A stretch of DNA of 64,000 bases from Barthelona sp. PCE (Eukaryota), in contig JAUFOR010000004.1 of the NCBI GenBank assembly GCA_040285745.1, positions 186,001 to 250,000 of the forward strand, written 5' to 3'. Made by a program: the position numbers and the translations under genes. Position 1 is the stretch's first letter, and each line of letters begins with the position of its first letter. The notes beneath the pieces were generated by a model, which had not been told where the DNA came from, ran no database searches, and saw only the letters and a list, made by a program, of their open reading frames with translations. Below, in pieces: positions 1-64,000 of the stretch.

Positions 1-3000
1 CAGGTAAAATCACTGGTGATATGGTTGTATCAGCTCCCTTGGTTGATCTCGGCTCTGGTTCATACAACCCTGTATTCATTGGTAGCGGTTCTATCGAAGC
101 TGAGGTGTTAGGCTTCAACCGTGCTTCCGTCTCAATTGCTAATTGGGAGATTCTTGTTCTCAACGAGACCTCATTCGACAGCCAGACTCTCACTGTCAGC
201 AGCCTGTTCACACTTGGTGCTGATTGTGTTGTCAGTGTGACTGACACATGCGACTTACGTGGACCTGATAACACCAAGCTGGTGTATAAGAATCTCGGTT
301 CTTTCACACTTGATGGTGCTTTCACCGCGTACATTGATGGATTCCATAATCTCAAGACTTTCGATATGATTAACGGTGTTACACTTGTTCCTCTTTCTTT
401 CACGAACTCAAAGACACTTACTGTTGATGCCACGAGTACAATTAATATGAACTCCTATTCAGGACAGAACGTCAAGTTCAGCAACGTTTGGGGTTCTGTG
501 CTCATCACTGACGGTGCCATTGAGATGGTTCATGCTAACACCGTATTTGATCTCCAAGGTTCTCTCACCATTCAGGGTGTTGGAAGCGTGTCTGTGCAAG
601 CTGGTGAACTCAATATCTTTGATTCCAGCTCAATTACCCAGAACTCACCAATTGTTGTTCACAGTACTGGTGATATCATTGTTCCTTGGACCGATCAAAC
701 TGTCAATCTTGGTGACATCACTGTCAATTCAGGCGGTACACTCCGTATGAATGCCGATGCTACAGTTGACAACCTTATTGTTGAGAACGGTCAGATCTAC
801 ATCAATACAACGTTCTCTGTTGTTTCTTCTGGAGATCTCCGTGCTGACGCTATTCTGACAGGCCCTGGTAAGTGGCATTCGGATGCTTCCGTCTCAGTTA
901 CGGCTGATCCGGTTCACCTTCGCGTTCCTCTCGTCATTGGTGACGGTGCTTCACTCACTGTTGAGCCTTCAGGCCACCTGATGCTCGAGGTGAATGCTGC
1001 CATCGAAAATCCCGACGCTGACTTTGTGAATAATGGTACCATCACGTCCATTGCTCACACCACGCAATCAACCTACAATATCTCATCATTGGTTCAGGCC
1101 AATGGTGCGCTCAACGTACATGGCGACATTCGCGTTTGTAACCTGGATATTGAAGGTGGTACAATTACGCTTGTTGGCGATCTCAATCCCTATTGTAACC
1201 TCAACATGCGTGGTGGTATCCTCTTAGGTGCTGGTCAGATCAGAGGTCCGTTCGAGTTCGCAGTTGTCGGTGGTAAGTACTTCGCAGTCGCCACCAAGTT
1301 TTATCTTGAAACTGGTGCTGTTGCATATGTTGAGGATGGTGTTCTTGACTGTCAAGAGGGCTTTGAGCTCCGTACAGAAGATGCCTCTACACCTCTTCGT
1401 ATCACTGGTCCAAACGGTGTGATTACATTCACACCCAAGACTGATCCTACTGAGGAGTTCATCATTGATACAATCGAGCAGCTTGATGGTACTCTTGATA
1501 TCGCTGCACCTCTGCGTGTGTCGAAGCTTCTTGAGTCCAAGGGTGGTGCAGTTAACATCACATCCGAGCTCGTTATTGAATCTGACTTTACTCTTGATGG
1601 CGCTTCTATGACAGGTGTTGGTGGTGGTAAGTGGACTGTTGAGTCTGCTGCTAAGGCTACCATCATCTCCGGTTCTTTTGATGGTCCTTTCGACACAAAC
1701 ATTGAAGGCCTCGTAGAAATGAAGGGTACTCTCAATATCAATCAGCCATTCAACTTAACAGTTAGTCCTGGTACGTTCTCAGTTTTGTATGGAACTATTT
1801 CCTCACACTCTGCTGGAGTCAACTTTATAGTTGCTTCTGGTGGTGAGCTTCTCACTAATAACTACCAAGATCTTCTGTTCCAAACCGATAACGACGATTC
1901 ACATCTTGTTGTCGAAGTTGGCGGTAAGTGGTCCCTCAACTCCATTCGTAAGACTGTAGTCAAGTGGCCCACGCTCATTGAGGGTGAAGTGAACTGTTAC
2001 GGCTCCAAACTCTCATTCGAAAGCGACAGTATGACGACAGGTGATTGGTACATCAACAAGGACTGTGTCATCGAGCTCAAGTCTGGTGAACATAACGTCA
2101 CTGACACGGGCAGATTCATTGGTAACGGAACTGTTGAATTATCTTCGATCTTTAACCTCAACGGTACCAATGACCTGAACGATGCCACACGTGGCTTCTT
2201 CATTAAGAACGGTGTGTTTAACCTGTACACAAGCTCATCTTGTCCTGGTGTTATCCAACAGAACGGTGGTACGCTTGACTTTGAGGCAAAAACTGATCCA
2301 TATCACGTTGGAACTCTCATTCTGAGTAACGGTGCCGTTTTCACAAACACAGAAGATGTTATCATTGATTCTGCACTTAAGTTGTATGACGCAACGCTTC
2401 ATCTCATAAAGAACATGATTGTCAATGCGTCATTCCTTGTACAGGACGGAACAATTGAGAACATTGGAACTCTTTCAGTATACAAGGGTATGATTTGGAA
2501 CAACGGTATTATTTCCGGTTCCGCCATCACACTCAACATTTCTTCAGACGTTTCATTCTCTGGAGTCATGACTTTGAACGATGCGCCAACAATCAACCTC
2601 ATTGAGGGTACTTGGTTCCATTCATCCGGTGTTATTAACGTCGGTGCAGGCTCTGTGTTTAACGTCTATGAGAACGCTACATTCGCATTAGGTACTATCA
2701 CAACGTACGTAATGGCGGGAATCAACCATAACTTCAATGTTTACGGTGAACTGCTCGTTCAAACTACTGGCACTTTCCAACTAAAGTGGAAGATGAACCT
2801 CAAGCCAACTGGTAAGATTTTGTGTGACACTGGCCGTCTGCTCTTGTCAACAGACTCTGTACACAATGGTACGTGGGAGGTCACGAGCGACTGTGACATC
2901 GCATTCATCAGCGGTGAGCACAAGCTTAACCCTTCACTACACGTGTTTGGTGGTGGTCTTGTTGAGACAATCGCTGCCACGATCCACGTCTACACAGATG

Positions 3001-6000
3001 TGAATCTTGAGACACGCGGCTTCTTGATCAATGATACGTTTGCTGACGTCTACGTTTACGCTGATGCTGGATTCTCTGGTGTTCTTACGTTAAAGAAGGG
3101 TGATATTCAGGCCGTCGAAGGCAACATTACTGTTGGAACATTCGACTGTCTGGACGGAAAGGTGCAGCAATCAGCTGTTAACCCCACTACAATCATCACG
3201 CAGGGCAACGTTCTTGTCGATGGATGTCACTGGAAGGTACCACCAATCAGTACTCTCATGATCAACAGTACTCTGCATAACCATGAGGATATTTCTGATA
3301 ACGGTCTCATTCATGTACTTCCTGACGGTGTGGCTTTCTACCACGTTACTAGTTTCGAAAACCCTGTTCTCGTTGATGGAATTTTCAACCTGCCTTCAGG
3401 TGAAGTCTCGCTGGATTCAACATTCACAATCAATCCGCAAGGTACACTCTTCCTGTCCGACAATGCAGTTCTCACTGCATCGTTCGCTGGTCTATTCAAC
3501 TCCTTCGGTACCGTGTCTGTTTACAGTGGTGGTGTTGCTCTTCTTCAAGACTTGTACGTTGGCGGTTTTATTAACCTCCCCAACAACGCAAACCTAACAA
3601 TTGTCAACACTGAGCTCGTCGACTGTAACGTCAACATGACTTCCAATGGTTACTTGCTGGTTGACATTGGCGTTGATAACGCTATTCGTGATTCGAACTT
3701 TACAGGTGGTAACGTTGTGTTTACTACAACTGACTCTGATCTGCAAGCTCGTCTCGGTGGAATCAACTCTACAAACACGCTTTGGACAATTTATGGTGGT
3801 AGCGTTCTTCTTGATGATTCATTCATCGATGTTAATGTTCTCGATCCTGTTTTCCGCGTGTATGGAGGTTCACTTCGTCTCTCGTTTATCAGCGCAGATA
3901 CTCATCAGATCGGTACACTTCTCATTGATGGTGGTTCCGTTGAGATTGATCATCCGACCGAAATCATTGGTAATGCCACTCTATATTCTGGTGACATTGG
4001 TGGTTCTTCACAATTGAACGTGTCAGGTCTCATCTGGCACGGTGGTTCCCTTAATCTAGTCGCTCCTATCTATGCTATTGACTTGATGGATATTGACGTT
4101 GTAGGGTTCCCTATTAACCTTGAAGGTCTGACCTTCTACAACTTGGGTGACTGTGTTTGGTCTAACGGTAACGTTACAGCATCCACCGGTCGTCTCTACA
4201 ACTACGGTAACTTCACACTACTTGCTGATAACTCACAGTTCGTCCTGGACGAAGAAACGCCACAAACGCGTTTCATTAACTTTGGTAACCTCATCAAGAC
4301 ATCATCCACTATCACACAAATTGAAGGCCTCCGCAACGAAGGTAACATTACTGTGTTAGAGGGACGTCTCTCGCTTTCCAAGCTTTCAGAGGTCAACAAC
4401 GGTAATATTAACATCTACAACTCCGGTTCACTCGCTTTCGAGGGTGGTGAGCATATTCTGCAAGCCGATATTGGTGGTGACACTTCCGGTTATGTAGTTA
4501 CGTCAGGTGAACATACCAGTCTTACTGTGCGTGGCTCACTTGATATTAGCTCTATCACTGCAGAGTCAGGTACTACATATGTTGAACATGACGGTGCGAC
4601 CACGAACCCGAACATGAATGTCACCATTCTTGATGGTGTTCTTTACATGTCTCCTTCTGGCAGTGCTTCTACACCAGGTAAGATTAACACTCTCAAAGTG
4701 TTTGGAGGTGAGGCTATTGTCTCTGGAACCACGTTAGCAAAGCGTGTCGAAATTGATGATGGTACTCTCCGAATTACATCAGAACTTGGTGTTGACGATG
4801 ACGTTGTATTACTCAAGGGAGATGTTGTTGGAAACGGTACCCTCAACGGTACTTGCTCCATTGATGCATCCAACCCCATCTCTGAGGAGCTCGTCAGTCT
4901 CTCAATGAATGTTGAGTGTGGCGGTAACCTCATTGTTGGTAAGAACGGGCCAGTCATTCTTGACTTGCATGAACCGTTCACACACCAAACCACTGGTCTT
5001 TTCCAGGTAGAATCCGGCTCAACTGTCAACATCAAGGCTCCCGCATCAAGCGGCTTCGAATACGAGGTTGGAAACATCATCCTTCAGGATGGTCTCATCA
5101 ACGTTGAGGAAGGCATGTACAATGTCGTTCTCAGATCAAGCTCCATGACAGTCAACAACGCCAATGCAAACATGTACTTTGCCAGAGATGGTACGATCAG
5201 TGCTGACGTTACACAACTGCTCACATGCGATACAATTACTGGTGATGGTATCATTGCTGCTGACGATCTCCTTATGACTGAGTGTGATATTTCCGGTTCT
5301 GTGCTGGTTGACACACGCCTTCTTGAGATTGATGGTACACCGAGTATGTACGACTCCTCCCGCCTTGATGCAGAGGATGCTACATTCACAAACGGTATTC
5401 TCTCCCTGTCCAGCTCAGCTGTCCTTTCTATTGAGAACAGCGGAACGTTTACTAACAACGACTTCTCCATTACTGCAGATGGTGATAACTTCGTATATAA
5501 CTACGGTACAATCACCATACCGTCAACGAACAACAACGTTCGCATTGACCGCGTTGAGAACTACGGTGTTCTGACACATGATGGCAACTCCCTCGTTCTA
5601 CGTGGCGGTTCCTTCACCAACGGAACACTCACTGTACAGGGACCGATTACATTCGATATCGGTACCCACATCATCTACGGCGCTGGTGTTACCTTCACAA
5701 TGGCTGATGCCGTTACGATCGAAGGTACATTACGTCTTGATCAGTGTGACGTTGCTCTATCCAATGTTATCAGCTTCGGAAGCGCAACTGCTACCTTGCA
5801 ACTCGCCAACGGCGCCTATCTACACAACATTGCTTCTACGCTGGATATCACAAACGGTATCTTCAGCTTCAAGGGTTCTGTTGAATCAACGATTGATGAA
5901 CTCGCCATCTTTGGTGGTGGTAAGGTCGAACTTGAGGCCGGTTCATACGGTCACATCACACGTCTCGATCTCTACGACGAGCTTAAGTCCAACGGTCAGC

Positions 6001-9000
6001 TCAGAGTAGACACTCTCCGCTGGTACGCTGGCTCTCTGACTGCAGAGGGAACAACTATCGTTGAAAGTGACCTTGAGTTTGGAAATGGTGTTAAGGATAT
6101 TAAGCAGGATCACCGTCTTGCGATCAATATGACAACATATGATTGGAACGCAGGCACATTCAGTATCTATGACGATGCTCAGTTCATTGTTGGCTCTGAA
6201 TGCACGCTCAATATTGGACAGGCTGTTACTCTCTCAATGGACAGCGATTCTCAATTCGTTGTTGAGGGTAACCTCAACATGAACACTGTCAATGACGTTG
6301 TAATCCCTACAATGAGTGTCGATTCAGATTCAACAGTTGACGTTTCGAAGGGAACGCTCATTATTGGTCATGGATCATCCATCTATGGTACACTTTCAGT
6401 TACCAGCAGTGGTCACCTCATCCTCAAGAACAGCATCAAAATGAACGAGGACGCAAGCATCTCTGTTGCTTCCGGCGCCGGCTTCACACTCATGACCGCT
6501 ACCGTCGAACTCAACGAGCGTTCATCACTCACAGTTTCATCCATCCATCTGGCTGGATCAACACTGCGTATCTTGGACAACAGTACTGTCACAACAACTT
6601 CAATCGAGACCGACTCTGGTTCAAACTCCATTGAAGGATCAGACATGCTCAGCGTCACATCCTTAACGATGAACGCAAATCTTATCCTCCGTACGCTCAG
6701 AGTAGTCGTCACTGATACATTCACATGGAACAGTGGCAACATTCAACTGTATGACGGTGCTGTGCTTGTGCTACCCACTGGCTCAACTTTCGAGGACAAA
6801 TCCGACGGAGTCATCATGCAGTCAGCAACTAACCCTGGTATGTTTATCATTGAGGGTGAATATATTAAGAGCAGCGGTACCTCAACTATCTCTTCTCGAG
6901 GTATAGTTAACGGCACGATCGATATCAGCGGCGGATCAATCAGGATTGACGCCGATACTGAAGGCGGTCTGGATGTTCAGGGTCCTCTGACAATGAGCTC
7001 CTCCGCTTCCATCAACGTTGTTGCCGGTTGGTTTAACATGACTGACACTGCCGCACTTCTGGGTAATGTTCAGACTTCTGGTGAAGACGCACGTCTATAT
7101 GTCAATGGTCGCATCTCTCTCAGCAACCCACTTATGGTCAACTTTGGCCGATTCATTATTGATTCTTCCGCAATCATCGATACAAGTGGTGTTGACGCTG
7201 TTACTGTTAATGTTGACTTCTGTGCTGACCTTGGTCTTAGCTACGAGACAAAATCTTCCTCAACCGAGTGGTATTACTACTGCGAGGAACAGGGTGTACA
7301 CGTTGTCAACTACCATCCCAGCACTAATTCATACGGCAAGCCGTACATTGGTGCTATGAAGCTCATGAAGGGTGCCGCCCACTTCCACACCGATGCAATC
7401 ATCGGAGAGCTCACGCTCGGTGGAACCGGTCACATACATATTCCTGTGCGCACGACTAACGTGACAAATAACATTGCTACTGGCGGCTTCACTGATCTCA
7501 CCAATGGTCTCTTCTTCAGAAACACCGGTGAGGGTCATTTTGTAGGTCGCGGTACAATCACTCTTAACCACGGTTACTGTAAGCCTGACGAATGCTTCTG
7601 TAACTACGGCTTCGAGGGAGAGACCTGTTCTCAGGACTGTTCTTCGTACACTGTTGACACTGATTGTGTTTCTCATCAGTTCTGCGGTTGGTGCAAGTCG
7701 TCCGACACTTGTCTCGTTGCTAGTATCACCACAGGTACTCCACTAGTTGATACTTGCGAGGAGTTCTACTATGGTACTATCGAGCACTGTGATGGTGTGT
7801 TAGAGGCATGGCCCGCCAACCCTGTCAGTCCAGATATGATCTTTGGCTTCTCCAACTCGAAGCAGAAGTTCATGTTCACGATCGACTACAACTACATCCG
7901 TGGTGGCGTCACTTTCGTGGCGGATATGACCTCATACGACCCCTCACGTGATATCTTTGTTCCCAATGTGTGTGAAAACCGTGATGCGAACACACTTCGT
8001 CACCATGCTTACAGCGACTTTGATACAACTGCTCCTCATGCCAGTATTTCACAGGCTGTTGGCTCCAATTATATTGCCTACCCATCAGGTGGCAGTTTCT
8101 GGAGTCTTACTAACAGATCTTGCTCTGAAACTCGATATAGTGCGCAGTTTAGTTTCTCTGATATCTTTGGTTGTGTGGACACATCTTCTAGTTCTGTTTC
8201 ACCTCTCATTGCTGAGAAGGTAAATAACAACACAGGTTTCTTCAGTGTTTATGGTACTATGTACTTTACTGGTATTGATCCCCGTTCTGGATTGGACGAT
8301 GTTATTAAGGGTACATGGTCTCGACCATTCACTTACCAGTTCAACCTGGGTGGTCGTGGCGTTGAGTTACAAGAGTGCTCAATGGAAACAGATGACTGTA
8401 ATGTCATTAACGACTTTACAAGCAACTACAAGTTCTCTAACGCTTCAATTCAAACCATATATATGAACAATGTTAACGGATCAGATTACCTTACACTGTC
8501 TATCGTTATTGATACAGTTGCAGATGATGCACAGAGACGTTACCGCTTGAAGGAGTTCGAATCACCATCTGGTCTCGATTTCTCAGTTGATATGGATCAT
8601 CTTGGACGCGTTGACTATCAGCGCTGGACGATCAATATGAACGTTTCAGCTTCTGACAATATCACTCATCCTTATGAGTTTGTTGGAACATACGGTCTTG
8701 CATTCTACATTCAGACCAAGTGTATTACAATTGCGCAATGCGAGGATCTTCAGTCTGATCTGTACCTCAAGTTCAAATTCAACATGCGCGCAATCAAGAT
8801 GCCAACCTTTGATTCAGTAGCTGATGAGGGTACAGGTATCATTTTCTACCAACAGTCTATTCTGGGTCACACCTCATCTGTTAACATGCTTGACAGTAAC
8901 GTCGGACCTTATGAGGCTGATAAGCTGATCAATGCAAAGATCTTTACATTGCTGGATCCCATATCGAACATGTTGACGGATAACGCCCGTGTTGAGATGA

Positions 9001-12000
9001 CCATTGTCAATGTTACTATGTGTTTTGCTGATGATGATTACCTACCCGCTTACGATGCATCTGGTTCACAGGGTTGCTTCGACGCATCTGAATACACCAG
9101 AATTATTTCTGATGGTTCTGTCGTTGCCTCTGACATCTATGCACCATCAATGTTCACGATTGATGGTCTTTCACCAAGTGCTACTGTAAGCATGAGTAAC
9201 ATCGATGATACGAGCGCTCTTGGTAAGGTCTTGCGCTTCAAGATCCCTGAAATCCCGTACAGTGACATTCTTTATGTCGACGTTGGTGTTGAACTTGAAA
9301 TCACAACAGGTTCTACTCAGACTGTCAACCATCATATCATCAGTGGTATTCACGTGGAAGGAAAGACGATCATTCGACAGTCTACCCCGACCAAACCTGA
9401 TGACTCCTCTGTCATGACTATTCTTTTAGTCGTACTTGTACTCATGATGTTGACTGTTCTGGCCTATGTATTTGTCATTCGTCCCAGACGAAAGAGAAAG
9501 CTTCTCACCGGAACAAAGAACGGTACTGATGTCGCAGCTATGCTTGATACAATCAAGAATCAGCCAGAGGACGAAATTGCTTCGGATGCTGAACGTCAGA
9601 TGAAGTCAAGCGTTTCTCTCAAGGAGCTACTTACTGTAGCTAGCTCTGTTGGTCGTCTTCAGGCTTCTCGTTCTGTTGCCAACATGACTCGTGCCAAGGC
9701 CATGCGTCTTGCTGAGCAGCAAGAGGAACGCGCTAAGTCCGGTGATCCACGTTTCAAACGTCTTTACAGTCAGCTCGGATTCGGTACACCCGGAGACGAC
9801 GACTATCTCGACCAGACACTGGAGGATAGCATTGAGGGACAGGAGATCGCTAAGGATATCCTCGAATCGCATGAGTTCCCGAACATGCCATCTGTGGCCG
9901 ACCTTAATGTTTCTGAATCTACTGTATTCAACGTTCTTGACGATCCTGAAGCAAACTTGCCTCAGATTATTGATGGAGACGACAAGAAGAAGAAGAAGAA
10001 ACGTCGTAAGAAGAAGGGTCGTACAACAATTCTCCCTCAGCTTTCAACATTCGATAATGATGGAAACAGTGGTCAGGATCTTTTCCAGGAGCTGTTCGAT
10101 CCTTCTTCAAAGATTGAGGATGAAGACGATGACGTTGATAGCTATATCAATACTGATTTTGCTGAAATCATCAAGAAGGTAGTTGACGCTCATGAATTGG
10201 GCGATAGTATCACACTTGAACCCCACGAGCTTCGCTCTGTGTGCCGTATGTGTATCACAATTTCACCTTACGCTTTCCGTGATGAGGAGGCTCAGTTGAT
10301 CGAAAACCTTGCCGACGCATGGCACGAAGGACGTTCTGAGTACGTAGAATTCAATGACGTTTCAGCCCTAGCAATGTTCATTGCTGTTGATGAAGGTCTT
10401 CCTTTCGCCAAGGATTCAGACAAGGTCGTTGCTAAGCTCAGCCTTGGTCTCACATTCTCAATCAGAAACGCTTCCACAGTTGTTCTCACACCTGTGGAAG
10501 TTGATCTACTGACACAGGCAGTCAACTCTACTCCTATGAGCCGTTTCACAACTCAGGATTGTGAAATTGCAGCCAGACTGGCCAGATCAAGCTTCGCCAA
10601 CATTGAACTGGAGCTCGATTCGTCAGAGGCCGAACGCATTATCCGTATTCTTCGCTTTACGCGTATCTACGGTTATGATGTTCACGATCCTTCTGTTGAT
10701 AAGTTGCGTAACATGTTACATGACAACGCTACTATTCATCATCGCAACACTACCCTTTCACCCGTTGAAACTGAGCGACTTGCCATTGTCCTTTCAAAGG
10801 TTCCTATCGATGGTCTCAAGCCCAAACAAGCACGTGCTGTTACCGAACTGATCAAGGCCCGCAACTCCGGTGCCCCAGTTTCACTCGGACCCAAGCGTGC
10901 CTACCGTGTTGCCTCTGCTATCAAGATGATCATAGAGCAACCTTCCCTGGTCACACAGGGATCTATGATGCGCATGGACTCTTCAGTTGGTCTTATTGGT
11001 CACGGCGCCTCACGCTCATCGTTGAGTTCTGCCGGTTCTATGAGCAACGTGCGCTCCTCTGCCGCCCTGTCTCCTCTTGCTCGCTCTGCGTCAATGATGC
11101 TGACAGGTACAGTCAAGGCTAAGCAGCTTCTCAGGAAGCAGCGTAAGCGTCGCAGCGGATCAGCCACATCACGCGGCTCTACCAGTTCGATCGACTCACT
11201 AGTCACTGATCCTCTGGCTGAGCTTAAGGAGAAGCTTACCAAATACGTCACTCGTATGCAAGCTGCTACTCTCCCCACCAATGATGTTGACGCTCTTGTC
11301 CGCGCCTTTGAATCAATGGTTTCCAACGATCTGAATGCCGAACAAGTTGACGTCATTCAGAAACTCGTCAGCATTCAAGACAGTGGAGCACCTCAGATCT
11401 TCTCAGTTCGTGAGATGCAGGCAATATTGAACGTTGTTGAAGGCTCAACATTCTCTGCTGATGCTTTCAACTACGTTTACACCGAGCAATTTGAGGTACC
11501 TACCGCGATGGACCGCTCCGAGCTACCGTTCGTGCATAGCTTCCTTCAAACTTTGGACAAGAGCACCTTCAACGCAAACGAAGTTGAAGTGTTCGACGAG
11601 GTTACCAGCGAGTATTGGTCGAGCAACAGTGGCGCTGTTAACTTCACGACTCGCCAATCTAATGCACTCTCTCATCTACTCAACCGTGTTTCCGGTGTAG
11701 GTGAGACAATTGTTAAGAAGCTGCGCAATGAGACAGCTGAAGGACTCAACGTCGAATTGACGAATGAAGAACAGTTCATCATCACGAGTGTAGTCCCCAT
11801 TGATAAGCTTCAAAAGAGCGATGGCTTGAGCCCTAAGGAGAAGGCTATACTTATCCGACTCAACTCAGCCGCCAAGACAAGTGAAGAACTCTCGTTCAAC
11901 CCTGTCCAGGCTGAAATTGTTGGCCGTTTGCTCCGCGACGCCACACTTCCTCGCCGTCTCAAGTCTGTTGTTCTTGATTTCTCAGCTTCAAAGCTCGTTG

Positions 12001-13133
12001 ACTCCATTGAAGCTCGCAGACTCAACAATGTGATTAACCGATATCTCGAGATTGACTCATCTGCATCCCTCTCCAAGGATGAAGCCAAGCTCATTACCAG
12101 TCTTAGCGTTGCAGCTCAGAACGGTTCATCAGTTTCTATTGGTGCTAGCAAGGTTAACGATCTCACATCAATATTTGATCGTTGTCTGAGTGAGTTGAAC
12201 GCTGCTGTTGATTTCTTTGCTTCAAAGATGAACGTTGACCAGTACATTCTCCCTGGTTCAAAGGTTGGAGACATACTACCGGTGCTCAAACAGTTGCCCG
12301 TGCCTCTTCTTTCACGCGATGAGGCTGACATCATCGGTGTGCTTCAGCACGCTGCTGACAATAAGAGCACTGCACCTCTTGGTGGCACTCAGATTAACTC
12401 CGTTGCGGCCATTCTCGAGAAACTGCTCGAGAAGCCCAAGGTCCTTGATTCTGATGACACCAACATCGACGCTACAAACCAGTTGCATAACGTAATTGTT
12501 AAGAGCCGTCGTTCTTTGGCTGAAGCTGCTAACACCAGCGTATCATTTGAGGATATTGTCAAGGATCCAATTATTAAGAACGTTATGGCTGAACTCTTCT
12601 TCTCACGCGAATCGCAAAGCTCTGTTACTCTCCAAGTACCTAAGCTTGAGAAGCTCACCATGTTCGTAGGCCAACTCCACACCGGATCTCTTTCCGAAGA
12701 CGTCCGTGAACTCATTAACGAATTGACCGCTGCAGCTAAGGCTAAGCGATCACTGCGTCTTGATGAGGAGAAGGTCATTCTGCTTCATTCGACGCTCGTC
12801 GATCACATGATGAAGCGCCCTGACGTTGACACGTCACACCTTCAGTTCAATGGTGCTACAGAATCGAGTACACCTACTTCCAGACTGAAGTTTAAATCTG
12901 CCGTTCAAGGTTTGGTTGATCGCGCCAAGTTAAACAACTTAACTGGTAAATCTGCCAAGGCTGAAGAGGATGAAGAGGAGCCTGCTTCTCAGTTCTCTGA
13001 TCTTCTTAGTAAGCTTCGTGATCAAAAAGATGAGGGTCCTAACGCTATGGCTTTTGCCCGTGCCGTTAGATTGGCTGGCTCTCAACGTATCTCACTTTCT
13101 AAGGATGAGTTGCAGAAACTTAAGGATAATTAA
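1..13133 (+). CDS. Giant (>4370 aa, probably 5'-partial) single-pass surface protein: Gly/Thr/Asn-rich beta-helix-like repeats, EGF-like and PSI modules, one TM helix, long cytoplasmic tail
   Basis: ORF 21..13133 is open back to the window edge (ggt aaa atc act ggt gat ATG) and has no signal peptide at Met21, so the true start is probably upstream. EGF-like CFCNYGFEGETCS, PSI-like CVSHQFCGWCKSSDTC, hydrophobic VMTILLVVLVLMMLTVLAYVFVI (~9411-9480) followed by basic RPRRKRK. Confidence 0.85.
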   Translation, partial: GKITGDMVVSAPLVDLGSGSYNPVFIGSGSIEAEVLGFNRASVSIANWEILVLNETSFDSQTLTVSSLFTLGADCVVSVTDTCDLRGPDNTKLVYKNLGSFTLDGAFTAYIDGFHNLKTFDMINGVTLVPLSFTNSKTLTVDATSTINMNSYSGQNVKFSNVWGSVLITDGAIEMVHANTVFDLQGSLTIQGVGSVSVQAGELNIFDSSSITQNSPIVVHSTGDIIVPWTDQTVNLGDITVNSGGTLRMNADATVDNLIVENGQIYINTTFSVVSSGDLRADAILTGPGKWHSDASVSVTADPVHLRVPLVIGDGASLTVEPSGHLMLEVNAAIENPDADFVNNGTITSIAHTTQSTYNISSLVQANGALNVHGDIRVCNLDIEGGTITLVGDLNPYCNLNMRGGILLGAGQIRGPFEFAVVGGKYFAVATKFYLETGAVAYVEDGVLDCQEGFELRTEDASTPLRITGPNGVITFTPKTDPTEEFIIDTIEQLDGTLDIAAPLRVSKLLESKGGAVNITSELVIESDFTLDGASMTGVGGGKWTVESAAKATIISGSFDGPFDTNIEGLVEMKGTLNINQPFNLTVSPGTFSVLYGTISSHSAGVNFIVASGGELLTNNYQDLLFQTDNDDSHLVVEVGGKWSLNSIRKTVVKWPTLIEGEVNCYGSKLSFESDSMTTGDWYINKDCVIELKSGEHNVTDTGRFIGNGTVELSSIFNLNGTNDLNDATRGFFIKNGVFNLYTSSSCPGVIQQNGGTLDFEAKTDPYHVGTLILSNGAVFTNTEDVIIDSALKLYDATLHLIKNMIVNASFLVQDGTIENIGTLSVYKGMIWNNGIISGSAITLNISSDVSFSGVMTLNDAPTINLIEGTWFHSSGVINVGAGSVFNVYENATFALGTITTYVMAGINHNFNVYGELLVQTTGTFQLKWKMNLKPTGKILCDTGRLLLSTDSVHNGTWEVTSDCDIAFISGEHKLNPSLHVFGGGLVETIAATIHVYTDVNLETRGFLINDTFADVYVYADAGFSGVLTLKKGDIQAVEGNITVGTFDCLDGKVQQSAVNPTTIITQGNVLVDGCHWKVPPISTLMINSTLHNHEDISDNGLIHVLPDGVAFYHVTSFENPVLVDGIFNLPSGEVSLDSTFTINPQGTLFLSDNAVLTASFAGLFNSFGTVSVYSGGVALLQDLYVGGFINLPNNANLTIVNTELVDCNVNMTSNGYLLVDIGVDNAIRDSNFTGGNVVFTTTDSDLQARLGGINSTNTLWTIYGGSVLLDDSFIDVNVLDPVFRVYGGSLRLSFISADTHQIGTLLIDGGSVEIDHPTEIIGNATLYSGDIGGSSQLNVSGLIWHGGSLNLVAPIYAIDLMDIDVVGFPINLEGLTFYNLGDCVWSNGNVTASTGRLYNYGNFTLLADNSQFVLDEETPQTRFINFGNLIKTSSTITQIEGLRNEGNITVLEGRLSLSKLSEVNNGNINIYNSGSLAFEGGEHILQADIGGDTSGYVVTSGEHTSLTVRGSLDISSITAESGTTYVEHDGATTNPNMNVTILDGVLYMSPSGSASTPGKINTLKVFGGEAIVSGTTLAKRVEIDDGTLRITSELGVDDDVVLLKGDVVGNGTLNGTCSIDASNPISEELVSLSMNVECGGNLIVGKNGPVILDLHEPFTHQTTGLFQVESGSTVNIKAPASSGFEYEVGNIILQDGLINVEEGMYNVVLRSSSMTVNNANANMYFARDGTISADVTQLLTCDTITGDGIIAADDLLMTECDISGSVLVDTRLLEIDGTPSMYDSSRLDAEDATFTNGILSLSSSAVLSIENSGTFTNNDFSITADGDNFVYNYGTITIPSTNNNVRIDRVENYGVLTHDGNSLVLRGGSFTNGTLTVQGPITFDIGTHIIYGAGVTFTMADAVTIEGTLRLDQCDVALSNVISFGSATATLQLANGAYLHNIASTLDITNGIFSFKGSVESTIDELAIFGGGKVELEAGSYGHITRLDLYDELKSNGQLRVDTLRWYAGSLTAEGTTIVESDLEFGNGVKDIKQDHRLAINMTTYDWNAGTFSIYDDAQFIVGSECTLNIGQAVTLSMDSDSQFVVEGNLNMNTVNDVVIPTMSVDSDSTVDVSKGTLIIGHGSSIYGTLSVTSSGHLILKNSIKMNEDASISVASGAGFTLMTATVELNERSSLTVSSIHLAGSTLRILDNSTVTTTSIETDSGSNSIEGSDMLSVTSLTMNANLILRTLRVVVTDTFTWNSGNIQLYDGAVLVLPTGSTFEDKSDGVIMQSATNPGMFIIEGEYIKSSGTSTISSRGIVNGTIDISGGSIRIDADTEGGLDVQGPLTMSSSASINVVAGWFNMTDTAALLGNVQTSGEDARLYVNGRISLSNPLMVNFGRFIIDSSAIIDTSGVDAVTVNVDFCADLGLSYETKSSSTEWYYYCEEQGVHVVNYHPSTNSYGKPYIGAMKLMKGAAHFHTDAIIGELTLGGTGHIHIPVRTTNVTNNIATGGFTDLTNGLFFRNTGEGHFVGRGTITLNHGYCKPDECFCNYGFEGETCSQDCSSYTVDTDCVSHQFCGWCKSSDTCLVASITTGTPLVDTCEEFYYGTIEHCDGVLEAWPANPVSPDMIFGFSNSKQKFMFTIDYNYIRGGVTFVADMTSYDPSRDIFVPNVCENRDANTLRHHAYSDFDTTAPHASISQAVGSNYIAYPSGGSFWSLTNRSCSETRYSAQFSFSDIFGCVDTSSSSVSPLIAEKVNNNTGFFSVYGTMYFTGIDPRSGLDDVIKGTWSRPFTYQFNLGGRGVELQECSMETDDCNVINDFTSNYKFSNASIQTIYMNNVNGSDYLTLSIVIDTVADDAQRRYRLKEFESPSGLDFSVDMDHLGRVDYQRWTINMNVSASDNITHPYEFVGTYGLAFYIQTKCITIAQCEDLQSDLYLKFKFNMRAIKMPTFDSVADEGTGIIFYQQSILGHTSSVNMLDSNVGPYEADKLINAKIFTLLDPISNMLTDNARVEMTIVNVTMCFADDDYLPAYDASGSQGCFDASEYTRIISDGSVVASDIYAPSMFTIDGLSPSATVSMSNIDDTSALGKVLRFKIPEIPYSDILYVDVGVELEITTGSTQTVNHHIISGIHVEGKTIIRQSTPTKPDDSSVMTILLVVLVLMMLTVLAYVFVIRPRRKRKLLTGTKNGTDVAAMLDTIKNQPEDEIASDAERQMKSSVSLKELLTVASSVGRLQASRSVANMTRAKAMRLAEQQEERAKSGDPRFKRLYSQLGFGTPGDDDYLDQTLEDSIEGQEIAKDILESHEFPNMPSVADLNVSESTVFNVLDDPEANLPQIIDGDDKKKKKKRRKKKGRTTILPQLSTFDNDGNSGQDLFQELFDPSSKIEDEDDDVDSYINTDFAEIIKKVVDAHELGDSITLEPHELRSVCRMCITISPYAFRDEEAQLIENLADAWHEGRSEYVEFNDVSALAMFIAVDEGLPFAKDSDKVVAKLSLGLTFSIRNASTVVLTPVEVDLLTQAVNSTPMSRFTTQDCEIAARLARSSFANIELELDSSEAERIIRILRFTRIYGYDVHDPSVDKLRNMLHDNATIHHRNTTLSPVETERLAIVLSKVPIDGLKPKQARAVTELIKARNSGAPVSLGPKRAYRVASAIKMIIEQPSLVTQGSMMRMDSSVGLIGHGASRSSLSSAGSMSNVRSSAALSPLARSASMMLTGTVKAKQLLRKQRKRRSGSATSRGSTSSIDSLVTDPLAELKEKLTKYVTRMQAATLPTNDVDALVRAFESMVSNDLNAEQVDVIQKLVSIQDSGAPQIFSVREMQAILNVVEGSTFSADAFNYVYTEQFEVPTAMDRSELPFVHSFLQTLDKSTFNANEVEVFDEVTSEYWSSNSGAVNFTTRQSNALSHLLNRVSGVGETIVKKLRNETAEGLNVELTNEEQFIITSVVPIDKLQKSDGLSPKEKAILIRLNSAAKTSEELSFNPVQAEIVGRLLRDATLPRRLKSVVLDFSASKLVDSIEARRLNNVINRYLEIDSSASLSKDEAKLITSLSVAAQNGSSVSIGASKVNDLTSIFDRCLSELNAAVDFFASKMNVDQYILPGSKVGDILPVLKQLPVPLLSRDEADIIGVLQHAADNKSTAPLGGTQINSVAAILEKLLEKPKVLDSDDTNIDATNQLHNVIVKSRRSLAEAANTSVSFEDIVKDPIIKNVMAELFFSRESQSSVTLQVPKLEKLTMFVGQLHTGSLSEDVRELINELTAAAKAKRSLRLDEEKVILLHSTLVDHMMKRPDVDTSHLQFNGATESSTPTSRLKFKSAVQGLVDRAKLNNLTGKSAKAEEDEEEPASQFSDLLSKLRDQKDEGPNAMAFARAVRLAGSQRISLSKDELQKLKDN

Positions 13134-13187
13134 TCTTTTCATGTAAACAATTATTATATCACCGTTTTTTTTTCAATTCACATTATT

Positions 13188-13739
13188 TTATTCTCGAAGA
13201 ATTGCACTGTCCTCAACTATCAATACAATAGACTTTTGTTTTAACCAGCGTGCATCAAAATTGTTAAATACTTGCACTTTATATGTTGCAATACGATCCT
13301 CCTTCTCATTAAAGAATGTTTCTGTTATGTACCCGATAATTACCCGGTCTTTAGTGCAAACTGTTGCAGATGAAAGTACAGGAGTGCCTGGAAGTCCAGA
13401 AAAAAAAAATTCTCTACAATATACATCTGAAATTAATCCAAATGGTTGAATTTTGGTGTCTTCACTGATGCTATTCAGTTCACATTCTTCAGGATCAAGG
13501 TATTGACTTTCCAGTATGAAATTTTCACTCATTTCTCCGTCATCTGTTGTGTTCAGATACTCTTCTTCTTCATATAAATCGTCTGGATTGGGGCCAGTGC
13601 CCCCAATTTCTCTATCAATTACTGAACCACATGTCTGTACATCGTTTGGAAATTCTTTTGGTGATGCTTCTTTTGTGTCCTCAATAAATGTTTCCATTTC
13701 TTCCTCTGAAAAGTCAGATATATCGCTTTCGTCACTCAT
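13188..13739 (-). CDS. NAF1: NAF1/Gar1-domain protein (H/ACA RNP assembly factor-like)
   Basis: Acidic N-terminus, then FGLISDV...PGTPVLSSATVCTKDRVIIGYITETF...YKVQ, resembling the Gar1/Naf1 beta-barrel (ATG-started, 183 aa). Confidence 0.55.
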   Translation of the reverse strand: MSDESDISDFSEEEMETFIEDTKEASPKEFPNDVQTCGSVIDREIGGTGPNPDDLYEEEEYLNTTDDGEMSENFILESQYLDPEECELNSISEDTKIQPFGLISDVYCREFFFSGLPGTPVLSSATVCTKDRVIIGYITETFFNEKEDRIATYKVQVFNNFDARWLKQKSIVLIVEDSAILRE

Positions 13740-14081
13740 TTTTATATATTTGTGTGGTTGAAAAGGTTAAAAAAAACGCAACGTTTGTAATTTACTCTTA
13801 AAAGACCTATACCTGCAATGATGGTAGTAACTCGCGTTAATATAATTATTTATGTGATTAAATTACCATAAAAACAGGGTATATGTAATAAACCATATTC
13901 ACACGATATGTATGGTACAATAATCGAAAAGAGTTACACGCGTCTCATAAATAGTATATAAATTTCACATGCAACACAATAACTGCCAAATAGTCTCCCA
14001 AACAGTGTACTTGTTATTCTCACTTTACACACCGTACTTGTTTTTTTTTTGTACCGTCATAACAGTTAAAGCTTCACATAA

Positions 14082-15320
14082 ATGTCAAACGAGAACCCTT
14101 TTTTTCTAAACGAGGAGTACAAGGCCTGGAAGAAAAATTCTTCCTACATATATGATACTGTCGTCACACAATGTCTTGACAGCATTTCTTACACTGTATC
14201 CATGCTCCCAGATGTTACAAAAATGGACGAATTCATTAAGTACAGATGTTTGTTAGGTACTAACCAACCTTCTGAAGATGAAACCAACTCTTTATTGCTT
14301 GGAGAGCTTAAGATCCCTCGCCACGACCTCGAATTCGATGTAACTGATTATTCCTCAGCAATGTTACCGTTCAACTCCACGGACAAGGACGCTGTTTCGT
14401 GCTTCAAAATTGTACAGGCCATCCATGTTGACTCCCCTGTCAACGTTGTCAGGTATTGTCAACAAGAGGCATCCCTCATCGGTGTACGTACTTCAAAGTC
14501 AGGTTATCTCTACGATCAGAAGATGTTCCCATCCAAGCCTCAGGAAAACAGCAAACCAACGTTCACCCTTGGTGAGTGTGTGGGTGACAGTTGGGCATTT
14601 GAGTTTGATACCGCCACGTCAACGAAAATTGCTACGGGATCTCCCCTCTTTGATGAAAGTCCCGATACTCTTTTGATATATGACATATCACAAGAGAGCT
14701 CAAACGTCATCCACCCGTTTTACACCATCGCCATGGATTCTGTTGTGTGTGATGTCTCTTGGCACCCAATGTCGAGCAACATTGTTTCTGTCGCGCTAGA
14801 TGACGGTGGCTTCCAGCTCATTGATGTTAGAGACGATAAAACAGCCGAGCACAGGTGTGCAGCGCACCTGGGGGGTTGCAACTCAATAGACTGGAACTGT
14901 TACGCACATCACATCATTGTAACCGGTGGAAGCGACGCTAACTGCAACGCGTGGGACATCAGGAACCCAAACAAAGCACTGCACACATTCACTGGACACA
15001 CAGACGAGGTGTACAAGGTCAAATGGTGTCCTCATAACGAGGCACTGTTTGCCAGTTGTGCAGCTGATCGTAGAGTCATTTTGTGGGATCCTGCACGTAT
15101 TGGTATGACCCAGAGCGAGGAGGATTCGAATGATGGACCGCCAGAGATGCTATTTGTCCACGCAGGACACATAAACAGAGTTAATGATATTTGTTGGGCA
15201 CCCGACTCTCTTATGCTCGCATCAACCGCTGAGGATTCTTTATTAGAGTTCTGGCGCCCTGCTGCAAATATTTTCGCAGCTGCCACCCTTCCAAACGTTA
15301 CAGATAAAGATTTAGAGTAA
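14082..15320 (+). CDS. RBBP4: WD40 histone-binding protein RBBP4/MSI1/CAF-1 p48
   Basis: N-terminal NEEYKAWKKNSSYIYD, WD40 repeats, C-terminal EDSNDGPPEMLFVHAGH signature. Confidence 0.93.
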   Translation: MSNENPFFLNEEYKAWKKNSSYIYDTVVTQCLDSISYTVSMLPDVTKMDEFIKYRCLLGTNQPSEDETNSLLLGELKIPRHDLEFDVTDYSSAMLPFNSTDKDAVSCFKIVQAIHVDSPVNVVRYCQQEASLIGVRTSKSGYLYDQKMFPSKPQENSKPTFTLGECVGDSWAFEFDTATSTKIATGSPLFDESPDTLLIYDISQESSNVIHPFYTIAMDSVVCDVSWHPMSSNIVSVALDDGGFQLIDVRDDKTAEHRCAAHLGGCNSIDWNCYAHHIIVTGGSDANCNAWDIRNPNKALHTFTGHTDEVYKVKWCPHNEALFASCAADRRVILWDPARIGMTQSEEDSNDGPPEMLFVHAGHINRVNDICWAPDSLMLASTAEDSLLEFWRPAANIFAAATLPNVTDKDLE

Positions 15321-15330
15321 AAAAAATTTC

Positions 15331-16059
15331 TTAAATTGTATGATTTACAAGCTGTTCCTCGTTTAATGATGGTCTTACTGGTAGTGGAGGAGGTACTCCT
15401 ACAGGTGCTTGTCGCTCAAATTCCCTTGCACGTCGCAAATTTTCCTCCTCAGCACGCATTGCTGCTTCCATTGCCCGTTGTTCCTCCTGAGCGCGTTGTG
15501 CAGACTCCTGAGCTTCACGCATAGCTGCCTGTGATTGATGCAAAGCTTCCTCCATTTCACGACGCATAGCCTCCTGCTCAAAATCTTCACGAGCACGCAA
15601 TTGCTCACGTTCTCTACGCGCTTCCATTTCTCGTTGTCGTTGTTGTAAAAAGTATTGTCGCGCCCCGTCCTGTCCCGCCCGTAGTTCGAGTTGTGCACGC
15701 CTTATAGCTTCCTGCATATCTTGTTCTTCTCTCTCCTCCGCATTATTCGCCTCCATTTCTAATCTTTCGGATATTGCACGTTGATTCTCAGCAAGACGAA
15801 GTCGTCTGAGCATATCACGTCTATGCTGTGGCTGAGGTGGAACTTGTTGGTTTGATTGAGGTGGTATGATCAACGGCTGTTGAACAAGTCTTGCCACTTC
15901 TGCTACCAGCTCCCGAATTCGTTTTTCATGGTTTTGAACTACCTCTTTTAAAGATGCACAATTGTCATTTAAAGCTTTGTTCTCCATCGTCAGTGAATCC
16001 AAAGCGTGTTGCAACTCTAAACAATCTGAGCATTGAGGTTCTGATGATACTGTGGGCAT
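15331..16059 (-). CDS. Hypothetical Q/E/R/A-rich coiled-coil protein
   Basis: 242-aa ATG ORF with heptad-like charged helices; TGTAAA motif just before the stop. Confidence 0.7.
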   Translation of the reverse strand: MPTVSSEPQCSDCLELQHALDSLTMENKALNDNCASLKEVVQNHEKRIRELVAEVARLVQQPLIIPPQSNQQVPPQPQHRRDMLRRLRLAENQRAISERLEMEANNAEEREEQDMQEAIRRAQLELRAGQDGARQYFLQQRQREMEARREREQLRAREDFEQEAMRREMEEALHQSQAAMREAQESAQRAQEEQRAMEAAMRAEEENLRRAREFERQAPVGVPPPLPVRPSLNEEQLVNHTI

Positions 16060-16175
16060 TCTAAGATATTTTTGATTCGTAAAAAATGTTGTATAAAAGA
16101 TAACAAGACCTGAATATCAAATAAATGTAAATTTGTTCTTGTAAAAGAGCAAAAAAAAACTAAAGCGATTTTTAT

Positions 16176-16449
16176 GCTGAAACAAAGCGGTGACATACAG
16201 GCGCTAGCCTTCAGACTTTATACTTGAGGTAGTAAACAGCGGAGGGGGACGAAGCGAACCGTCATGTGTAGTAGGTGTCCGTAGGACCCGATACGGTTTT
16301 TCTTACCTTTTTCAAAAAAAAAAAGGTTTTAGGCCACTTCCCGGACGAAACACCCTCTACACGTGAAGGCGAGCCTTCCCACGTGAGCGTTCCCCGACGT
16401 CAATAAACCTACTTCAGTATAATCAAAACCAAACATCACAAGTTTCAGC
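16176..16449 (+). ncRNA. Candidate 274-nt rod-like structured RNA or fold-back element
   Basis: Nested inverted repeats: 16176-83/16442-49, 16218-24/16416-22, 16226-32/16409-15, 16244-51/16388-95, 16262-71/16357-66, 16277-81/16342-46, 16305-12/16320-27. The non-Watson-Crick pairs in these stems are G-U on the + strand. Confidence 0.55.
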
Positions 16450-16595
16450 CTTCAAAGATAAGGACATTTGCCATAAACTGTTTAACAGAAAAAATTTATA
16501 TCTTCTTATCAACAAGTTATATGCCGATAATCTTGAAGAACAAGTTATAAATGCTCAGCTGATCGTAAACAAGAACTGGAAACAAGCAAATTCAT

Positions 16596-19500
16596 TTATT
16601 CAGTGGTGTTTTCCTCATGATCAGGGCGAATGATTGGGCGAATGTAAGGCTCGATATCCTTCTTGGATGCAATCCTCTTGGTGCCGATGCGGAAAGCTGA
16701 AACCGAATCACGAGACATACTGGTGTAATAAGTACCTGCGCGAATCATATCCAAGAATCTGGTCAAAACATTGAAATATGAAGTGTCTGAGACACGAGCA
16801 CGTAAAAATGTCTCAAGAGGGATGCGATCGATATAAGAAGAAGGATATAGATAAGTACCACTGTAACCAATACCACCATCAGTGAACACCTTAAGCATAA
16901 TCGTCATCCATCTTAGCTTTAAGCATGACTTCAAATCAGAGTCCTCGATCAATTTCATGGCCTTGCACATATTATCTACCGTCTCAGAACGAACTTCAAC
17001 GTACATGAGTGCACCTAAGAGAGAAAAGTGATTGCCGTTGTAAGAAATGTGAGGTAGCTTCAATTCGCCACTGTAAAGCTTGAGAACTGCCTTAATGGCG
17101 GGAATGAGCTCATGGTAACCAGCGATAAATGTCTTCCACCAAACCTCTCCGATATGGAAGCCATCGATCTCGTTGTAACACTCAAGCATGAAAGTAGAGA
17201 TGGTTCTGAAGAACTCCCGTGTGAGAGCAATATCGTCCTTCAGATAGTACTTGCACACATCAGTAAGCTTCTGAGCAACCAAATTGTTGTTCAAGAAAGG
17301 CACATACAACTGGTGGGTGCGATCGCGGGCCTTTGCCAGGTGCTGCTCGATAGAAACAGTGAGGTTCTCGCGGAAAGTGTCCTTGAGAGGCTCGAGCATC
17401 TTTAGGAGGCGCTTGCTATCACGACGCTGAGAGAAGACGAGGCAGATCATCTCGGTGAAGCGGCTGAAGTAGCGGAAGATGGGCTGGGCGTACTGCTCAC
17501 AGAACTGCAGGAAGCGGTCAGGGAGCGATACATTAACAAGAGAGTAACCTTGGTTGTGAAGAGAGGCATTAATGATGGAATTAAGGACGATCTCGACGTT
17601 CTTGTAGTCGGTACGAGTGTCACGGAACTCCTTCTCCATGATGGGGCAGAGCCAGTGGCCAACAACACAATTGAAGGCATCGTTCCAGTGCTCGGTGCCG
17701 ATCTTGTTGTAGAGGAAGGTGATGAACTCAACGATGCGCTCGACAATCACAACAACACCGTAGAAACGGCGTGCAGCGAGACCGACGAGCTGCCAGTACT
17801 CACTCTCGAAAACGGAATCGCTCCATCCCTTGTTGAGCATGAGAGAGATCTGATCAACGGCGAAGTTGAGCAGAACAAGACGGACATCGACTGCCATGGT
17901 CTCCTGGTCCCACATAACCTTTAGGAAGGCGGCGGGGTTAACGCCAGCGTTCTGACGGGATAGTGCCTGGACAACACCGATAATCATCTTCATGGGAGTG
18001 ATGCCGAAGCGCCACTCATCGGAATATGCGAGAGCAATGAGATCATCGAAAAGACGCTTCTGCTCCTCGACAGACGTGTGCATGACATATCCCTCGAGAA
18101 GAGTGCGTACGAAAGGAGCAGACTTGGGGATGGTGAGGGCAGTGAGAAGCGCGGAGCGGGCCATCTCAGCGAAAGAGAGATCGGTGAGGCACATAATGCG
18201 GCCGAGGATGAAGATGACGCGCTTGAAGAGCTCAAGGATGTTTGAGTTGGTGAAAGCACGGTTGGAAAGGTGTGTGAAGCCAATGATGCGCTTGACGAAC
18301 TCTTCATTGAGGAAGGTTGTGGAGAAGCGAAGGGAGAACTGCAGAGTACGGAGCATGTTGTTAATCTCGTTCAGGTCCAGGGTGCTGTTGATCAGATCAG
18401 AGATGCTCTCGACGAGGTCACGGCGGGACTGAAGCATCTCCTTGTACTCAGCTTCGGCCTCCTCATCCTCGATGTCGCGGTCACTCATCTCAGAGATATC
18501 GCGGTCGAGCTCCTCGAGATCGGCGTAAAGACCGAACAGCTTGTCGAGGGGATCAAAGTAATAAGCAATCTCATCGCGAACCTGGATAGCAAGGGAATCG
18601 AAGCGCTCAACGTTAGGGATGTCATAAACGGAGCTGATTCTGTACATCTTGCTAACGAAGTCACTGCGAGTAATGATACGGCTGTTCGTTAAGGGGTCTT
18701 GGTAACCCTTGACAACCTTGTGGCGGGCCTTGGGGCGAGCAATGGGATAAACCTTGTCTGGTCCGGGCATATCAGTGGCGTCGACACAGAGCATCCTGAG
18801 GGCAGTGAAGGTGCTGCCGTTACAGAGGGAAATGTACTGGTCAAGAGAGTATTGACGCACAAGTTCTTGGTTATCAAAGCACAACTGTTTCTCCGCATAG
18901 TTCCAAACACGGCGGCTGATAAGCGTATGAATTAGACTATTGAAGATGTGCTGAAGAATAGACATATCAGTGCTGGCTGTGGCTTGACGAGCAAGAAGGC
19001 CATCAATGACGTAGCGATAGCATTCTTCAGACACGTAGTTGACGATCTTGTTGTACTTATCGTGACGCTCATGAGTGCTGTTGTTGCGCTTATCATCGAG
19101 GTTATAAATAGTGTAACATTTACCACGCTCGAACCTGTGAGGTAAGATAACGTAAGGTAGTTGTGTGTAAAAACTGTGATGGTTGATAAGAGCGTATCTG
19201 ATGAAAGTGTCTGCGCACTCATTGCGCTTCTCAACCTTCTCATCGTAGATATCAGCAATCTCCATCATCTTGTCAAAGAAGTGCTTCATGTGCTCAAGAG
19301 GGAAGAAATTAGGAGCAATCTTGTGGTTGACCATAAACTGGTACAAATTCATTGACTTGTAGATGTAGTGCATGATCTCATGATCAATGTTGGCGATGAA
19401 GTACTCAGCGAGGTTGTCGACTGTCTCAGGCTTGTAGAAGAAGGGACTGTGATCATAATCGATATTGATGTAACAGTAAGAATCCTCAGGAACACGACCG

Positions 19501-21011
19501 ATAATGTGAGGAGTAACGGCCTTGAAGGTATCCCACTCTGTCCAGTCGCCGGTGCAGATGAAACGCTGGAGCAAACGGTAAAGCGTAGCGTGGGCATCGG
19601 TGTGGAGAAGTCCGTTCTTGCCAATGAAAAGGTACAAAATGTGGGAAACCTCATAGGTTTTACCAGAAAGACGAACGGTGTATTCGGGTTTGGGGGTGGT
19701 GGCACACTCAAGAGTGACAAAATTCAAGATGGTGCCAACCTGGTTGCTGAGATGCTCGGGCTTATAGTAACGGTCCCAATACTCTTCCTTCTCAAGCTGA
19801 ACATACAGGTGGTTGGCCAATGCATGTCTGAACTTATCAAGACCTGGGAAATAGCTGTGAGGATTCTTTGTTGAGGCAAAGTATTCACTGATAGTATACC
19901 AATCACTAATAACGTTACCTGTTTCCTTGTTGTAAGTATCCTTGACAGCAGTGTATTTGTACAAATTGGATTCGTCGAAATAACACTCAAGCAAACGCAT
20001 GAAAAGACTGCCAGGTTCGGTTGAGAAAGCAATACCCCTCTCACGATACTGGCTTCTGAAAGAAGATATTGACCTAAAGCTGCGATATTGAGCTGATTTG
20101 AATGCCTTAACAGCAATATCATCACCGTGATACTTGATGAAGTAAGGCATCATCTCCCAGTAGGTTGAATAAGTGTAGACCTGAGCCTTGAAGAGCTCAT
20201 CAATGAAAAATTTCGGCTCTTCGACTGCGAATTTGTGCATAATACGATTTAAAAGTTGTGATTTATGCATCTTGGATGAATTGCAAAGATATGCAACAGA
20301 GTGAATGTTTTGTCCAGATTTTATGCGGTCCAAAAAGATCTCACGAGACTTTTCAGGGGAATTAAGCACGTAGTTGTTGAAGCGGTAATGATTATGGGTT
20401 GAACCATAAAGCTGACTATCGTTATTCTTGTGCATAGCATCAGTATAAATATCATAGACAATTTCATAGAAACGAGGCTGAATGAACTCAAAGGGAATAC
20501 TCTTGCTGACGTTGAACTTATCCAGAATGTACTTCTTGGCAACGGTGGGTGAAGCGGCAATGTAGAGAGTACGCAGCTGCTTACCGCTCAAGAGCTGGTT
20601 CCATGCAGGATCGCTGATAATTGCATCAGCAATGGCTGTGTAGCGTCCGTTCTTACCGTAACGAGACAACTGAGAGAGGTATCTTGCTCGAAAAGCAACA
20701 GGTGCTGTTGAGAATACCTCAAGCAGGTTCTCCTTGGTGATCATGTGGTGAAAGAACTTGGGCTGTGTCTTGAACAGATTGGCAATGTACTTTCTGACCC
20801 AGCTGGTCTTTGTGCTGGCTGACATTCCAATCTGGTAGACTTCGTCGTAACGTTTCTTGGCGATGCTGAGATCCAAGTATATGCGCTGGGCCTTGAGAGA
20901 CGGGATGTCTGAGAATGTAATAGCATCTAAATCAATAGCGGAACTAAAGAGTTGACTGAAAAGCTCGTTATAGCGTAAATCAGCAGAGATGAGGGTTAAA
21001 AAGTTATCCAT
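16596..21011 (-). CDS. Large (1471 aa) aromatic-rich, probably alpha-solenoid hypothetical protein
   Basis: Long uninterrupted ORF; first in-frame ATG at 21011 (MDNFLT); strong codon bias in the middle part; no catalytic motif recognised. Confidence 0.8.
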   Translation of the reverse strand: MDNFLTLISADLRYNELFSQLFSSAIDLDAITFSDIPSLKAQRIYLDLSIAKKRYDEVYQIGMSASTKTSWVRKYIANLFKTQPKFFHHMITKENLLEVFSTAPVAFRARYLSQLSRYGKNGRYTAIADAIISDPAWNQLLSGKQLRTLYIAASPTVAKKYILDKFNVSKSIPFEFIQPRFYEIVYDIYTDAMHKNNDSQLYGSTHNHYRFNNYVLNSPEKSREIFLDRIKSGQNIHSVAYLCNSSKMHKSQLLNRIMHKFAVEEPKFFIDELFKAQVYTYSTYWEMMPYFIKYHGDDIAVKAFKSAQYRSFRSISSFRSQYRERGIAFSTEPGSLFMRLLECYFDESNLYKYTAVKDTYNKETGNVISDWYTISEYFASTKNPHSYFPGLDKFRHALANHLYVQLEKEEYWDRYYKPEHLSNQVGTILNFVTLECATTPKPEYTVRLSGKTYEVSHILYLFIGKNGLLHTDAHATLYRLLQRFICTGDWTEWDTFKAVTPHIIGRVPEDSYCYINIDYDHSPFFYKPETVDNLAEYFIANIDHEIMHYIYKSMNLYQFMVNHKIAPNFFPLEHMKHFFDKMMEIADIYDEKVEKRNECADTFIRYALINHHSFYTQLPYVILPHRFERGKCYTIYNLDDKRNNSTHERHDKYNKIVNYVSEECYRYVIDGLLARQATASTDMSILQHIFNSLIHTLISRRVWNYAEKQLCFDNQELVRQYSLDQYISLCNGSTFTALRMLCVDATDMPGPDKVYPIARPKARHKVVKGYQDPLTNSRIITRSDFVSKMYRISSVYDIPNVERFDSLAIQVRDEIAYYFDPLDKLFGLYADLEELDRDISEMSDRDIEDEEAEAEYKEMLQSRRDLVESISDLINSTLDLNEINNMLRTLQFSLRFSTTFLNEEFVKRIIGFTHLSNRAFTNSNILELFKRVIFILGRIMCLTDLSFAEMARSALLTALTIPKSAPFVRTLLEGYVMHTSVEEQKRLFDDLIALAYSDEWRFGITPMKMIIGVVQALSRQNAGVNPAAFLKVMWDQETMAVDVRLVLLNFAVDQISLMLNKGWSDSVFESEYWQLVGLAARRFYGVVVIVERIVEFITFLYNKIGTEHWNDAFNCVVGHWLCPIMEKEFRDTRTDYKNVEIVLNSIINASLHNQGYSLVNVSLPDRFLQFCEQYAQPIFRYFSRFTEMICLVFSQRRDSKRLLKMLEPLKDTFRENLTVSIEQHLAKARDRTHQLYVPFLNNNLVAQKLTDVCKYYLKDDIALTREFFRTISTFMLECYNEIDGFHIGEVWWKTFIAGYHELIPAIKAVLKLYSGELKLPHISYNGNHFSLLGALMYVEVRSETVDNMCKAMKLIEDSDLKSCLKLRWMTIMLKVFTDGGIGYSGTYLYPSSYIDRIPLETFLRARVSDTSYFNVLTRFLDMIRAGTYYTSMSRDSVSAFRIGTKRIASKKDIEPYIRPIIRPDHEENTTE

Positions 21012-21090
21012 CTTATGTTTGCCAACAAAAATAAGTGATAAGGGATAGAAAAAGAGTTTGAGTTTGTAAGAATTTTGAATTCTCCTCAAG

Positions 21091-21458
21091 ATGGTAAATG
21101 TGTTTGGTTCGCCCAGGCAACACTCAGCAATGGAAGAATTTGAGCATTGGCCAAGCTTTGAATGTGGATACTCATCAAGATCAAACGTTGTTTCACTGTA
21201 TTAGAACGCAGGGCCGCTTGCTCGCCCACAAAACTCGGTGGGGCAGACACGAATGTGCCGTAAAAGCACAACACAACGTGAATTTTTTTCCAGACCTGTG
21301 AAGGATTAGGTCCGATAATCATGTGCTGTACGAGCATAAATGCTCTGACAAGCACCCATCAAGTCAGAGATTACCATTTACTTGTTCAAGTTGACAATTC
21401 TTAGAAATGAGTTCTAAACCATCGGCTTCAGATGGCCTTGCAAAGCTTTATAATTGCA
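21091..21458. ncRNA. Candidate multi-hairpin structured non-coding element
   Basis: GC-richer spacer with about 8 adjacent hairpins and a long-range ATGGTAA/TTACCAT inverted repeat (21091-97/21371-77). Confidence 0.35.
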
Positions 21459-21531
21459 GAGTGCACGCAGTCTATAAGCATAATAAGTTTCGAAATGTCT
21501 GTTCTGTCCAGAGAGTAAATGAACGCGATTA

Positions 21532-23448
21532 TTAAAATGATTGTAAGTTAGTAATGTCTAACAATTTTTGAGTTGCTTGGTTTTTTGTTGGCAGTGGGTC
21601 ATATATATTAGGCGAACTAGATGCAGTTCTTTTTTGAACAAAATGATCAAATTTTGTGGCTGTAATTTCTTTTGGCTTTGAATGAATCCTGCACTTAACT
21701 ACGTTATCTTCCTTTTTCAATATAATCGTCACTTTGCCATCATTAACATCTTCTATACAGCCATTAGTGTTCTCTTCAAAGTGCTTAAAATCAGCTACTT
21801 TTTCATCATCAATTCCATACGCCTTAAAAAGTGTGTGCAATGTGCTTTTAGCATTAATACCAATCAATTCAGGTGCATTAAACCAATAGACGTCTTGATG
21901 TTTCACTTGAGAAGAGCTTAATAACTCATTCAAGTTTTTAGGAAGGCTGTTAATCATGTTTCTTTTGGAGTGAATGCCTGATGTAACAATCATTAAGTTA
22001 CGTTCAATGGCATACGTACTAATGATGTTGTCCTCTGAACCATGATGAGGAGCAACCATAATATTCACTGGTTGAAAGTAACCACCAGGACAAAAATTTT
22101 CCATAATTCTTTTCATTTCCATATCACCAGTGAAAAGGATACGTCTAACTTCACCTTCCTGTAGAAATTCAACTTGAACAGCAAAAGAACTTTTGTTTTC
22201 ATCTTGATTATAAGGTGGTACAAAAAGCGTAATTCTTGATGACATGTCAACCTTTGTATGAACTGAATATCCTTCACAGTCAAATAATTCACGCTCTTCA
22301 AAACCCTTAAAATGCCAATCTTCTGAACACCTCTGTATCAATCTAAACTCTTCACAATCTTCAGAATTATTATATAATGATTTAATTCCTGCAGTGTTTC
22401 CTGTATGGTCTTCATGCATGTGAGTATGATACACTTCAACATGCTCATCTTCCTTCTTTTTCAGTATTCCTTTTTCTTTGAGAAACTCTGCTACACCTCT
22501 ATGTTTTTTACCTGTGTCAATTATTAGAACTTTATCAACATCTTTGTAATCTTTAATGCGCAAGACACAGAATGTATGAATGGAAGAAATAGGAAGAGTT
22601 ACAATGTGAGCTTGAAATTCCTTTATAGAGATGAATCCGTATTTCAAACGTTCAAACTCATTATTCAACTGATCACTCCAATAAGACAGCTTCTTTTTTA
22701 ATTTTTCAAACTGATGATTATGGTCTTTAAACTCTAAAAAAGCTTCTTCAAATATTTTAATTAAACTTTGTGCTTCATTTAATGATTTCCTTGGATTAAA
22801 ATGCATGTTAATAAACTTTTGACATTCATTTAGCTTTTTCTTGCACTTGTTTAGCTCATCTAAACAGTTAAAAAACGTTGAAACAGAATTTTTTACGTAT
22901 GTAAAATAAGAATAATCTGGAAATGATAGTTTGTTAAGAAAATCTTTCCTTATGCTTGAAGCATTGGAATGTAACTGTAACAGCAATTCATCTTGCAGAA
23001 ATCTATTCAAAACTGATTTAAAGATATTCACTGCTTGAACGTGAAAATTTTGATACATATCTTCATATTCATTCAGCTTTCTTTTCAAATCACGAATATT
23101 AACGTCACCTATTTCAGTTCCCTTATACTCATTAAATAAACTGTCCACCTTATTAAAGAGGTTATTGTAATTATCTGCATCCTCAAAAGAATAATCATCA
23201 TTTTTTGGAAACAAGAATTTTTTTTGCTTTCCTCTATTTTCAACCAGTTTCTTAAAGTGCTTGAAAGTTTCATACAATGTACCATAATTTTCTTCACACT
23301 TTAAAAAAGCAAAGTAACACGTAACGAAGAGATTACTAATTGCTTCATCATTTTCATAAATAATTATTTGAGCTCCTTTAATACGGAAAAGCAGGTTCTC
23401 AATGTCTTTTAGCCATTTTTTGAAGAAACAATTCTCTGAATTAGACAT
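21532..23448 (-). CDS. Coiled-coil + ComEC/Rec2-like metallo-beta-lactamase-fold hydrolase (probable nuclease)
   Basis: IIDTG, HTHMHEDH (HxHxDH), LFTGD and PHHGS motifs in the ComEC-MBL order; clearly more AT-rich than neighbouring genes. Confidence 0.8.
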   Translation of the reverse strand: MSNSENCFFKKWLKDIENLLFRIKGAQIIIYENDEAISNLFVTCYFAFLKCEENYGTLYETFKHFKKLVENRGKQKKFLFPKNDDYSFEDADNYNNLFNKVDSLFNEYKGTEIGDVNIRDLKRKLNEYEDMYQNFHVQAVNIFKSVLNRFLQDELLLQLHSNASSIRKDFLNKLSFPDYSYFTYVKNSVSTFFNCLDELNKCKKKLNECQKFINMHFNPRKSLNEAQSLIKIFEEAFLEFKDHNHQFEKLKKKLSYWSDQLNNEFERLKYGFISIKEFQAHIVTLPISSIHTFCVLRIKDYKDVDKVLIIDTGKKHRGVAEFLKEKGILKKKEDEHVEVYHTHMHEDHTGNTAGIKSLYNNSEDCEEFRLIQRCSEDWHFKGFEERELFDCEGYSVHTKVDMSSRITLFVPPYNQDENKSSFAVQVEFLQEGEVRRILFTGDMEMKRIMENFCPGGYFQPVNIMVAPHHGSEDNIISTYAIERNLMIVTSGIHSKRNMINSLPKNLNELLSSSQVKHQDVYWFNAPELIGINAKSTLHTLFKAYGIDDEKVADFKHFEENTNGCIEDVNDGKVTIILKKEDNVVKCRIHSKPKEITATKFDHFVQKRTASSSPNIYDPLPTKNQATQKLLDITNLQSF

Positions 23449-23672
23449 TAACTAAGTGATAAAAGATTAAAAATATTAAACACCCACTTTTTTGGTTGAA
23501 GCATATTATTGTTGTTCGCCTTCTCTCGTTCATTAATGTCATGACCCATGTCATATCATTTGTAAAATCATTCTGAACTGAAAATTTTTTTGTGAATGCA
23601 AATCTCTTTATAAATGGTGTTTTTAAGCCATCTGTCAATTCTAAATCATTTTTCAGAAGGTTACTATTTACC

Positions 23673-23935
23673 AACCCCAGTCTTTATTCTCTTCCCGAGT
23701 CTCGTTAACAGGTTGTAGGGCCTGGATACCTACTGCTCTGCGCTGGGGTTTATCCATGCTGGCTGAGGCCTGACATTGTTCTGCACTACATCAATAAAGA
23801 CGTTTAAAACCCATCAGCACTCAGAATAGGGCCTGTAGGGCTTGCCTTTGGGAATATATGAGATTGTATTGGTGATAGTGGAGGGATGCGAAACGCGTTT
23901 TTGCTCCTCCAATAGCTCTCTCAACTAAACTCTCA
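23673..23935. ncRNA. Candidate pseudoknot-containing structured element, possibly the long 3' UTR of the 442-aa ORF
   Basis: Nested stems 23680-88/23793-801, 23714-18/23786-90, 23719-23/23766-70, 23724-28/23751-55. Loop sequence CTGGGGTT (23743-50) is complementary to flanking AACCCCAG (23673-80). Confidence 0.45.
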
Positions 23936-23953
23936 AGTGTGAAACTCATCATC

Positions 23954-25282
23954 TCACCTTCTCCTGCCCCGCCGACTCCTCCTGGTTTTCTTCCGTTTGA
24001 AATCCTCAGGGGGGGCGACGTAGAGCTTCGGAGAGTTGGGGAGGTGTCTGACAAGAAAATTTATCTCATTCACACAACTTGCAATAGCTGAGGTGTCGGT
24101 TTCCGAGATTTTTTCCAAGGCCTTCATGAAATCAGAGTTTCTATGGCCGATCCAGCGGCTGATGGTGGCGAGCATGACGGGGCGATTTTTCTCCGAGACT
24201 TTGTCGCTGCCTATGACTGCCATCAAGTCTAGGATACAGTGGAGGAATGCCACTGGGACTGCAGTTTTTAGACGACTAGCGTGGTATTGTCTTCTCTTCC
24301 AAGAATTTTCAGGGTTGCCGAGGACTCTAATGCTATTGTTTATGGTTTGGTGCCAAAATAAGGGGTTAGAGTTGATCTTATTCTTGTCTAGGACGGCTTC
24401 AATCCCCGGGAAGCTTTCACAGTTGTAGTAATCTGTTTGGCAATACCTGAAAATTAATTCGAGTACCGCATTCAGTTCTTCCAAGGCTGGCTCGTCAGGC
24501 TTGGGCTGCTCCGTCAGCAGGGTAATGAAGTTGTTTATCCTTTCCATGGCCTCGGGGTCAAATGGGCGGGCAAACGCTTTCGCCATGGCTGGGTCTGTGC
24601 CTTGTGATACAACGAAGGTGGGAGCGTCTTGCTCCATCAGCGCTTCCTCGACATACCGGGATATGTCGCCCGAATTCCCCCTGAATGTAGCGTTAATCTC
24701 TTCACGCATTTCCATGATGTCACTCATGGGCAGGGGTTTGAGGACCGCCTCAAAAGCGGCCTCATCGAAGTCACTGGTCGCCTGGAGCTTCCTACGTGCA
24801 CCCCGTGCAAATTTCCTGACACGGTCGTGCAGAGGATACACAAGCTTAAAAAGCATGTCCCAGGCATTTTGTGCGACTCCCGAACACGACCTCCTAAGGT
24901 CGGTTGTTGCCTTTCTTATTTCGGCCGCGGTGGCCTCCGCGGTGGGCATGCCCATAAAGAGAAGCAGTAACGCGTACTTCTCCCTTTCACCGTCCTCGCT
25001 GCTGCCTCTGTCCCACACCGCGGTGGGGATGGGCTCATTGTGGTTTAGCAGCGGGATCTCATCTACAGTGTGCACCAGCGATGCCAAGAGGACGGGTAGT
25101 ACACTCTTGCACAGGTGGGACGCTTTCTTGAGCTTCCAGAGCTCTGGACTATCCTTGAGGCTATACATGGCCTCAAAGACCATCTCTGCCATGTCCACGA
25201 CCCTCCTCACGGGCTCCTTGTAGTCTGTTTTTAAATTTCTAAAACTTAAACATTCTATTCCCTCATTTACATAACTCGACAT
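23954..25282 (-). CDS. Orphan 442-aa helical protein with a basic C-terminal tail
   Basis: ATG ORF; body GC-rich relative to flanks; ends KRKKTRRSRRGRRR; no family recognised. Confidence 0.65.
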   Translation of the reverse strand: MSSYVNEGIECLSFRNLKTDYKEPVRRVVDMAEMVFEAMYSLKDSPELWKLKKASHLCKSVLPVLLASLVHTVDEIPLLNHNEPIPTAVWDRGSSEDGEREKYALLLLFMGMPTAEATAAEIRKATTDLRRSCSGVAQNAWDMLFKLVYPLHDRVRKFARGARRKLQATSDFDEAAFEAVLKPLPMSDIMEMREEINATFRGNSGDISRYVEEALMEQDAPTFVVSQGTDPAMAKAFARPFDPEAMERINNFITLLTEQPKPDEPALEELNAVLELIFRYCQTDYYNCESFPGIEAVLDKNKINSNPLFWHQTINNSIRVLGNPENSWKRRQYHASRLKTAVPVAFLHCILDLMAVIGSDKVSEKNRPVMLATISRWIGHRNSDFMKALEKISETDTSAIASCVNEINFLVRHLPNSPKLYVAPPEDFKRKKTRRSRRGRRR

Positions 25283-25487
25283 TGAACAAAGGATTTAAAT
25301 CTCAATGTATATCAATCTTTGACGGGTTATTTTTAAATTCAGGAAAGAAATCCTAAAACAGGTTGCAAGAATGGATTTGTTAATTAACTTTTTGATTGCT
25401 TTTTGATTCATTATTGATTGTTTTTTGATTGTTTCAATTAGCACTCCTAAGAGGTTTCCACATTGCTTTTCTCCTTTTTTTCTGATT

Positions 25488-25569
25488 ATCAGTGTGCACC
25501 GAGCGGTTAAGGGGTGGGTCTCAAGATCCCATGCGTAATGCATCGCAGGTTCGAATCCTGTCACTGATA
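25488..25569 (+). tRNA. tRNA-Leu(CAA)
   Basis: Acceptor ATCAGTG/CACTGAT plus discriminator A, D-loop GAGCGGTTAA, anticodon loop CT-CAA-GA, long variable arm TGC-GTAAT-GCA, T arm GCAGG-TTCGAAT-CCTGT, followed by a T-run terminator. Confidence 0.9.
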
Positions 25570-25581
25570 TTTTTGCCTTTG

Positions 25582-25627
25582 CTTTTTTACTGCCAAAATA
25601 ATATCTTTTTTACTGCCAAAATAATAT
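25582..25627. repeat. Perfect 23-nt tandem duplication between the two tRNA genes
   Basis: CTTTTTTACTGCCAAAATAATAT twice (25582-604, 25605-627). Confidence 0.9.
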
Positions 25628-25635
25628 TATAAAAA

Positions 25636-25709
25636 TATTGAGACCCGGATTTGAACCGGGGACCCCCTGCGTGTTAGGCAGATGCTCTAACCAACTGAGC
25701 TATCCCAAC
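25636..25709 (-). tRNA. tRNA-Val(AAC)
   Basis: Reverse complement reads GTTGGGA TA GCTC AGTTGGTTA GAGC A TCTGC CT-AAC-AC GCAGG GGGTC CCCGG TTCAAAT CCGGG TCTCAAT A, followed by TTTTT. AAC (IAC) is the eukaryotic-type Val anticodon. Confidence 0.95.
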
Positions 25710-26422
25710 ATCTTTCGACGGAAATGATATGACTGTAATGTCTTTAATTTTTACCTAAATCAAAAAAATGAAAGTAGTAAAAGAAGGACCTAGAGCTTAA
25801 AAAAGGCTTTAAACGTACTGTTAAGCCATTTTTAAAGCTAATAATTTGTCAAGAAAGTCCCTAATTATTCATAAAAAAAAGATTATAAATATCACCATTC
25901 TTTTAAATTATGTTAATTTATAATGTTAATTTATAATCTATATTATATATCTACCATAAGAGAGAAATAATTAGATAATTAGTGGGATATACGTTAAGAA
26001 TTTTTATAAACTTTTTTATAAACGATTCTATGCCACTTTATAATACAAAATACAATTAAAAACAAACTTTTAATTGATATTTTGCTTATATATTAAGTAA
26101 TGATATTCAACATTAAAACCTGCTTAAATTTCTAATCTTTTTCCAAAATTTTTCTTATGAGTTTTTGTTCTTAATTTCGTATGTAAGCATCGTAAATAAT
26201 TGTTATAGGAGTATTTATGAGATAAAAATTGTTGAATATGTAATCAGGGAGTAACAACTTCAAAAAATCTTGTACTTACCATTAACGGTGCAAAATTTTG
26301 GAAATATTGGTTAAATCTATAATAGTAATGATGTTTATATCATTAAAAAAGGTACCATTGTATTGAAGGGACGAATAACTTTTCTCTTCTATTTCAGGTT
26401 ATTTACTTTCATAATATTGAAA

Positions 26423-26977
26423 ATGGAGGACGAAAACCTTGACTTAGGGACATTTAGCATATTATATAGCGCAGAATCAGGTCAAGAATTAACACATGTT
26501 TTTTTTGAGTCATTTCGTGATCCTGAATCAATTGAAGTGCACGAATATATTGTTGAGCATTTGGGAACAGATATTTTAAAGGCACAGGATCTTGCAAAAG
26601 CAGTGTGTGCGTTTTTTTCTTTTGTACTCAGTGAGAATCTTAGGAGCAAGAGGAAAATCGCTTCCCTACTTCCAGAAGACCTCCCAGAAGACCTTGTAGT
26701 GGGGATAGTCGAATTCACAGTGAAGTACTATGCTGCATTACAAAGTATTAGCATCGATAAAGAGGTAAGGTTGCCCAAATTGGTCAGTTTTGATTACCAG
26801 TTGCGATGGTGGACCGCTACAGAGAACATTGAAGGTATTTCTCAGCCTTCAGCCTTGTGCTTTTTAGAAACTGAAAAGGATAAGATCAGTTTTGAGCTCA
26901 CACAAGATAGTTTGAATGTTCTACTGTCTGGAATGCGTAAGATATCTGACCAAGTGCAAGGGTTATCTCAAGAATAA
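26423..26977 (+). CDS. COMM domain-containing protein
   Basis: Helical N-domain, then LPKLVSFDYQLRW...QPSALCFL...ISFELTQDSLNVLLSGMRKISDQ, typical of COMM domains; first ATG at 26423. Confidence 0.8.
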   Translation: MEDENLDLGTFSILYSAESGQELTHVFFESFRDPESIEVHEYIVEHLGTDILKAQDLAKAVCAFFSFVLSENLRSKRKIASLLPEDLPEDLVVGIVEFTVKYYAALQSISIDKEVRLPKLVSFDYQLRWWTATENIEGISQPSALCFLETEKDKISFELTQDSLNVLLSGMRKISDQVQGLSQE

Positions 26978-27167
26978 TTTTTATTTTAATCTCTTTTGTT
27001 TGAGCTGGAATTGTACTGTAAAAGACCTGCTTGTATTTTCTGATTCTTTTATGCCATGTTCACGACGGTTTTATGCTAATTGATGGATTATATTCCCTAA
27101 AGGAAGGTTAAATTATCTTAATATTTTGAAGAAACACTGTTTCAAAAATTATATTCCATATCAACCG

Positions 27168-27638
27168 ATGAATATACTTAAAGTTCGCGGAATTGAATGT
27201 CGTAGGCTAAATATACATCATTGTGATGACCAATATTGTTCTCATTCGTCAAATCTATTTTCAAAACGAATTGTTATTCCACGTCATTTAAACTTCTCAG
27301 GAGCACAAGAACATCTTTTATTACACGTATTTCGTAACTACTACATTCATATTGTTGAGTGTTTGAAGGTTCCAATCGTATTGGTATTAAACAAAAACCT
27401 CGATATTGTGCATTGGGTTCCTTTAGAACGTTATCCGCAACTCAAACACCATGAAATGCGTCAACTGGGCTCTGATTTATGTTGCAGGTTAAATAAGAAA
27501 TGGTATACTATTATAAAAACAGACGAAGTTCCACAGCCTGGTGTTGTTAAGCAACCCATTAAACTTGATTTGTTTCCTCGTAAAAAGGCAAACAAGCGGC
27601 GGTTAAAGAAAAAACGACGCAAGAATGTTATGAGATAA
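27168..27638 (+). CDS. Hypothetical basic protein (156 aa)
   Basis: ATG at 27168; K/R-rich C-terminus; 3' end overlaps the convergent gene by 11 nt. Confidence 0.45.
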   Translation: MNILKVRGIECRRLNIHHCDDQYCSHSSNLFSKRIVIPRHLNFSGAQEHLLLHVFRNYYIHIVECLKVPIVLVLNKNLDIVHWVPLERYPQLKHHEMRQLGSDLCCRLNKKWYTIIKTDEVPQPGVVKQPIKLDLFPRKKANKRRLKKKRRKNVMR

Positions 27639-28260
27639 GATCATTGAATCTTTTCCAATTATCATCTGTATTTGTTATCGTTTTTGGATCTATATCGTTA
27701 TAGACGTCCTCTACCGTCAGGACATTTGTTCCAGGTATATTTTGTGGTTTGAAACTTCCCACATCTATATTATCAAAATTATCAAGACTTATCTCCAGTT
27801 CAATTGATTGCGTTACGGTTAAATCATTGATTTTTGTGAACTCCACAGCCATGTCTTCCAATGCGTTGTTCTCAGGTAGGTCTATCTTTGTAAAGTTGAT
27901 AAGTGTCCCTGAACCCGTTTCTGAAACTGTGGTTACAGGTTGTGTAAAGAAACCAGACGTCTCTGATGATATGAAGCTTGTCATGGGGGTGATGTTTGTA
28001 CTGTTGACATCAGGCATTGATATATTAATAAGTTCATCAACAGTTTCTTGGGTTTTCAGTTCTCTGTTCTCAAAAACCTTAAATTTTGATAAGACATTGA
28101 CATATTCGTTGAGGTCATCGACAAGAGCTTGCGTTTCTTTCTTGAAACGTGAGAGAACTTCATTGAGTAGCTTATCACGACGTTTTTCTAGTATACGCAC
28201 GTCTTGTTCTTCCTCTGAAGTTAGAAGCTTAGAGCAGACCCAATGCAAAATTCTACGCAT
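27628..28260 (-). CDS. Hypothetical protein (210 aa) with N-terminal coiled coil
   Basis: ATG at 28260 (MRRILHW); protein-like composition. Confidence 0.6.
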   Translation of the reverse strand: MRRILHWVCSKLLTSEEEQDVRILEKRRDKLLNEVLSRFKKETQALVDDLNEYVNVLSKFKVFENRELKTQETVDELINISMPDVNSTNITPMTSFISSETSGFFTQPVTTVSETGSGTLINFTKIDLPENNALEDMAVEFTKINDLTVTQSIELEISLDNFDNIDVGSFKPQNIPGTNVLTVEDVYNDIDPKTITNTDDNWKRFNDLIS

Positions 28261-28423
28261 GCTTAAATTGTTTATATGTGGTGAAAAGGTGTTGAAAAAA
28301 GTTAACATTGTAGGTTCTCATAATGGACTATCTTTTGAAAGTTTTTCTGGACAGAAATCATGTTTAGACGAACTGTAGACCTTAGAAATTGAAATTTAAT
28401 TATTAATTGAGATTTTACACTAG

Positions 28424-29020
28424 TTAGTCACCAAACTGCTGTTCGATGAGAGTCTTAATCTTAAAACAATAGTCTTCGTAATAAAACAGCTCATCATCAC
28501 TGTCCAAGCCGAAATCTAAAAAATCTTGAATTTCTTCCTGTCTTAAAGGTTCTAAGGGCTCATTCTCTTGTACACCTGGCACAGCCTCTTTGGTCAACAT
28601 GTCAGTTAGCTCCTCGCCGGTGAGATAGCCTCTCCTCTCGGTGTCTAGCGTCTTAAACGCTTTGAGGAGTTTGTAGACAGGAAGTAACGCATACGTCTTT
28701 CGCAAGTGGTGTTGGATCATACAGTCGAGGATCACAGGTTCGAGTCTGCTGTAGAGCACAAAGCTGCTGGGTTCGTCCATTCTGATTTTCTGTACAATGC
28801 CTAGGATTTCAGCCTCGTACGGTGCAAGACCAAGTGCTCTGAGGATTGTGCCCACCTCGCGCTCATCGCATGAATCATCAGATTTGCGATCGAAAAGATT
28901 AAACGCATCTCTAACGCGTTTTCTGAATGTCTCCCTCAGTTTCTCCATTTCGAGAGTGTCGTTCATGTCATTAAGTTCTTCAATGGGCTGTTCCTCCATT
29001 TTTGCTTCAGATGAACTCAT
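28424..29020 (-). CDS. DRC8: EF-hand protein, dynein regulatory complex subunit 8 (EFCAB2/DRC8)
   Basis: AFNLFD...DEREVGTILRALG...EPSSFV...LLKAFKTLDTERRGYLT...EPLRQEEI matches the EFCAB2 pattern rather than calmodulin or centrin. Confidence 0.8.
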   Translation of the reverse strand: MSSSEAKMEEQPIEELNDMNDTLEMEKLRETFRKRVRDAFNLFDRKSDDSCDEREVGTILRALGLAPYEAEILGIVQKIRMDEPSSFVLYSRLEPVILDCMIQHHLRKTYALLPVYKLLKAFKTLDTERRGYLTGEELTDMLTKEAVPGVQENEPLEPLRQEEIQDFLDFGLDSDDELFYYEDYCFKIKTLIEQQFGD

Positions 29021-29374
29021 TATATATTATTTCTTTATAGAAGTTTTGAAAAAAGTTGGAGTTAGTAATGTGTGTGGTTTTGTGTGCCCCTGATGTGTTT
29101 AATTATGTCTTGAAATCACTAGATCCTCACAGAATACAATGTGCGTGTGAAGAGAGAGTTGTTTCAGGAAACAAGACAAATTGTTATTATGCAATGATCC
29201 TTGATAATGTACACCGGGCTATGTCATCGTAAAAGCGTAATTAGCATGTCAGAAAGCTCTATTAACTGTAACATTTGTTTTAGGTTTTTTTGCCCTTTTC
29301 TTCGTTTTCGCTTTGCGGAAGTTTCTTTTTTACATTATTTGAAACTTATTTTCCTCTTTATAGGCCGGCATTTT

Positions 29375-30052
29375 ATGGAATTACAGCATAGCAGAATTAC
29401 AAAGATTTCTAGCAGTCAAGAAGTTGGTAACAGCGCTGATGGCATGCTAGATCTGCTCAACAAACCTACTTTTCAGATTGTACAACCAAAATACTCTATT
29501 TTTACAAAGGTCTTGCGGATAGCAATTGTTATCCTTACAGTAATCACGGCCTATCTTTGTGTGTACTTTGCAATGGGAGTGTCCACAGCCATGGAGCATG
29601 AGGACATGATGGTAAAGACAGTGGCGTATTCAAATGCAGTATATAATGAAACACTAAATAACGAGAATCCTGGTTTGTATCTGCAGGTGAACCTTACATA
29701 TTACTATAACTCGGAGAGTAGAGAGGCGAACCTGAAGATCGGTCCATTCACGAATCTGAAGCAGTATGATTACGTGGAGAAACACTACCTTCCATTGAAC
29801 ACCAACTACACAATCTATTATGACCCGAGTTCGGATGTTGTCTCTCTCAGCCCAGACATTGATATATTTAATGTACTTTTCTTAGTGCTATCAATTGGTA
29901 TACTTCTTTTTCTGGTGGGTTATTTGTTCCAAGTTTTAGTGATGCCAACATTGAAGGGTAAAAAGGGTATGGTTCTGGATGCAATCGATGAGGAGGAGGA
30001 AGGTATTACTCCTTTTGATAAACTGGAGGAAATGGTTAAATTAAGAACTTGA
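29375..30052 (+). CDS. Two-TM membrane protein with a small beta-rich external loop
   Basis: Two hydrophobic segments flank a loop containing YYY...IYYDP; likely ATG at 29375. Confidence 0.7.
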   Translation: MELQHSRITKISSSQEVGNSADGMLDLLNKPTFQIVQPKYSIFTKVLRIAIVILTVITAYLCVYFAMGVSTAMEHEDMMVKTVAYSNAVYNETLNNENPGLYLQVNLTYYYNSESREANLKIGPFTNLKQYDYVEKHYLPLNTNYTIYYDPSSDVVSLSPDIDIFNVLFLVLSIGILLFLVGYLFQVLVMPTLKGKKGMVLDAIDEEEEGITPFDKLEEMVKLRT

Positions 30053-30176
30053 TTTCATTAGTAATCTAAATTTTATATTGTAGAAAGTGTACAAAGCTCA
30101 CCAGAAACTTCGTTTTTAGATAAAATAACACATATAGTAAACGCATATTCTTGTTTTTTTTGTTTTTGTTTTTTTA

Positions 30177-33100
30177 ATGCTCTTTTTTAAGTATTGTGTG
30201 TTTTTTCTTTGTTTTCTGGCATGTTTGACAACCGCCACATCAAATTCATTTTCTTATAAGGATTTTTTTGATCTCTTTCAGCTTTTCTTGCAGCATGGTC
30301 GTATTTCATTGAATTCACCTGTTTCTATATCGCTACCCGTTGATAGTAACCCAGGTATTTGTTTCGGAATTCCACATTCGTTTGATAGTGTATCTCTGGG
30401 ATTTTCTTCGTATTTGTTCAAATATAATGGTTCTGCTCCAACGTGTTATGACCCGCTTTCATCTTACACACTCTCCGCAGATATTTTTGAGCTTGTTGAG
30501 ATGAGGCGATTGGTCGAGCAGGACATTTCATCTTTCTTACGTTTCAGCTTTGATTTTACCACTCTCTTTAGCACGACACACTTTGACAGGAAAGAAAGCG
30601 TTCAGCTTATGAGTTTGCACCTTAAGCTTATGGAGCTGGAGCATGATATTTCTTCAGTCATTGGCAAAATCGATACAGAAGATTCACTAAGTTTTTCAAT
30701 TGCACAGGAACTTAGTGCATTTGTTTTTAGATATCAAAATTTGCGCTTAGCGTATTTTGAGAATGATACCTTTTCAGAAGGTTTGTTTTTACCTTTTTCC
30801 CTTCTTACAAAGAGTGCAGAGGACCTCATATCCAACATAGAAGAGTTGAATGCATGTGAGGAAGAAAGGTTGCACAATGGTTATTTTTTGTTTACGGATG
30901 ATTGCTCAATATTTCCATCAAAGATTTTCGAGTTGAATGAAACACATCTGGCTAAATATGGATCTAATTTAGTGACTAATTTAGATTTAAGTGGGTTTTT
31001 ACATGTTTATTCGAGTAACATTACTGTTACTGACTTTACATTTTGGACAGGAACAACGTTGAAACCCCACAGACCAATCACTGCAGCGCATATGTATCAT
31101 CCAGAGATTAATTTTCCATTACCAACTGAGAATGTGTTTGTTTTTAGTCCCCCTTCAGTTGCACCAACAGACGCTACTGTTCCTGGTACATTTTGTGCAT
31201 TGGATTACTACATGACTGCTGAGGGTCAGAAACCCGTGGGTGTGGGTTTCTATTCGCCTCTTAATGATTGTGAGCGGTATCACTGCACAGGGCTTGATAG
31301 TGGTATGGGCTTCTCAACAATGGGAGGTGGTGTTGATGACTGCAATACAGTATGCTTACAAGGAGGATATGTTCATTTGTTTGGTTATTGCCTTAAGCTC
31401 GATGAGGTTGGATTTTACTCTCCAGCTTACTACAATAATAAGCTTGAATGTCAAAATGCACCCGAAAACGCCCATTACGTGCTTGATTTCTATAATAACA
31501 ACCCTACATGCAGTTTTGTGTGTGAAAAATCCGGATATTACAGATTAAACGACGATTGTGTTGTCGCACCCAATGGGTACTGGTCTCCTGCAAACAATAA
31601 CTCGTTGTATGCTATGTCTGCACACCCTACGCTTGATATTGACATGTATGGATATTACGGTGAGGGATTTTCGGTAAACACTGCAGCGTGGTCACAAAAG
31701 CATCTATCAAAGTTAGTTTTCGACAAAGGACTTCCGATACCATTCAGTATGCAGATGGATATCATGTTTGAGAACATTACAACAAGTGAAGAGCTGGATA
31801 TTGCTACATTTGGCAACATTCGAATTTTTTGCAATGCTACAGCCCAGCACTCACTTGTGATTCACGATCTTGCTAATGGAATTTTGGTTTCAGTGGATGT
31901 ATCTTCGTGCTCCATATTGTCAGACCTTCAAATATCGGCTTCAGAATCGATGGTTTTAATATTCATGGATTCAGAGATTATACTCAGATCCGATACAGTC
32001 GTACAAGATCCTATAGAAGTGCTATACCTCGGACCTGCAAATAACTTTTATGTGGAGAAGCGACCAAGTTATCTTCGCTTTGGTATTTCTCAAGTACGGT
32101 TTTTTTCAAGTGTTATTTTAAAAAATCACATAGCACCCACCCAAGAAGCGGTGGAAAACATCATGTTCAGCTCGGATGACCGGGTTATATGCGCCGTAGT
32201 AGGGCAATTTTTCCGAGTTTCAGTCACTGACGGAATTTTTGATGTACCGCTTCTTCATGGTTTGGGAAAGCATGTGATATGCACGTATGTCTTTAACGTG
32301 TCACAGGCAACGTATGAATTTACTTGTTCAACAGTTGTATCTCTACAGCTCATCTCACACAGGTATATCGGCAAGGTTGCTGTTTCCAACACCACAACTT
32401 TTACAAACACTGAAATTTATCAAACAGTTAGCCCTGATGGCTTTCTTAGCGTTGGGTTTGTCAACACAGGTGTCCCACTTCTATGTCCAAACGATATGGT
32501 ATTCAATAATGGTGTTTGTACATGCGACGGTGTTTATTGGCTTGGCACTTGTTCATTAGGCTCTTCTTCTTTGGTTGAACTGATTCCGGATCTGAACTCA
32601 AACCATCGCATCGATCGCACCACTTCTTTTCCAGTTTCCAGTAGTGTTTTTTGCACTTTGAATGATGAAGTACTACCAACAACAATTGTACGTTCTGATA
32701 TTCTTACGATAGAGTGTCTAGACAGGGTTTTTAGTATGTTTGCCAGAGTTAAAGCCACTTCGCCAACAATAAGTACAACTCGCGAGGCAGGTGCAACCCG
32801 CATAACATCAAGTCCTGTTTTTAACGTGCGCTGTTGCATATCTTCAGTCAATAGCAACTGTATTGTGTCTAAAACTGCACCGCTACTACCAGAGGGAGGA
32901 TTGGTGATTTTTCAATCAGCCAATGTCAAGTGTGTTTACTGCCCCTTCGGATTTATGTGCTCTGATCCAACGAGCGTCTTTGCAAGGGTAAGCTATCTCC
33001 GGTTGGATGATGTACCGATTCCTTTCAACGCTGACTATGTCATACGGCAGGGCCAGCTAGCATTTGTTGCGCCTGATAACATACTGTGCTTTGATCTCCC

Positions 33101-33992
33101 TGTCGTTGTCAACGATGAAACTGCGAGGTGCTGGCCTATTAAAAAGGGTGACAGTACGATGAAGTATCAGGCTGAATATGAGGATGAAAGTTGGAGCTTT
33201 GAGAGAACGATTTCAGTAGTTCACGTTGATTATCCAACTGATTTTAGCATAAAGACAACGCCGTCATGTGTTTATTGTTCGGACTGTGTACTGGTTTCTG
33301 TTACTATCGATGAATCACACTTGTCATCGCTTTTCTTTGCAATTGGATCGAGCAGACCAATACCTGAGATCGCTAACGGTGTACCCACACAGAGCACCCC
33401 AACTATGGACTGCATGTGGCCGGGTTGCCAATATCAGGGGTCTTTCTGTGTCATGCAACCTACACCAATACATTTTGCAATTTATGACAGAGAAACACAG
33501 GTAACAACGTTCCTCAAATCGGTTAATGTTGAAAAAGTTCACACATCATCGTTTTATATTGGTTTGTTGTTGTTAAGTGTGGGAATAGTTCTGTTAGTCA
33601 TGGCATCTTATTCTGGTTGTCGTTTGCATTGTATATCAAAAGAAAGCTACTCGATGAGGCAGACCGAGCCTGATGGGAAAGAAAGAGTGTTACCGATCAA
33701 GAGTGATGCAAAGAATTTAGCTAAAAATGGAGAAAATTTTCTAATTAAACCCAATGGAACCATGTCTCAAAGCATTCAGTTTAACCAAGACAGTTTAGAT
33801 GAATTCAACGAAATTTCCTCAGTGTCTGAAATTGACAGTGATAGTGCACTTGAAACCGTGTTCAGTTCAGATTCTGATAGCGACATGCAAATATTAAATT
33901 GGATACATACACCCAATAACAATAACAGTAACAATAACAAAAATTTAAACGGACAGATTAATCTGGAGTTGATTGAACCTGTGTACGAATGA
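30177..33992 (+). CDS. Type I membrane protein with Cys-rich (GFYSP/GYWSP) repeats
   Basis: Signal peptide MLFFKYCVFFLCFLACL, repeated C..G(F/Y)(Y/W)SP...C modules, C-terminal TM FYIGLLLLSVGIVLLVMA, short acidic tail. Confidence 0.8.
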   Translation: MLFFKYCVFFLCFLACLTTATSNSFSYKDFFDLFQLFLQHGRISLNSPVSISLPVDSNPGICFGIPHSFDSVSLGFSSYLFKYNGSAPTCYDPLSSYTLSADIFELVEMRRLVEQDISSFLRFSFDFTTLFSTTHFDRKESVQLMSLHLKLMELEHDISSVIGKIDTEDSLSFSIAQELSAFVFRYQNLRLAYFENDTFSEGLFLPFSLLTKSAEDLISNIEELNACEEERLHNGYFLFTDDCSIFPSKIFELNETHLAKYGSNLVTNLDLSGFLHVYSSNITVTDFTFWTGTTLKPHRPITAAHMYHPEINFPLPTENVFVFSPPSVAPTDATVPGTFCALDYYMTAEGQKPVGVGFYSPLNDCERYHCTGLDSGMGFSTMGGGVDDCNTVCLQGGYVHLFGYCLKLDEVGFYSPAYYNNKLECQNAPENAHYVLDFYNNNPTCSFVCEKSGYYRLNDDCVVAPNGYWSPANNNSLYAMSAHPTLDIDMYGYYGEGFSVNTAAWSQKHLSKLVFDKGLPIPFSMQMDIMFENITTSEELDIATFGNIRIFCNATAQHSLVIHDLANGILVSVDVSSCSILSDLQISASESMVLIFMDSEIILRSDTVVQDPIEVLYLGPANNFYVEKRPSYLRFGISQVRFFSSVILKNHIAPTQEAVENIMFSSDDRVICAVVGQFFRVSVTDGIFDVPLLHGLGKHVICTYVFNVSQATYEFTCSTVVSLQLISHRYIGKVAVSNTTTFTNTEIYQTVSPDGFLSVGFVNTGVPLLCPNDMVFNNGVCTCDGVYWLGTCSLGSSSLVELIPDLNSNHRIDRTTSFPVSSSVFCTLNDEVLPTTIVRSDILTIECLDRVFSMFARVKATSPTISTTREAGATRITSSPVFNVRCCISSVNSNCIVSKTAPLLPEGGLVIFQSANVKCVYCPFGFMCSDPTSVFARVSYLRLDDVPIPFNADYVIRQGQLAFVAPDNILCFDLPVVVNDETARCWPIKKGDSTMKYQAEYEDESWSFERTISVVHVDYPTDFSIKTTPSCVYCSDCVLVSVTIDESHLSSLFFAIGSSRPIPEIANGVPTQSTPTMDCMWPGCQYQGSFCVMQPTPIHFAIYDRETQVTTFLKSVNVEKVHTSSFYIGLLLLSVGIVLLVMASYSGCRLHCISKESYSMRQTEPDGKERVLPIKSDAKNLAKNGENFLIKPNGTMSQSIQFNQDSLDEFNEISSVSEIDSDSALETVFSSDSDSDMQILNWIHTPNNNNSNNNKNLNGQINLELIEPVYE

Positions 33993-33993
33993 T

Positions 33994-34956
33994 TTATTGG
34001 GACATTTTGGCCAAGTTCCTTTTCCAAAGGTGCTTACAACCAGCAACACAGATATAAAACCACTCTGTGATAAACATCTTTCGCTCTTCCTCAGTCAGAT
34101 CTAACCGTTCTCCGTATAAGTTCATGAACTCGTTGTCGATGTCGTCCAGTGACCGAGCCTCGTCGCAGATACGGGCGTGTTCCGTTAAAAGATACATACT
34201 GTCGTTCATGAAGGCGTGGTAGTCTTCTGATGGTATGTAACCAAAATGGCTCAGTCCGATGTTAGCAGCAGGCAAAGAGAGAAACTTGCTGAGCGTTGTT
34301 GCCCATAGTTTGGGTTTAAATTGGGTCGGAGCGCTTGGAAGGATTTTGGCATTCTTAATGTTAGCATCCGGGGTTTCAATGTCTCTGATGAGCTCAAGGT
34401 TCATAGCAACAGCATCCCCTGGGAAGAGAATATTCATTTCCTCGAAATGGAATGCGGCAGAGTGAAAAGCGTGACCGAAAGCGTCAAAAACACGAATGTT
34501 CTCATTCCCCCATTTGATAATATCGCCCTCCTTCACTGGGACAACTGAAGCCTCAGGGATCGGTAGGGCAGGGCCGATATAGTTCGCGTACTCTGTGGGG
34601 TCGTAAACCTGTACAGCTGCAGAGTTAAGGATTGTTGGATCAACGAGATGCTTTGCACCGTTTTCGTGTACCAAGAACTTAGCATCAGGAAAGTGCTGTG
34701 CGAGAAGACCTGCACCTCCACTATGATCAAGGTGGACATGAGTTACTACAACAAAAGCAACAGAAGTGATATTTAACTCTTTAATGACGCTCAAAACAGC
34801 CTTTTCAACGCACATATGCGAAGATGGCTCCACGATTACCCATTCATCGGTGCCTTCCTTGTTTAAAAAGAAACAAGAACATCTGCCAACAGATATAAAG
34901 TGTGTATCAATGTAAAATGAATTTGAATTGTCAAAGTAATGCCTTTCAGGTGTCAT
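33994..34956 (-). CDS. MBL-fold metallo-hydrolase (bacterial YflN-like)
   Basis: THVHLDHSGG, VHENGAKHLVDP, GHAFH, LFPGD and SHFG motifs; ATG at 34956. Confidence 0.88.
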   Translation of the reverse strand: MTPERHYFDNSNSFYIDTHFISVGRCSCFFLNKEGTDEWVIVEPSSHMCVEKAVLSVIKELNITSVAFVVVTHVHLDHSGGAGLLAQHFPDAKFLVHENGAKHLVDPTILNSAAVQVYDPTEYANYIGPALPIPEASVVPVKEGDIIKWGNENIRVFDAFGHAFHSAAFHFEEMNILFPGDAVAMNLELIRDIETPDANIKNAKILPSAPTQFKPKLWATTLSKFLSLPAANIGLSHFGYIPSEDYHAFMNDSMYLLTEHARICDEARSLDDIDNEFMNLYGERLDLTEEERKMFITEWFYICVAGCKHLWKRNLAKMSQ

Positions 34957-35136
34957 GCTGCCCAAAATATTCAAATAGAATGGAGGAAGAAATGCAAAAA
35001 CAGTAAGACTTGATTTTTAAGGCTTTTCATTCCTTGAAGCTCACACGATACACCATTGATAGCTGGAAAGAAAGCTTCTTACTGTTATCTTACCTGCTTT
35101 CTGTTTTCCACCATTTTCTTTAAATATTATATAAGC

Positions 35137-38100
35137 ATGATTAAGTTCATTTTAAACGGTAAAGAGATCACTGTTTGTGCTGAACACACGCAGATGAGAC
35201 TCGTTGACTATCTAAGAGACATTTTGCATCTTAGAGGTACTAAAGTCAGTTCTGGCACAGGTAATACAGGTGCATCAGTTGTTGTTCTGAGTGAATTTTC
35301 GCCTAACGGATCTAAAGGAGAGGTTATTCATAAAGCAGTGAATTCTTCACTTTTATATGTGTTTATGGCACATAACAAGAGCATCACCACTATTGAGGGT
35401 CTCACGTCAGGCGAAAACAAGGAGTTATCCGCCTTCCAACAGGCTTTTGATGAGTATAGTTCAGCTCAGTGCGGTTACTGTACCCCTGGTATTATTATGT
35501 CACTATCTCTCATGCTCAACAACCACGACTTTGAACGCAGCGCTATTGAGTGCCAGGACATCGAAGACGTAATGTCAGGTCACCTTTGTCGTTGTACCGG
35601 TTACGCATCTTTCTATCAGGGTATCAGCAGCGTCGTTGACAAGTGCAACACCACAAAGGAGGTCGAGAGCAGGTTTGATGTCGGCCTTCCCGAACACTAT
35701 CGTCACGTTGAAGCAGTCTCTGGACCCGGATTTTTCCTCCCATCAACTATCTCTGAGGCACTTGCTTATTTGACTGAGCACAAGGACGCCACTGTCATTG
35801 CAGGCAATGTCGACCTTGCTTACCAGAAGGAGATGTACCAACGTAAGATGGAAAGGATCGTTTCTCTTCAGAACATTGCTGCTCTTAAGCGCATCGAGTT
35901 CAACGCTGAGACTGGTGCTCTTTCATTGGGCGCTATGACCACTGTTGAGGATCTGCGCCACTTTGCCCTCACAGTTCAGAAGGATAGATCCAACTTCGGA
36001 AAGGTGATGCACGGTTTCCTCCGTTGGTTCGGTTCCCCTCAGATCCGTTCACAGACCACGATCGGAGGCATCGTCTCCCTCAGAAGCGATATGTCAGACT
36101 TGATGCCTGTTTTTATGGCCATGGGTGCTCAGGTTCACTACGTCAAGCGAGGTGAGACGGCTGTCGTCCGCGATCACATTATGACAGAGATCGACCCCGT
36201 TCTCATTACCTCTGTTGAGATCAACGTAGCACAGGACAAGGATCTTTGGGTCATGAAGACTGCCAACCGTCGTGATAACACCCCCAACATCATGACACTT
36301 GCTGTGTACGGTTCTGCCGACGAGCATATGATGTGTGTTTCAGGCGTTGACGGACTGGGTGTTGTTTTCCCGACATTTGAGAGTAACATGCCCCATCTGT
36401 TCACAGCCATGTACGAGCTTTGCAAGAAGGAGTTCGGTGAAGTTCCCACATACTTTGATAGTAACGAGTGGCCAAAGATGCAACACGACTTCGATGAGGA
36501 TTTGACGCTTCGTTATGTGAATCGTCCGGTGAAGAAGGCCGACAATGTTCCCATCGTTAAGGGTGAAGCTTCTTATACAATGGATATTGTCGAGCCCCAC
36601 GATTGCCTGTATGCGAGCTACGTTACAAGTGTGTTTGCCCATGCAAAGCTGCTTGATATTGATTTCTCCATGGCTGAAACTATCGAGGGTTACGTCGGTC
36701 ACGTTTCTGCAGAGGATTGTAAGCGCAAAGAACTATCCGGAATCGTTTTTGACACTCGTATTTTTGCATACGATACTGTCGACTACTGGGGAGAGCCTAT
36801 CGCAGCTGTCATTGCAACCTCACAGGAGGCTGCTGATCGCATCGCAAACGCAGTTATTGTCAGATATGAGGAGCTCACTCCATTGATTACGGTCGAAAGC
36901 GCTCATGAAAAGGAGAGCTGGTTCGATCATATCAAGCTAAAAGAACTCAAGAGAGGTGATGTTAATGAGGCTTTTGCCAACAGTAAGTATGTTGTCGAAG
37001 GTGTCCTCACTATGGGTGGTCAAGAACATGTGTATATGGAAACACACAACGCTTTATGTATCCCCGATGAGCCACTCTTCAAGGTTTACTCATCAACCCA
37101 GAACATCTCTAAGGTACAAGCGGACGTTGCCGCTGCCATCGGTATCCCCATGCATGGTGTTCAGGTTCAGGTCCACCGTCTCGGTGGTGGTTTCGGAGGC
37201 AAGCAGGATCGCCCTTGTTTCATTGCTTGTGCTGCTGCCGTTGCTGCTAAGAAGTTCAACCGTCCAGTTAGATTGCGCCTTCCTCGTCGTCTCGATATGC
37301 AAATCACTGGTGGCCGTCACCCATGGACAGCACGTTACAAGGCTTCTATGGACGAGAATGGTACCTTCACCGGTGGTGAATCACGTATCTACTTCAATGC
37401 CGGTTCCGTTTTTGATGTTTCAGGTCCTGTCATGGAGAAAATGGTGTGTCAGGCCGAGGGCCCCTACTATTGGCCCAACTGGCATTGTTCTGCCCACGGT
37501 TGTCGTCTTAACCAGGTCACCGGTACCGCTTTCCGCGGTTTCGGTTCTCCTCAGGCATTGTTCCTAACAACAGGCATGATGGAGCACCTGAGCCGTGTCT
37601 CTGGTATCTCCTTTGACGAACTGTCTCGCAGGAACTTCCTCAAACCCGAGCAGAAGACAATCGTTACATGTTTCGTTGAGGATAACGTACACACCCCTGA
37701 CAAATTCCCTGTGCCCGGAATGTTTGAGCACATTGTTGAAACTTCCGAGTACGAGAAGCGTCTTGCATCCGTCGAAGAACACAACACAGAGAACAAGCGC
37801 TTCAAGCGTGGTATCTTTGCTGTTGCACAGAAGAACGCCACTGATTTCGAGCTTGACGCTTTCAACCAAGGTGGTGCGCTTCTCCACGTTTACCATGATG
37901 GTTCAGTTCAGCTTTCACACTCTGCTGTAGAGATGGGTCAAGGTGTTCACACTAAGATGGCTGCCATAGCCGCTGAGTACCTCAAGCTTCCCTTTGAAAA
38001 GATTCACGTTGTGGAGACAGATACGACTCGTGTTCCCAACACAATGCCCACCGCCGCTTCCTCTGGTGCCGATGTAGCTGGCCCTGCAGTCATTGAGTGC

Positions 38101-38751
38101 TGTCAAATCATCATGAACCGTCTTGAGCCTTACTTCAAGAAGTTCCCTGAAAAGAGCTGGGAGGAAATTTGCTGGACTGCTTACTGGGATCGCTGTGACA
38201 TGTCAGCTGAGGCTCGTGGTAAACTACCAGAGCTCACATACAGCTGGGATGACAACACTGGTTACGTTGGTTTCTACTACGCGTGGGGAACAACCGTCAG
38301 CGAAGTTGAACTCGATACCGTCACTGGTCAGTGGCGTTGCGTCCGTGCGGATGTTCTACAGGATGTCGGTAACTCGCTTAATCCTGAGGTTGATGTCAAC
38401 CAGATCAGAGGCGCTTACATGCAGGGTCTCGGTCTCTTTACAATGGAGAAGCTCACATTTGATAAGGAGCAGGGATACATCAGCAACAACAGTCTTGCCA
38501 GGTATCAAATCCCCACCATGGTTGACATGCCACGTGAGTTCAACATTGAACTGGTCAAGCAACAGCCTAACCCTCTTAACGTTTGTGGATCCAAGGCATC
38601 TGCTGAGGGCCCGCTCAACAACGCCGTTTCAGTTCTTTTTGCCCTCAAACAAGCCATCACAAGTGCCCGTGCTGATCGTGGACTCAGCGCTGACTTCACC
38701 CTCAATTCCCCTGCCACAGTTGAAGAGATCCTTCGTCTTATTCACGAATAA
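35137..38751 (+). CDS. XDH: Xanthine dehydrogenase/aldehyde oxidase-family molybdo-flavoenzyme (atypical)
   Basis: QCGYCTPG and HLCRCTGY (Fe/S I), FAD-domain motifs, GQEHVYME, GGGFGGK, AFRGFG, EMGQG, TAASSG, SKASAEGP; first ATG at 35137. Confidence 0.93.
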   Translation: MIKFILNGKEITVCAEHTQMRLVDYLRDILHLRGTKVSSGTGNTGASVVVLSEFSPNGSKGEVIHKAVNSSLLYVFMAHNKSITTIEGLTSGENKELSAFQQAFDEYSSAQCGYCTPGIIMSLSLMLNNHDFERSAIECQDIEDVMSGHLCRCTGYASFYQGISSVVDKCNTTKEVESRFDVGLPEHYRHVEAVSGPGFFLPSTISEALAYLTEHKDATVIAGNVDLAYQKEMYQRKMERIVSLQNIAALKRIEFNAETGALSLGAMTTVEDLRHFALTVQKDRSNFGKVMHGFLRWFGSPQIRSQTTIGGIVSLRSDMSDLMPVFMAMGAQVHYVKRGETAVVRDHIMTEIDPVLITSVEINVAQDKDLWVMKTANRRDNTPNIMTLAVYGSADEHMMCVSGVDGLGVVFPTFESNMPHLFTAMYELCKKEFGEVPTYFDSNEWPKMQHDFDEDLTLRYVNRPVKKADNVPIVKGEASYTMDIVEPHDCLYASYVTSVFAHAKLLDIDFSMAETIEGYVGHVSAEDCKRKELSGIVFDTRIFAYDTVDYWGEPIAAVIATSQEAADRIANAVIVRYEELTPLITVESAHEKESWFDHIKLKELKRGDVNEAFANSKYVVEGVLTMGGQEHVYMETHNALCIPDEPLFKVYSSTQNISKVQADVAAAIGIPMHGVQVQVHRLGGGFGGKQDRPCFIACAAAVAAKKFNRPVRLRLPRRLDMQITGGRHPWTARYKASMDENGTFTGGESRIYFNAGSVFDVSGPVMEKMVCQAEGPYYWPNWHCSAHGCRLNQVTGTAFRGFGSPQALFLTTGMMEHLSRVSGISFDELSRRNFLKPEQKTIVTCFVEDNVHTPDKFPVPGMFEHIVETSEYEKRLASVEEHNTENKRFKRGIFAVAQKNATDFELDAFNQGGALLHVYHDGSVQLSHSAVEMGQGVHTKMAAIAAEYLKLPFEKIHVVETDTTRVPNTMPTAASSGADVAGPAVIECCQIIMNRLEPYFKKFPEKSWEEICWTAYWDRCDMSAEARGKLPELTYSWDDNTGYVGFYYAWGTTVSEVELDTVTGQWRCVRADVLQDVGNSLNPEVDVNQIRGAYMQGLGLFTMEKLTFDKEQGYISNNSLARYQIPTMVDMPREFNIELVKQQPNPLNVCGSKASAEGPLNNAVSVLFALKQAITSARADRGLSADFTLNSPATVEEILRLIHE

Positions 38752-38772
38752 ACCCCCATTTTTTTCTTTTAT

Positions 38773-39561
38773 TTATAACAAAACCTCATTATGCTCGCCG
38801 ATTGGACTATATAAACTTTGTATCTCCTCACTAAATTCAATAGTGTGAACATTAGTTGGATTCATGCTATCCAGATTGACGTCGAGGTTCAGCGGCTCAA
38901 GCTGAGGTATTGATCTGCTGTCTGAAAAGTTGTATGTGTCATTAATGATTGGTGATTTCCGTGCTGTCGGTTCCGGTCGAAAAAGTTTTAGAAACCCAGT
39001 GTACTGTGGATGGTGTAATTTTGCAACGTTGAATGGTTTTCGTCCGAAGTTATCCTTCTCCCGCAATAACTTTCCTATCAATGGTAGGGGAACCTCTCGT
39101 CGCAAAAGCATGACGCTCTCAATTTTCCCAACAACAGCCAAAATATGAAACAGATTTTGTCCTGTAGCCATGCATTTGATGTCAAACAACGGTTTCATTG
39201 CAAGAATGGACTCGAATAACCTAAAGTTACCCTCCTTTGCTCCAATTACAACAGGCGGTTCACGAAAGTAACTTTTATCCGATCTAATAAGATGGTTTAT
39301 ATCGCCCTTGCCAACAATCCTGTCTAATTTCTCATAATCTATGGGAGCATATATCTCTTGAGAGTTAGGACGTACTTTTTGAAGCTTTCGTTTTTTCTGT
39401 GGTGATGTTGTCAGGGGGACGACACGGTTCCCCACAATGACAGACACACTGATCTCCTCTTCGTTTGGGGTGCAGAATATCCTCTTCGAAATGCATATTA
39501 TGACACAAAGCAGTACTACCCCAATGGATAGCACAATTGCTAATTTTTCCCGCGGGTTCAT
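38773..39561 (-). CDS. N-terminally anchored protein with degenerate ankyrin repeats
   Basis: N-terminal TM; GQNLFHILAVVG and KDNFGRKPFNVA ankyrin-like segments. Confidence 0.7.
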   Translation of the reverse strand: MNPREKLAIVLSIGVVLLCVIICISKRIFCTPNEEEISVSVIVGNRVVPLTTSPQKKRKLQKVRPNSQEIYAPIDYEKLDRIVGKGDINHLIRSDKSYFREPPVVIGAKEGNFRLFESILAMKPLFDIKCMATGQNLFHILAVVGKIESVMLLRREVPLPLIGKLLREKDNFGRKPFNVAKLHHPQYTGFLKLFRPEPTARKSPIINDTYNFSDSRSIPQLEPLNLDVNLDSMNPTNVHTIEFSEEIQSLYSPIGEHNEVLL

Positions 39562-39621
39562 GGCTAATCCATTTGTAAAACCGAGAAATGGATGTTAAAT
39601 GAAATATCACAAAACTATTCG

Positions 39622-41991
39622 CTATTTACTATTTTCATCATCACTGTCATCGTCATCAATAGACTGGCCCACAAGATTGATGAACACATCTTCCAAAGAT
39701 GATAAACCCAGTGATAGGTCGACAATGCCAAATTCGTCTTGTCTGCTTCGTAGATCTTTGAGAACCATCAGGTCAACGTCATCAAAGATGTTCACCGTAA
39801 GACGAGAGCCAATTGAACTCTTTACGTCACCAATGTTATTGCGGATGTATTCCAGCAAATCATCCGTGGCAGCATCATCAAGAGCCAACTGGAGCTTGTA
39901 GCCTCCCCCGTGCTTGTTCTTCAGCGAAAACACAGTGTCCATAGCGATGAGCTCGCCATGATGAATGATGCACAAGATATCACTCAGTGTTTCCGCTTCA
40001 AAAAGATTGTGCGTGACAAAAAGTACGGCACATCGCTCTCTCAACTTTCCTATCGCCTTCATAACCTCGAAAGAAGTCACAATATCCAAACCGGATGAGA
40101 CCTCGTCGAGCAAGACAATCTCAACGAACCCAGCACTGGCTATGCCCAATTGCAACCTCCGCTGCATGCCTCCGCTGAGCTCTGCGCTCTTCTTATGCGT
40201 TGCATTGTCCAGCTTCATGTCAGTAAGAAGCAATGCGGACTGATCGACAGCCATCTTCTTAGAGTAACCTCTCAAACGGGAGAATAGCACAATGTGCTCT
40301 TGGCAGGTGAGTTCCTTCCACTGGCACGTGAACTGAGGGGCAAAACCCACGTGTCCTATTGATATGTTACCACTTTCGTAGTTAAGAAATCCCAAGACAG
40401 TTAAGAGTGTGGTTGTTTTAGAGGCTCCGTTTTTACCACATAGGCCGACGCATGACTTCCTCTTGACGCGGAGACTCAGGTTCGTGACAGCGCGGAATTT
40501 CCCATAGTACTTTGTAAGGTTGTCAATAACCAGCACGTCATCATTTTCACCCAAATCACTGCGCTTCTTTACGGAACGCTTGCTACCGTACCACCACGTG
40601 AAGACAAAGTGCCACTTCTTGGGTATCCTGTACTTCTGGGGGATGATCTTGTCGAAGTACATAAACATGGCAAAGTAAACAATAGCGTTGCGGATAAGAC
40701 AGCTGTACACGTGCTTGATTGTGAAGAACCTGCTGTACGTGCCAATGTCATCCCAATGGATGCCATTTTTATCAGCATTTGACCACTTTCCCAGATCATG
40801 AAGACCTTTATCAAAAAGCGTTGGGCTGAGATATGAGAAGACTTTTCTGACAAAGCTGACAACCTTGCCATCAACATAGTCGGTGTATAGGAGGTTTGTG
40901 CTCACAATATTGATGATTGTGAAGAGCATGAACATTAAAAAGCCCATAACCGAGGCAGCCTTGGCTTTCTGTAATACACAAGCAAAAAGAAATCCAAAGA
41001 GCACCAGGTTTGCAGAAAAGAGAACCAGGAGCGCCCATACAACTCTCCAATCATTCTTAATGAAGAAGGAAAAATCAAACAATCGTCCGACCGTATACAT
41101 AAGCCCGAAGGATATGATCATATTTAAGAAGAAGTATGAGAACCAACTCGTCCAGTAAGCAAAATCAGAAACGTTAGCGGTTGACAGAAGGGCTCTTAGC
41201 CCGACTTCCTTTTCAAAAACAATGAGTAATAGCTGGATGATGAGGTGGATCATCGCGCAAGCGAATAAAAACATCGGGAGGAACACATAGACAACCGACC
41301 GGGACTTGGAAGCAGGGTGGGCAAACATACGCGTGTTCAGGTTGATCTTTGTTGAGTTGAAATCTTCACCTTCTGACGCTGTGTATGAGATTAGAGATTC
41401 GTAGAACGCTCGATACAGCGGTAAATATACGTCTTTGAATGGGTTTTCAGCGCATTCTTGGCCTGTTTCAAGAATATTGGAGAAATCACACATAAAAACA
41501 GTTTCGTTGATGGAAAAGGCGAAGCTGATCAGTGTAAGTGGGGAAGGGAAGGGGATCTGATCCGTGAAGTAAAATGATAGGGATATCTGCGTGTAGTTGG
41601 GACGGTGCAGGATAAAATCATCCATTATGCTAACATTTTCAAAACCACGCACCTCATCTCCCTGGAATTCAAGCTTTTCCGACAGACTGCCCACCAAATC
41701 ATCGGTGAAGGAGTTGGAGGGAGCGTAAGCAAGGCTCAGACAGCTCTCATATCCTAGATACTCAGACACTTTGCAGTTTGGAACTGTGTTATGCTGCGGG
41801 TCGACTGGAAACAGTTTGGAACCCTTGGTGTATGCGGCTATTGCAGAATTATTAAATGCCATTTGCAGGAAAAACAAAAGGACCATGAAAAGTGTTGGTG
41901 TGAATAGCATCAAAGCTGTGGAGATTTTGTTCCGCTTTGCAAGCGTTACGTTCTTCCCCAGCAGGTGAAAAATATTGCGAAAGGTCCCCAT
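39622..41991 (-). CDS. ABCA-subfamily half-size ABC transporter
   Basis: LLGKN..LAKRN N-terminus, large first extracellular loop, about 6 TMs, Walker A variant GKNGASKTT, LSGGM, IVLLDE, C-terminal SLEDVF. Confidence 0.9.
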   Translation of the reverse strand: MGTFRNIFHLLGKNVTLAKRNKISTALMLFTPTLFMVLLFFLQMAFNNSAIAAYTKGSKLFPVDPQHNTVPNCKVSEYLGYESCLSLAYAPSNSFTDDLVGSLSEKLEFQGDEVRGFENVSIMDDFILHRPNYTQISLSFYFTDQIPFPSPLTLISFAFSINETVFMCDFSNILETGQECAENPFKDVYLPLYRAFYESLISYTASEGEDFNSTKINLNTRMFAHPASKSRSVVYVFLPMFLFACAMIHLIIQLLLIVFEKEVGLRALLSTANVSDFAYWTSWFSYFFLNMIISFGLMYTVGRLFDFSFFIKNDWRVVWALLVLFSANLVLFGFLFACVLQKAKAASVMGFLMFMLFTIINIVSTNLLYTDYVDGKVVSFVRKVFSYLSPTLFDKGLHDLGKWSNADKNGIHWDDIGTYSRFFTIKHVYSCLIRNAIVYFAMFMYFDKIIPQKYRIPKKWHFVFTWWYGSKRSVKKRSDLGENDDVLVIDNLTKYYGKFRAVTNLSLRVKRKSCVGLCGKNGASKTTTLLTVLGFLNYESGNISIGHVGFAPQFTCQWKELTCQEHIVLFSRLRGYSKKMAVDQSALLLTDMKLDNATHKKSAELSGGMQRRLQLGIASAGFVEIVLLDEVSSGLDIVTSFEVMKAIGKLRERCAVLFVTHNLFEAETLSDILCIIHHGELIAMDTVFSLKNKHGGGYKLQLALDDAATDDLLEYIRNNIGDVKSSIGSRLTVNIFDDVDLMVLKDLRSRQDEFGIVDLSLGLSSLEDVFINLVGQSIDDDDSDDENSK

Positions 41992-42250
41992 TGAATGAGA
42001 GGAAAAAGAAGTATTTAGAAAAACAACGCTGTGCTTCTGTCAAAGTAGAGATGTGCGAAAAACGTGAAGGTGAACCGAGCATACGAATGTTTGATGAATA
42101 TTCATGTGAGTGGTATGCCGGTATATGCTCTTATCACTCCACTTCAGTTTTATGACCTTAAATGTGTAAAATATTAAGTCTAACCCACGATAATGCAGGT
42201 AAGATGTAGTATTGGCAAAAAAGATTTGTTTTACAATTATAACCTTTAAC

Positions 42251-43021
42251 ATGTACACTTTTAAAAAGCACGAAGGGGAAGACGTGAGTCTTGAGATACT
42301 TAACTCGTCAATCAGCGGGATGCATAACTTCTTATTACAGCATGATCTGCTTTGTAATTTCCAGTATGCCGCTTTTTCTTTTGATCAGAGATTCGACATG
42401 CACCATCCTGAAGGTTTCCTCAACGAGCTCGTAAACAGTGACTCGTGGCGAGAGAATATCAAGGCAAGTAGAGGATATGAGTTGTTCACTATATTGGAGG
42501 ACAGTGTTACAGGAGTTGATTTCACAAAGCTATCAACAACGCACACAAACATGGACTTCTTCAACATCCTGTTCAATGAAGATTCTGAGGTTATTCGCGA
42601 GAATACTGGTAAGATCGTAAAGTGTGTACCTCAGTTTTTGGACTCCATCACCTTCTATGATACGCTCCGTTGTCTTTTATGGCTAGAAGAGGATGAGAAC
42701 TACTGTCTTTTCGACGAGAACGAGCGTCAGGAGTTTATTTTTGATTTGTTTCGTTTTTTCGCAACAGGTGGTGCACTTTGTCAACCAGATGAGGGTGTTG
42801 AACGTTATTTTGACTTCACCAAGAAAACATACCGCGATCTTTTAACTGTTGTCAAGAAGGACGGAAAGCTCCAGATTGTCAATCATGTGTACAAGATCTC
42901 TAGAACCACCCCGCATAACATTTTTGCAAATAGTAGCGAGTTTAATGCATGTTATGTGGTCGTAGAGCCCGTAAAACGTACAGTTTCTGTTCTTTACAAT
43001 GCTTTTTCACCGATGATTTAA
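42251..43021 (+). CDS. CFAP300: Cilia- and flagella-associated protein 300 (C11orf70)
   Basis: MDFFNIL, EFIFDLF...GGALCQPD...TKKTYRDLLTVVK, CYVVVEPVKR signatures; ATG at 42251. Confidence 0.85.
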   Translation: MYTFKKHEGEDVSLEILNSSISGMHNFLLQHDLLCNFQYAAFSFDQRFDMHHPEGFLNELVNSDSWRENIKASRGYELFTILEDSVTGVDFTKLSTTHTNMDFFNILFNEDSEVIRENTGKIVKCVPQFLDSITFYDTLRCLLWLEEDENYCLFDENERQEFIFDLFRFFATGGALCQPDEGVERYFDFTKKTYRDLLTVVKKDGKLQIVNHVYKISRTTPHNIFANSSEFNACYVVVEPVKRTVSVLYNAFSPMI

Positions 43022-46000
43022 TTACCAATTCTTATTGTTGGGATTTCTCCAAGATTCAAGCACTCTAGCCCCATTTCATCATAGTCTTCAAGAAGCGGTG
43101 CGCATTTTGCGATATTTCGTGGATAAAGAGGCATTGCGACAATTTTTGCTCCTCTTGCAATTAGTGATAGTGTCATAACATCAGGATATGCTAGTTCCAG
43201 GGCGCTGTTCGTTTTGCGCACATCTAAAGGTGACTGGAATCTGTTATATCCTTCATTGTAAATTCTATCAAAGATAACAACAGTGGCACCGGAAATATCC
43301 AGTGAGTACAGATCATTTGGCGTGATACGGTCACCCAGTGTTCCCATTAGAACAAGGAATAACAACTGGTTTGTTCTCAGCAACCGTTGCATGCAGGATG
43401 AAGATGGCATGCGTAGATCAATGGTAGATGTTATTGGAGCCAGAACGGATTCAGTGTCGTGACGAGTGGGGTCAACCAGCACCGTGTACTTTTCGTCTTT
43501 GGTCTTTTTCTCTTTCTCTTTCTCATTTTCTGTTTCGTTGGATGCAGAGAGGCATGAAGAGACGCCCAAGCAACCCGGAACACCGTTTATGGTGCTGAGT
43601 CCGGTGATGACAAGGGCTGGGGTGAAGAAAACATCAAATTCGTCCATATCGATCGGTGGAATTTCCTCCGGCTCTGGGTTCTCAGTTAAAGGCGTGTACA
43701 TGTTCACCACAAGCTGTAAGGCTTCGGAAACAAACTCATTGAGTAAATCAGTTGATTCTTGCATTACTTCATACATCTCCGTAACCATTTCGTCGTTGAG
43801 TGCTGTGGCAACAGTAGATCTCAGTCTGAACAGGTTCTCGTACCACTCATTTCTGGCAGCCTTGAATTTGGCATTGTCAAACGCCACATTTAGTAACTCC
43901 TTATGTACTACCTTTGTCTTTTTCTCAATATTGGATTCTTGAGAAGCAGCTAGATCCACTCTGCTCTTACTCTTCTTTTTCTTGTCCTTCTTATCGGCAA
44001 CAGGCTCGGTGATCGTCTTCTCAATTAAGTTGACAGACAGGCTGTTCTTGACGATGCTGACGAAGACACGGTTTCGGTCGAGGGCCATAAGTTTCACGCC
44101 AAACAGTCTCTGCATAGGGGGTGAGTATACAGCTCTATGCTCCCATGGTGTGTATTCGATAATGTTTGCCACGAACCAGTCGTTTGAGCATGCAAAAGTG
44201 GCTGAATCGCGAGTGTTTATCCTTTCATCAGACAACTGTAGCTTCAACAGGTCAAACGAGGATTGAATATCGTGAGCAAGTTGTAAAAATGAAGGACATA
44301 CAGTGCAAACTTCCTCACATAAAAAGGCATTGATTCGTAGAAGATGTAGCTGCCAGCGGGGATCGGGCGATGTGATGGGCATGATATCCTTGATGGCGTC
44401 ACTGACATCAGTCTTAATTTCATCCTCGTCATTAAGGTAGAATCGAGTCAGGTGTGAGAGAACATCATAAATCTTTAAAAGCGGTTGGATAGTAATGCTA
44501 TCACGATCGATATCATTGAGCAGCGCAAACACATAAGCGCCCGCGTTTTGGAACTCTACAATCTCAATTTTCGGAAGACCCAATGTAAGAATGGCAGTTA
44601 CAATAACGCTCATCATAAAGTAGTCTTCGATGATGCCTCGGCCTGCTGTTGTACGTGAACACCTGTTAAGCTTCTGTGAGAGCTCGCTTGTGATAATTGC
44701 GAGCTGACCGCAGATATCTTCAACGATTGAAGGGTGGAAGTCTCCGATAAACAGCTCAAGAATAGAAGGAAGCGCGTTGAATAAAAGACGAGCAGCGTTT
44801 AAAACGTCCTGCTGCACCATCGTACCGAATAGAGGGATGAACTCAATCATTACTTCCTTGTAAACATCTGCAGAGCCTGAAATGAGACAAAAGCGCAGCC
44901 TCTCCAGAATGGCATACTCTCCAATAGGGGTGTACCCCATCTCAGAAGAGAGAACAGCATTATATGCGCTCTCGTACAGCGATTTGTCCAAGAAAGAGAC
45001 CTCGTGCAGGGAAGTTATCTCTGCCAAATCGGAACGAGCATCGCTCAGAAGCCATCTACGTGCGCTGAGCCAAGCACTCTTTACGAGTGCGGAACGACGG
45101 AGTGCCTCGTCGTTGACACACTTGCATAACGCAGTTACAACTGAGACACACTCTTCAGCCATGGAAACGTGGCCCATCTTTATCAAGAACGAGGCCATGT
45201 GGTTGAGCCAGTGACGGGGTGACAACGGTGTTGCTTGATGAATATGCGTGGGTGCGGTGTCGGTTGCAGAACCACGCAAGCTCAAAGAGTAGGCATCACC
45301 GATAGCAATTTCGATAACGCTCATATCTTCCTCAGACAGCTCAACGTTTGCGTATCGGGTCATGACCACCGCACGATAAGCGCTGTAGTAGATGTTATTC
45401 TGCAGAATGATATCCAGCACGCGTATGACACTGGGAAGCAGGAAGTGGACGCCATGTTCGAAAAGCAGATCAATCAAAATAACAAAGTAGCTGATACCCA
45501 CATCAGGGGAGACTGTACGGCGGTTAACAGTCCATTGGTCGAAGGCGGCGCTGGGGTCGCGGCACTTTTCAAGGAATTCATCAGTTAGGAGTTCGTCATC
45601 AGTTGGATCAAAAGGTTGATTAACGATTAAACGCTCATTGGCTTCATCGAAAAAAGTTGGGAGTTCATCTCCGTTCTCCATTTGGTTAAGACAGTGGCAG
45701 CTTCTCGCTATCATTTGATCCATTGCCCACGTGGCACACCGAAGATATGTCCTGACGTTTGCTGTCTCAATCATACCTCGCTGTACAAAGAGCGATGCCA
45801 GCATTGATAGTTGTGATAAGGTGAGAACCTCAAAATCGCCTACACGTGCCTGTAGCATGCTTTTACGAGATGTTGCAAGCGTGAGGGCTGTGCGTCCAGA
45901 CATTGAAGAACGCATACTAGCGATCGAGCCCATCTTTCTTGATGAACGCTTGGAGAAACGACTGCGTGTTGATCGTGTACGTGATGAGAAACGAGAAACG

Positions 46001-49000
46001 CGAGATTTGGCCTCGGTCATAGCAGTATTGCGGCGCTCGTTGCTACCAGACTCGTCAAAGACAACCCCTAGGTAGAACTCGTCAAGTTCGAGCAACAAAT
46101 TCGTAGCAAGCTCCAAAATTTCGCAAGCGCTCTTGATTCCAGCACTTTTATCATTGTCCTCAACGGAAACACCAGCAGCAATATTGGCCCGCATCACAAA
46201 TTGAGCGTAGTTGGCGTATAGTTGCGCTTTTTCGGTGAGCGATTCCTCATCCTTCAGAGCCTGGACGGCGATACTGACGGCATCCAGTACCTGCGATGTG
46301 AAGTCTGAGTGTAATGCGAACGATCCCAGAACGCGGGCTTTCACTGGAGCCTGCAGAACCGAGAGACGTGCCAAGATTGATGATATGGGGCGGTTGGCCT
46401 TGGCGGCAACAAAGGCGTACGTTGATAAGAGAGGAAGATGCAGTGACTGTGGTATGACCGGGAACGCAGTATCAATCAACATTGTCGCCTCCTCCTGCTC
46501 ACCATCCTCGTCTTCGTCAAGAGAGATGCCGCTGAGTAAGTTTGATTGCACAGTATCAAGGAAGTACAGAAGTAAGCAGACTCTTGATTCGTACAACTCC
46601 GGGGTGTCGTTCATGAACTCGTCCCTGTTATCGAGGCTGAAACGCAAGAACGCAGTACACATGCGCTTCAAGAGGTCATGCAATGTGTTGGGGAGTGGTT
46701 TGGGAATGTGGTAAAGAATAAAGTTGGCGTAGTCAATAAGAGCAGCTAACGATACACCATCCGTCTGACTGCACGCCGCCTCTATGGCAGGTGCAATCTG
46801 TTGAAGGACACCGATGAGTTTGCGGCGGCGCAGCTCTTCCGTTTGGCTCATGTTGAGCATACGATATACACAGTTCGCGTATGCAGTAGTGACCACAACA
46901 AAAGCATTGGCGACGTTCTTGTCTGTCGATGAGACATCTTGCTCCTCCAAGGCAGCGTAGATCTTCTCACAAATTGATGCGCCCATCTGGTGAGCAGAAA
47001 GAGCATTATCACTAGCGAGCGCCGATACAACAGGTAGTAAACAGCATATGACATTCAGTGACTCAAGCTGATCTCCCTCCAAAATAGGAGTGATGAAACT
47101 CGATGTCGTCTTGCTAAAATCAGACAGTTCATGAGTGATGTGATAAACCTCGCTGACTGCAACATGGGACAATAAACGTGGGAAAAAGTCCGCGCTGAAA
47201 GACTTGGATGAGTGCATACACCTTGCTAGGTTGCTTACAAGGTCAATAAATAAATACTCTTTACCTTCATCGATATCTATCATGCCAAACAACTTTTTGA
47301 AGAGTGTTATCTCAGCTGCCGGAAACGCTTGCTGCTTTTCTCTGAAGAATCCAAAGTGATTAGTGATCGTGAGGATTGCGCTGTCAAATTCTGGCGCATA
47401 TGGCTCTGGAGGCTCCTCAACAGCTTGCTCTTCTTCCACAGGCTGCTTAGGTTTGCCTTTTGGTGGTTTACCCTTTGGTGGTTTGCCCTTTGGCGCCTTG
47501 CCCTTGGGCTTTGCATCAACCTGTGCTATCGAATAATGTGCCTGCTCACCAGCTGTAATTGCAATTGAAAAAATATGAGCAATGAGAATAGGGTTACGTT
47601 TTCCAATGTTTTCGAAACCCTGGATAACATCTAAGATCTCCAATAATGTTGGGTACAGATCATCAATCAAGAAAAAGAGTCCTGCTTCAAAGACGGGGGA
47701 GCAGTGGTTGAGCAGCATTGTACACACGTTCATGAGCACTGTTTGCATATTTTCTTTGCCCTTGCACATCAGCGCAACATCACGAAGCGCCTTTGCGAGT
47801 AGGGAAAGTGGTAGATACTCATCGTTCATGCTTACATTCATTGGCATCTGCTCGAATCGGCGTAAAAGCATGACTTCCGCTCTGATGATGTTTGCATCAC
47901 AGAAACGAACCTCATGCTTGAGAGATTTCTCGGGGATGCTCTCGTAGAACAAATCCATGCTCTCAAACAGGTCATCAACGAACTGAGGGCATCTCGGGGC
48001 AGACCAACACGCTTCGATGACACGAGTGGTGACATCAAACGCCATTGAGCTGTCGAACAATTCAATTTCCGTCTCTTCAGCCTTTAGCGCTAAACAACGC
48101 GACTTCTCTTCTAACAGTTCAGTCATGATACTGTCAATTGCTGCGTTCTTGAGCCCAGGGTGCGTAAGACCTTGGAGTTTGCGCAGGGAAACAAGTGCTC
48201 GCTCCCACGGTTTGTCGGGGATAACATACATGTTAGACTTCAGCACGGAAAGGTGGTTAATAGCCAGCAATTCAGAGTGCACGCCTTTGTTACCCATTAC
48301 TTCAATTGTGAGAGCATGACCGGTCAGATTCCTTGCTGAATCAACCATATCCTCCGATAGCGATAATTCAGCTACAAGACTGGCAAGCTGAACGAATAAT
48401 CTATTGTCTGACGTCTGTATGTGGTCGAGGGCACTATGTAGCGCAACAATTGAGTCGTATACAATCTTATTTTGGGCGGGGATCTGCATTAAAACTTTGA
48501 ACAAATCAAAGGCAAAACAGACAACAAAGTGAAGATGCAGATGGCCACAGATCTCACCGTTTAGGAAGAGAGTGGCAGCCTCAACGCACTTACGCAAGCA
48601 GCTTACGTGCATAGTTACATTTGCCCTGCTCAATCTCGACTTCTGTGTCGAGGTCGTAGCTGCATATAGCATCTGGGCATCGCAGACCAGCAGTAAAGCT
48701 TGTGTTGTTGTGTTCAGAGAGACTGACATATGCAATGAGTCACTTAAGAACGATACATACGTACCGCTCACACCATGGATCAGGGCAACATGAAGTGCGA
48801 GAGCGCACTCATACAACGCTGCTACGGGAAGCTGAGTTGGTTCCAATGGCCTAGCCTCCTGCTTTTTGTCCTTTTTGAAGAACGGTGCCAGCTCTTTTAT
48901 AGAAGAAAGTGCAGATACAAGGTCAGATTCGGTCAGTGTCCTTCCGTCTTTGAAAACATAAGGGATGAGCGATGCAACAGTGCCGCCCTCCTTTTTACCA

Positions 49001-49683
49001 CCCGGGGAGACCATGTACAGGTAGTACTGGAGCGATTTGAGACGTGACTGCGCCAGGGGGTTGTCGATAGGCTTGAGTAGATTGATTGCGGTATTCGCGT
49101 GTGAAGAATCAAGTGATATGACTGTTGCGAGCGAAAGTAGCTCTGCCTTGAGGATAATAGAATCCTCATCATCTTGGATGCTTGCTATGACTTGCGTTAT
49201 GTGTTTGGCAATGTCGCTCGGGTTAGCGAGTCGAAGTGCTGCTTTTCCAATATGTGCTGCCGTTATTCCGAGGTTATAAAGCCAGTAATGGAACGATTCG
49301 TTCGACTGGGCAATGTCTATGGCCCTTTCCAGGAATGAAAATGCTTCCTTTAAAATTTCTGTTTTCTGCGGTTCGTTGGTTAATAAACACCTTGAATGGC
49401 ATAGTAGCGCCTTCTGCTGGCACGCAAACACGTAGTACTGATCAGGAATTGCTTGATGGGCGAAATAGAGATCAAGTAGTTCAGTTGCAAGCGCAATGTT
49501 GGCCCTGTTCAAGGATACGAATGCGATGGTCGGTAGCACCTGGAGCAGTTCAATCGATTTCTCAGGGCTAATGTCCAGGTTTGCTTGAATGCTATTCATA
49601 AACGCGAACGCCTCTCTGTGAAACATTTCCGCATCACTCACTTCGTCAAGATATTCTATGAAGTGCTTGTGTTGATGGGACAT
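43018..49683 (-). CDS. CFAP46: Cilia- and flagella-associated protein 46 (TTC40)-like
   Basis: 2221-aa TPR-like helical protein with N-terminal FHYWLYN, K/G/P-rich linker, and C-terminal FDR...RFQSPLDVRK...LSLIARG resembling CFAP46. Confidence 0.65.
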   Translation of the reverse strand: MSHQHKHFIEYLDEVSDAEMFHREAFAFMNSIQANLDISPEKSIELLQVLPTIAFVSLNRANIALATELLDLYFAHQAIPDQYYVFACQQKALLCHSRCLLTNEPQKTEILKEAFSFLERAIDIAQSNESFHYWLYNLGITAAHIGKAALRLANPSDIAKHITQVIASIQDDEDSIILKAELLSLATVISLDSSHANTAINLLKPIDNPLAQSRLKSLQYYLYMVSPGGKKEGGTVASLIPYVFKDGRTLTESDLVSALSSIKELAPFFKKDKKQEARPLEPTQLPVAALYECALALHVALIHGVSGTYVSFLSDSLHMSVSLNTTTQALLLVCDAQMLYAATTSTQKSRLSRANVTMHVSCLRKCVEAATLFLNGEICGHLHLHFVVCFAFDLFKVLMQIPAQNKIVYDSIVALHSALDHIQTSDNRLFVQLASLVAELSLSEDMVDSARNLTGHALTIEVMGNKGVHSELLAINHLSVLKSNMYVIPDKPWERALVSLRKLQGLTHPGLKNAAIDSIMTELLEEKSRCLALKAEETEIELFDSSMAFDVTTRVIEACWSAPRCPQFVDDLFESMDLFYESIPEKSLKHEVRFCDANIIRAEVMLLRRFEQMPMNVSMNDEYLPLSLLAKALRDVALMCKGKENMQTVLMNVCTMLLNHCSPVFEAGLFFLIDDLYPTLLEILDVIQGFENIGKRNPILIAHIFSIAITAGEQAHYSIAQVDAKPKGKAPKGKPPKGKPPKGKPKQPVEEEQAVEEPPEPYAPEFDSAILTITNHFGFFREKQQAFPAAEITLFKKLFGMIDIDEGKEYLFIDLVSNLARCMHSSKSFSADFFPRLLSHVAVSEVYHITHELSDFSKTTSSFITPILEGDQLESLNVICCLLPVVSALASDNALSAHQMGASICEKIYAALEEQDVSSTDKNVANAFVVVTTAYANCVYRMLNMSQTEELRRRKLIGVLQQIAPAIEAACSQTDGVSLAALIDYANFILYHIPKPLPNTLHDLLKRMCTAFLRFSLDNRDEFMNDTPELYESRVCLLLYFLDTVQSNLLSGISLDEDEDGEQEEATMLIDTAFPVIPQSLHLPLLSTYAFVAAKANRPISSILARLSVLQAPVKARVLGSFALHSDFTSQVLDAVSIAVQALKDEESLTEKAQLYANYAQFVMRANIAAGVSVEDNDKSAGIKSACEILELATNLLLELDEFYLGVVFDESGSNERRNTAMTEAKSRVSRFSSRTRSTRSRFSKRSSRKMGSIASMRSSMSGRTALTLATSRKSMLQARVGDFEVLTLSQLSMLASLFVQRGMIETANVRTYLRCATWAMDQMIARSCHCLNQMENGDELPTFFDEANERLIVNQPFDPTDDELLTDEFLEKCRDPSAAFDQWTVNRRTVSPDVGISYFVILIDLLFEHGVHFLLPSVIRVLDIILQNNIYYSAYRAVVMTRYANVELSEEDMSVIEIAIGDAYSLSLRGSATDTAPTHIHQATPLSPRHWLNHMASFLIKMGHVSMAEECVSVVTALCKCVNDEALRRSALVKSAWLSARRWLLSDARSDLAEITSLHEVSFLDKSLYESAYNAVLSSEMGYTPIGEYAILERLRFCLISGSADVYKEVMIEFIPLFGTMVQQDVLNAARLLFNALPSILELFIGDFHPSIVEDICGQLAIITSELSQKLNRCSRTTAGRGIIEDYFMMSVIVTAILTLGLPKIEIVEFQNAGAYVFALLNDIDRDSITIQPLLKIYDVLSHLTRFYLNDEDEIKTDVSDAIKDIMPITSPDPRWQLHLLRINAFLCEEVCTVCPSFLQLAHDIQSSFDLLKLQLSDERINTRDSATFACSNDWFVANIIEYTPWEHRAVYSPPMQRLFGVKLMALDRNRVFVSIVKNSLSVNLIEKTITEPVADKKDKKKKSKSRVDLAASQESNIEKKTKVVHKELLNVAFDNAKFKAARNEWYENLFRLRSTVATALNDEMVTEMYEVMQESTDLLNEFVSEALQLVVNMYTPLTENPEPEEIPPIDMDEFDVFFTPALVITGLSTINGVPGCLGVSSCLSASNETENEKEKEKKTKDEKYTVLVDPTRHDTESVLAPITSTIDLRMPSSSCMQRLLRTNQLLFLVLMGTLGDRITPNDLYSLDISGATVVIFDRIYNEGYNRFQSPLDVRKTNSALELAYPDVMTLSLIARGAKIVAMPLYPRNIAKCAPLLEDYDEMGLECLNLGEIPTIRIGN

Positions 49684-49870
49684 GCAGTTTAATATACAAA
49701 AGTGAAAGGGGATGAAAGCAATAAAACACCATCTTGATGTGAAGCCTGTATTGTATCATTTACATATGCTTAAGCCAACAAATGAGGAACCTTGGGGTGA
49801 TTCAGAAGGTGATAGTCCACCGAATAACGTTTTACACAGATATCTAAAAAAATTGGGAATTCAAAGCTTC

Positions 49871-51712
49871 TTAATACAAAAATTTGTCTATCATGGGCGA
49901 ATTCTCATTGGATCCCTCGGCAATGATGGTGTATTGGACAGGCGCGTTTTCATCGTCACTACTAGTCGTTACAAGAGCCTCTGTCGGTTCTCTGATCATC
50001 GTAAAACTATCATCTTCTGCTGAAGAGATGAAGAATTCACTTCCAACATCGTCCATGCCATCGTCTGGGAGCTGCAGGAACGGATTTTTCACTAGGGCTG
50101 GAAATTGTGAGATGATGTAAGGTAGTTCATGCTTGGCTCGGTGCTTATACAGAGAGAAGAGCTGACACTTTTGAAGCGTACGAATCCAGTCAACCATACT
50201 GTCCTTCTGGGCGATACACACTAGAGGGAACCTGGATATGTGGAACAAAAGATCATCTCCTGGAAGAAGTTCCTGTCTGTGTCTGCCGTCAAAAGCAACC
50301 CATACGGAGCCTCGGCTCGTCGGGGAGCATCTCACGGTCATCTCAGAACTCTCAGGGAGCAACAGCGGTCGAAAAGAAAGGGAGTGAGGGCAGATGGGTG
50401 TCATTATCACTCCACTTGTTGAAGGGTGAGTGACACTTCCTCCAGCACTCAAAGAATACGCTGTAGAACCTGAAGGGGTTGCAAAAATGACACCATCCGC
50501 CTGGACGTTTGTGAAGAAGACAGAGTCGATGAAGCATTCGAGATTGCTCAAGTACGGGTTTTGACCACGGTCGACTACGATTTCGTTGAGTACCTGGTAC
50601 CGTTCCTGTTCGATAACACCTTTGCGCCTGAACGCACCGCAAATACGCGTCCTAACGAAGATTGGGAAGTTTCCAGTGAGGACGAGCTCGATAGCCGTTG
50701 CGTACTGATCAATGTAAAAAGAAGTTAAAAACCCTCGTTTTCCAATGTGGAACGGGAGGATGGGCGGGATGTCCTGGTCAAACAGGTCGCTGGCAGACAG
50801 CACAACCCCATCTCCGCCAACAGTGATGACGAAATCGACCGACTGTGAAAATTTGGAGAAAACACTATCCTTTCTTGGTGTCGCCCTGGGAATGAACGAG
50901 CTGATGTTGAGCTCACCTACAAACGAGAGAGAAGGTCCGATAGTCTTTTGTACGGTTTCCTTCTCAGGTGCAAATTCAAAACCAAACTCGGCAGCGTCTG
51001 CTGGCAATAGAGATTCATGCGGTATGAAAACATTAAAGTCCCGATCGACGAGGTACTTACCCACCACCATGGCTGCTTTAAACGATACCATATCGGTTTC
51101 TTTCCAAAGTATCATTACACGCCGTGGCTGTTCATCCCATATGATACGCAGCTCCTGGCTCGGGACAAGACCAATGCTCTTGATGCCATTGTCACTCACC
51201 GTGTGTAATACTGCTGGGTCATCAGGTTGCACACTCTTTGAAATTTTGAATGATGCACGTTTTTCTTGGTTAACTGGCTCACAGACAATCTCCTTCGATA
51301 TACCTGACGTGACAATGTTCGAGGGGACAATTCTGTGATGTCTTAAGGCCGGAAACTTGTGTAGGAAATCGCAGCAATAGTTGCAATAAAACTTGCTGCA
51401 GTCCAGGCAATATTTAACTGCAGCATTCTCCCCGTCATGGGAGCATATGTGCTTGTATGTGACTGGCATTGGATGACCCACCTCCTTACATATTGCTAGG
51501 CATTTGGAACAAATATTTCCACAATCAGTACAATGATATATCGCTACTCTACTCTCACAATCCTCACATAGGAAGTCTTCTGGGATTTTTGAACGTGGAA
51601 TTACCCCTCCAATAGGACCTTCATCCTCAGATGATGAAGAATCCGTGAAAAACTCGAGTTCATCGGGTATTAGGATGTCTGGACTGGCAGTACGAAAGAT
51701 ACTAAAGCTCAT
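49871..51712 (-). CDS. NADK: NAD+ kinase with N-terminal B-box-type zinc fingers
   Basis: VGGDG, LNE, QADG...ATPSGSTAYSLSAGG, TPICPHSLSFRP; N-terminal CxxC...CxxC...CxxC...H clusters; ATG at 51712. Confidence 0.92.
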   Translation of the reverse strand: MSFSIFRTASPDILIPDELEFFTDSSSSEDEGPIGGVIPRSKIPEDFLCEDCESRVAIYHCTDCGNICSKCLAICKEVGHPMPVTYKHICSHDGENAAVKYCLDCSKFYCNYCCDFLHKFPALRHHRIVPSNIVTSGISKEIVCEPVNQEKRASFKISKSVQPDDPAVLHTVSDNGIKSIGLVPSQELRIIWDEQPRRVMILWKETDMVSFKAAMVVGKYLVDRDFNVFIPHESLLPADAAEFGFEFAPEKETVQKTIGPSLSFVGELNISSFIPRATPRKDSVFSKFSQSVDFVITVGGDGVVLSASDLFDQDIPPILPFHIGKRGFLTSFYIDQYATAIELVLTGNFPIFVRTRICGAFRRKGVIEQERYQVLNEIVVDRGQNPYLSNLECFIDSVFFTNVQADGVIFATPSGSTAYSLSAGGSVTHPSTSGVIMTPICPHSLSFRPLLLPESSEMTVRCSPTSRGSVWVAFDGRHRQELLPGDDLLFHISRFPLVCIAQKDSMVDWIRTLQKCQLFSLYKHRAKHELPYIISQFPALVKNPFLQLPDDGMDDVGSEFFISSAEDDSFTMIREPTEALVTTSSDDENAPVQYTIIAEGSNENSPMIDKFLY

Positions 51713-51784
51713 ACGTACGCCATGAACGAGTGAAATGATGGATGTTTGATGTAACAAGCTATTTGCAATATCTTACTTTTTTAC

Positions 51785-52663
51785 ATGTTCATTGCTGGTG
51801 TTGAAACAGGTGGAACTACTTTTGTCATTACAATTTGGACCGAGGATACTCGAGAAGTCATCGAAGAATTAGAAATTCCTACTTTGATGCCAGAGGAAAC
51901 TCTTGGGGCTGTTGTTGAATTCCTGGACAAATATGAGGGACAAATGAAGGCGATTGGCGTTGCCTCATTTGGTCCAGTTGATTTGTGCAAAACTTCAGAA
52001 ACATATGGTTTCATTACAACGACACCCAAACCAAACTGGGCGTTTGTGGATGTACTAGGTCCCCTGCGCAAGTATAACGTCCCCATAGGTTTTGATACGG
52101 ATGTTAACGCTGCGGCTATGGGTGAGAAGTTTTATGGTGAGCATGGAGATATTTCCTCGATTGCATACATCACAGTTGGTACCGGTATCGGCGTAGGTCT
52201 TTGCGTGCCGAGCCCCGTCCACGGTATTATTCACCCAGAAGGCGGTCATATGCAGACTGCTCTATCCGAAAACGATACCTTTGAGGGTTGCTGTCCATTC
52301 CACGGTAAGTGCATCGAGGGCATGTGCGCGTCTAATGCCATTTCCAAGAGGTGTGGAATTGAACGCACCGAACTGCACACCATCTCTGACGATGATGAGG
52401 TGTGGAATCATGTCGCCCATTACCTTGCTCACTGTTGCGCCAATATCACCTTCCTCACAAGCGTCGAGAAGATCGTCCTCTCCGGTGGTGTCATGAAGCG
52501 ATCTCTCTTATTCGGGCTCATTCGTAAGAGATTCACCGAAATTATCAACGGTTACTTGAAACACGATAGGCTTACGGACATTGATACATACATCGTGCCT
52601 TCAGTCAACGGAAACCGTGCCGGTGCGGTTGGTGCTTATACACTGGCTTTACAGGCTTTGTAA
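51785..52663 (+). CDS. ROK-family sugar kinase (bacterial fructokinase-like)
   Basis: GVETGGT, FGPVD...ITTTPKPNW, DTDVNAAA, ITVGTGIG, HPEGGH, CPFHGKCIEG. Confidence 0.92.
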   Translation: MFIAGVETGGTTFVITIWTEDTREVIEELEIPTLMPEETLGAVVEFLDKYEGQMKAIGVASFGPVDLCKTSETYGFITTTPKPNWAFVDVLGPLRKYNVPIGFDTDVNAAAMGEKFYGEHGDISSIAYITVGTGIGVGLCVPSPVHGIIHPEGGHMQTALSENDTFEGCCPFHGKCIEGMCASNAISKRCGIERTELHTISDDDEVWNHVAHYLAHCCANITFLTSVEKIVLSGGVMKRSLLFGLIRKRFTEIINGYLKHDRLTDIDTYIVPSVNGNRAGAVGAYTLALQAL

Positions 52664-52672
52664 ATTATTTGA

Positions 52673-54043
52673 CTACAGGCTTATTTGACTACAATAATCG
52701 TCTAGAACCTCAACAAGCGAGGCAATATGTCCGATGCTATGTCTCTCCTGTACATTGAATGCGACTGCGTATATCTTTGAGCTCTCGCATTTCGTATCGT
52801 GGATTATCTCAATTGCGATTCTCCTCTCTCGGAAGAAAACGATGCATCCTGCAACCACGACAGGTGAGCTCAGCGTGACGACCTTGCGCGGCGAAATGGG
52901 ATCACTAAGCAGATTGCATTCGATTCCATGTTTCTTTAGCATGTCAAAGAGCATTCGGTGGACGAGGCGCGCCCTCTCCCCAAGACGCTTGGATCCATCA
53001 AGTCGCTTGAGTACCGATACAGAAGCCATACAATGGAAAGTTGGTATTGTTGCAGAAAAAACGTAGCCCAGTGCAGTTAGTCTTTGATGTTCGATCACCT
53101 CAGCGTCAGAAGATATGCAAAACCCACCCATGCTACCCACAGCATTTTCGTATGAACCCAGAAGTAAATCGACATCAGAAAGAGATAAGGAGTGATAGTC
53201 CAAACTACCAAGACCCTTCTTACCAAGGACTGCGAGTGCAAGGGCATCGTCAACCACAACAATTACATTATACTCTTTGGCAATGTGAACAAACTCAGGA
53301 AGGTTGGCGACGCATCCAGTTTTTTCATAAATTCCCTCGAGAATAACAAAACTCCGCCCGTTTTTCGCCCGTGGATGCAGACGGACGACCCTTTCGAAGT
53401 CATCCGCATCGTTGTGACGGAAAATGACACGCTTTGCCTTGGTAAGAGCGATACCTGTCAGCAAACCGGCACAAATAAGTTCATCAACGAAAACAATGTC
53501 CCTTTTGTGCGCAAATACCGAAAGTACACTCATACGAGCTGAGTAAGCAAGCGGAAAATGTATACAATAAGCTTCCTCATTAAAAAGTTTTGAAGTTGTT
53601 TCCTCCAAGTCGAGATGCGGCTTAAGAGTGCCAAAAAATCCGCGGGGTCCACACGTTCCAACACCATATTCAGCTAATGTATCGATTGAATCCTCCAAAA
53701 TGCTAAATTCTTCCTCAAAGTTACGGTAATTTCGTGTTGCAAAATTTATAAACGTCCCATCACATGTGTTGAGGACAGGTCCGGGTTTTCCCTCAACCAC
53801 AATTACACTTGGTGATGAAGAGAGCATTGAACAGAGAGGATTAGGAGAAAACTCACTTATTATACGCTCATCTTCAATAAAATGCTCCATACTCTCATCT
53901 TCATCCACCGGTTGTTCAAGAAGCGATGTTTTTATGAGTGTAATGAAGAGGATGGCAACACAAATATAAAGCAGAACGTTTACCTTGAATTCGAGACCTT
54001 TGAAAAGTATTTGAACAAACTGGCCTACAAAATCGAGAGGCAT
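52673..54043 (-). CDS. LCB1: Serine palmitoyltransferase subunit 1 (LCB1/SPTLC1)
   Basis: N-terminal TM, YGVGTCGPRGFFGT, GYVFSA; lacks the PLP Lys (GSYENA), as expected for LCB1. Confidence 0.9.
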   Translation of the reverse strand: MPLDFVGQFVQILFKGLEFKVNVLLYICVAILFITLIKTSLLEQPVDEDESMEHFIEDERIISEFSPNPLCSMLSSSPSVIVVEGKPGPVLNTCDGTFINFATRNYRNFEEEFSILEDSIDTLAEYGVGTCGPRGFFGTLKPHLDLEETTSKLFNEEAYCIHFPLAYSARMSVLSVFAHKRDIVFVDELICAGLLTGIALTKAKRVIFRHNDADDFERVVRLHPRAKNGRSFVILEGIYEKTGCVANLPEFVHIAKEYNVIVVVDDALALAVLGKKGLGSLDYHSLSLSDVDLLLGSYENAVGSMGGFCISSDAEVIEHQRLTALGYVFSATIPTFHCMASVSVLKRLDGSKRLGERARLVHRMLFDMLKKHGIECNLLSDPISPRKVVTLSSPVVVAGCIVFFRERRIAIEIIHDTKCESSKIYAVAFNVQERHSIGHIASLVEVLDDYCSQISL

Positions 54044-54117
54044 TACTAAAAAAAAAAAAAGCCCAGAAAAGGTATTAAAGAAAAAAACAACTGTAAATAT
54101 TCTATGTTTTACTATTC

Positions 54118-55104
54118 CTACTTCTGCATCTCAAAGCCACTATAATCAGCACCGACCTTGCCCAAACAGTACCCAGCAAGCTCGTTACCAAGCGCAACAC
54201 ACTTTTCCATTGGGAAACCAGAAAGAATTCCAGCAAGTAGTCCGCCCACAAAAGAGTCACCAGCACCGTTTGTGTCAACAACAACATCGACAGCCCTCAC
54301 TGGATACATGGAAACAGTTCCATCTTGGAGCACAATTACGTCGTTTGCTCCACAAGTGCAGATCAAAGTTGGAATACCATATTTATCTTGTAGAAGACGC
54401 ATTGCAGCAAGCATCTTGTTATCTTCTGCAGGATTAGAAGAAAGCTTCTCGTACACAGCAGTATATTCAACATGGTTTCCGACCAATAATGAAGTGTGAG
54501 GAAAAACTTGATTAAGGCAATCCCAGAAGCCATAGACTACAAACGCATCGCTGAGATTAAGCATCAGGCGGTCGATCTTCTCTGTGTTTTGCATCAGGTT
54601 GACAATTTTATCGGTACTGTGGAGTAAAAAGAAGCCTGTGAGATAACAAATTGATGATTTTTCAATTGACTCAAGGGTTTGGTTATAAAAAGAGGTACTG
54701 TACTGGTTACTAGCCAGTACCAACGGGCCGAGAGAGCGTTCTCCAGATGGATCTGTTACACAAAGACATTTGCTGGTGCTCTCATTTTCCAAAATTTCAA
54801 GGAAAGTTTGGCATCCTTCAAAGGCGTGGGTGTAAACCAGCCCTATCTCATCGGCACCAATGGCGCCAGTGATTCCGATCTGATTGTTGACATTTAACTT
54901 TGTTGCAAGAAGTGCACGAATAGTATTACTGGCAGAACCACCTGGTACGTAAGTTGGTTTGCAAGGTAGATTGTCAAACACAGACGCTTCGTCTACTAGT
55001 TTTGTCTCACCAAATTTGAGAGAGCGCTCTTCAACGAAGGAACGAGGAGCTTCGATACAAACATCGATGATTGGGTTTGCGAAAGTAAGAAGATCAAAAT
55101 TCAT
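54118..55104 (-). CDS. ADK: Adenosine kinase (PfkB family)
   Basis: NPIID, PGGSASNT, LNLS, VDTNGAGDSFVGG. Confidence 0.88.
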   Translation of the reverse strand: MNFDLLTFANPIIDVCIEAPRSFVEERSLKFGETKLVDEASVFDNLPCKPTYVPGGSASNTIRALLATKLNVNNQIGITGAIGADEIGLVYTHAFEGCQTFLEILENESTSKCLCVTDPSGERSLGPLVLASNQYSTSFYNQTLESIEKSSICYLTGFFLLHSTDKIVNLMQNTEKIDRLMLNLSDAFVVYGFWDCLNQVFPHTSLLVGNHVEYTAVYEKLSSNPAEDNKMLAAMRLLQDKYGIPTLICTCGANDVIVLQDGTVSMYPVRAVDVVVDTNGAGDSFVGGLLAGILSGFPMEKCVALGNELAGYCLGKVGADYSGFEMQK

Positions 55105-55336
55105 GGTAAATTAAGCTAAATGGGCTGCGAAAAGCAGTGAAAAAGGTTTGTTAAATTAAACACGTTTAATGGTGGGAAATCTATCGATATCACAGAGTGG
55201 CATTGATTTTGTTTGTTCAGGCAGCTGCAAGTATAACTTTGTCCCCGAAATGGAGTGGATTGATATATAAAAAGATGATTAAAGTGTAGAAGAATGAATC
55301 AACTTGCAACAGATACAGTCATACATTTACTTGGCG

Positions 55337-56278
55337 TTACAGCTTGTGTCGAGGGCACGTGCTGTGTGTTTCTCTGAAGAAAGCGTGAAAGCGCGCTTGT
55401 GTTGTGGAAATTCTCTTGTGGGGTGCGTATACCATCATTGAGAGAAGTAGTTGTACTCCCTGTGCACTGAGGCCCCTAGAATGCAACTTTCCTGCAAGAT
55501 TCTGCCCATTGTATACTGGCCACGAGTCAGAAAATGCAGGAAGTTGGGAAATCCCAGGCCAAACTCGATTAGGTGCCATTCCTGTTGTGCTTTGCTCAGA
55601 TGGCGTCCCCAGAACCTTGAAAATTCTGCGCAGTTGATCTTTAGAGTTAGATCCTGGGAACAGAGGTCTCCCCAACACCATTTCTGCAAAGATGCAACCG
55701 ACAGACCACATGTCAACAGCGAATGAGTAGTTACGCTCCCCAATGAGCACCTCTGGCGGCCGATACCAGAGCGTGATTATCTCACTGGTGAGAGATCGAA
55801 TAGGTAGACCAATTGACCGCGCAAGACCGAAATCCGCTAGTTTAAGGGTTAAATCATCGTTAATCAGTAAATTCTGTGGTTTTAGGTCCCTGTGAAGCAC
55901 TCTATTTGTGTGGCAGTACTCAAGAGCTTCAATAATCTGTAAAAGAAAGCGGGCAACGTCAGCGATTGGAATCATTCCTATTTGTGCGTCCATGTACTTC
56001 TTGAGATCATATCTACAGTATTCAAACACAAGGGTGAGCTCACTGGCACTGTGTATGATGTCAACAAGACTGACAATGTTGTCATGATTGAGTTCTCTAA
56101 GAATTGAGATCTCGCGGACGGCTGTAGACGGGACTCCTTCATCCTGAGACTCAAGTTTGATCTTTTTTAATGCATAGATGTTACCATCTTCCAAACAACG
56201 AGCACGTACAACTATTCCGTACGTTCCACTTCCGAGTTCTTCAAGTTCTTCAAAGGTTTTTAAGTGTGTTGTGAACAT
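55337..56278 (-). CDS. Cyclin-dependent kinase (PSTAVRE; CDK1/CDK5/Pho85-like)
   Basis: GSGTYG, EGVPSTAVREIS, HRDLKPQN, DFGLAR, T-loop Thr in RSLTSEIITLWYR. Confidence 0.95.
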   Translation of the reverse strand: MFTTHLKTFEELEELGSGTYGIVVRARCLEDGNIYALKKIKLESQDEGVPSTAVREISILRELNHDNIVSLVDIIHSASELTLVFEYCRYDLKKYMDAQIGMIPIADVARFLLQIIEALEYCHTNRVLHRDLKPQNLLINDDLTLKLADFGLARSIGLPIRSLTSEIITLWYRPPEVLIGERNYSFAVDMWSVGCIFAEMVLGRPLFPGSNSKDQLRRIFKVLGTPSEQSTTGMAPNRVWPGISQLPAFSDSWPVYNGQNLAGKLHSRGLSAQGVQLLLSMMVYAPHKRISTTQARFHAFFRETHSTCPRHKL

Positions 56279-56455
56279 GAGCCCGATAAAACTGTAAAAA
56301 AGCCCCTCAACAATGACGAAAAGGTAAAAAAAAGGTTTTCAAGTGTAAAAATTAGTATTACTTAAAACACTGTAGATGGGTGATATACTCACAGTTCATC
56401 CACTTCAGTTGATTAAAAAATACAAAGAAGAAAAATATTTATTTTTGATATGATA

Positions 56456-59143
56456 CTAGTTAAATTCATAAGAACGAGTTCCTTTAGGAGACTCCTCCAA
56501 ATTAAACGAATGAGTTCTTCTCTTAACAACAATGCTGTCCAGATCAGGTGAATCTTGCGTTCCTTCTCTAATATGCGGATTCATATTAACCATTGATGCT
56601 TGTGGTGATGTGTATTGTATATCGTGGTTCTGCTTCGCGACAAAAGAATCATAATCTTTAACTATTTTAAAATTAGAGCCCAAATACTCTGTGTTGACTT
56701 TTCTGAAGTTTTTGCTTGTCTTAAACAGAGATTTTGAATTAGAGCTGAAGGATACAGCTGATCGGTTGCTGAACGAAGCGGTACTGTGAGTCTCCGACGA
56801 TGATATGTTGTCGACTTCTTCAAGGTTCGTTGTGTATTCGTCTGATTGACCAACGACATAAAGACGTTGATGCAGCAGCTTGGGAACAACACAGAACACA
56901 GAACACAACTGCGCTTCGTTCTCTAATGCACGTAGACCTAAATTGTAATGGACAATGCCGCCCACATTGGCGAATTCATCCATATCAAGGTCATCAAACA
57001 CAGCCTCACTGATAAAGATCTGGCCGCCGTCAGCAATGTCAGATATATGTGTGGCTCTGTTCAGACAACTACCGTAGTACTTCAGTCGGCCATCAATCTT
57101 ATTCCATGTGATTTGTGGCTTACCAACGTGTATTCCCATTCTTATTTTGAGTCCGCGCCAGATGGTTGTTCCGTCTGACTCGCATGGGCAACATTGCGGG
57201 TCTTCAAGGATTTCCTCAGGCCAGTCAGCCATCAGTAACATGACTTGGATGAACACTGCAAACTGCACTGCATTGTTTGCGCTGGGGAATGCAATTGTGA
57301 ACGAGTCACCGGCCGTTAACACTTCATAGGCACCGAAAACTGAATGATTCATTGCGTTTTTGAATAGGTGGTTGTGTATACTGATTGCACGCTCCATAAC
57401 TGGCCCATATGTATCCCATAGGTACGTTGACGACTTGACATCGGTGACAAGGAATGCTACACGTTCAAGTGACAGCGAAGTAATTGGGCTACCGAAAGAA
57501 AGCATTGCAAATGACAAGCAAGCGTGGGCGATATGAAAACCAGCAGAGTCGCTTCCAACAGCAACGGTTGTGTTGGTGTGAGCCGATCCAATACTGTGCT
57601 GTGTAGACATGCTTGCAATCTGCCTGTTGAGGGCTGTATACATGTTATCGGTTGAAGGCTGTGTATACAAACCTGACTTCTGCATCGTGTTGTTGTCATG
57701 GAAGCTTCCATTCTCACCAAATGTAAAGTGAAGCAAGAAGGGGGTTTGTAAGAAATGCCTCTTCAGTCGCTGCACAACCTCTTTGATTCCAGCCTCTTGT
57801 AGAACACTCTTGACTCCTGCGCAAAACCAGAAGATGCCTCCAGAAGTGTTGGGCAGATCACTCAATATCGTGGTTAGATATGATACACGCTTCACGAGCA
57901 TATCATAGGTTCCAGGCATCAAAGTGATCTTCTCACCCTCCTCCAGGTTAGCAAACGTCGTGAAGCCGCCCACAGGTGTGATTGTGTGTGGGTGCACGAT
58001 AATGAAGCTGGGCATTTGCGAATTCTGATGGACTACCTTACCAATTGGTCCAAGAGTGCATGCCGGATCCAGTCCGAATGCTACAGCCTCTCCTGTTGTT
58101 CTTGCTTTCTCGATGACGTCGGTGAATGCCATACAGACCATCTCGTTGTATACTTCTGCAGCTGGTCGGTTATTAATCTCAACAACGTGACGTGGTCCGT
58201 CCATTTTGGTAACAATTCCGTCAACGATGGATGGGCAGTATCCATAATCAAAAATCTTCACGCACGGATATGTAGGCCAAAGCGCAATAACGCCAATAAC
58301 ATTCGCTCCACTTAAAAATCCATCAGAAGGTCCACCTGTGACCCACCAACTTCCATCTAGCACGTCATCAGCCGATGTTCCACCGATGATGAATGTTTTT
58401 CTACCGAAAACGTCCTTGACACCTTCTAATACTGTTTCTTCGTCACCAGGGTTTGAAACAACAATGACACAATCTGGGTCTGTGTTAGGGTGGCCTGCGA
58501 GCGCCTTGGCTTCGACGCTAGCACGCATTGCAGCAAAACGCAGTTCTTTATCTGAATTTGCCTCTGCAAGCCCAACTCCGAATTTTCCAGAGATATCACG
58601 AACACTAAATGCAGACACGCCGTATGGGTCGCTGTCCACACCGTCAGAAGATGCCAAAAGACTGTGTGTTGTCGATGCAAGATATTTCATATCCGGTGCA
58701 ATTTCTTTGAGTACGGTGTGAACATCTTCTGCCTTATGATGAGGTCTAATGGCAATGTACATAAATGAGGGCTGCATCATTAGTTTTGCATTTACGTCTT
58801 TGAATATACATTCAAGCGCTGTTCTTGTGTTCGGTTCACCAACACAGGTTGAGGTAACCGTTTCTGTATGCTTAGATACTATATATGGAGCTGTGTAAAA
58901 TACAACAGGCTTGATGTCTAGCACATCATTTGAACCGCTTTGCAATATTGACGAGCTGACAAAAAACTCTAACTGAAAATCATGCTCTAATGTAAAACCT
59001 GACTCATGTGAAAGCGACACGGTGCAGTTTAGCTCTTCCGAAACTTGCGAACGAAGCTCCCAAGCTGATGTGAGAGGTCCGGCTGTGAAATGATATGCTT
59101 GTCCTTCGTGATGAACGATAACTGGAACAGAGTGGATATCCAT
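56456..59143 (-). CDS. FIST_N/FIST_C sensor fused to a class III adenylate/guanylate cyclase domain
   Basis: PGDEE, IIGGTSAD, EINNRPAAEVY, FCAG, FTFGENG (FIST); FLVTDVKSST, GDSF, RMGIHVG, YYG, GGQIFIS (cyclase). Confidence 0.88.
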   Translation of the reverse strand: MDIHSVPVIVHHEGQAYHFTAGPLTSAWELRSQVSEELNCTVSLSHESGFTLEHDFQLEFFVSSSILQSGSNDVLDIKPVVFYTAPYIVSKHTETVTSTCVGEPNTRTALECIFKDVNAKLMMQPSFMYIAIRPHHKAEDVHTVLKEIAPDMKYLASTTHSLLASSDGVDSDPYGVSAFSVRDISGKFGVGLAEANSDKELRFAAMRASVEAKALAGHPNTDPDCVIVVSNPGDEETVLEGVKDVFGRKTFIIGGTSADDVLDGSWWVTGGPSDGFLSGANVIGVIALWPTYPCVKIFDYGYCPSIVDGIVTKMDGPRHVVEINNRPAAEVYNEMVCMAFTDVIEKARTTGEAVAFGLDPACTLGPIGKVVHQNSQMPSFIIVHPHTITPVGGFTTFANLEEGEKITLMPGTYDMLVKRVSYLTTILSDLPNTSGGIFWFCAGVKSVLQEAGIKEVVQRLKRHFLQTPFLLHFTFGENGSFHDNNTMQKSGLYTQPSTDNMYTALNRQIASMSTQHSIGSAHTNTTVAVGSDSAGFHIAHACLSFAMLSFGSPITSLSLERVAFLVTDVKSSTYLWDTYGPVMERAISIHNHLFKNAMNHSVFGAYEVLTAGDSFTIAFPSANNAVQFAVFIQVMLLMADWPEEILEDPQCCPCESDGTTIWRGLKIRMGIHVGKPQITWNKIDGRLKYYGSCLNRATHISDIADGGQIFISEAVFDDLDMDEFANVGGIVHYNLGLRALENEAQLCSVFCVVPKLLHQRLYVVGQSDEYTTNLEEVDNISSSETHSTASFSNRSAVSFSSNSKSLFKTSKNFRKVNTEYLGSNFKIVKDYDSFVAKQNHDIQYTSPQASMVNMNPHIREGTQDSPDLDSIVVKRRTHSFNLEESPKGTRSYEFN

Positions 59144-59469
59144 TCTAAAGGACGATCGCTTGTAGCTGGTAGAACAAAGATTAATGTAGGAGAAATATTA
59201 AAACGGTTTTTTTTGACCCTCTGGTGTTTTAATATGTATTCTATTGTAACTTTTGTTGAGAATTTTCTCAAAATACCCTTTCAAACGATTGAATAGACCA
59301 AAGTATGTTTCTATTAATATGTTTTGTTTTGTCATTCTCATAAAGTCATATTAAGCTTTTATTCATGTAAAATATATGTAAATTGACAGAATATACCACT
59401 CAGCGAAATTTATGTTGTCTTTTTTTGCATTTTTATCATATTTTGAATAATTTGCATTTTTTTACATTA

Positions 59470-60900
59470 TCACAGAGATTTTCTTGATCTTCTAGTAGAG
59501 TTGAATCTTAACCCTTGACTTGTTTTAGGGCGATTAGATCCTTTTTTCTTTGTTGTTCTAATATAATCTGTCGTTTTAGCAAAATCACGGGCTTCCGTAG
59601 CTCTGATGCTCCTTTGTAATTGTTCTAGTCTATTCTTTAGCGTTCCATTTTCATCCTCCAATGTTTTGATTCTGCGAATATGTGACTCCAACGTGATACC
59701 ATTTTTCGACACAGTGTTGATGAGAGCTTCAAAGATATCAGTTGGCTGACCATACAGTTCGTCCTCATCAGGGAAGCAGACTCTCCACGCCTTTGTGGCC
59801 AAAGCTGCGAACTCACGGATATATTTTGCAGATTTAGATGGGGATAGTTGAGTTAGAACATTGGAGAATTCGTTAATAATCTGAAGTGAAGAAGTTAGAT
59901 CCGGGCTCTTGTGGTCTGTGTCGATTCCAAGATCAGCAATCCACACATCTTCGACATCCCTCCATTGTTGCCACAGATTCACTAAGCTGAAATAAAGTAT
60001 ACGACTCTCCTCTTGTTGGTTGAAAAGTTTAGTTATCTGATGATCTTTCATCTTCAGACGCTGCTGTAGTTCTGTGTTTTCCTTCTCCGTGGCCTCCATT
60101 CGTGTTTTTAATGTACTTATCTGTTCCTCCTTTCTCTCCAAAATGTTATCGCTGTAGAACATTTTCAATTTTTGCTCAAGCGATCCATTACGTTCCTGTA
60201 ACGTCTGTATCTGCTGGACAGAGTCTTTTTGCAGGCGTTCGAGAGTCTCAATTCGTTGGATAATCTCTTCAGGACTGTTGAACATAAATTTTTTGCTTAA
60301 AGTTTCTAAAATTGGCTGCAGCTTACCAAATACATTTAGCTTACGCTCCTGGCCGATCATACGCTGGTTTTGTTTTGATAGCTTTGTTCTCAACAAATCG
60401 CTCTTATACGTTAAACTGTGTAAGTTTTCCTTCATCTCATTGATTTTCAAATTCCTGGTAAGAAGAGCTCTATCACGCTCCTCAATATTGCTCTGTAACG
60501 ATACAATCAGCTTTTTCTGCTCCTCTATTATCTTATGACAGTTGTTAACGTACTTGCTCTCATTTGTTTCCTCTTGCAGGACTTTAATTCTATTCAAAAA
60601 GCTTGTTCGGCCCTTAAATCGTGTTGCTGTCAGCTGTGCATCAAGGGAGATCATATCAGGTGCTTTTTCAAGTAGATCATGTGTGCGAGATAGCAAATTA
60701 TCAACTGTCTTCTCATGCTCTTCCATATCAATTGCAATCCTTGGGCGCTTGAACTGACGTAGCAGGGGCGGCGTTTTGGGCCTATTTGTGTTTGATACAT
60801 GTTGCTTACGTCGATCAACGATTTTTTGGAATGGGTTTTCACCCTGGAAGAGATCCTCGAAGCACTCAAAGGTGGCGGGGTCGTTTATATCCTGGCTCAT
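59470..60900 (-). CDS. Long coiled-coil protein
   Basis: 476-aa ATG ORF with extended heptads and two RPKT motifs. Confidence 0.75.
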   Translation of the reverse strand: MSQDINDPATFECFEDLFQGENPFQKIVDRRKQHVSNTNRPKTPPLLRQFKRPRIAIDMEEHEKTVDNLLSRTHDLLEKAPDMISLDAQLTATRFKGRTSFLNRIKVLQEETNESKYVNNCHKIIEEQKKLIVSLQSNIEERDRALLTRNLKINEMKENLHSLTYKSDLLRTKLSKQNQRMIGQERKLNVFGKLQPILETLSKKFMFNSPEEIIQRIETLERLQKDSVQQIQTLQERNGSLEQKLKMFYSDNILERKEEQISTLKTRMEATEKENTELQQRLKMKDHQITKLFNQQEESRILYFSLVNLWQQWRDVEDVWIADLGIDTDHKSPDLTSSLQIINEFSNVLTQLSPSKSAKYIREFAALATKAWRVCFPDEDELYGQPTDIFEALINTVSKNGITLESHIRRIKTLEDENGTLKNRLEQLQRSIRATEARDFAKTTDYIRTTKKKGSNRPKTSQGLRFNSTRRSRKSL

Positions 60901-61082
60901 AAGTGGTGCACAAATATAAAGCCCTCAAAGTAATAAAAACGTTGTGAAAGAGAGATTCAAGTGAATACATCATTATTCACATTGCTCTTGGCTGTATGCT
61001 ATGCAGCGTCATCCCTGGAGCTACAATCATTCAGACGACTTCCGTACATCTGAAGGCGTAATTATAATTTCCACTCTTTTCA

Positions 61083-62531
61083 ATGCATATTCTTTCTATC
61101 GATCAGGGAACGACCTCAACACGTGTTATTGCATTTAACTGCGAAACTGGGGTTCCAGACTACATTGCACAAAAGGAACACGGTGTAAAGTCAGAGAAGC
61201 CGGGCTGGGCTTCTGTTTGCGCTTCAGAAATTTGGAGCAACACCGTTCACTGCCTCAAAGAGGTGTCTGAACACGTGGATAACGTTGTTTGTTGCGGATT
61301 GACCAATCAAAGAGAGACACTTGTTATTTGGGACAAGAACACGGGAAAGCCCATTTATGATAGCATCCTGTGGTCGGATGCGCGCACAAACGGCATCGTG
61401 GACCGCATTGTGAACAAAAATGGATCAAGATGTGTAGCTGATCAGACTGGTCTTATCGTTTCAACTTATTTCACTGCGATGAAGATTGTGTGGGCGTACG
61501 AGAACGTCCAGGAGGTGAAGGAGGCCATCGACGGCGGGGAATGTTTGTTGGGAACTGTCGATTGCTGGTTGTGTTGGAAACTGACAGGGAATCATTACAC
61601 TGATGTAACGAACGCATCACGTACAATGCTTTTAGATATCAAGACAATGGAGTGGGATCTCGGTCTCTTCACTAAGTTGGATGTTCCTCACGCTGTGCTC
61701 CAATGTCTTCCTTCAGTTAAGGCCTCTTCAGCAAATTTTGGAACCATTCAGCTTGATGTTTTCAACGGTGTCAAGCTGACCTCTCTCATTGGCGATCAAC
61801 AGGCTGCCCTTGTAGGCCAGTACTGTTTTGAACCGGGTGACTTTAAGTGTACATACGGGACTGGAGCCTTTTGTCTTCTTAACATTGGAAGCGAGGCACG
61901 TACAAGCAAACACGGAATGCTAACTACGATTGCGTACCAGGAGGAGGGATCAGCTCCGGTGTATGCATTTGAAGGCTCAGTAGCCGTTTGTGGGTCAGCA
62001 ATAGGCTGGATGCGCGATAACCTCTGTTTATTTGATTCGGTTAAGGATATTGAGCCACTAATTAACTCAGTCGAGTCCAACTCTGGCGTTGTCTTCATCC
62101 CAGCACTGAATGGATTGCTCGCCCCTTACTGGTGTCCAACAGCTCGTGCTGAATTCGTTGGATTATCACAATACACAAAGAAAGCCCACCTTATACGCGC
62201 AGTCATTGAGAGTATTGCGTTCCAGGTGTACGACGTTGTTAAAATTATGGAAGAGGAGAGCGGAAAGGTTGTTCGAATTATGAAGGTTGATGGTGGTGTC
62301 ACAAACAGTACATTTATGTGTCAATTTCAGGCTGATCTGCTTAAAATTCAGCTCCAAAAGGCTTCAATGAAGGAGAGAACTGCGTTGGGTGCAGCTATTA
62401 TGGCTGGAAAGTTTGTTGACTGCGAGATTCAGGAAGTTACAGGAATGATGACTGTCGAACCTTCTGAAATGGATGTTGGTCCCAAGATTAAGACTTGGAA
62501 GTCCGCCATTAACCGTGCAATCGGAAATTAG
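61083..62531 (+). CDS. glpK: Glycerol kinase (FGGY family)
   Basis: IDQGTTSTR, TNQRET, TDVTNASRTM, GDQQAAL, KCTYGTG, VDGG. Confidence 0.95.
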   Translation: MHILSIDQGTTSTRVIAFNCETGVPDYIAQKEHGVKSEKPGWASVCASEIWSNTVHCLKEVSEHVDNVVCCGLTNQRETLVIWDKNTGKPIYDSILWSDARTNGIVDRIVNKNGSRCVADQTGLIVSTYFTAMKIVWAYENVQEVKEAIDGGECLLGTVDCWLCWKLTGNHYTDVTNASRTMLLDIKTMEWDLGLFTKLDVPHAVLQCLPSVKASSANFGTIQLDVFNGVKLTSLIGDQQAALVGQYCFEPGDFKCTYGTGAFCLLNIGSEARTSKHGMLTTIAYQEEGSAPVYAFEGSVAVCGSAIGWMRDNLCLFDSVKDIEPLINSVESNSGVVFIPALNGLLAPYWCPTARAEFVGLSQYTKKAHLIRAVIESIAFQVYDVVKIMEEESGKVVRIMKVDGGVTNSTFMCQFQADLLKIQLQKASMKERTALGAAIMAGKFVDCEIQEVTGMMTVEPSEMDVGPKIKTWKSAINRAIGN

Positions 62532-62562
62532 AGTGTAAAGTAGTAGTATTTGTGATTTCAGA

Positions 62563-63549
62563 ATGGAAATTTGCTCAGGGCTGTTAACTCGTTTTTCACC
62601 CTTTCATGCAATGAATACCAAAGCATCACCAGTTGCGGTGAACCTTCATAGGGCGTCGGATTTGCAGAAAAGCATTGCATCGAGACATAATCAGATAAAC
62701 AGCGTTTTAGAGAGATTATTCATGAAACACAACTTGTCTAGGCAGGGCAAAACGATGTCTGATGACTCCCTCAATATTAAACCATCCTTTGAAATTGACG
62801 CCACACCTGATTTTGAATTTGATTTTGAGGTAGGCGAACAACATGGGCAGTCGCCCTCCTTAGATCTGGAAAATCCTGTACAAGAGCCATCCAAGAGCCC
62901 AGAGCCTGTATTTGAAGATATTCCAAATATTAATCAGTTGGAGTTTGAACATGCGTTAAATGATTTTAAAAACCTGTATTTGATGTTTAAAAATCGTGTC
63001 TTGGGCGAAATGAAGAACATGTCAGAGCGTATAGAAGTTGTAGAACAAGTCAAACCTGTAGAAATTACACAACCACAAGAAGAGAATAATGATTTAATTT
63101 TAGAGAAAATCTCTTTATTGACACAAAGAATGGATAGCGTATCAGAATATGTAACACGGGAAGAGTTTAATGAACTAACAGACCGTGTTGAAATCGTTGA
63201 AGATAAAATGGAATCACTAGCAGCACGTTTAGAGAAATTATCAATACTTCCATTAAAACAGAGTATTGTTCCCCGGTCAGTAACCATGAGGGATTCATTT
63301 TTCACACCCAGGGACCGAAAGTTAGCCTTGCGTCCGGTTCCAATATTGATAGAAGAAGAAGAACAGAAAGAAGAAGAAGAGGAAGAAGGTTATGTAAGCA
63401 AGCGCTTCGAAGAGCTAAGGAGTTCCTTCGTAGAGATGGACAAGGATATAGACTTGACGTCCCCCCCAGAAGTTGATTTGTTTGATCAGGTATGGAATAG
63501 TGTTTATGAAAAAGCACAAGAAGAAGAAGAAAATCTACCTGAGCATTAA
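62563..63549 (+). CDS. Hypothetical acidic coiled-coil protein
   Basis: 328-aa ATG ORF (alternative start 62611) with Glu-rich tracts. Confidence 0.7.
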   Translation: MEICSGLLTRFSPFHAMNTKASPVAVNLHRASDLQKSIASRHNQINSVLERLFMKHNLSRQGKTMSDDSLNIKPSFEIDATPDFEFDFEVGEQHGQSPSLDLENPVQEPSKSPEPVFEDIPNINQLEFEHALNDFKNLYLMFKNRVLGEMKNMSERIEVVEQVKPVEITQPQEENNDLILEKISLLTQRMDSVSEYVTREEFNELTDRVEIVEDKMESLAARLEKLSILPLKQSIVPRSVTMRDSFFTPRDRKLALRPVPILIEEEEQKEEEEEEGYVSKRFEELRSSFVEMDKDIDLTSPPEVDLFDQVWNSVYEKAQEEEENLPEH

Positions 63550-64000
63550 GCACGCGATCCCTCGAGGGAGCTCGCAGCTCCCGAACAAGTACCTAACTCC
63601 GAAGTAAATTTGCAACCTTCTACGATCAAAATGATGCAATAAAAGAGTTTTCATAAAAATTATTCAACATTGCAGAATCAAGGTTTCATTCAACTCAGGC
63701 AGAATACTGCCCATACAAATTCATTAACAGTAACTTCTGTATTTTAAAGATAGTTTGGAACTGTGTTTCTTCTTTCATCTCCTTTTCAATAATACGAATG
63801 AAGCGAACCAAAAAAAAGAAGCAAATATCTCTCAGGACCAATCTCTCGGACACCCTTGAAGGGAATGTTAGTATCAGCACTCGTAAGCGAACTGTTGATA
63901 CTCGTTTTCACGTTTTACAGAATAGAAACCAACCGAAAAAGGCCTCAAATGGCCAGGAAGATATCTTTGGTCACTTTCAAACCACACAACATGACCAAAA

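Follow-up and report, generated by a model that had tools for sequence, protein, structure and literature searches.

The block of three co-oriented genes analyzed here, within a 64-kb stretch of the Barthelona sp. PCE genome (hereafter, the window), is very probably a pile of independent events in the compact genome of a protist. The three non-coding elements that follow these genes (denoted A, B, and C) are unrelated leftovers: two derive from transposons and the third combines the flank of a duplicated gene with a broken kinase gene. Since the elements are unrelated, the block comprises mostly ordinary genome clutter, though the host may have retained one intact transposon frame (ORF1).

Organization of the Locus

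The features of the block are as follows, with the basis of each assignment in brackets.

16189-16422, plus strand: element C, a solo A+B split-direct-repeat unit of YR family 1 (99-100% identity)
16589-21291: 4.7-kb duplicated segment comprising the 1471-aa gene and 280 nt of 5' flank (copy at G000:C4:83432-88134)
16596-21011, minus strand: 1471-aa ORF, GC 0.47; predicted alpha-solenoid (HEAT/ARM-like) protein (model and profile search)
21012-21291: proximal element B, which is 5' flank of the 1471-aa gene (the sole other copy is the duplicated one)
21435-21533, minus strand: distal element B, decayed protein-kinase gene fragment (DNA and protein identity)
21532-23448, minus strand: 638-aa ORF, GC 0.31; predicted ComEC/Rec2-like metallo-beta-lactamase (MBL)-fold protein (motifs and weak profiles)
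23710-23935, minus strand: element A, a deleted and decayed ORF1-pol junction with the start of pol, YR family 2 (homology)
23954-25282, minus strand: 442-aa ORF, GC 0.51; ORF1 of YR family 2, frame intact (79% identity)
25283-25361, minus strand: family-2 5' leader with repeat A cut down to its final 33 nt (89-92% identity)
25487-25570, plus strand: tRNA-Leu(CAA) (tRNA scan and Rfam match)
25635-25710, minus strand: tRNA-Val(AAC) (tRNA scan and Rfam match)

The host is a free-living metamonad with few introns. A preliminary description of the window had reported three minus-strand genes of 442, 638, and 1471 aa close to a tRNA-Leu/tRNA-Val pair; the ORFs are present as claimed, and the gap between tRNA-Leu(CAA) and the start of the 442-aa gene, put at about 200 nt, measures 204 nt. 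The spacers of the three genes (505, 520, and 536 nt; GC 0.37-0.41) rank second to fourth in length among the 27 spacers of the window and are among the most GC-rich, which agrees with the earlier remark that they are GC-richer than usual. The elements themselves have GC contents of 0.47, 0.44, and 0.47, and the GC3 of the three genes (0.62, 0.27, and 0.58) spreads widely. The elements had been delimited as A (23673-23935), B (21091-21458), and C (16176-16449), yet the bounds given for A and B do not delimit single units. When compared with each other, elements A, B, and C share no sequence, and no flanking duplication or att-type repeat was found around the block. Both the lack of shared sequence and the lack of a target-site duplication were thus as first described.

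Element C Is a Solo Unit of Retrotransposon Family 1

Element C comprises a repeat A (16189-16322), which ends in a run of A, and a repeat B (16325-16422). Searches of the host's own genome showed that five full family-1 elements carry the same sequence, at 99-100% identity, as their A2B2 end, and the junction of element C matches A2|B2. All five full copies have the structure A1-ORF1-RT/RH/YR-B1A2B2, in which the 5' end has A alone and B precedes A2, and in each of them the repeats (A, 133-134 nt; B, 98 nt) are 100% identical. Among 41 matches, 24 are near-full AB units, about 19 of them solo. At 20 of 25 AB loci, including element C, no family-1 internal DNA lies within 1.5 kb, and the remaining five loci are the full elements. 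The 30-nt flanks of 30 family-1 loci, read by eye, indicate that the element ends are fixed and that the target is not repeated. Element C runs opposite to the three genes, and its copies adjoin many unrelated genes. The adjacent stretch 16424-16594, considered as a coding relic, has no paralogue. These observations suggest that a young family-1 YR retrotransposon inserted opposite to the three genes, after which recombination between A1 and A2, as in the formation of a solo LTR, most likely trimmed it to a solo A+B unit. A contig of public run X1 spans the junction between family-1 internal DNA and B, although the run and the assembly may come from one and the same material. Contig pieces from X1, five in all, cover 6 of 30 bins and carry no weight on expression.

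The elements from which element C and the 442-aa gene descend are, judged from their sequences, split-direct-repeat YR retrotransposons. Reverse transcriptase (PF00078) was detected above cut-off in family 1 (E = 1.3e-14) and family 2 (E = 2.9e-10 and 2e-11), while matches to the recombinase family PF00589 (E = 0.002 and 0.018) fell under the curated cut-off. Nonetheless, the residues R, K, HxxR, W, and Y are invariant in all five aligned YR families, and the YR profile retrieves Cre (E = 0.008). Conserved DN..V and N..D..SRG motifs, identified by eye, follow the RT and are presumably those of RNase H (RH); a Pfam search for RNase H gave no match. Between the putative RH and YR lies a further conserved stretch that has no Pfam, PDB, or methyltransferase match, and which may resemble the C-terminal part of the DIRS methyltransferase. 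The gene order is ORF1, RT, putative RH, and YR, and the latter three share one frame of 1264-1662 aa in families 1, 3, 4, and 5. A database search returned the element's own annotation and two weak, unnamed matches only. The genome contains at least five YR families, none of which was found in the largely open-access literature searched.

Element A and the 442-aa Gene Are Remnants of Family 2

The 442-aa protein is 79% identical to a 447-aa ORF1 on contig C6 of the same genome (G000:C6), where ORF1 precedes RT and RH/YR frames and split repeats bound the element. Family 2 has an A of about 140 nt, a B of about 113 nt, and a spacer of a few hundred nucleotides between A2 and B2. Element A is 72-75% identical to the same site in six family-2 copies, in which it lies inside the RT ORF; its alignment has six gaps, none of which is a multiple of three. 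ORF1 and element A match the family-2 copies in the same order and orientation, and positions 25283-25361 match the leader of each of the six at 89-92% identity. Upstream of this leader, as far as tRNA-Leu, a search for a decayed repeat A gave no significant match (its scores were equaled by 1888 and 595 of 2000 shuffles), and none of 28 matches to the family-2 3' repeats lies near the 442-aa locus.

No similarity was found between the 442-aa protein and the ORF1 of family 1 or of the other families, and no relatives were found in metagenome contigs. Its predicted structure (pLDDT 33) is unusable, as are its Atlas matches. The C-terminal tail is basic, and a putative gag-like role is assigned to ORF1 by position only. 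Collectively, these observations suggest that an old family-2 YR retrotransposon landed close to the tRNA pair and was then stripped of its 3' repeats, of almost the whole of pol, and of the greater part of repeat A, such that ORF1 and a stump of pol remain. The suggestion in the preliminary description that retroelement-derived pieces are present is therefore right for the 442-aa gene and for elements A and C, which derive from YR retrotransposons. The RT and recombinase missing from that description sit in full-length copies elsewhere in the genome. Insertion favored by tRNAs, in turn, was not borne out: the flanks examined around the other six family-2 5' ends contain no tRNA, no flanking repeat was found, and tRNAs occur near only 4 of 47 loci scanned.

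The 1471-aa and MBL Genes Belong to Host Families

The family of the 1471-aa gene was identified at seven loci in one search of the genome, with one more from another, and all six matches to its profile among 1.84 billion representatives are from Barthelona sp. PCE. The protein has no Pfam or PDB sequence match, and its Atlas matches are below 0.8. The model of residues 1-1200 (mean pLDDT 75.8) is almost wholly helical, and the best Foldseek matches are unrelated solenoids (TM about 0.15), so the protein is, as modeled, a lineage-specific alpha-solenoid. A viral origin was also considered; the viral fold matches (TM <= 0.15) leave it unsupported.

The gene and its 5' flank are 99.3% identical to the C4 copy over 4703 nt, with sharp junctions and no target duplication. 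This 99% copy lacks element C and ends half-way into element B, and a 96% copy lacks both elements. The gene and its 280-nt flank would thus be one copy of a recent segmental duplication, the direction of which we infer, in a host family that also appears to exchange sequence between paralogues. Element B is composite. Its proximal part (21012-21291) matches no Rfam model, and 21089-21289, considered as a coding relic, has no paralogue; no source was identified for the GC-richer 200 nt of this part (21091-21291) or for 21292-21434. The distal part (21435-21533) has 82-93% DNA identity to three loci, and its translation agrees at 21 of 32 residues with the C-terminal region of a 258-aa ORF (Pkinase, E = 1.5e-20).

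The 638-aa protein has three paralogues elsewhere in the genome (32-45% identity in matched stretches), and no homologue outside its own genome was found among 8000 scored candidates. The motifs D-x-G, H-x-H-x-D-H (343-348), G-D (D442), and H-H-G-S (H468-H469) are invariant in all four paralogues. Profile matches are weak: E = 0.0017 to Lactamase_B (18.8 bits versus a cut-off of 22.7), E = 0.00077 to ComEC_Rec2 (17.7 bits versus 190), and E = 0.003-0.005 to ComEC and RNase J structures. We therefore regard it as a predicted ComEC-like MBL hydrolase. Element B sequence was found at none of the three paralogues. The MBL gene would accordingly belong, as a single copy, to a small host family, with the fragment of a kinase gene downstream of it.

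RNA Structure in the Three Elements

The elements had been described as strongly self-complementary. This is so for element C only, with folding z-scores relative to shuffles of -3.43 (plus strand) and -2.15 (minus strand); the z-scores of element A (+0.40 and +0.70 on the two strands) and element B (-1.89 and -0.81; -0.27 and -0.04 for its 21091-21291 part) lie near those of shuffles. Elements A and B fold no better than shuffled controls. Thirteen random 234-nt segments, folded on both strands (26 values), had a mean z of -0.02 (sd 1.24), with 3 of 26 values <= -2 and a minimum of -3.01, such that element C exceeds the background only modestly. Element C folds because its A and B repeats are partly complementary and pair into a rod (A:B duplex z = -5.1). 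Its fold is a property of transposon ends and not of the neighboring gene. Strong A:B pairing as a general rule of YR families was rejected, since the duplex z-scores of other families are +0.8, -1.2, -1.5, and -2.0.

Only two tRNAs passed the gathering and E-value thresholds of Rfam; elements B and C alone came nowhere near threshold, and no element matched a model in a check that covered snRNA, snoRNA, SRP, RNase P, and ribozymes. RNase P/MRP, U2, SRP, hammerhead, and group I motifs, picked out in the elements by eye, had no model support. Two-sided compensatory changes were identified at two pairs among eight copies of element C, a number equaled by 200 and 355 of 500 shuffles, and at 1 of 41 pairs among five copies of the element A block; few of the copies are diverged, which makes the power of these comparisons low.

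Independent Events or One Module

The preliminary description had proposed a single acquired island of three cooperating protein-plus-structured-RNA units, such as an RNA-guided nuclease. Co-orientation of the genes, spacers of similar length, and nearby tRNAs are what such a module might look like, as are the intact metal-binding motifs of the MBL protein, the fold of element C, and the weak similarity of the MBL protein to ComEC and an anti-phage MBL model (E of about 0.0008, far under cut-off). However, a mundane source of its own accounts for every element, the folding of elements A and B resembles that of shuffles, and neither Rfam matches nor covariation support structured RNAs. Moreover, paralogues of the MBL and 1471-aa genes lack the elements, GC3 differs widely between the genes, and the predicted recurrence of gene and element together was not seen in own-genome searches outside family 2. 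A module of this kind is already largely refuted, and we consider it highly improbable. We treat the shared orientation and the 505-536 nt spacers as chance and clustering of insertions. Independent events remain the preferred reading, their order being one that we infer.

Potential Retention of ORF1 by the Host

Plain decay poorly explains an intact ORF1 beside a destroyed pol: 442 codons are open despite the deletion of pol, the clipped repeat A, and the missing 3' repeats. ORF1 could instead be a domesticated or helper gene, fixed beside the tRNAs, expressed, and with its frame kept after the loss of pol; it would provide ORF1 in trans to family-2 copies whose own ORF1 is broken, or restrict such copies as a dominant-negative coat protein. 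We consider this unlikely. Relative to the C6 ORF1, all five gaps in ORF1 are multiples of three, compared to none of six just downstream. Window-specific changes affect 22 of 134 sites in the pol stump versus 6 and 6 in the other two copies, by which the insertion looks old (a poorer alignment gave 32 in 121 sites; the former is preferred). Across the whole of ORF1, dN/dS is 0.50, and over codons 1-110 it falls to 0.11. The 5' third is, however, little diverged at synonymous sites as well (dS 0.11, with 6 window-specific changes across 592 sites), a sign of recent gene conversion. Paralogues in this genome clearly undergo conversion, and the identity of ORF1 is a mosaic that ranges from 99% to 61%; codons 220-330 and the 3' end diverge from the other copies by 20-40%. 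In the diverged middle, 13 synonymous and 39 non-synonymous window-specific changes are near-neutral (a rough count, as the outgroup aligns badly), and the low dN/dS may date from the mobile phase. ORF1 is open at only two of seven family-2 loci, a soft count given that the C8 copy breaks mostly in homopolymer runs that may be assembly errors. Three mutually 99% identical copies have common multi-base frameshifts in ORF1 and pol, suggesting that they spread without their own proteins.

Such non-autonomous copies also lend themselves to another reading, in which the locus is a recent insertion of an ORF1-only subfamily that lost pol while mobile and whose ends were clipped later. This would explain an open frame and decayed pol without a host function, and ORF1-less variants of Ngaro elements spread in Cafeteria (PMC8547959). 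However, no second copy of such structure was identified in the genome, none of the 28 matches to family-2 3' repeats is nearby, and repeat A is mostly missing; we consider this reading unlikely. It is likewise doubtful, if conceivable, that the 442-aa gene is an immobile, host-kept ORF1 that would be expressed, would still swap sequence with mobile relatives, and would help or restrict family 2. Domestication is compatible with the best explanation of the other parts of the block. If true, this would be the first domesticated gag-like gene of the DIRS order found in the literature searched. A stranded, intact ORF1 alongside mobile copies with broken ORF1 is a natural test case for the role of ORF1.

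Comparison With Known Systems

Our observations add a free-living metamonad to the hosts of split-repeat YR retrotransposons with solo AB units, an occurrence not found in the same literature. The closest descriptions concern Ngaro elements of Cafeteria burkhardae, where isolated AB repeats are scattered through the genome (PMC8547959). Both sets of elements are about 6 kb, have the structure A1-[ORFs]-B1A2B2 with a gag-like ORF1 followed by RT/RH (RH putative here) and YR, and include several unrelated types per genome and defective variants that spread. They differ in that here RT/RH/YR may share one frame, an extra conserved stretch separates the putative RH from YR, A2 and B2 of family 2 stand a spacer apart, and in family 1 the A repeat is complementary to B; nor was any virophage seen here. 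In Trypanosoma cruzi, the short dispersed repeat SIRE similarly corresponds to the A2+B2 end of the YR retrotransposon VIPER (PMC6681497). However, VIPER places YR between gag and RT/RH and is confined to kinetoplastids (PMC5146736), whereas the order here is ORF1, RT, putative RH, YR. PAT-like elements also have split direct repeats and carry a methyltransferase after RH, where the elements described here have their extra domain (PMC7192593, PMC3266345, and PMC9210276); that domain is without a methyltransferase match.

With ComEC/Rec2-like hydrolases, the 638-aa protein has in common H-x-H-x-D-H, G-D, H-H-G-S, and weak ComEC/RNase J profile matches, but no membrane competence domain was detected in it and its scores are far under family cut-offs. 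An intact, stranded element ORF is common to the candidate host-kept ORF1, a VIPER-derived trypanosomatid gene, and the retroviral gag-derived Fv1 that is named in the same report (PMC5146736). The VIPER-derived gene differs in that it descends from the RT/RH protein and keeps its synteny between species, while here ORF1 has pol remnants attached. Finally, the A and B repeats of family 1 pair end to end, a likeness to the inverted repeats of DIRS-1, for which how the ends meet and how reverse transcription is primed are given as unknown in PMC7192593. The complementarity of A and B in family 1 suggests a hypothesis for how the ends of such elements may be joined or reverse transcription primed.

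Setting and fate of the flagged block

Barthelona sp. PCE is a free-living metamonad. Its genome comprises 10.2 Mb in 8 contigs, and the window is dense in genes and nearly free of introns, with eukaryotic genes that include those for an RBBP4-like WD40 protein, a COMM-domain protein and an EF-hand protein. The three open reading frames with their differing GC content, the long spacers of higher GC that separate them, three in number, and the two tRNA genes were all present as first described:

23954-25282, minus strand: 442-aa gene
23710-23935, minus strand: element A
21532-23448, minus strand: 638-aa metallo-beta-lactamase (MBL) gene
21012-21291 and 21435-21533: element B
16596-21011, minus strand: 1471-aa gene
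16189-16422, plus strand: element C

The preliminary description proposed, as one possibility, a protein-plus-RNA module, which is not real. Its alternative of retroelement-derived pieces proved correct, since element C, element A and the 442-aa gene match tyrosine recombinase (YR) retrotransposons of the same genome. The flagged parts are explained as debris of retrotransposons and duplications of known kinds. What remains of value is an intact ORF1, the occurrence of five YR families in this metamonad, and the pairing of repeats A and B in family 1.

By eye, two further proteins were distinguished in the window. A single-exon 4370-aa protein (21-13133) is probably a surface protein: its N-terminal region is long and rich in beta structure, and it further has an EGF/PSI-like stretch of cysteines and a single predicted transmembrane segment. 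An 895-aa protein (56456-59143) combines a FIST-like sensory region with an adenylate/guanylate cyclase domain.

Element C is a solo repeat of YR family 1

A DNA search of the genome with 16150-16470 returned 41 matches, 24 of which (window copy counted) span most of the 234-nt core. Five of these form the ends of full-length elements; the other 19 count as solo, 17 of them after a check for neighboring internal sequence. At five loci, repeat A (the first 133-134 nt) stands alone and is followed ~5.6 kb on by repeat B (the last 98 nt) and immediately by a full A+B. These family-1 elements are 6.1 kb long and >99% identical in three pairwise comparisons. Their ORF1 has 498 aa; their pol, which reaches 1324 aa, contains a reverse transcriptase (RT; PF00078, E 1.3e-14) and, scoring below the cut-off, a recombinase domain (PF00589, E 0.002). 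Across five YR families the recombinase has R, K, HxxR, W and Y as invariant residues, and a profile of this region from the five families retrieves Cre. Copies of element C have fixed ends and lack a target duplication in the flanks compared. Judged from these alignments, element C is a solo A+B repeat of a YR retrotransposon with the layout A1-[ORFs]-B1A2B2, and its plus-strand orientation runs against that of the three genes. An ATG (16174-16188) directly precedes it and a 57-codon open frame (16424-16594, plus strand) directly follows. Together these may represent the beginning of a small host gene that element C interrupted and that the 4.7-kb duplicate with the 1471-aa gene truncated; a search found no paralogue of the frame.

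Strong self-complementarity had been claimed for all three elements. This held for element C (z -3.43 on the plus and -2.15 on the minus strand) but not for elements A (+0.70 and +0.40) and B (-0.81 and -1.89), which were close to shuffles; 26 background folds had a mean of -0.02, sd 1.24, three values <= -2 and a minimum of -3.01. The signal of element C arises because A pairs with B: the family-1 repeats were shuffle-like alone (A, z 0.70; B, z 0.10), whereas the A:B duplex reached z -5.1, with 0 of 150 shuffles as good. An older element C subfamily, 80-86% identical, retains the A:B rod, while covariation showed no excess over shuffles and pairing is weak or absent in the other four YR families. 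An Rfam search matched the two tRNAs and none of the elements.

The 442-aa gene and YR family 2

Six other loci in the genome match the 442-aa gene. The homologue on contig C6 (447 aa, 79% identical) lies in the order 140-nt repeat A, ORF1, RT frame (E 2.9e-10), RH/YR frame, B1, A2, spacer, B2. The 442-aa gene is thus the ORF1 of a second YR family. We call ORF1 gag-like from its position and basic C-terminal tail, as in the available text of PMC6681497. Element A aligns at 72-75% with the ORF1-pol junction and RT-frame start of six family-2 copies, interrupted by six gaps (85, 127, 22, 1, 4 and 20 nt). The window copy retains just 33 nt of repeat A, no family-2 3' repeats were found at it, and it cannot move. 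Solo family-2 units (A + spacer + B) occur at C8:243691-244213, C5:242007-242533 and C1:598489-599012.

We consider it unlikely that this ORF1 has been domesticated or serves a helper function. All 442 codons are open and 5 of 5 gaps relative to C6 are in frame, but identity to C6 varies along the gene in mosaic fashion, reaching 95-99% over the opening 450 nt and dropping to 61-79% in its middle part. Overall dN/dS is 0.50, falling to 0.11 at the N-terminus; this is likewise offset, as low dS coincides with the high-identity part, which fits gene conversion; window-specific changes in the middle comprise 13 synonymous versus 39 non-synonymous. Retention would accord with the pol stump, whose 134 compared sites carry 22 window-specific changes, versus 6 each in the other two copies, and with three 99%-identical family-2 copies that have common frameshifts in ORF1 and pol and therefore spread in trans. 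ORF1 looks intact at just 2 of 7 loci, a soft count because the breaks of one near-identical copy lie mostly in homopolymers and may be assembly errors.

Targeting of tRNA genes, suggested by the neighboring tRNA-Leu/tRNA-Val pair, was not borne out: 0 of 6 other family-2 5' ends had a tRNA in the flanks examined, and a repeat search found no att-like repeat around the block. tRNAs were present at 4 of 47 loci scanned. The proximity is best read as insertions tolerated in non-coding space. Between the two tRNA genes, 23 nt are duplicated exactly in tandem (25582-25627).

The 1471-aa and MBL genes and element B

A 99.3% copy of the 1471-aa gene covers 16589-21291, including 280 nt of 5' flank and a few bases beyond the stop; a second copy (96%) includes 48 nt of flank. 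Element C is absent from both, so gene and element do not recur together. Because the 99.3% copy includes the 280-nt flank, the proximal half of element B is the upstream flank of the 1471-aa gene and not a downstream element of the MBL gene; genome, Rfam and paralogue searches gave no source for it, and it folds near shuffles. Three other loci match the distal part (21435-21533), with 82-93% identity, and its translation is that of a protein kinase C-terminal region. Loci L032, L033 and L034 (~1300-1700) hold a small protein-kinase gene/pseudogene family with ~400 nt in common, some copies with a 49-nt local inversion.

The 1471-aa family occupies at least 8 loci, and a profile search of 1.84 billion representatives returned six matches, all Barthelona proteins. 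One paralogue (L028 2965-7338) is 98-100% identical to 17250-18750 across 1.5 kb and ~55% identical elsewhere, a sign of recent gene conversion between distant loci. Against more diverged paralogues dN/dS is 0.30. Residues 1-1200 gave a confident alpha-solenoid model (mean pLDDT 75.8, pTM 0.52) with generic HEAT-type matches only (TM ~0.15). We infer that the protein most likely acts as a scaffold or binding protein of the host.

The 638-aa MBL gene is single-copy at the DNA level with three protein paralogues, none of which carries element B sequence. Metal-binding motifs are invariant among paralogues, and scores to ComEC, RNase J and Lactamase_B are weak; the protein is probably a metal-dependent hydrolase and possibly a nuclease. 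One paralogue is fused, by eye, with an apparent PH domain.

YR families and comparison with known systems

The genome contains 24 RT matches and at least five YR families, each arranged A1-ORF1-pol-B1A2B2, with no DNA similarity between those compared.

Representatives of YR families (genome loci, local coordinates)
L014, 799-6881
L022, 272-6683
L018, 3250-9864
L097, 3411-9525
L098, 3539-9624

The ORF1s of these families show little or no relatedness to one another, but all end in a basic tail. The L018 element (family 3) is nested in a family-2 ORF1 at the point equivalent to window 24222-24225; the surrounding region, close to where contig C8 begins, is duplicated and also contains RT elements of another type. 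At L013/L014, another family-2 copy has a family-1 element nested within its last repeat. In all five families a conserved stretch of ~250 aa separates the RNase H-like part from the recombinase (L014 4579-6630); it had no match in Pfam and PDB searches and may resemble a degenerate DIRS/PAT methyltransferase.

Literature searches returned nothing on retrotransposons of Barthelona, nothing relevant on metamonad DIRS retrotransposons and, in titles and abstract openings, nothing on domesticated gag in DIRS/Ngaro. The available text of a Carpediemonas methyltransferase preprint mentions neither Barthelona nor Ngaro. Retro, DIRS and Ngaro are absent from the main text of the genome paper on Barthelona and relatives, whose supplements could list repeats (PMC11316075). 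The domestication known for VIPER involves, in the available text, an RT/RH protein (PMC5146736). As far as the available texts describe them, SIRE/VIPER share with family 1 a layout with solo AB repeats (PMC6681497), and Cafeteria Ngaro elements likewise combine A1-[ORFs]-B1A2B2 with solo AB repeats (PMC8547959).
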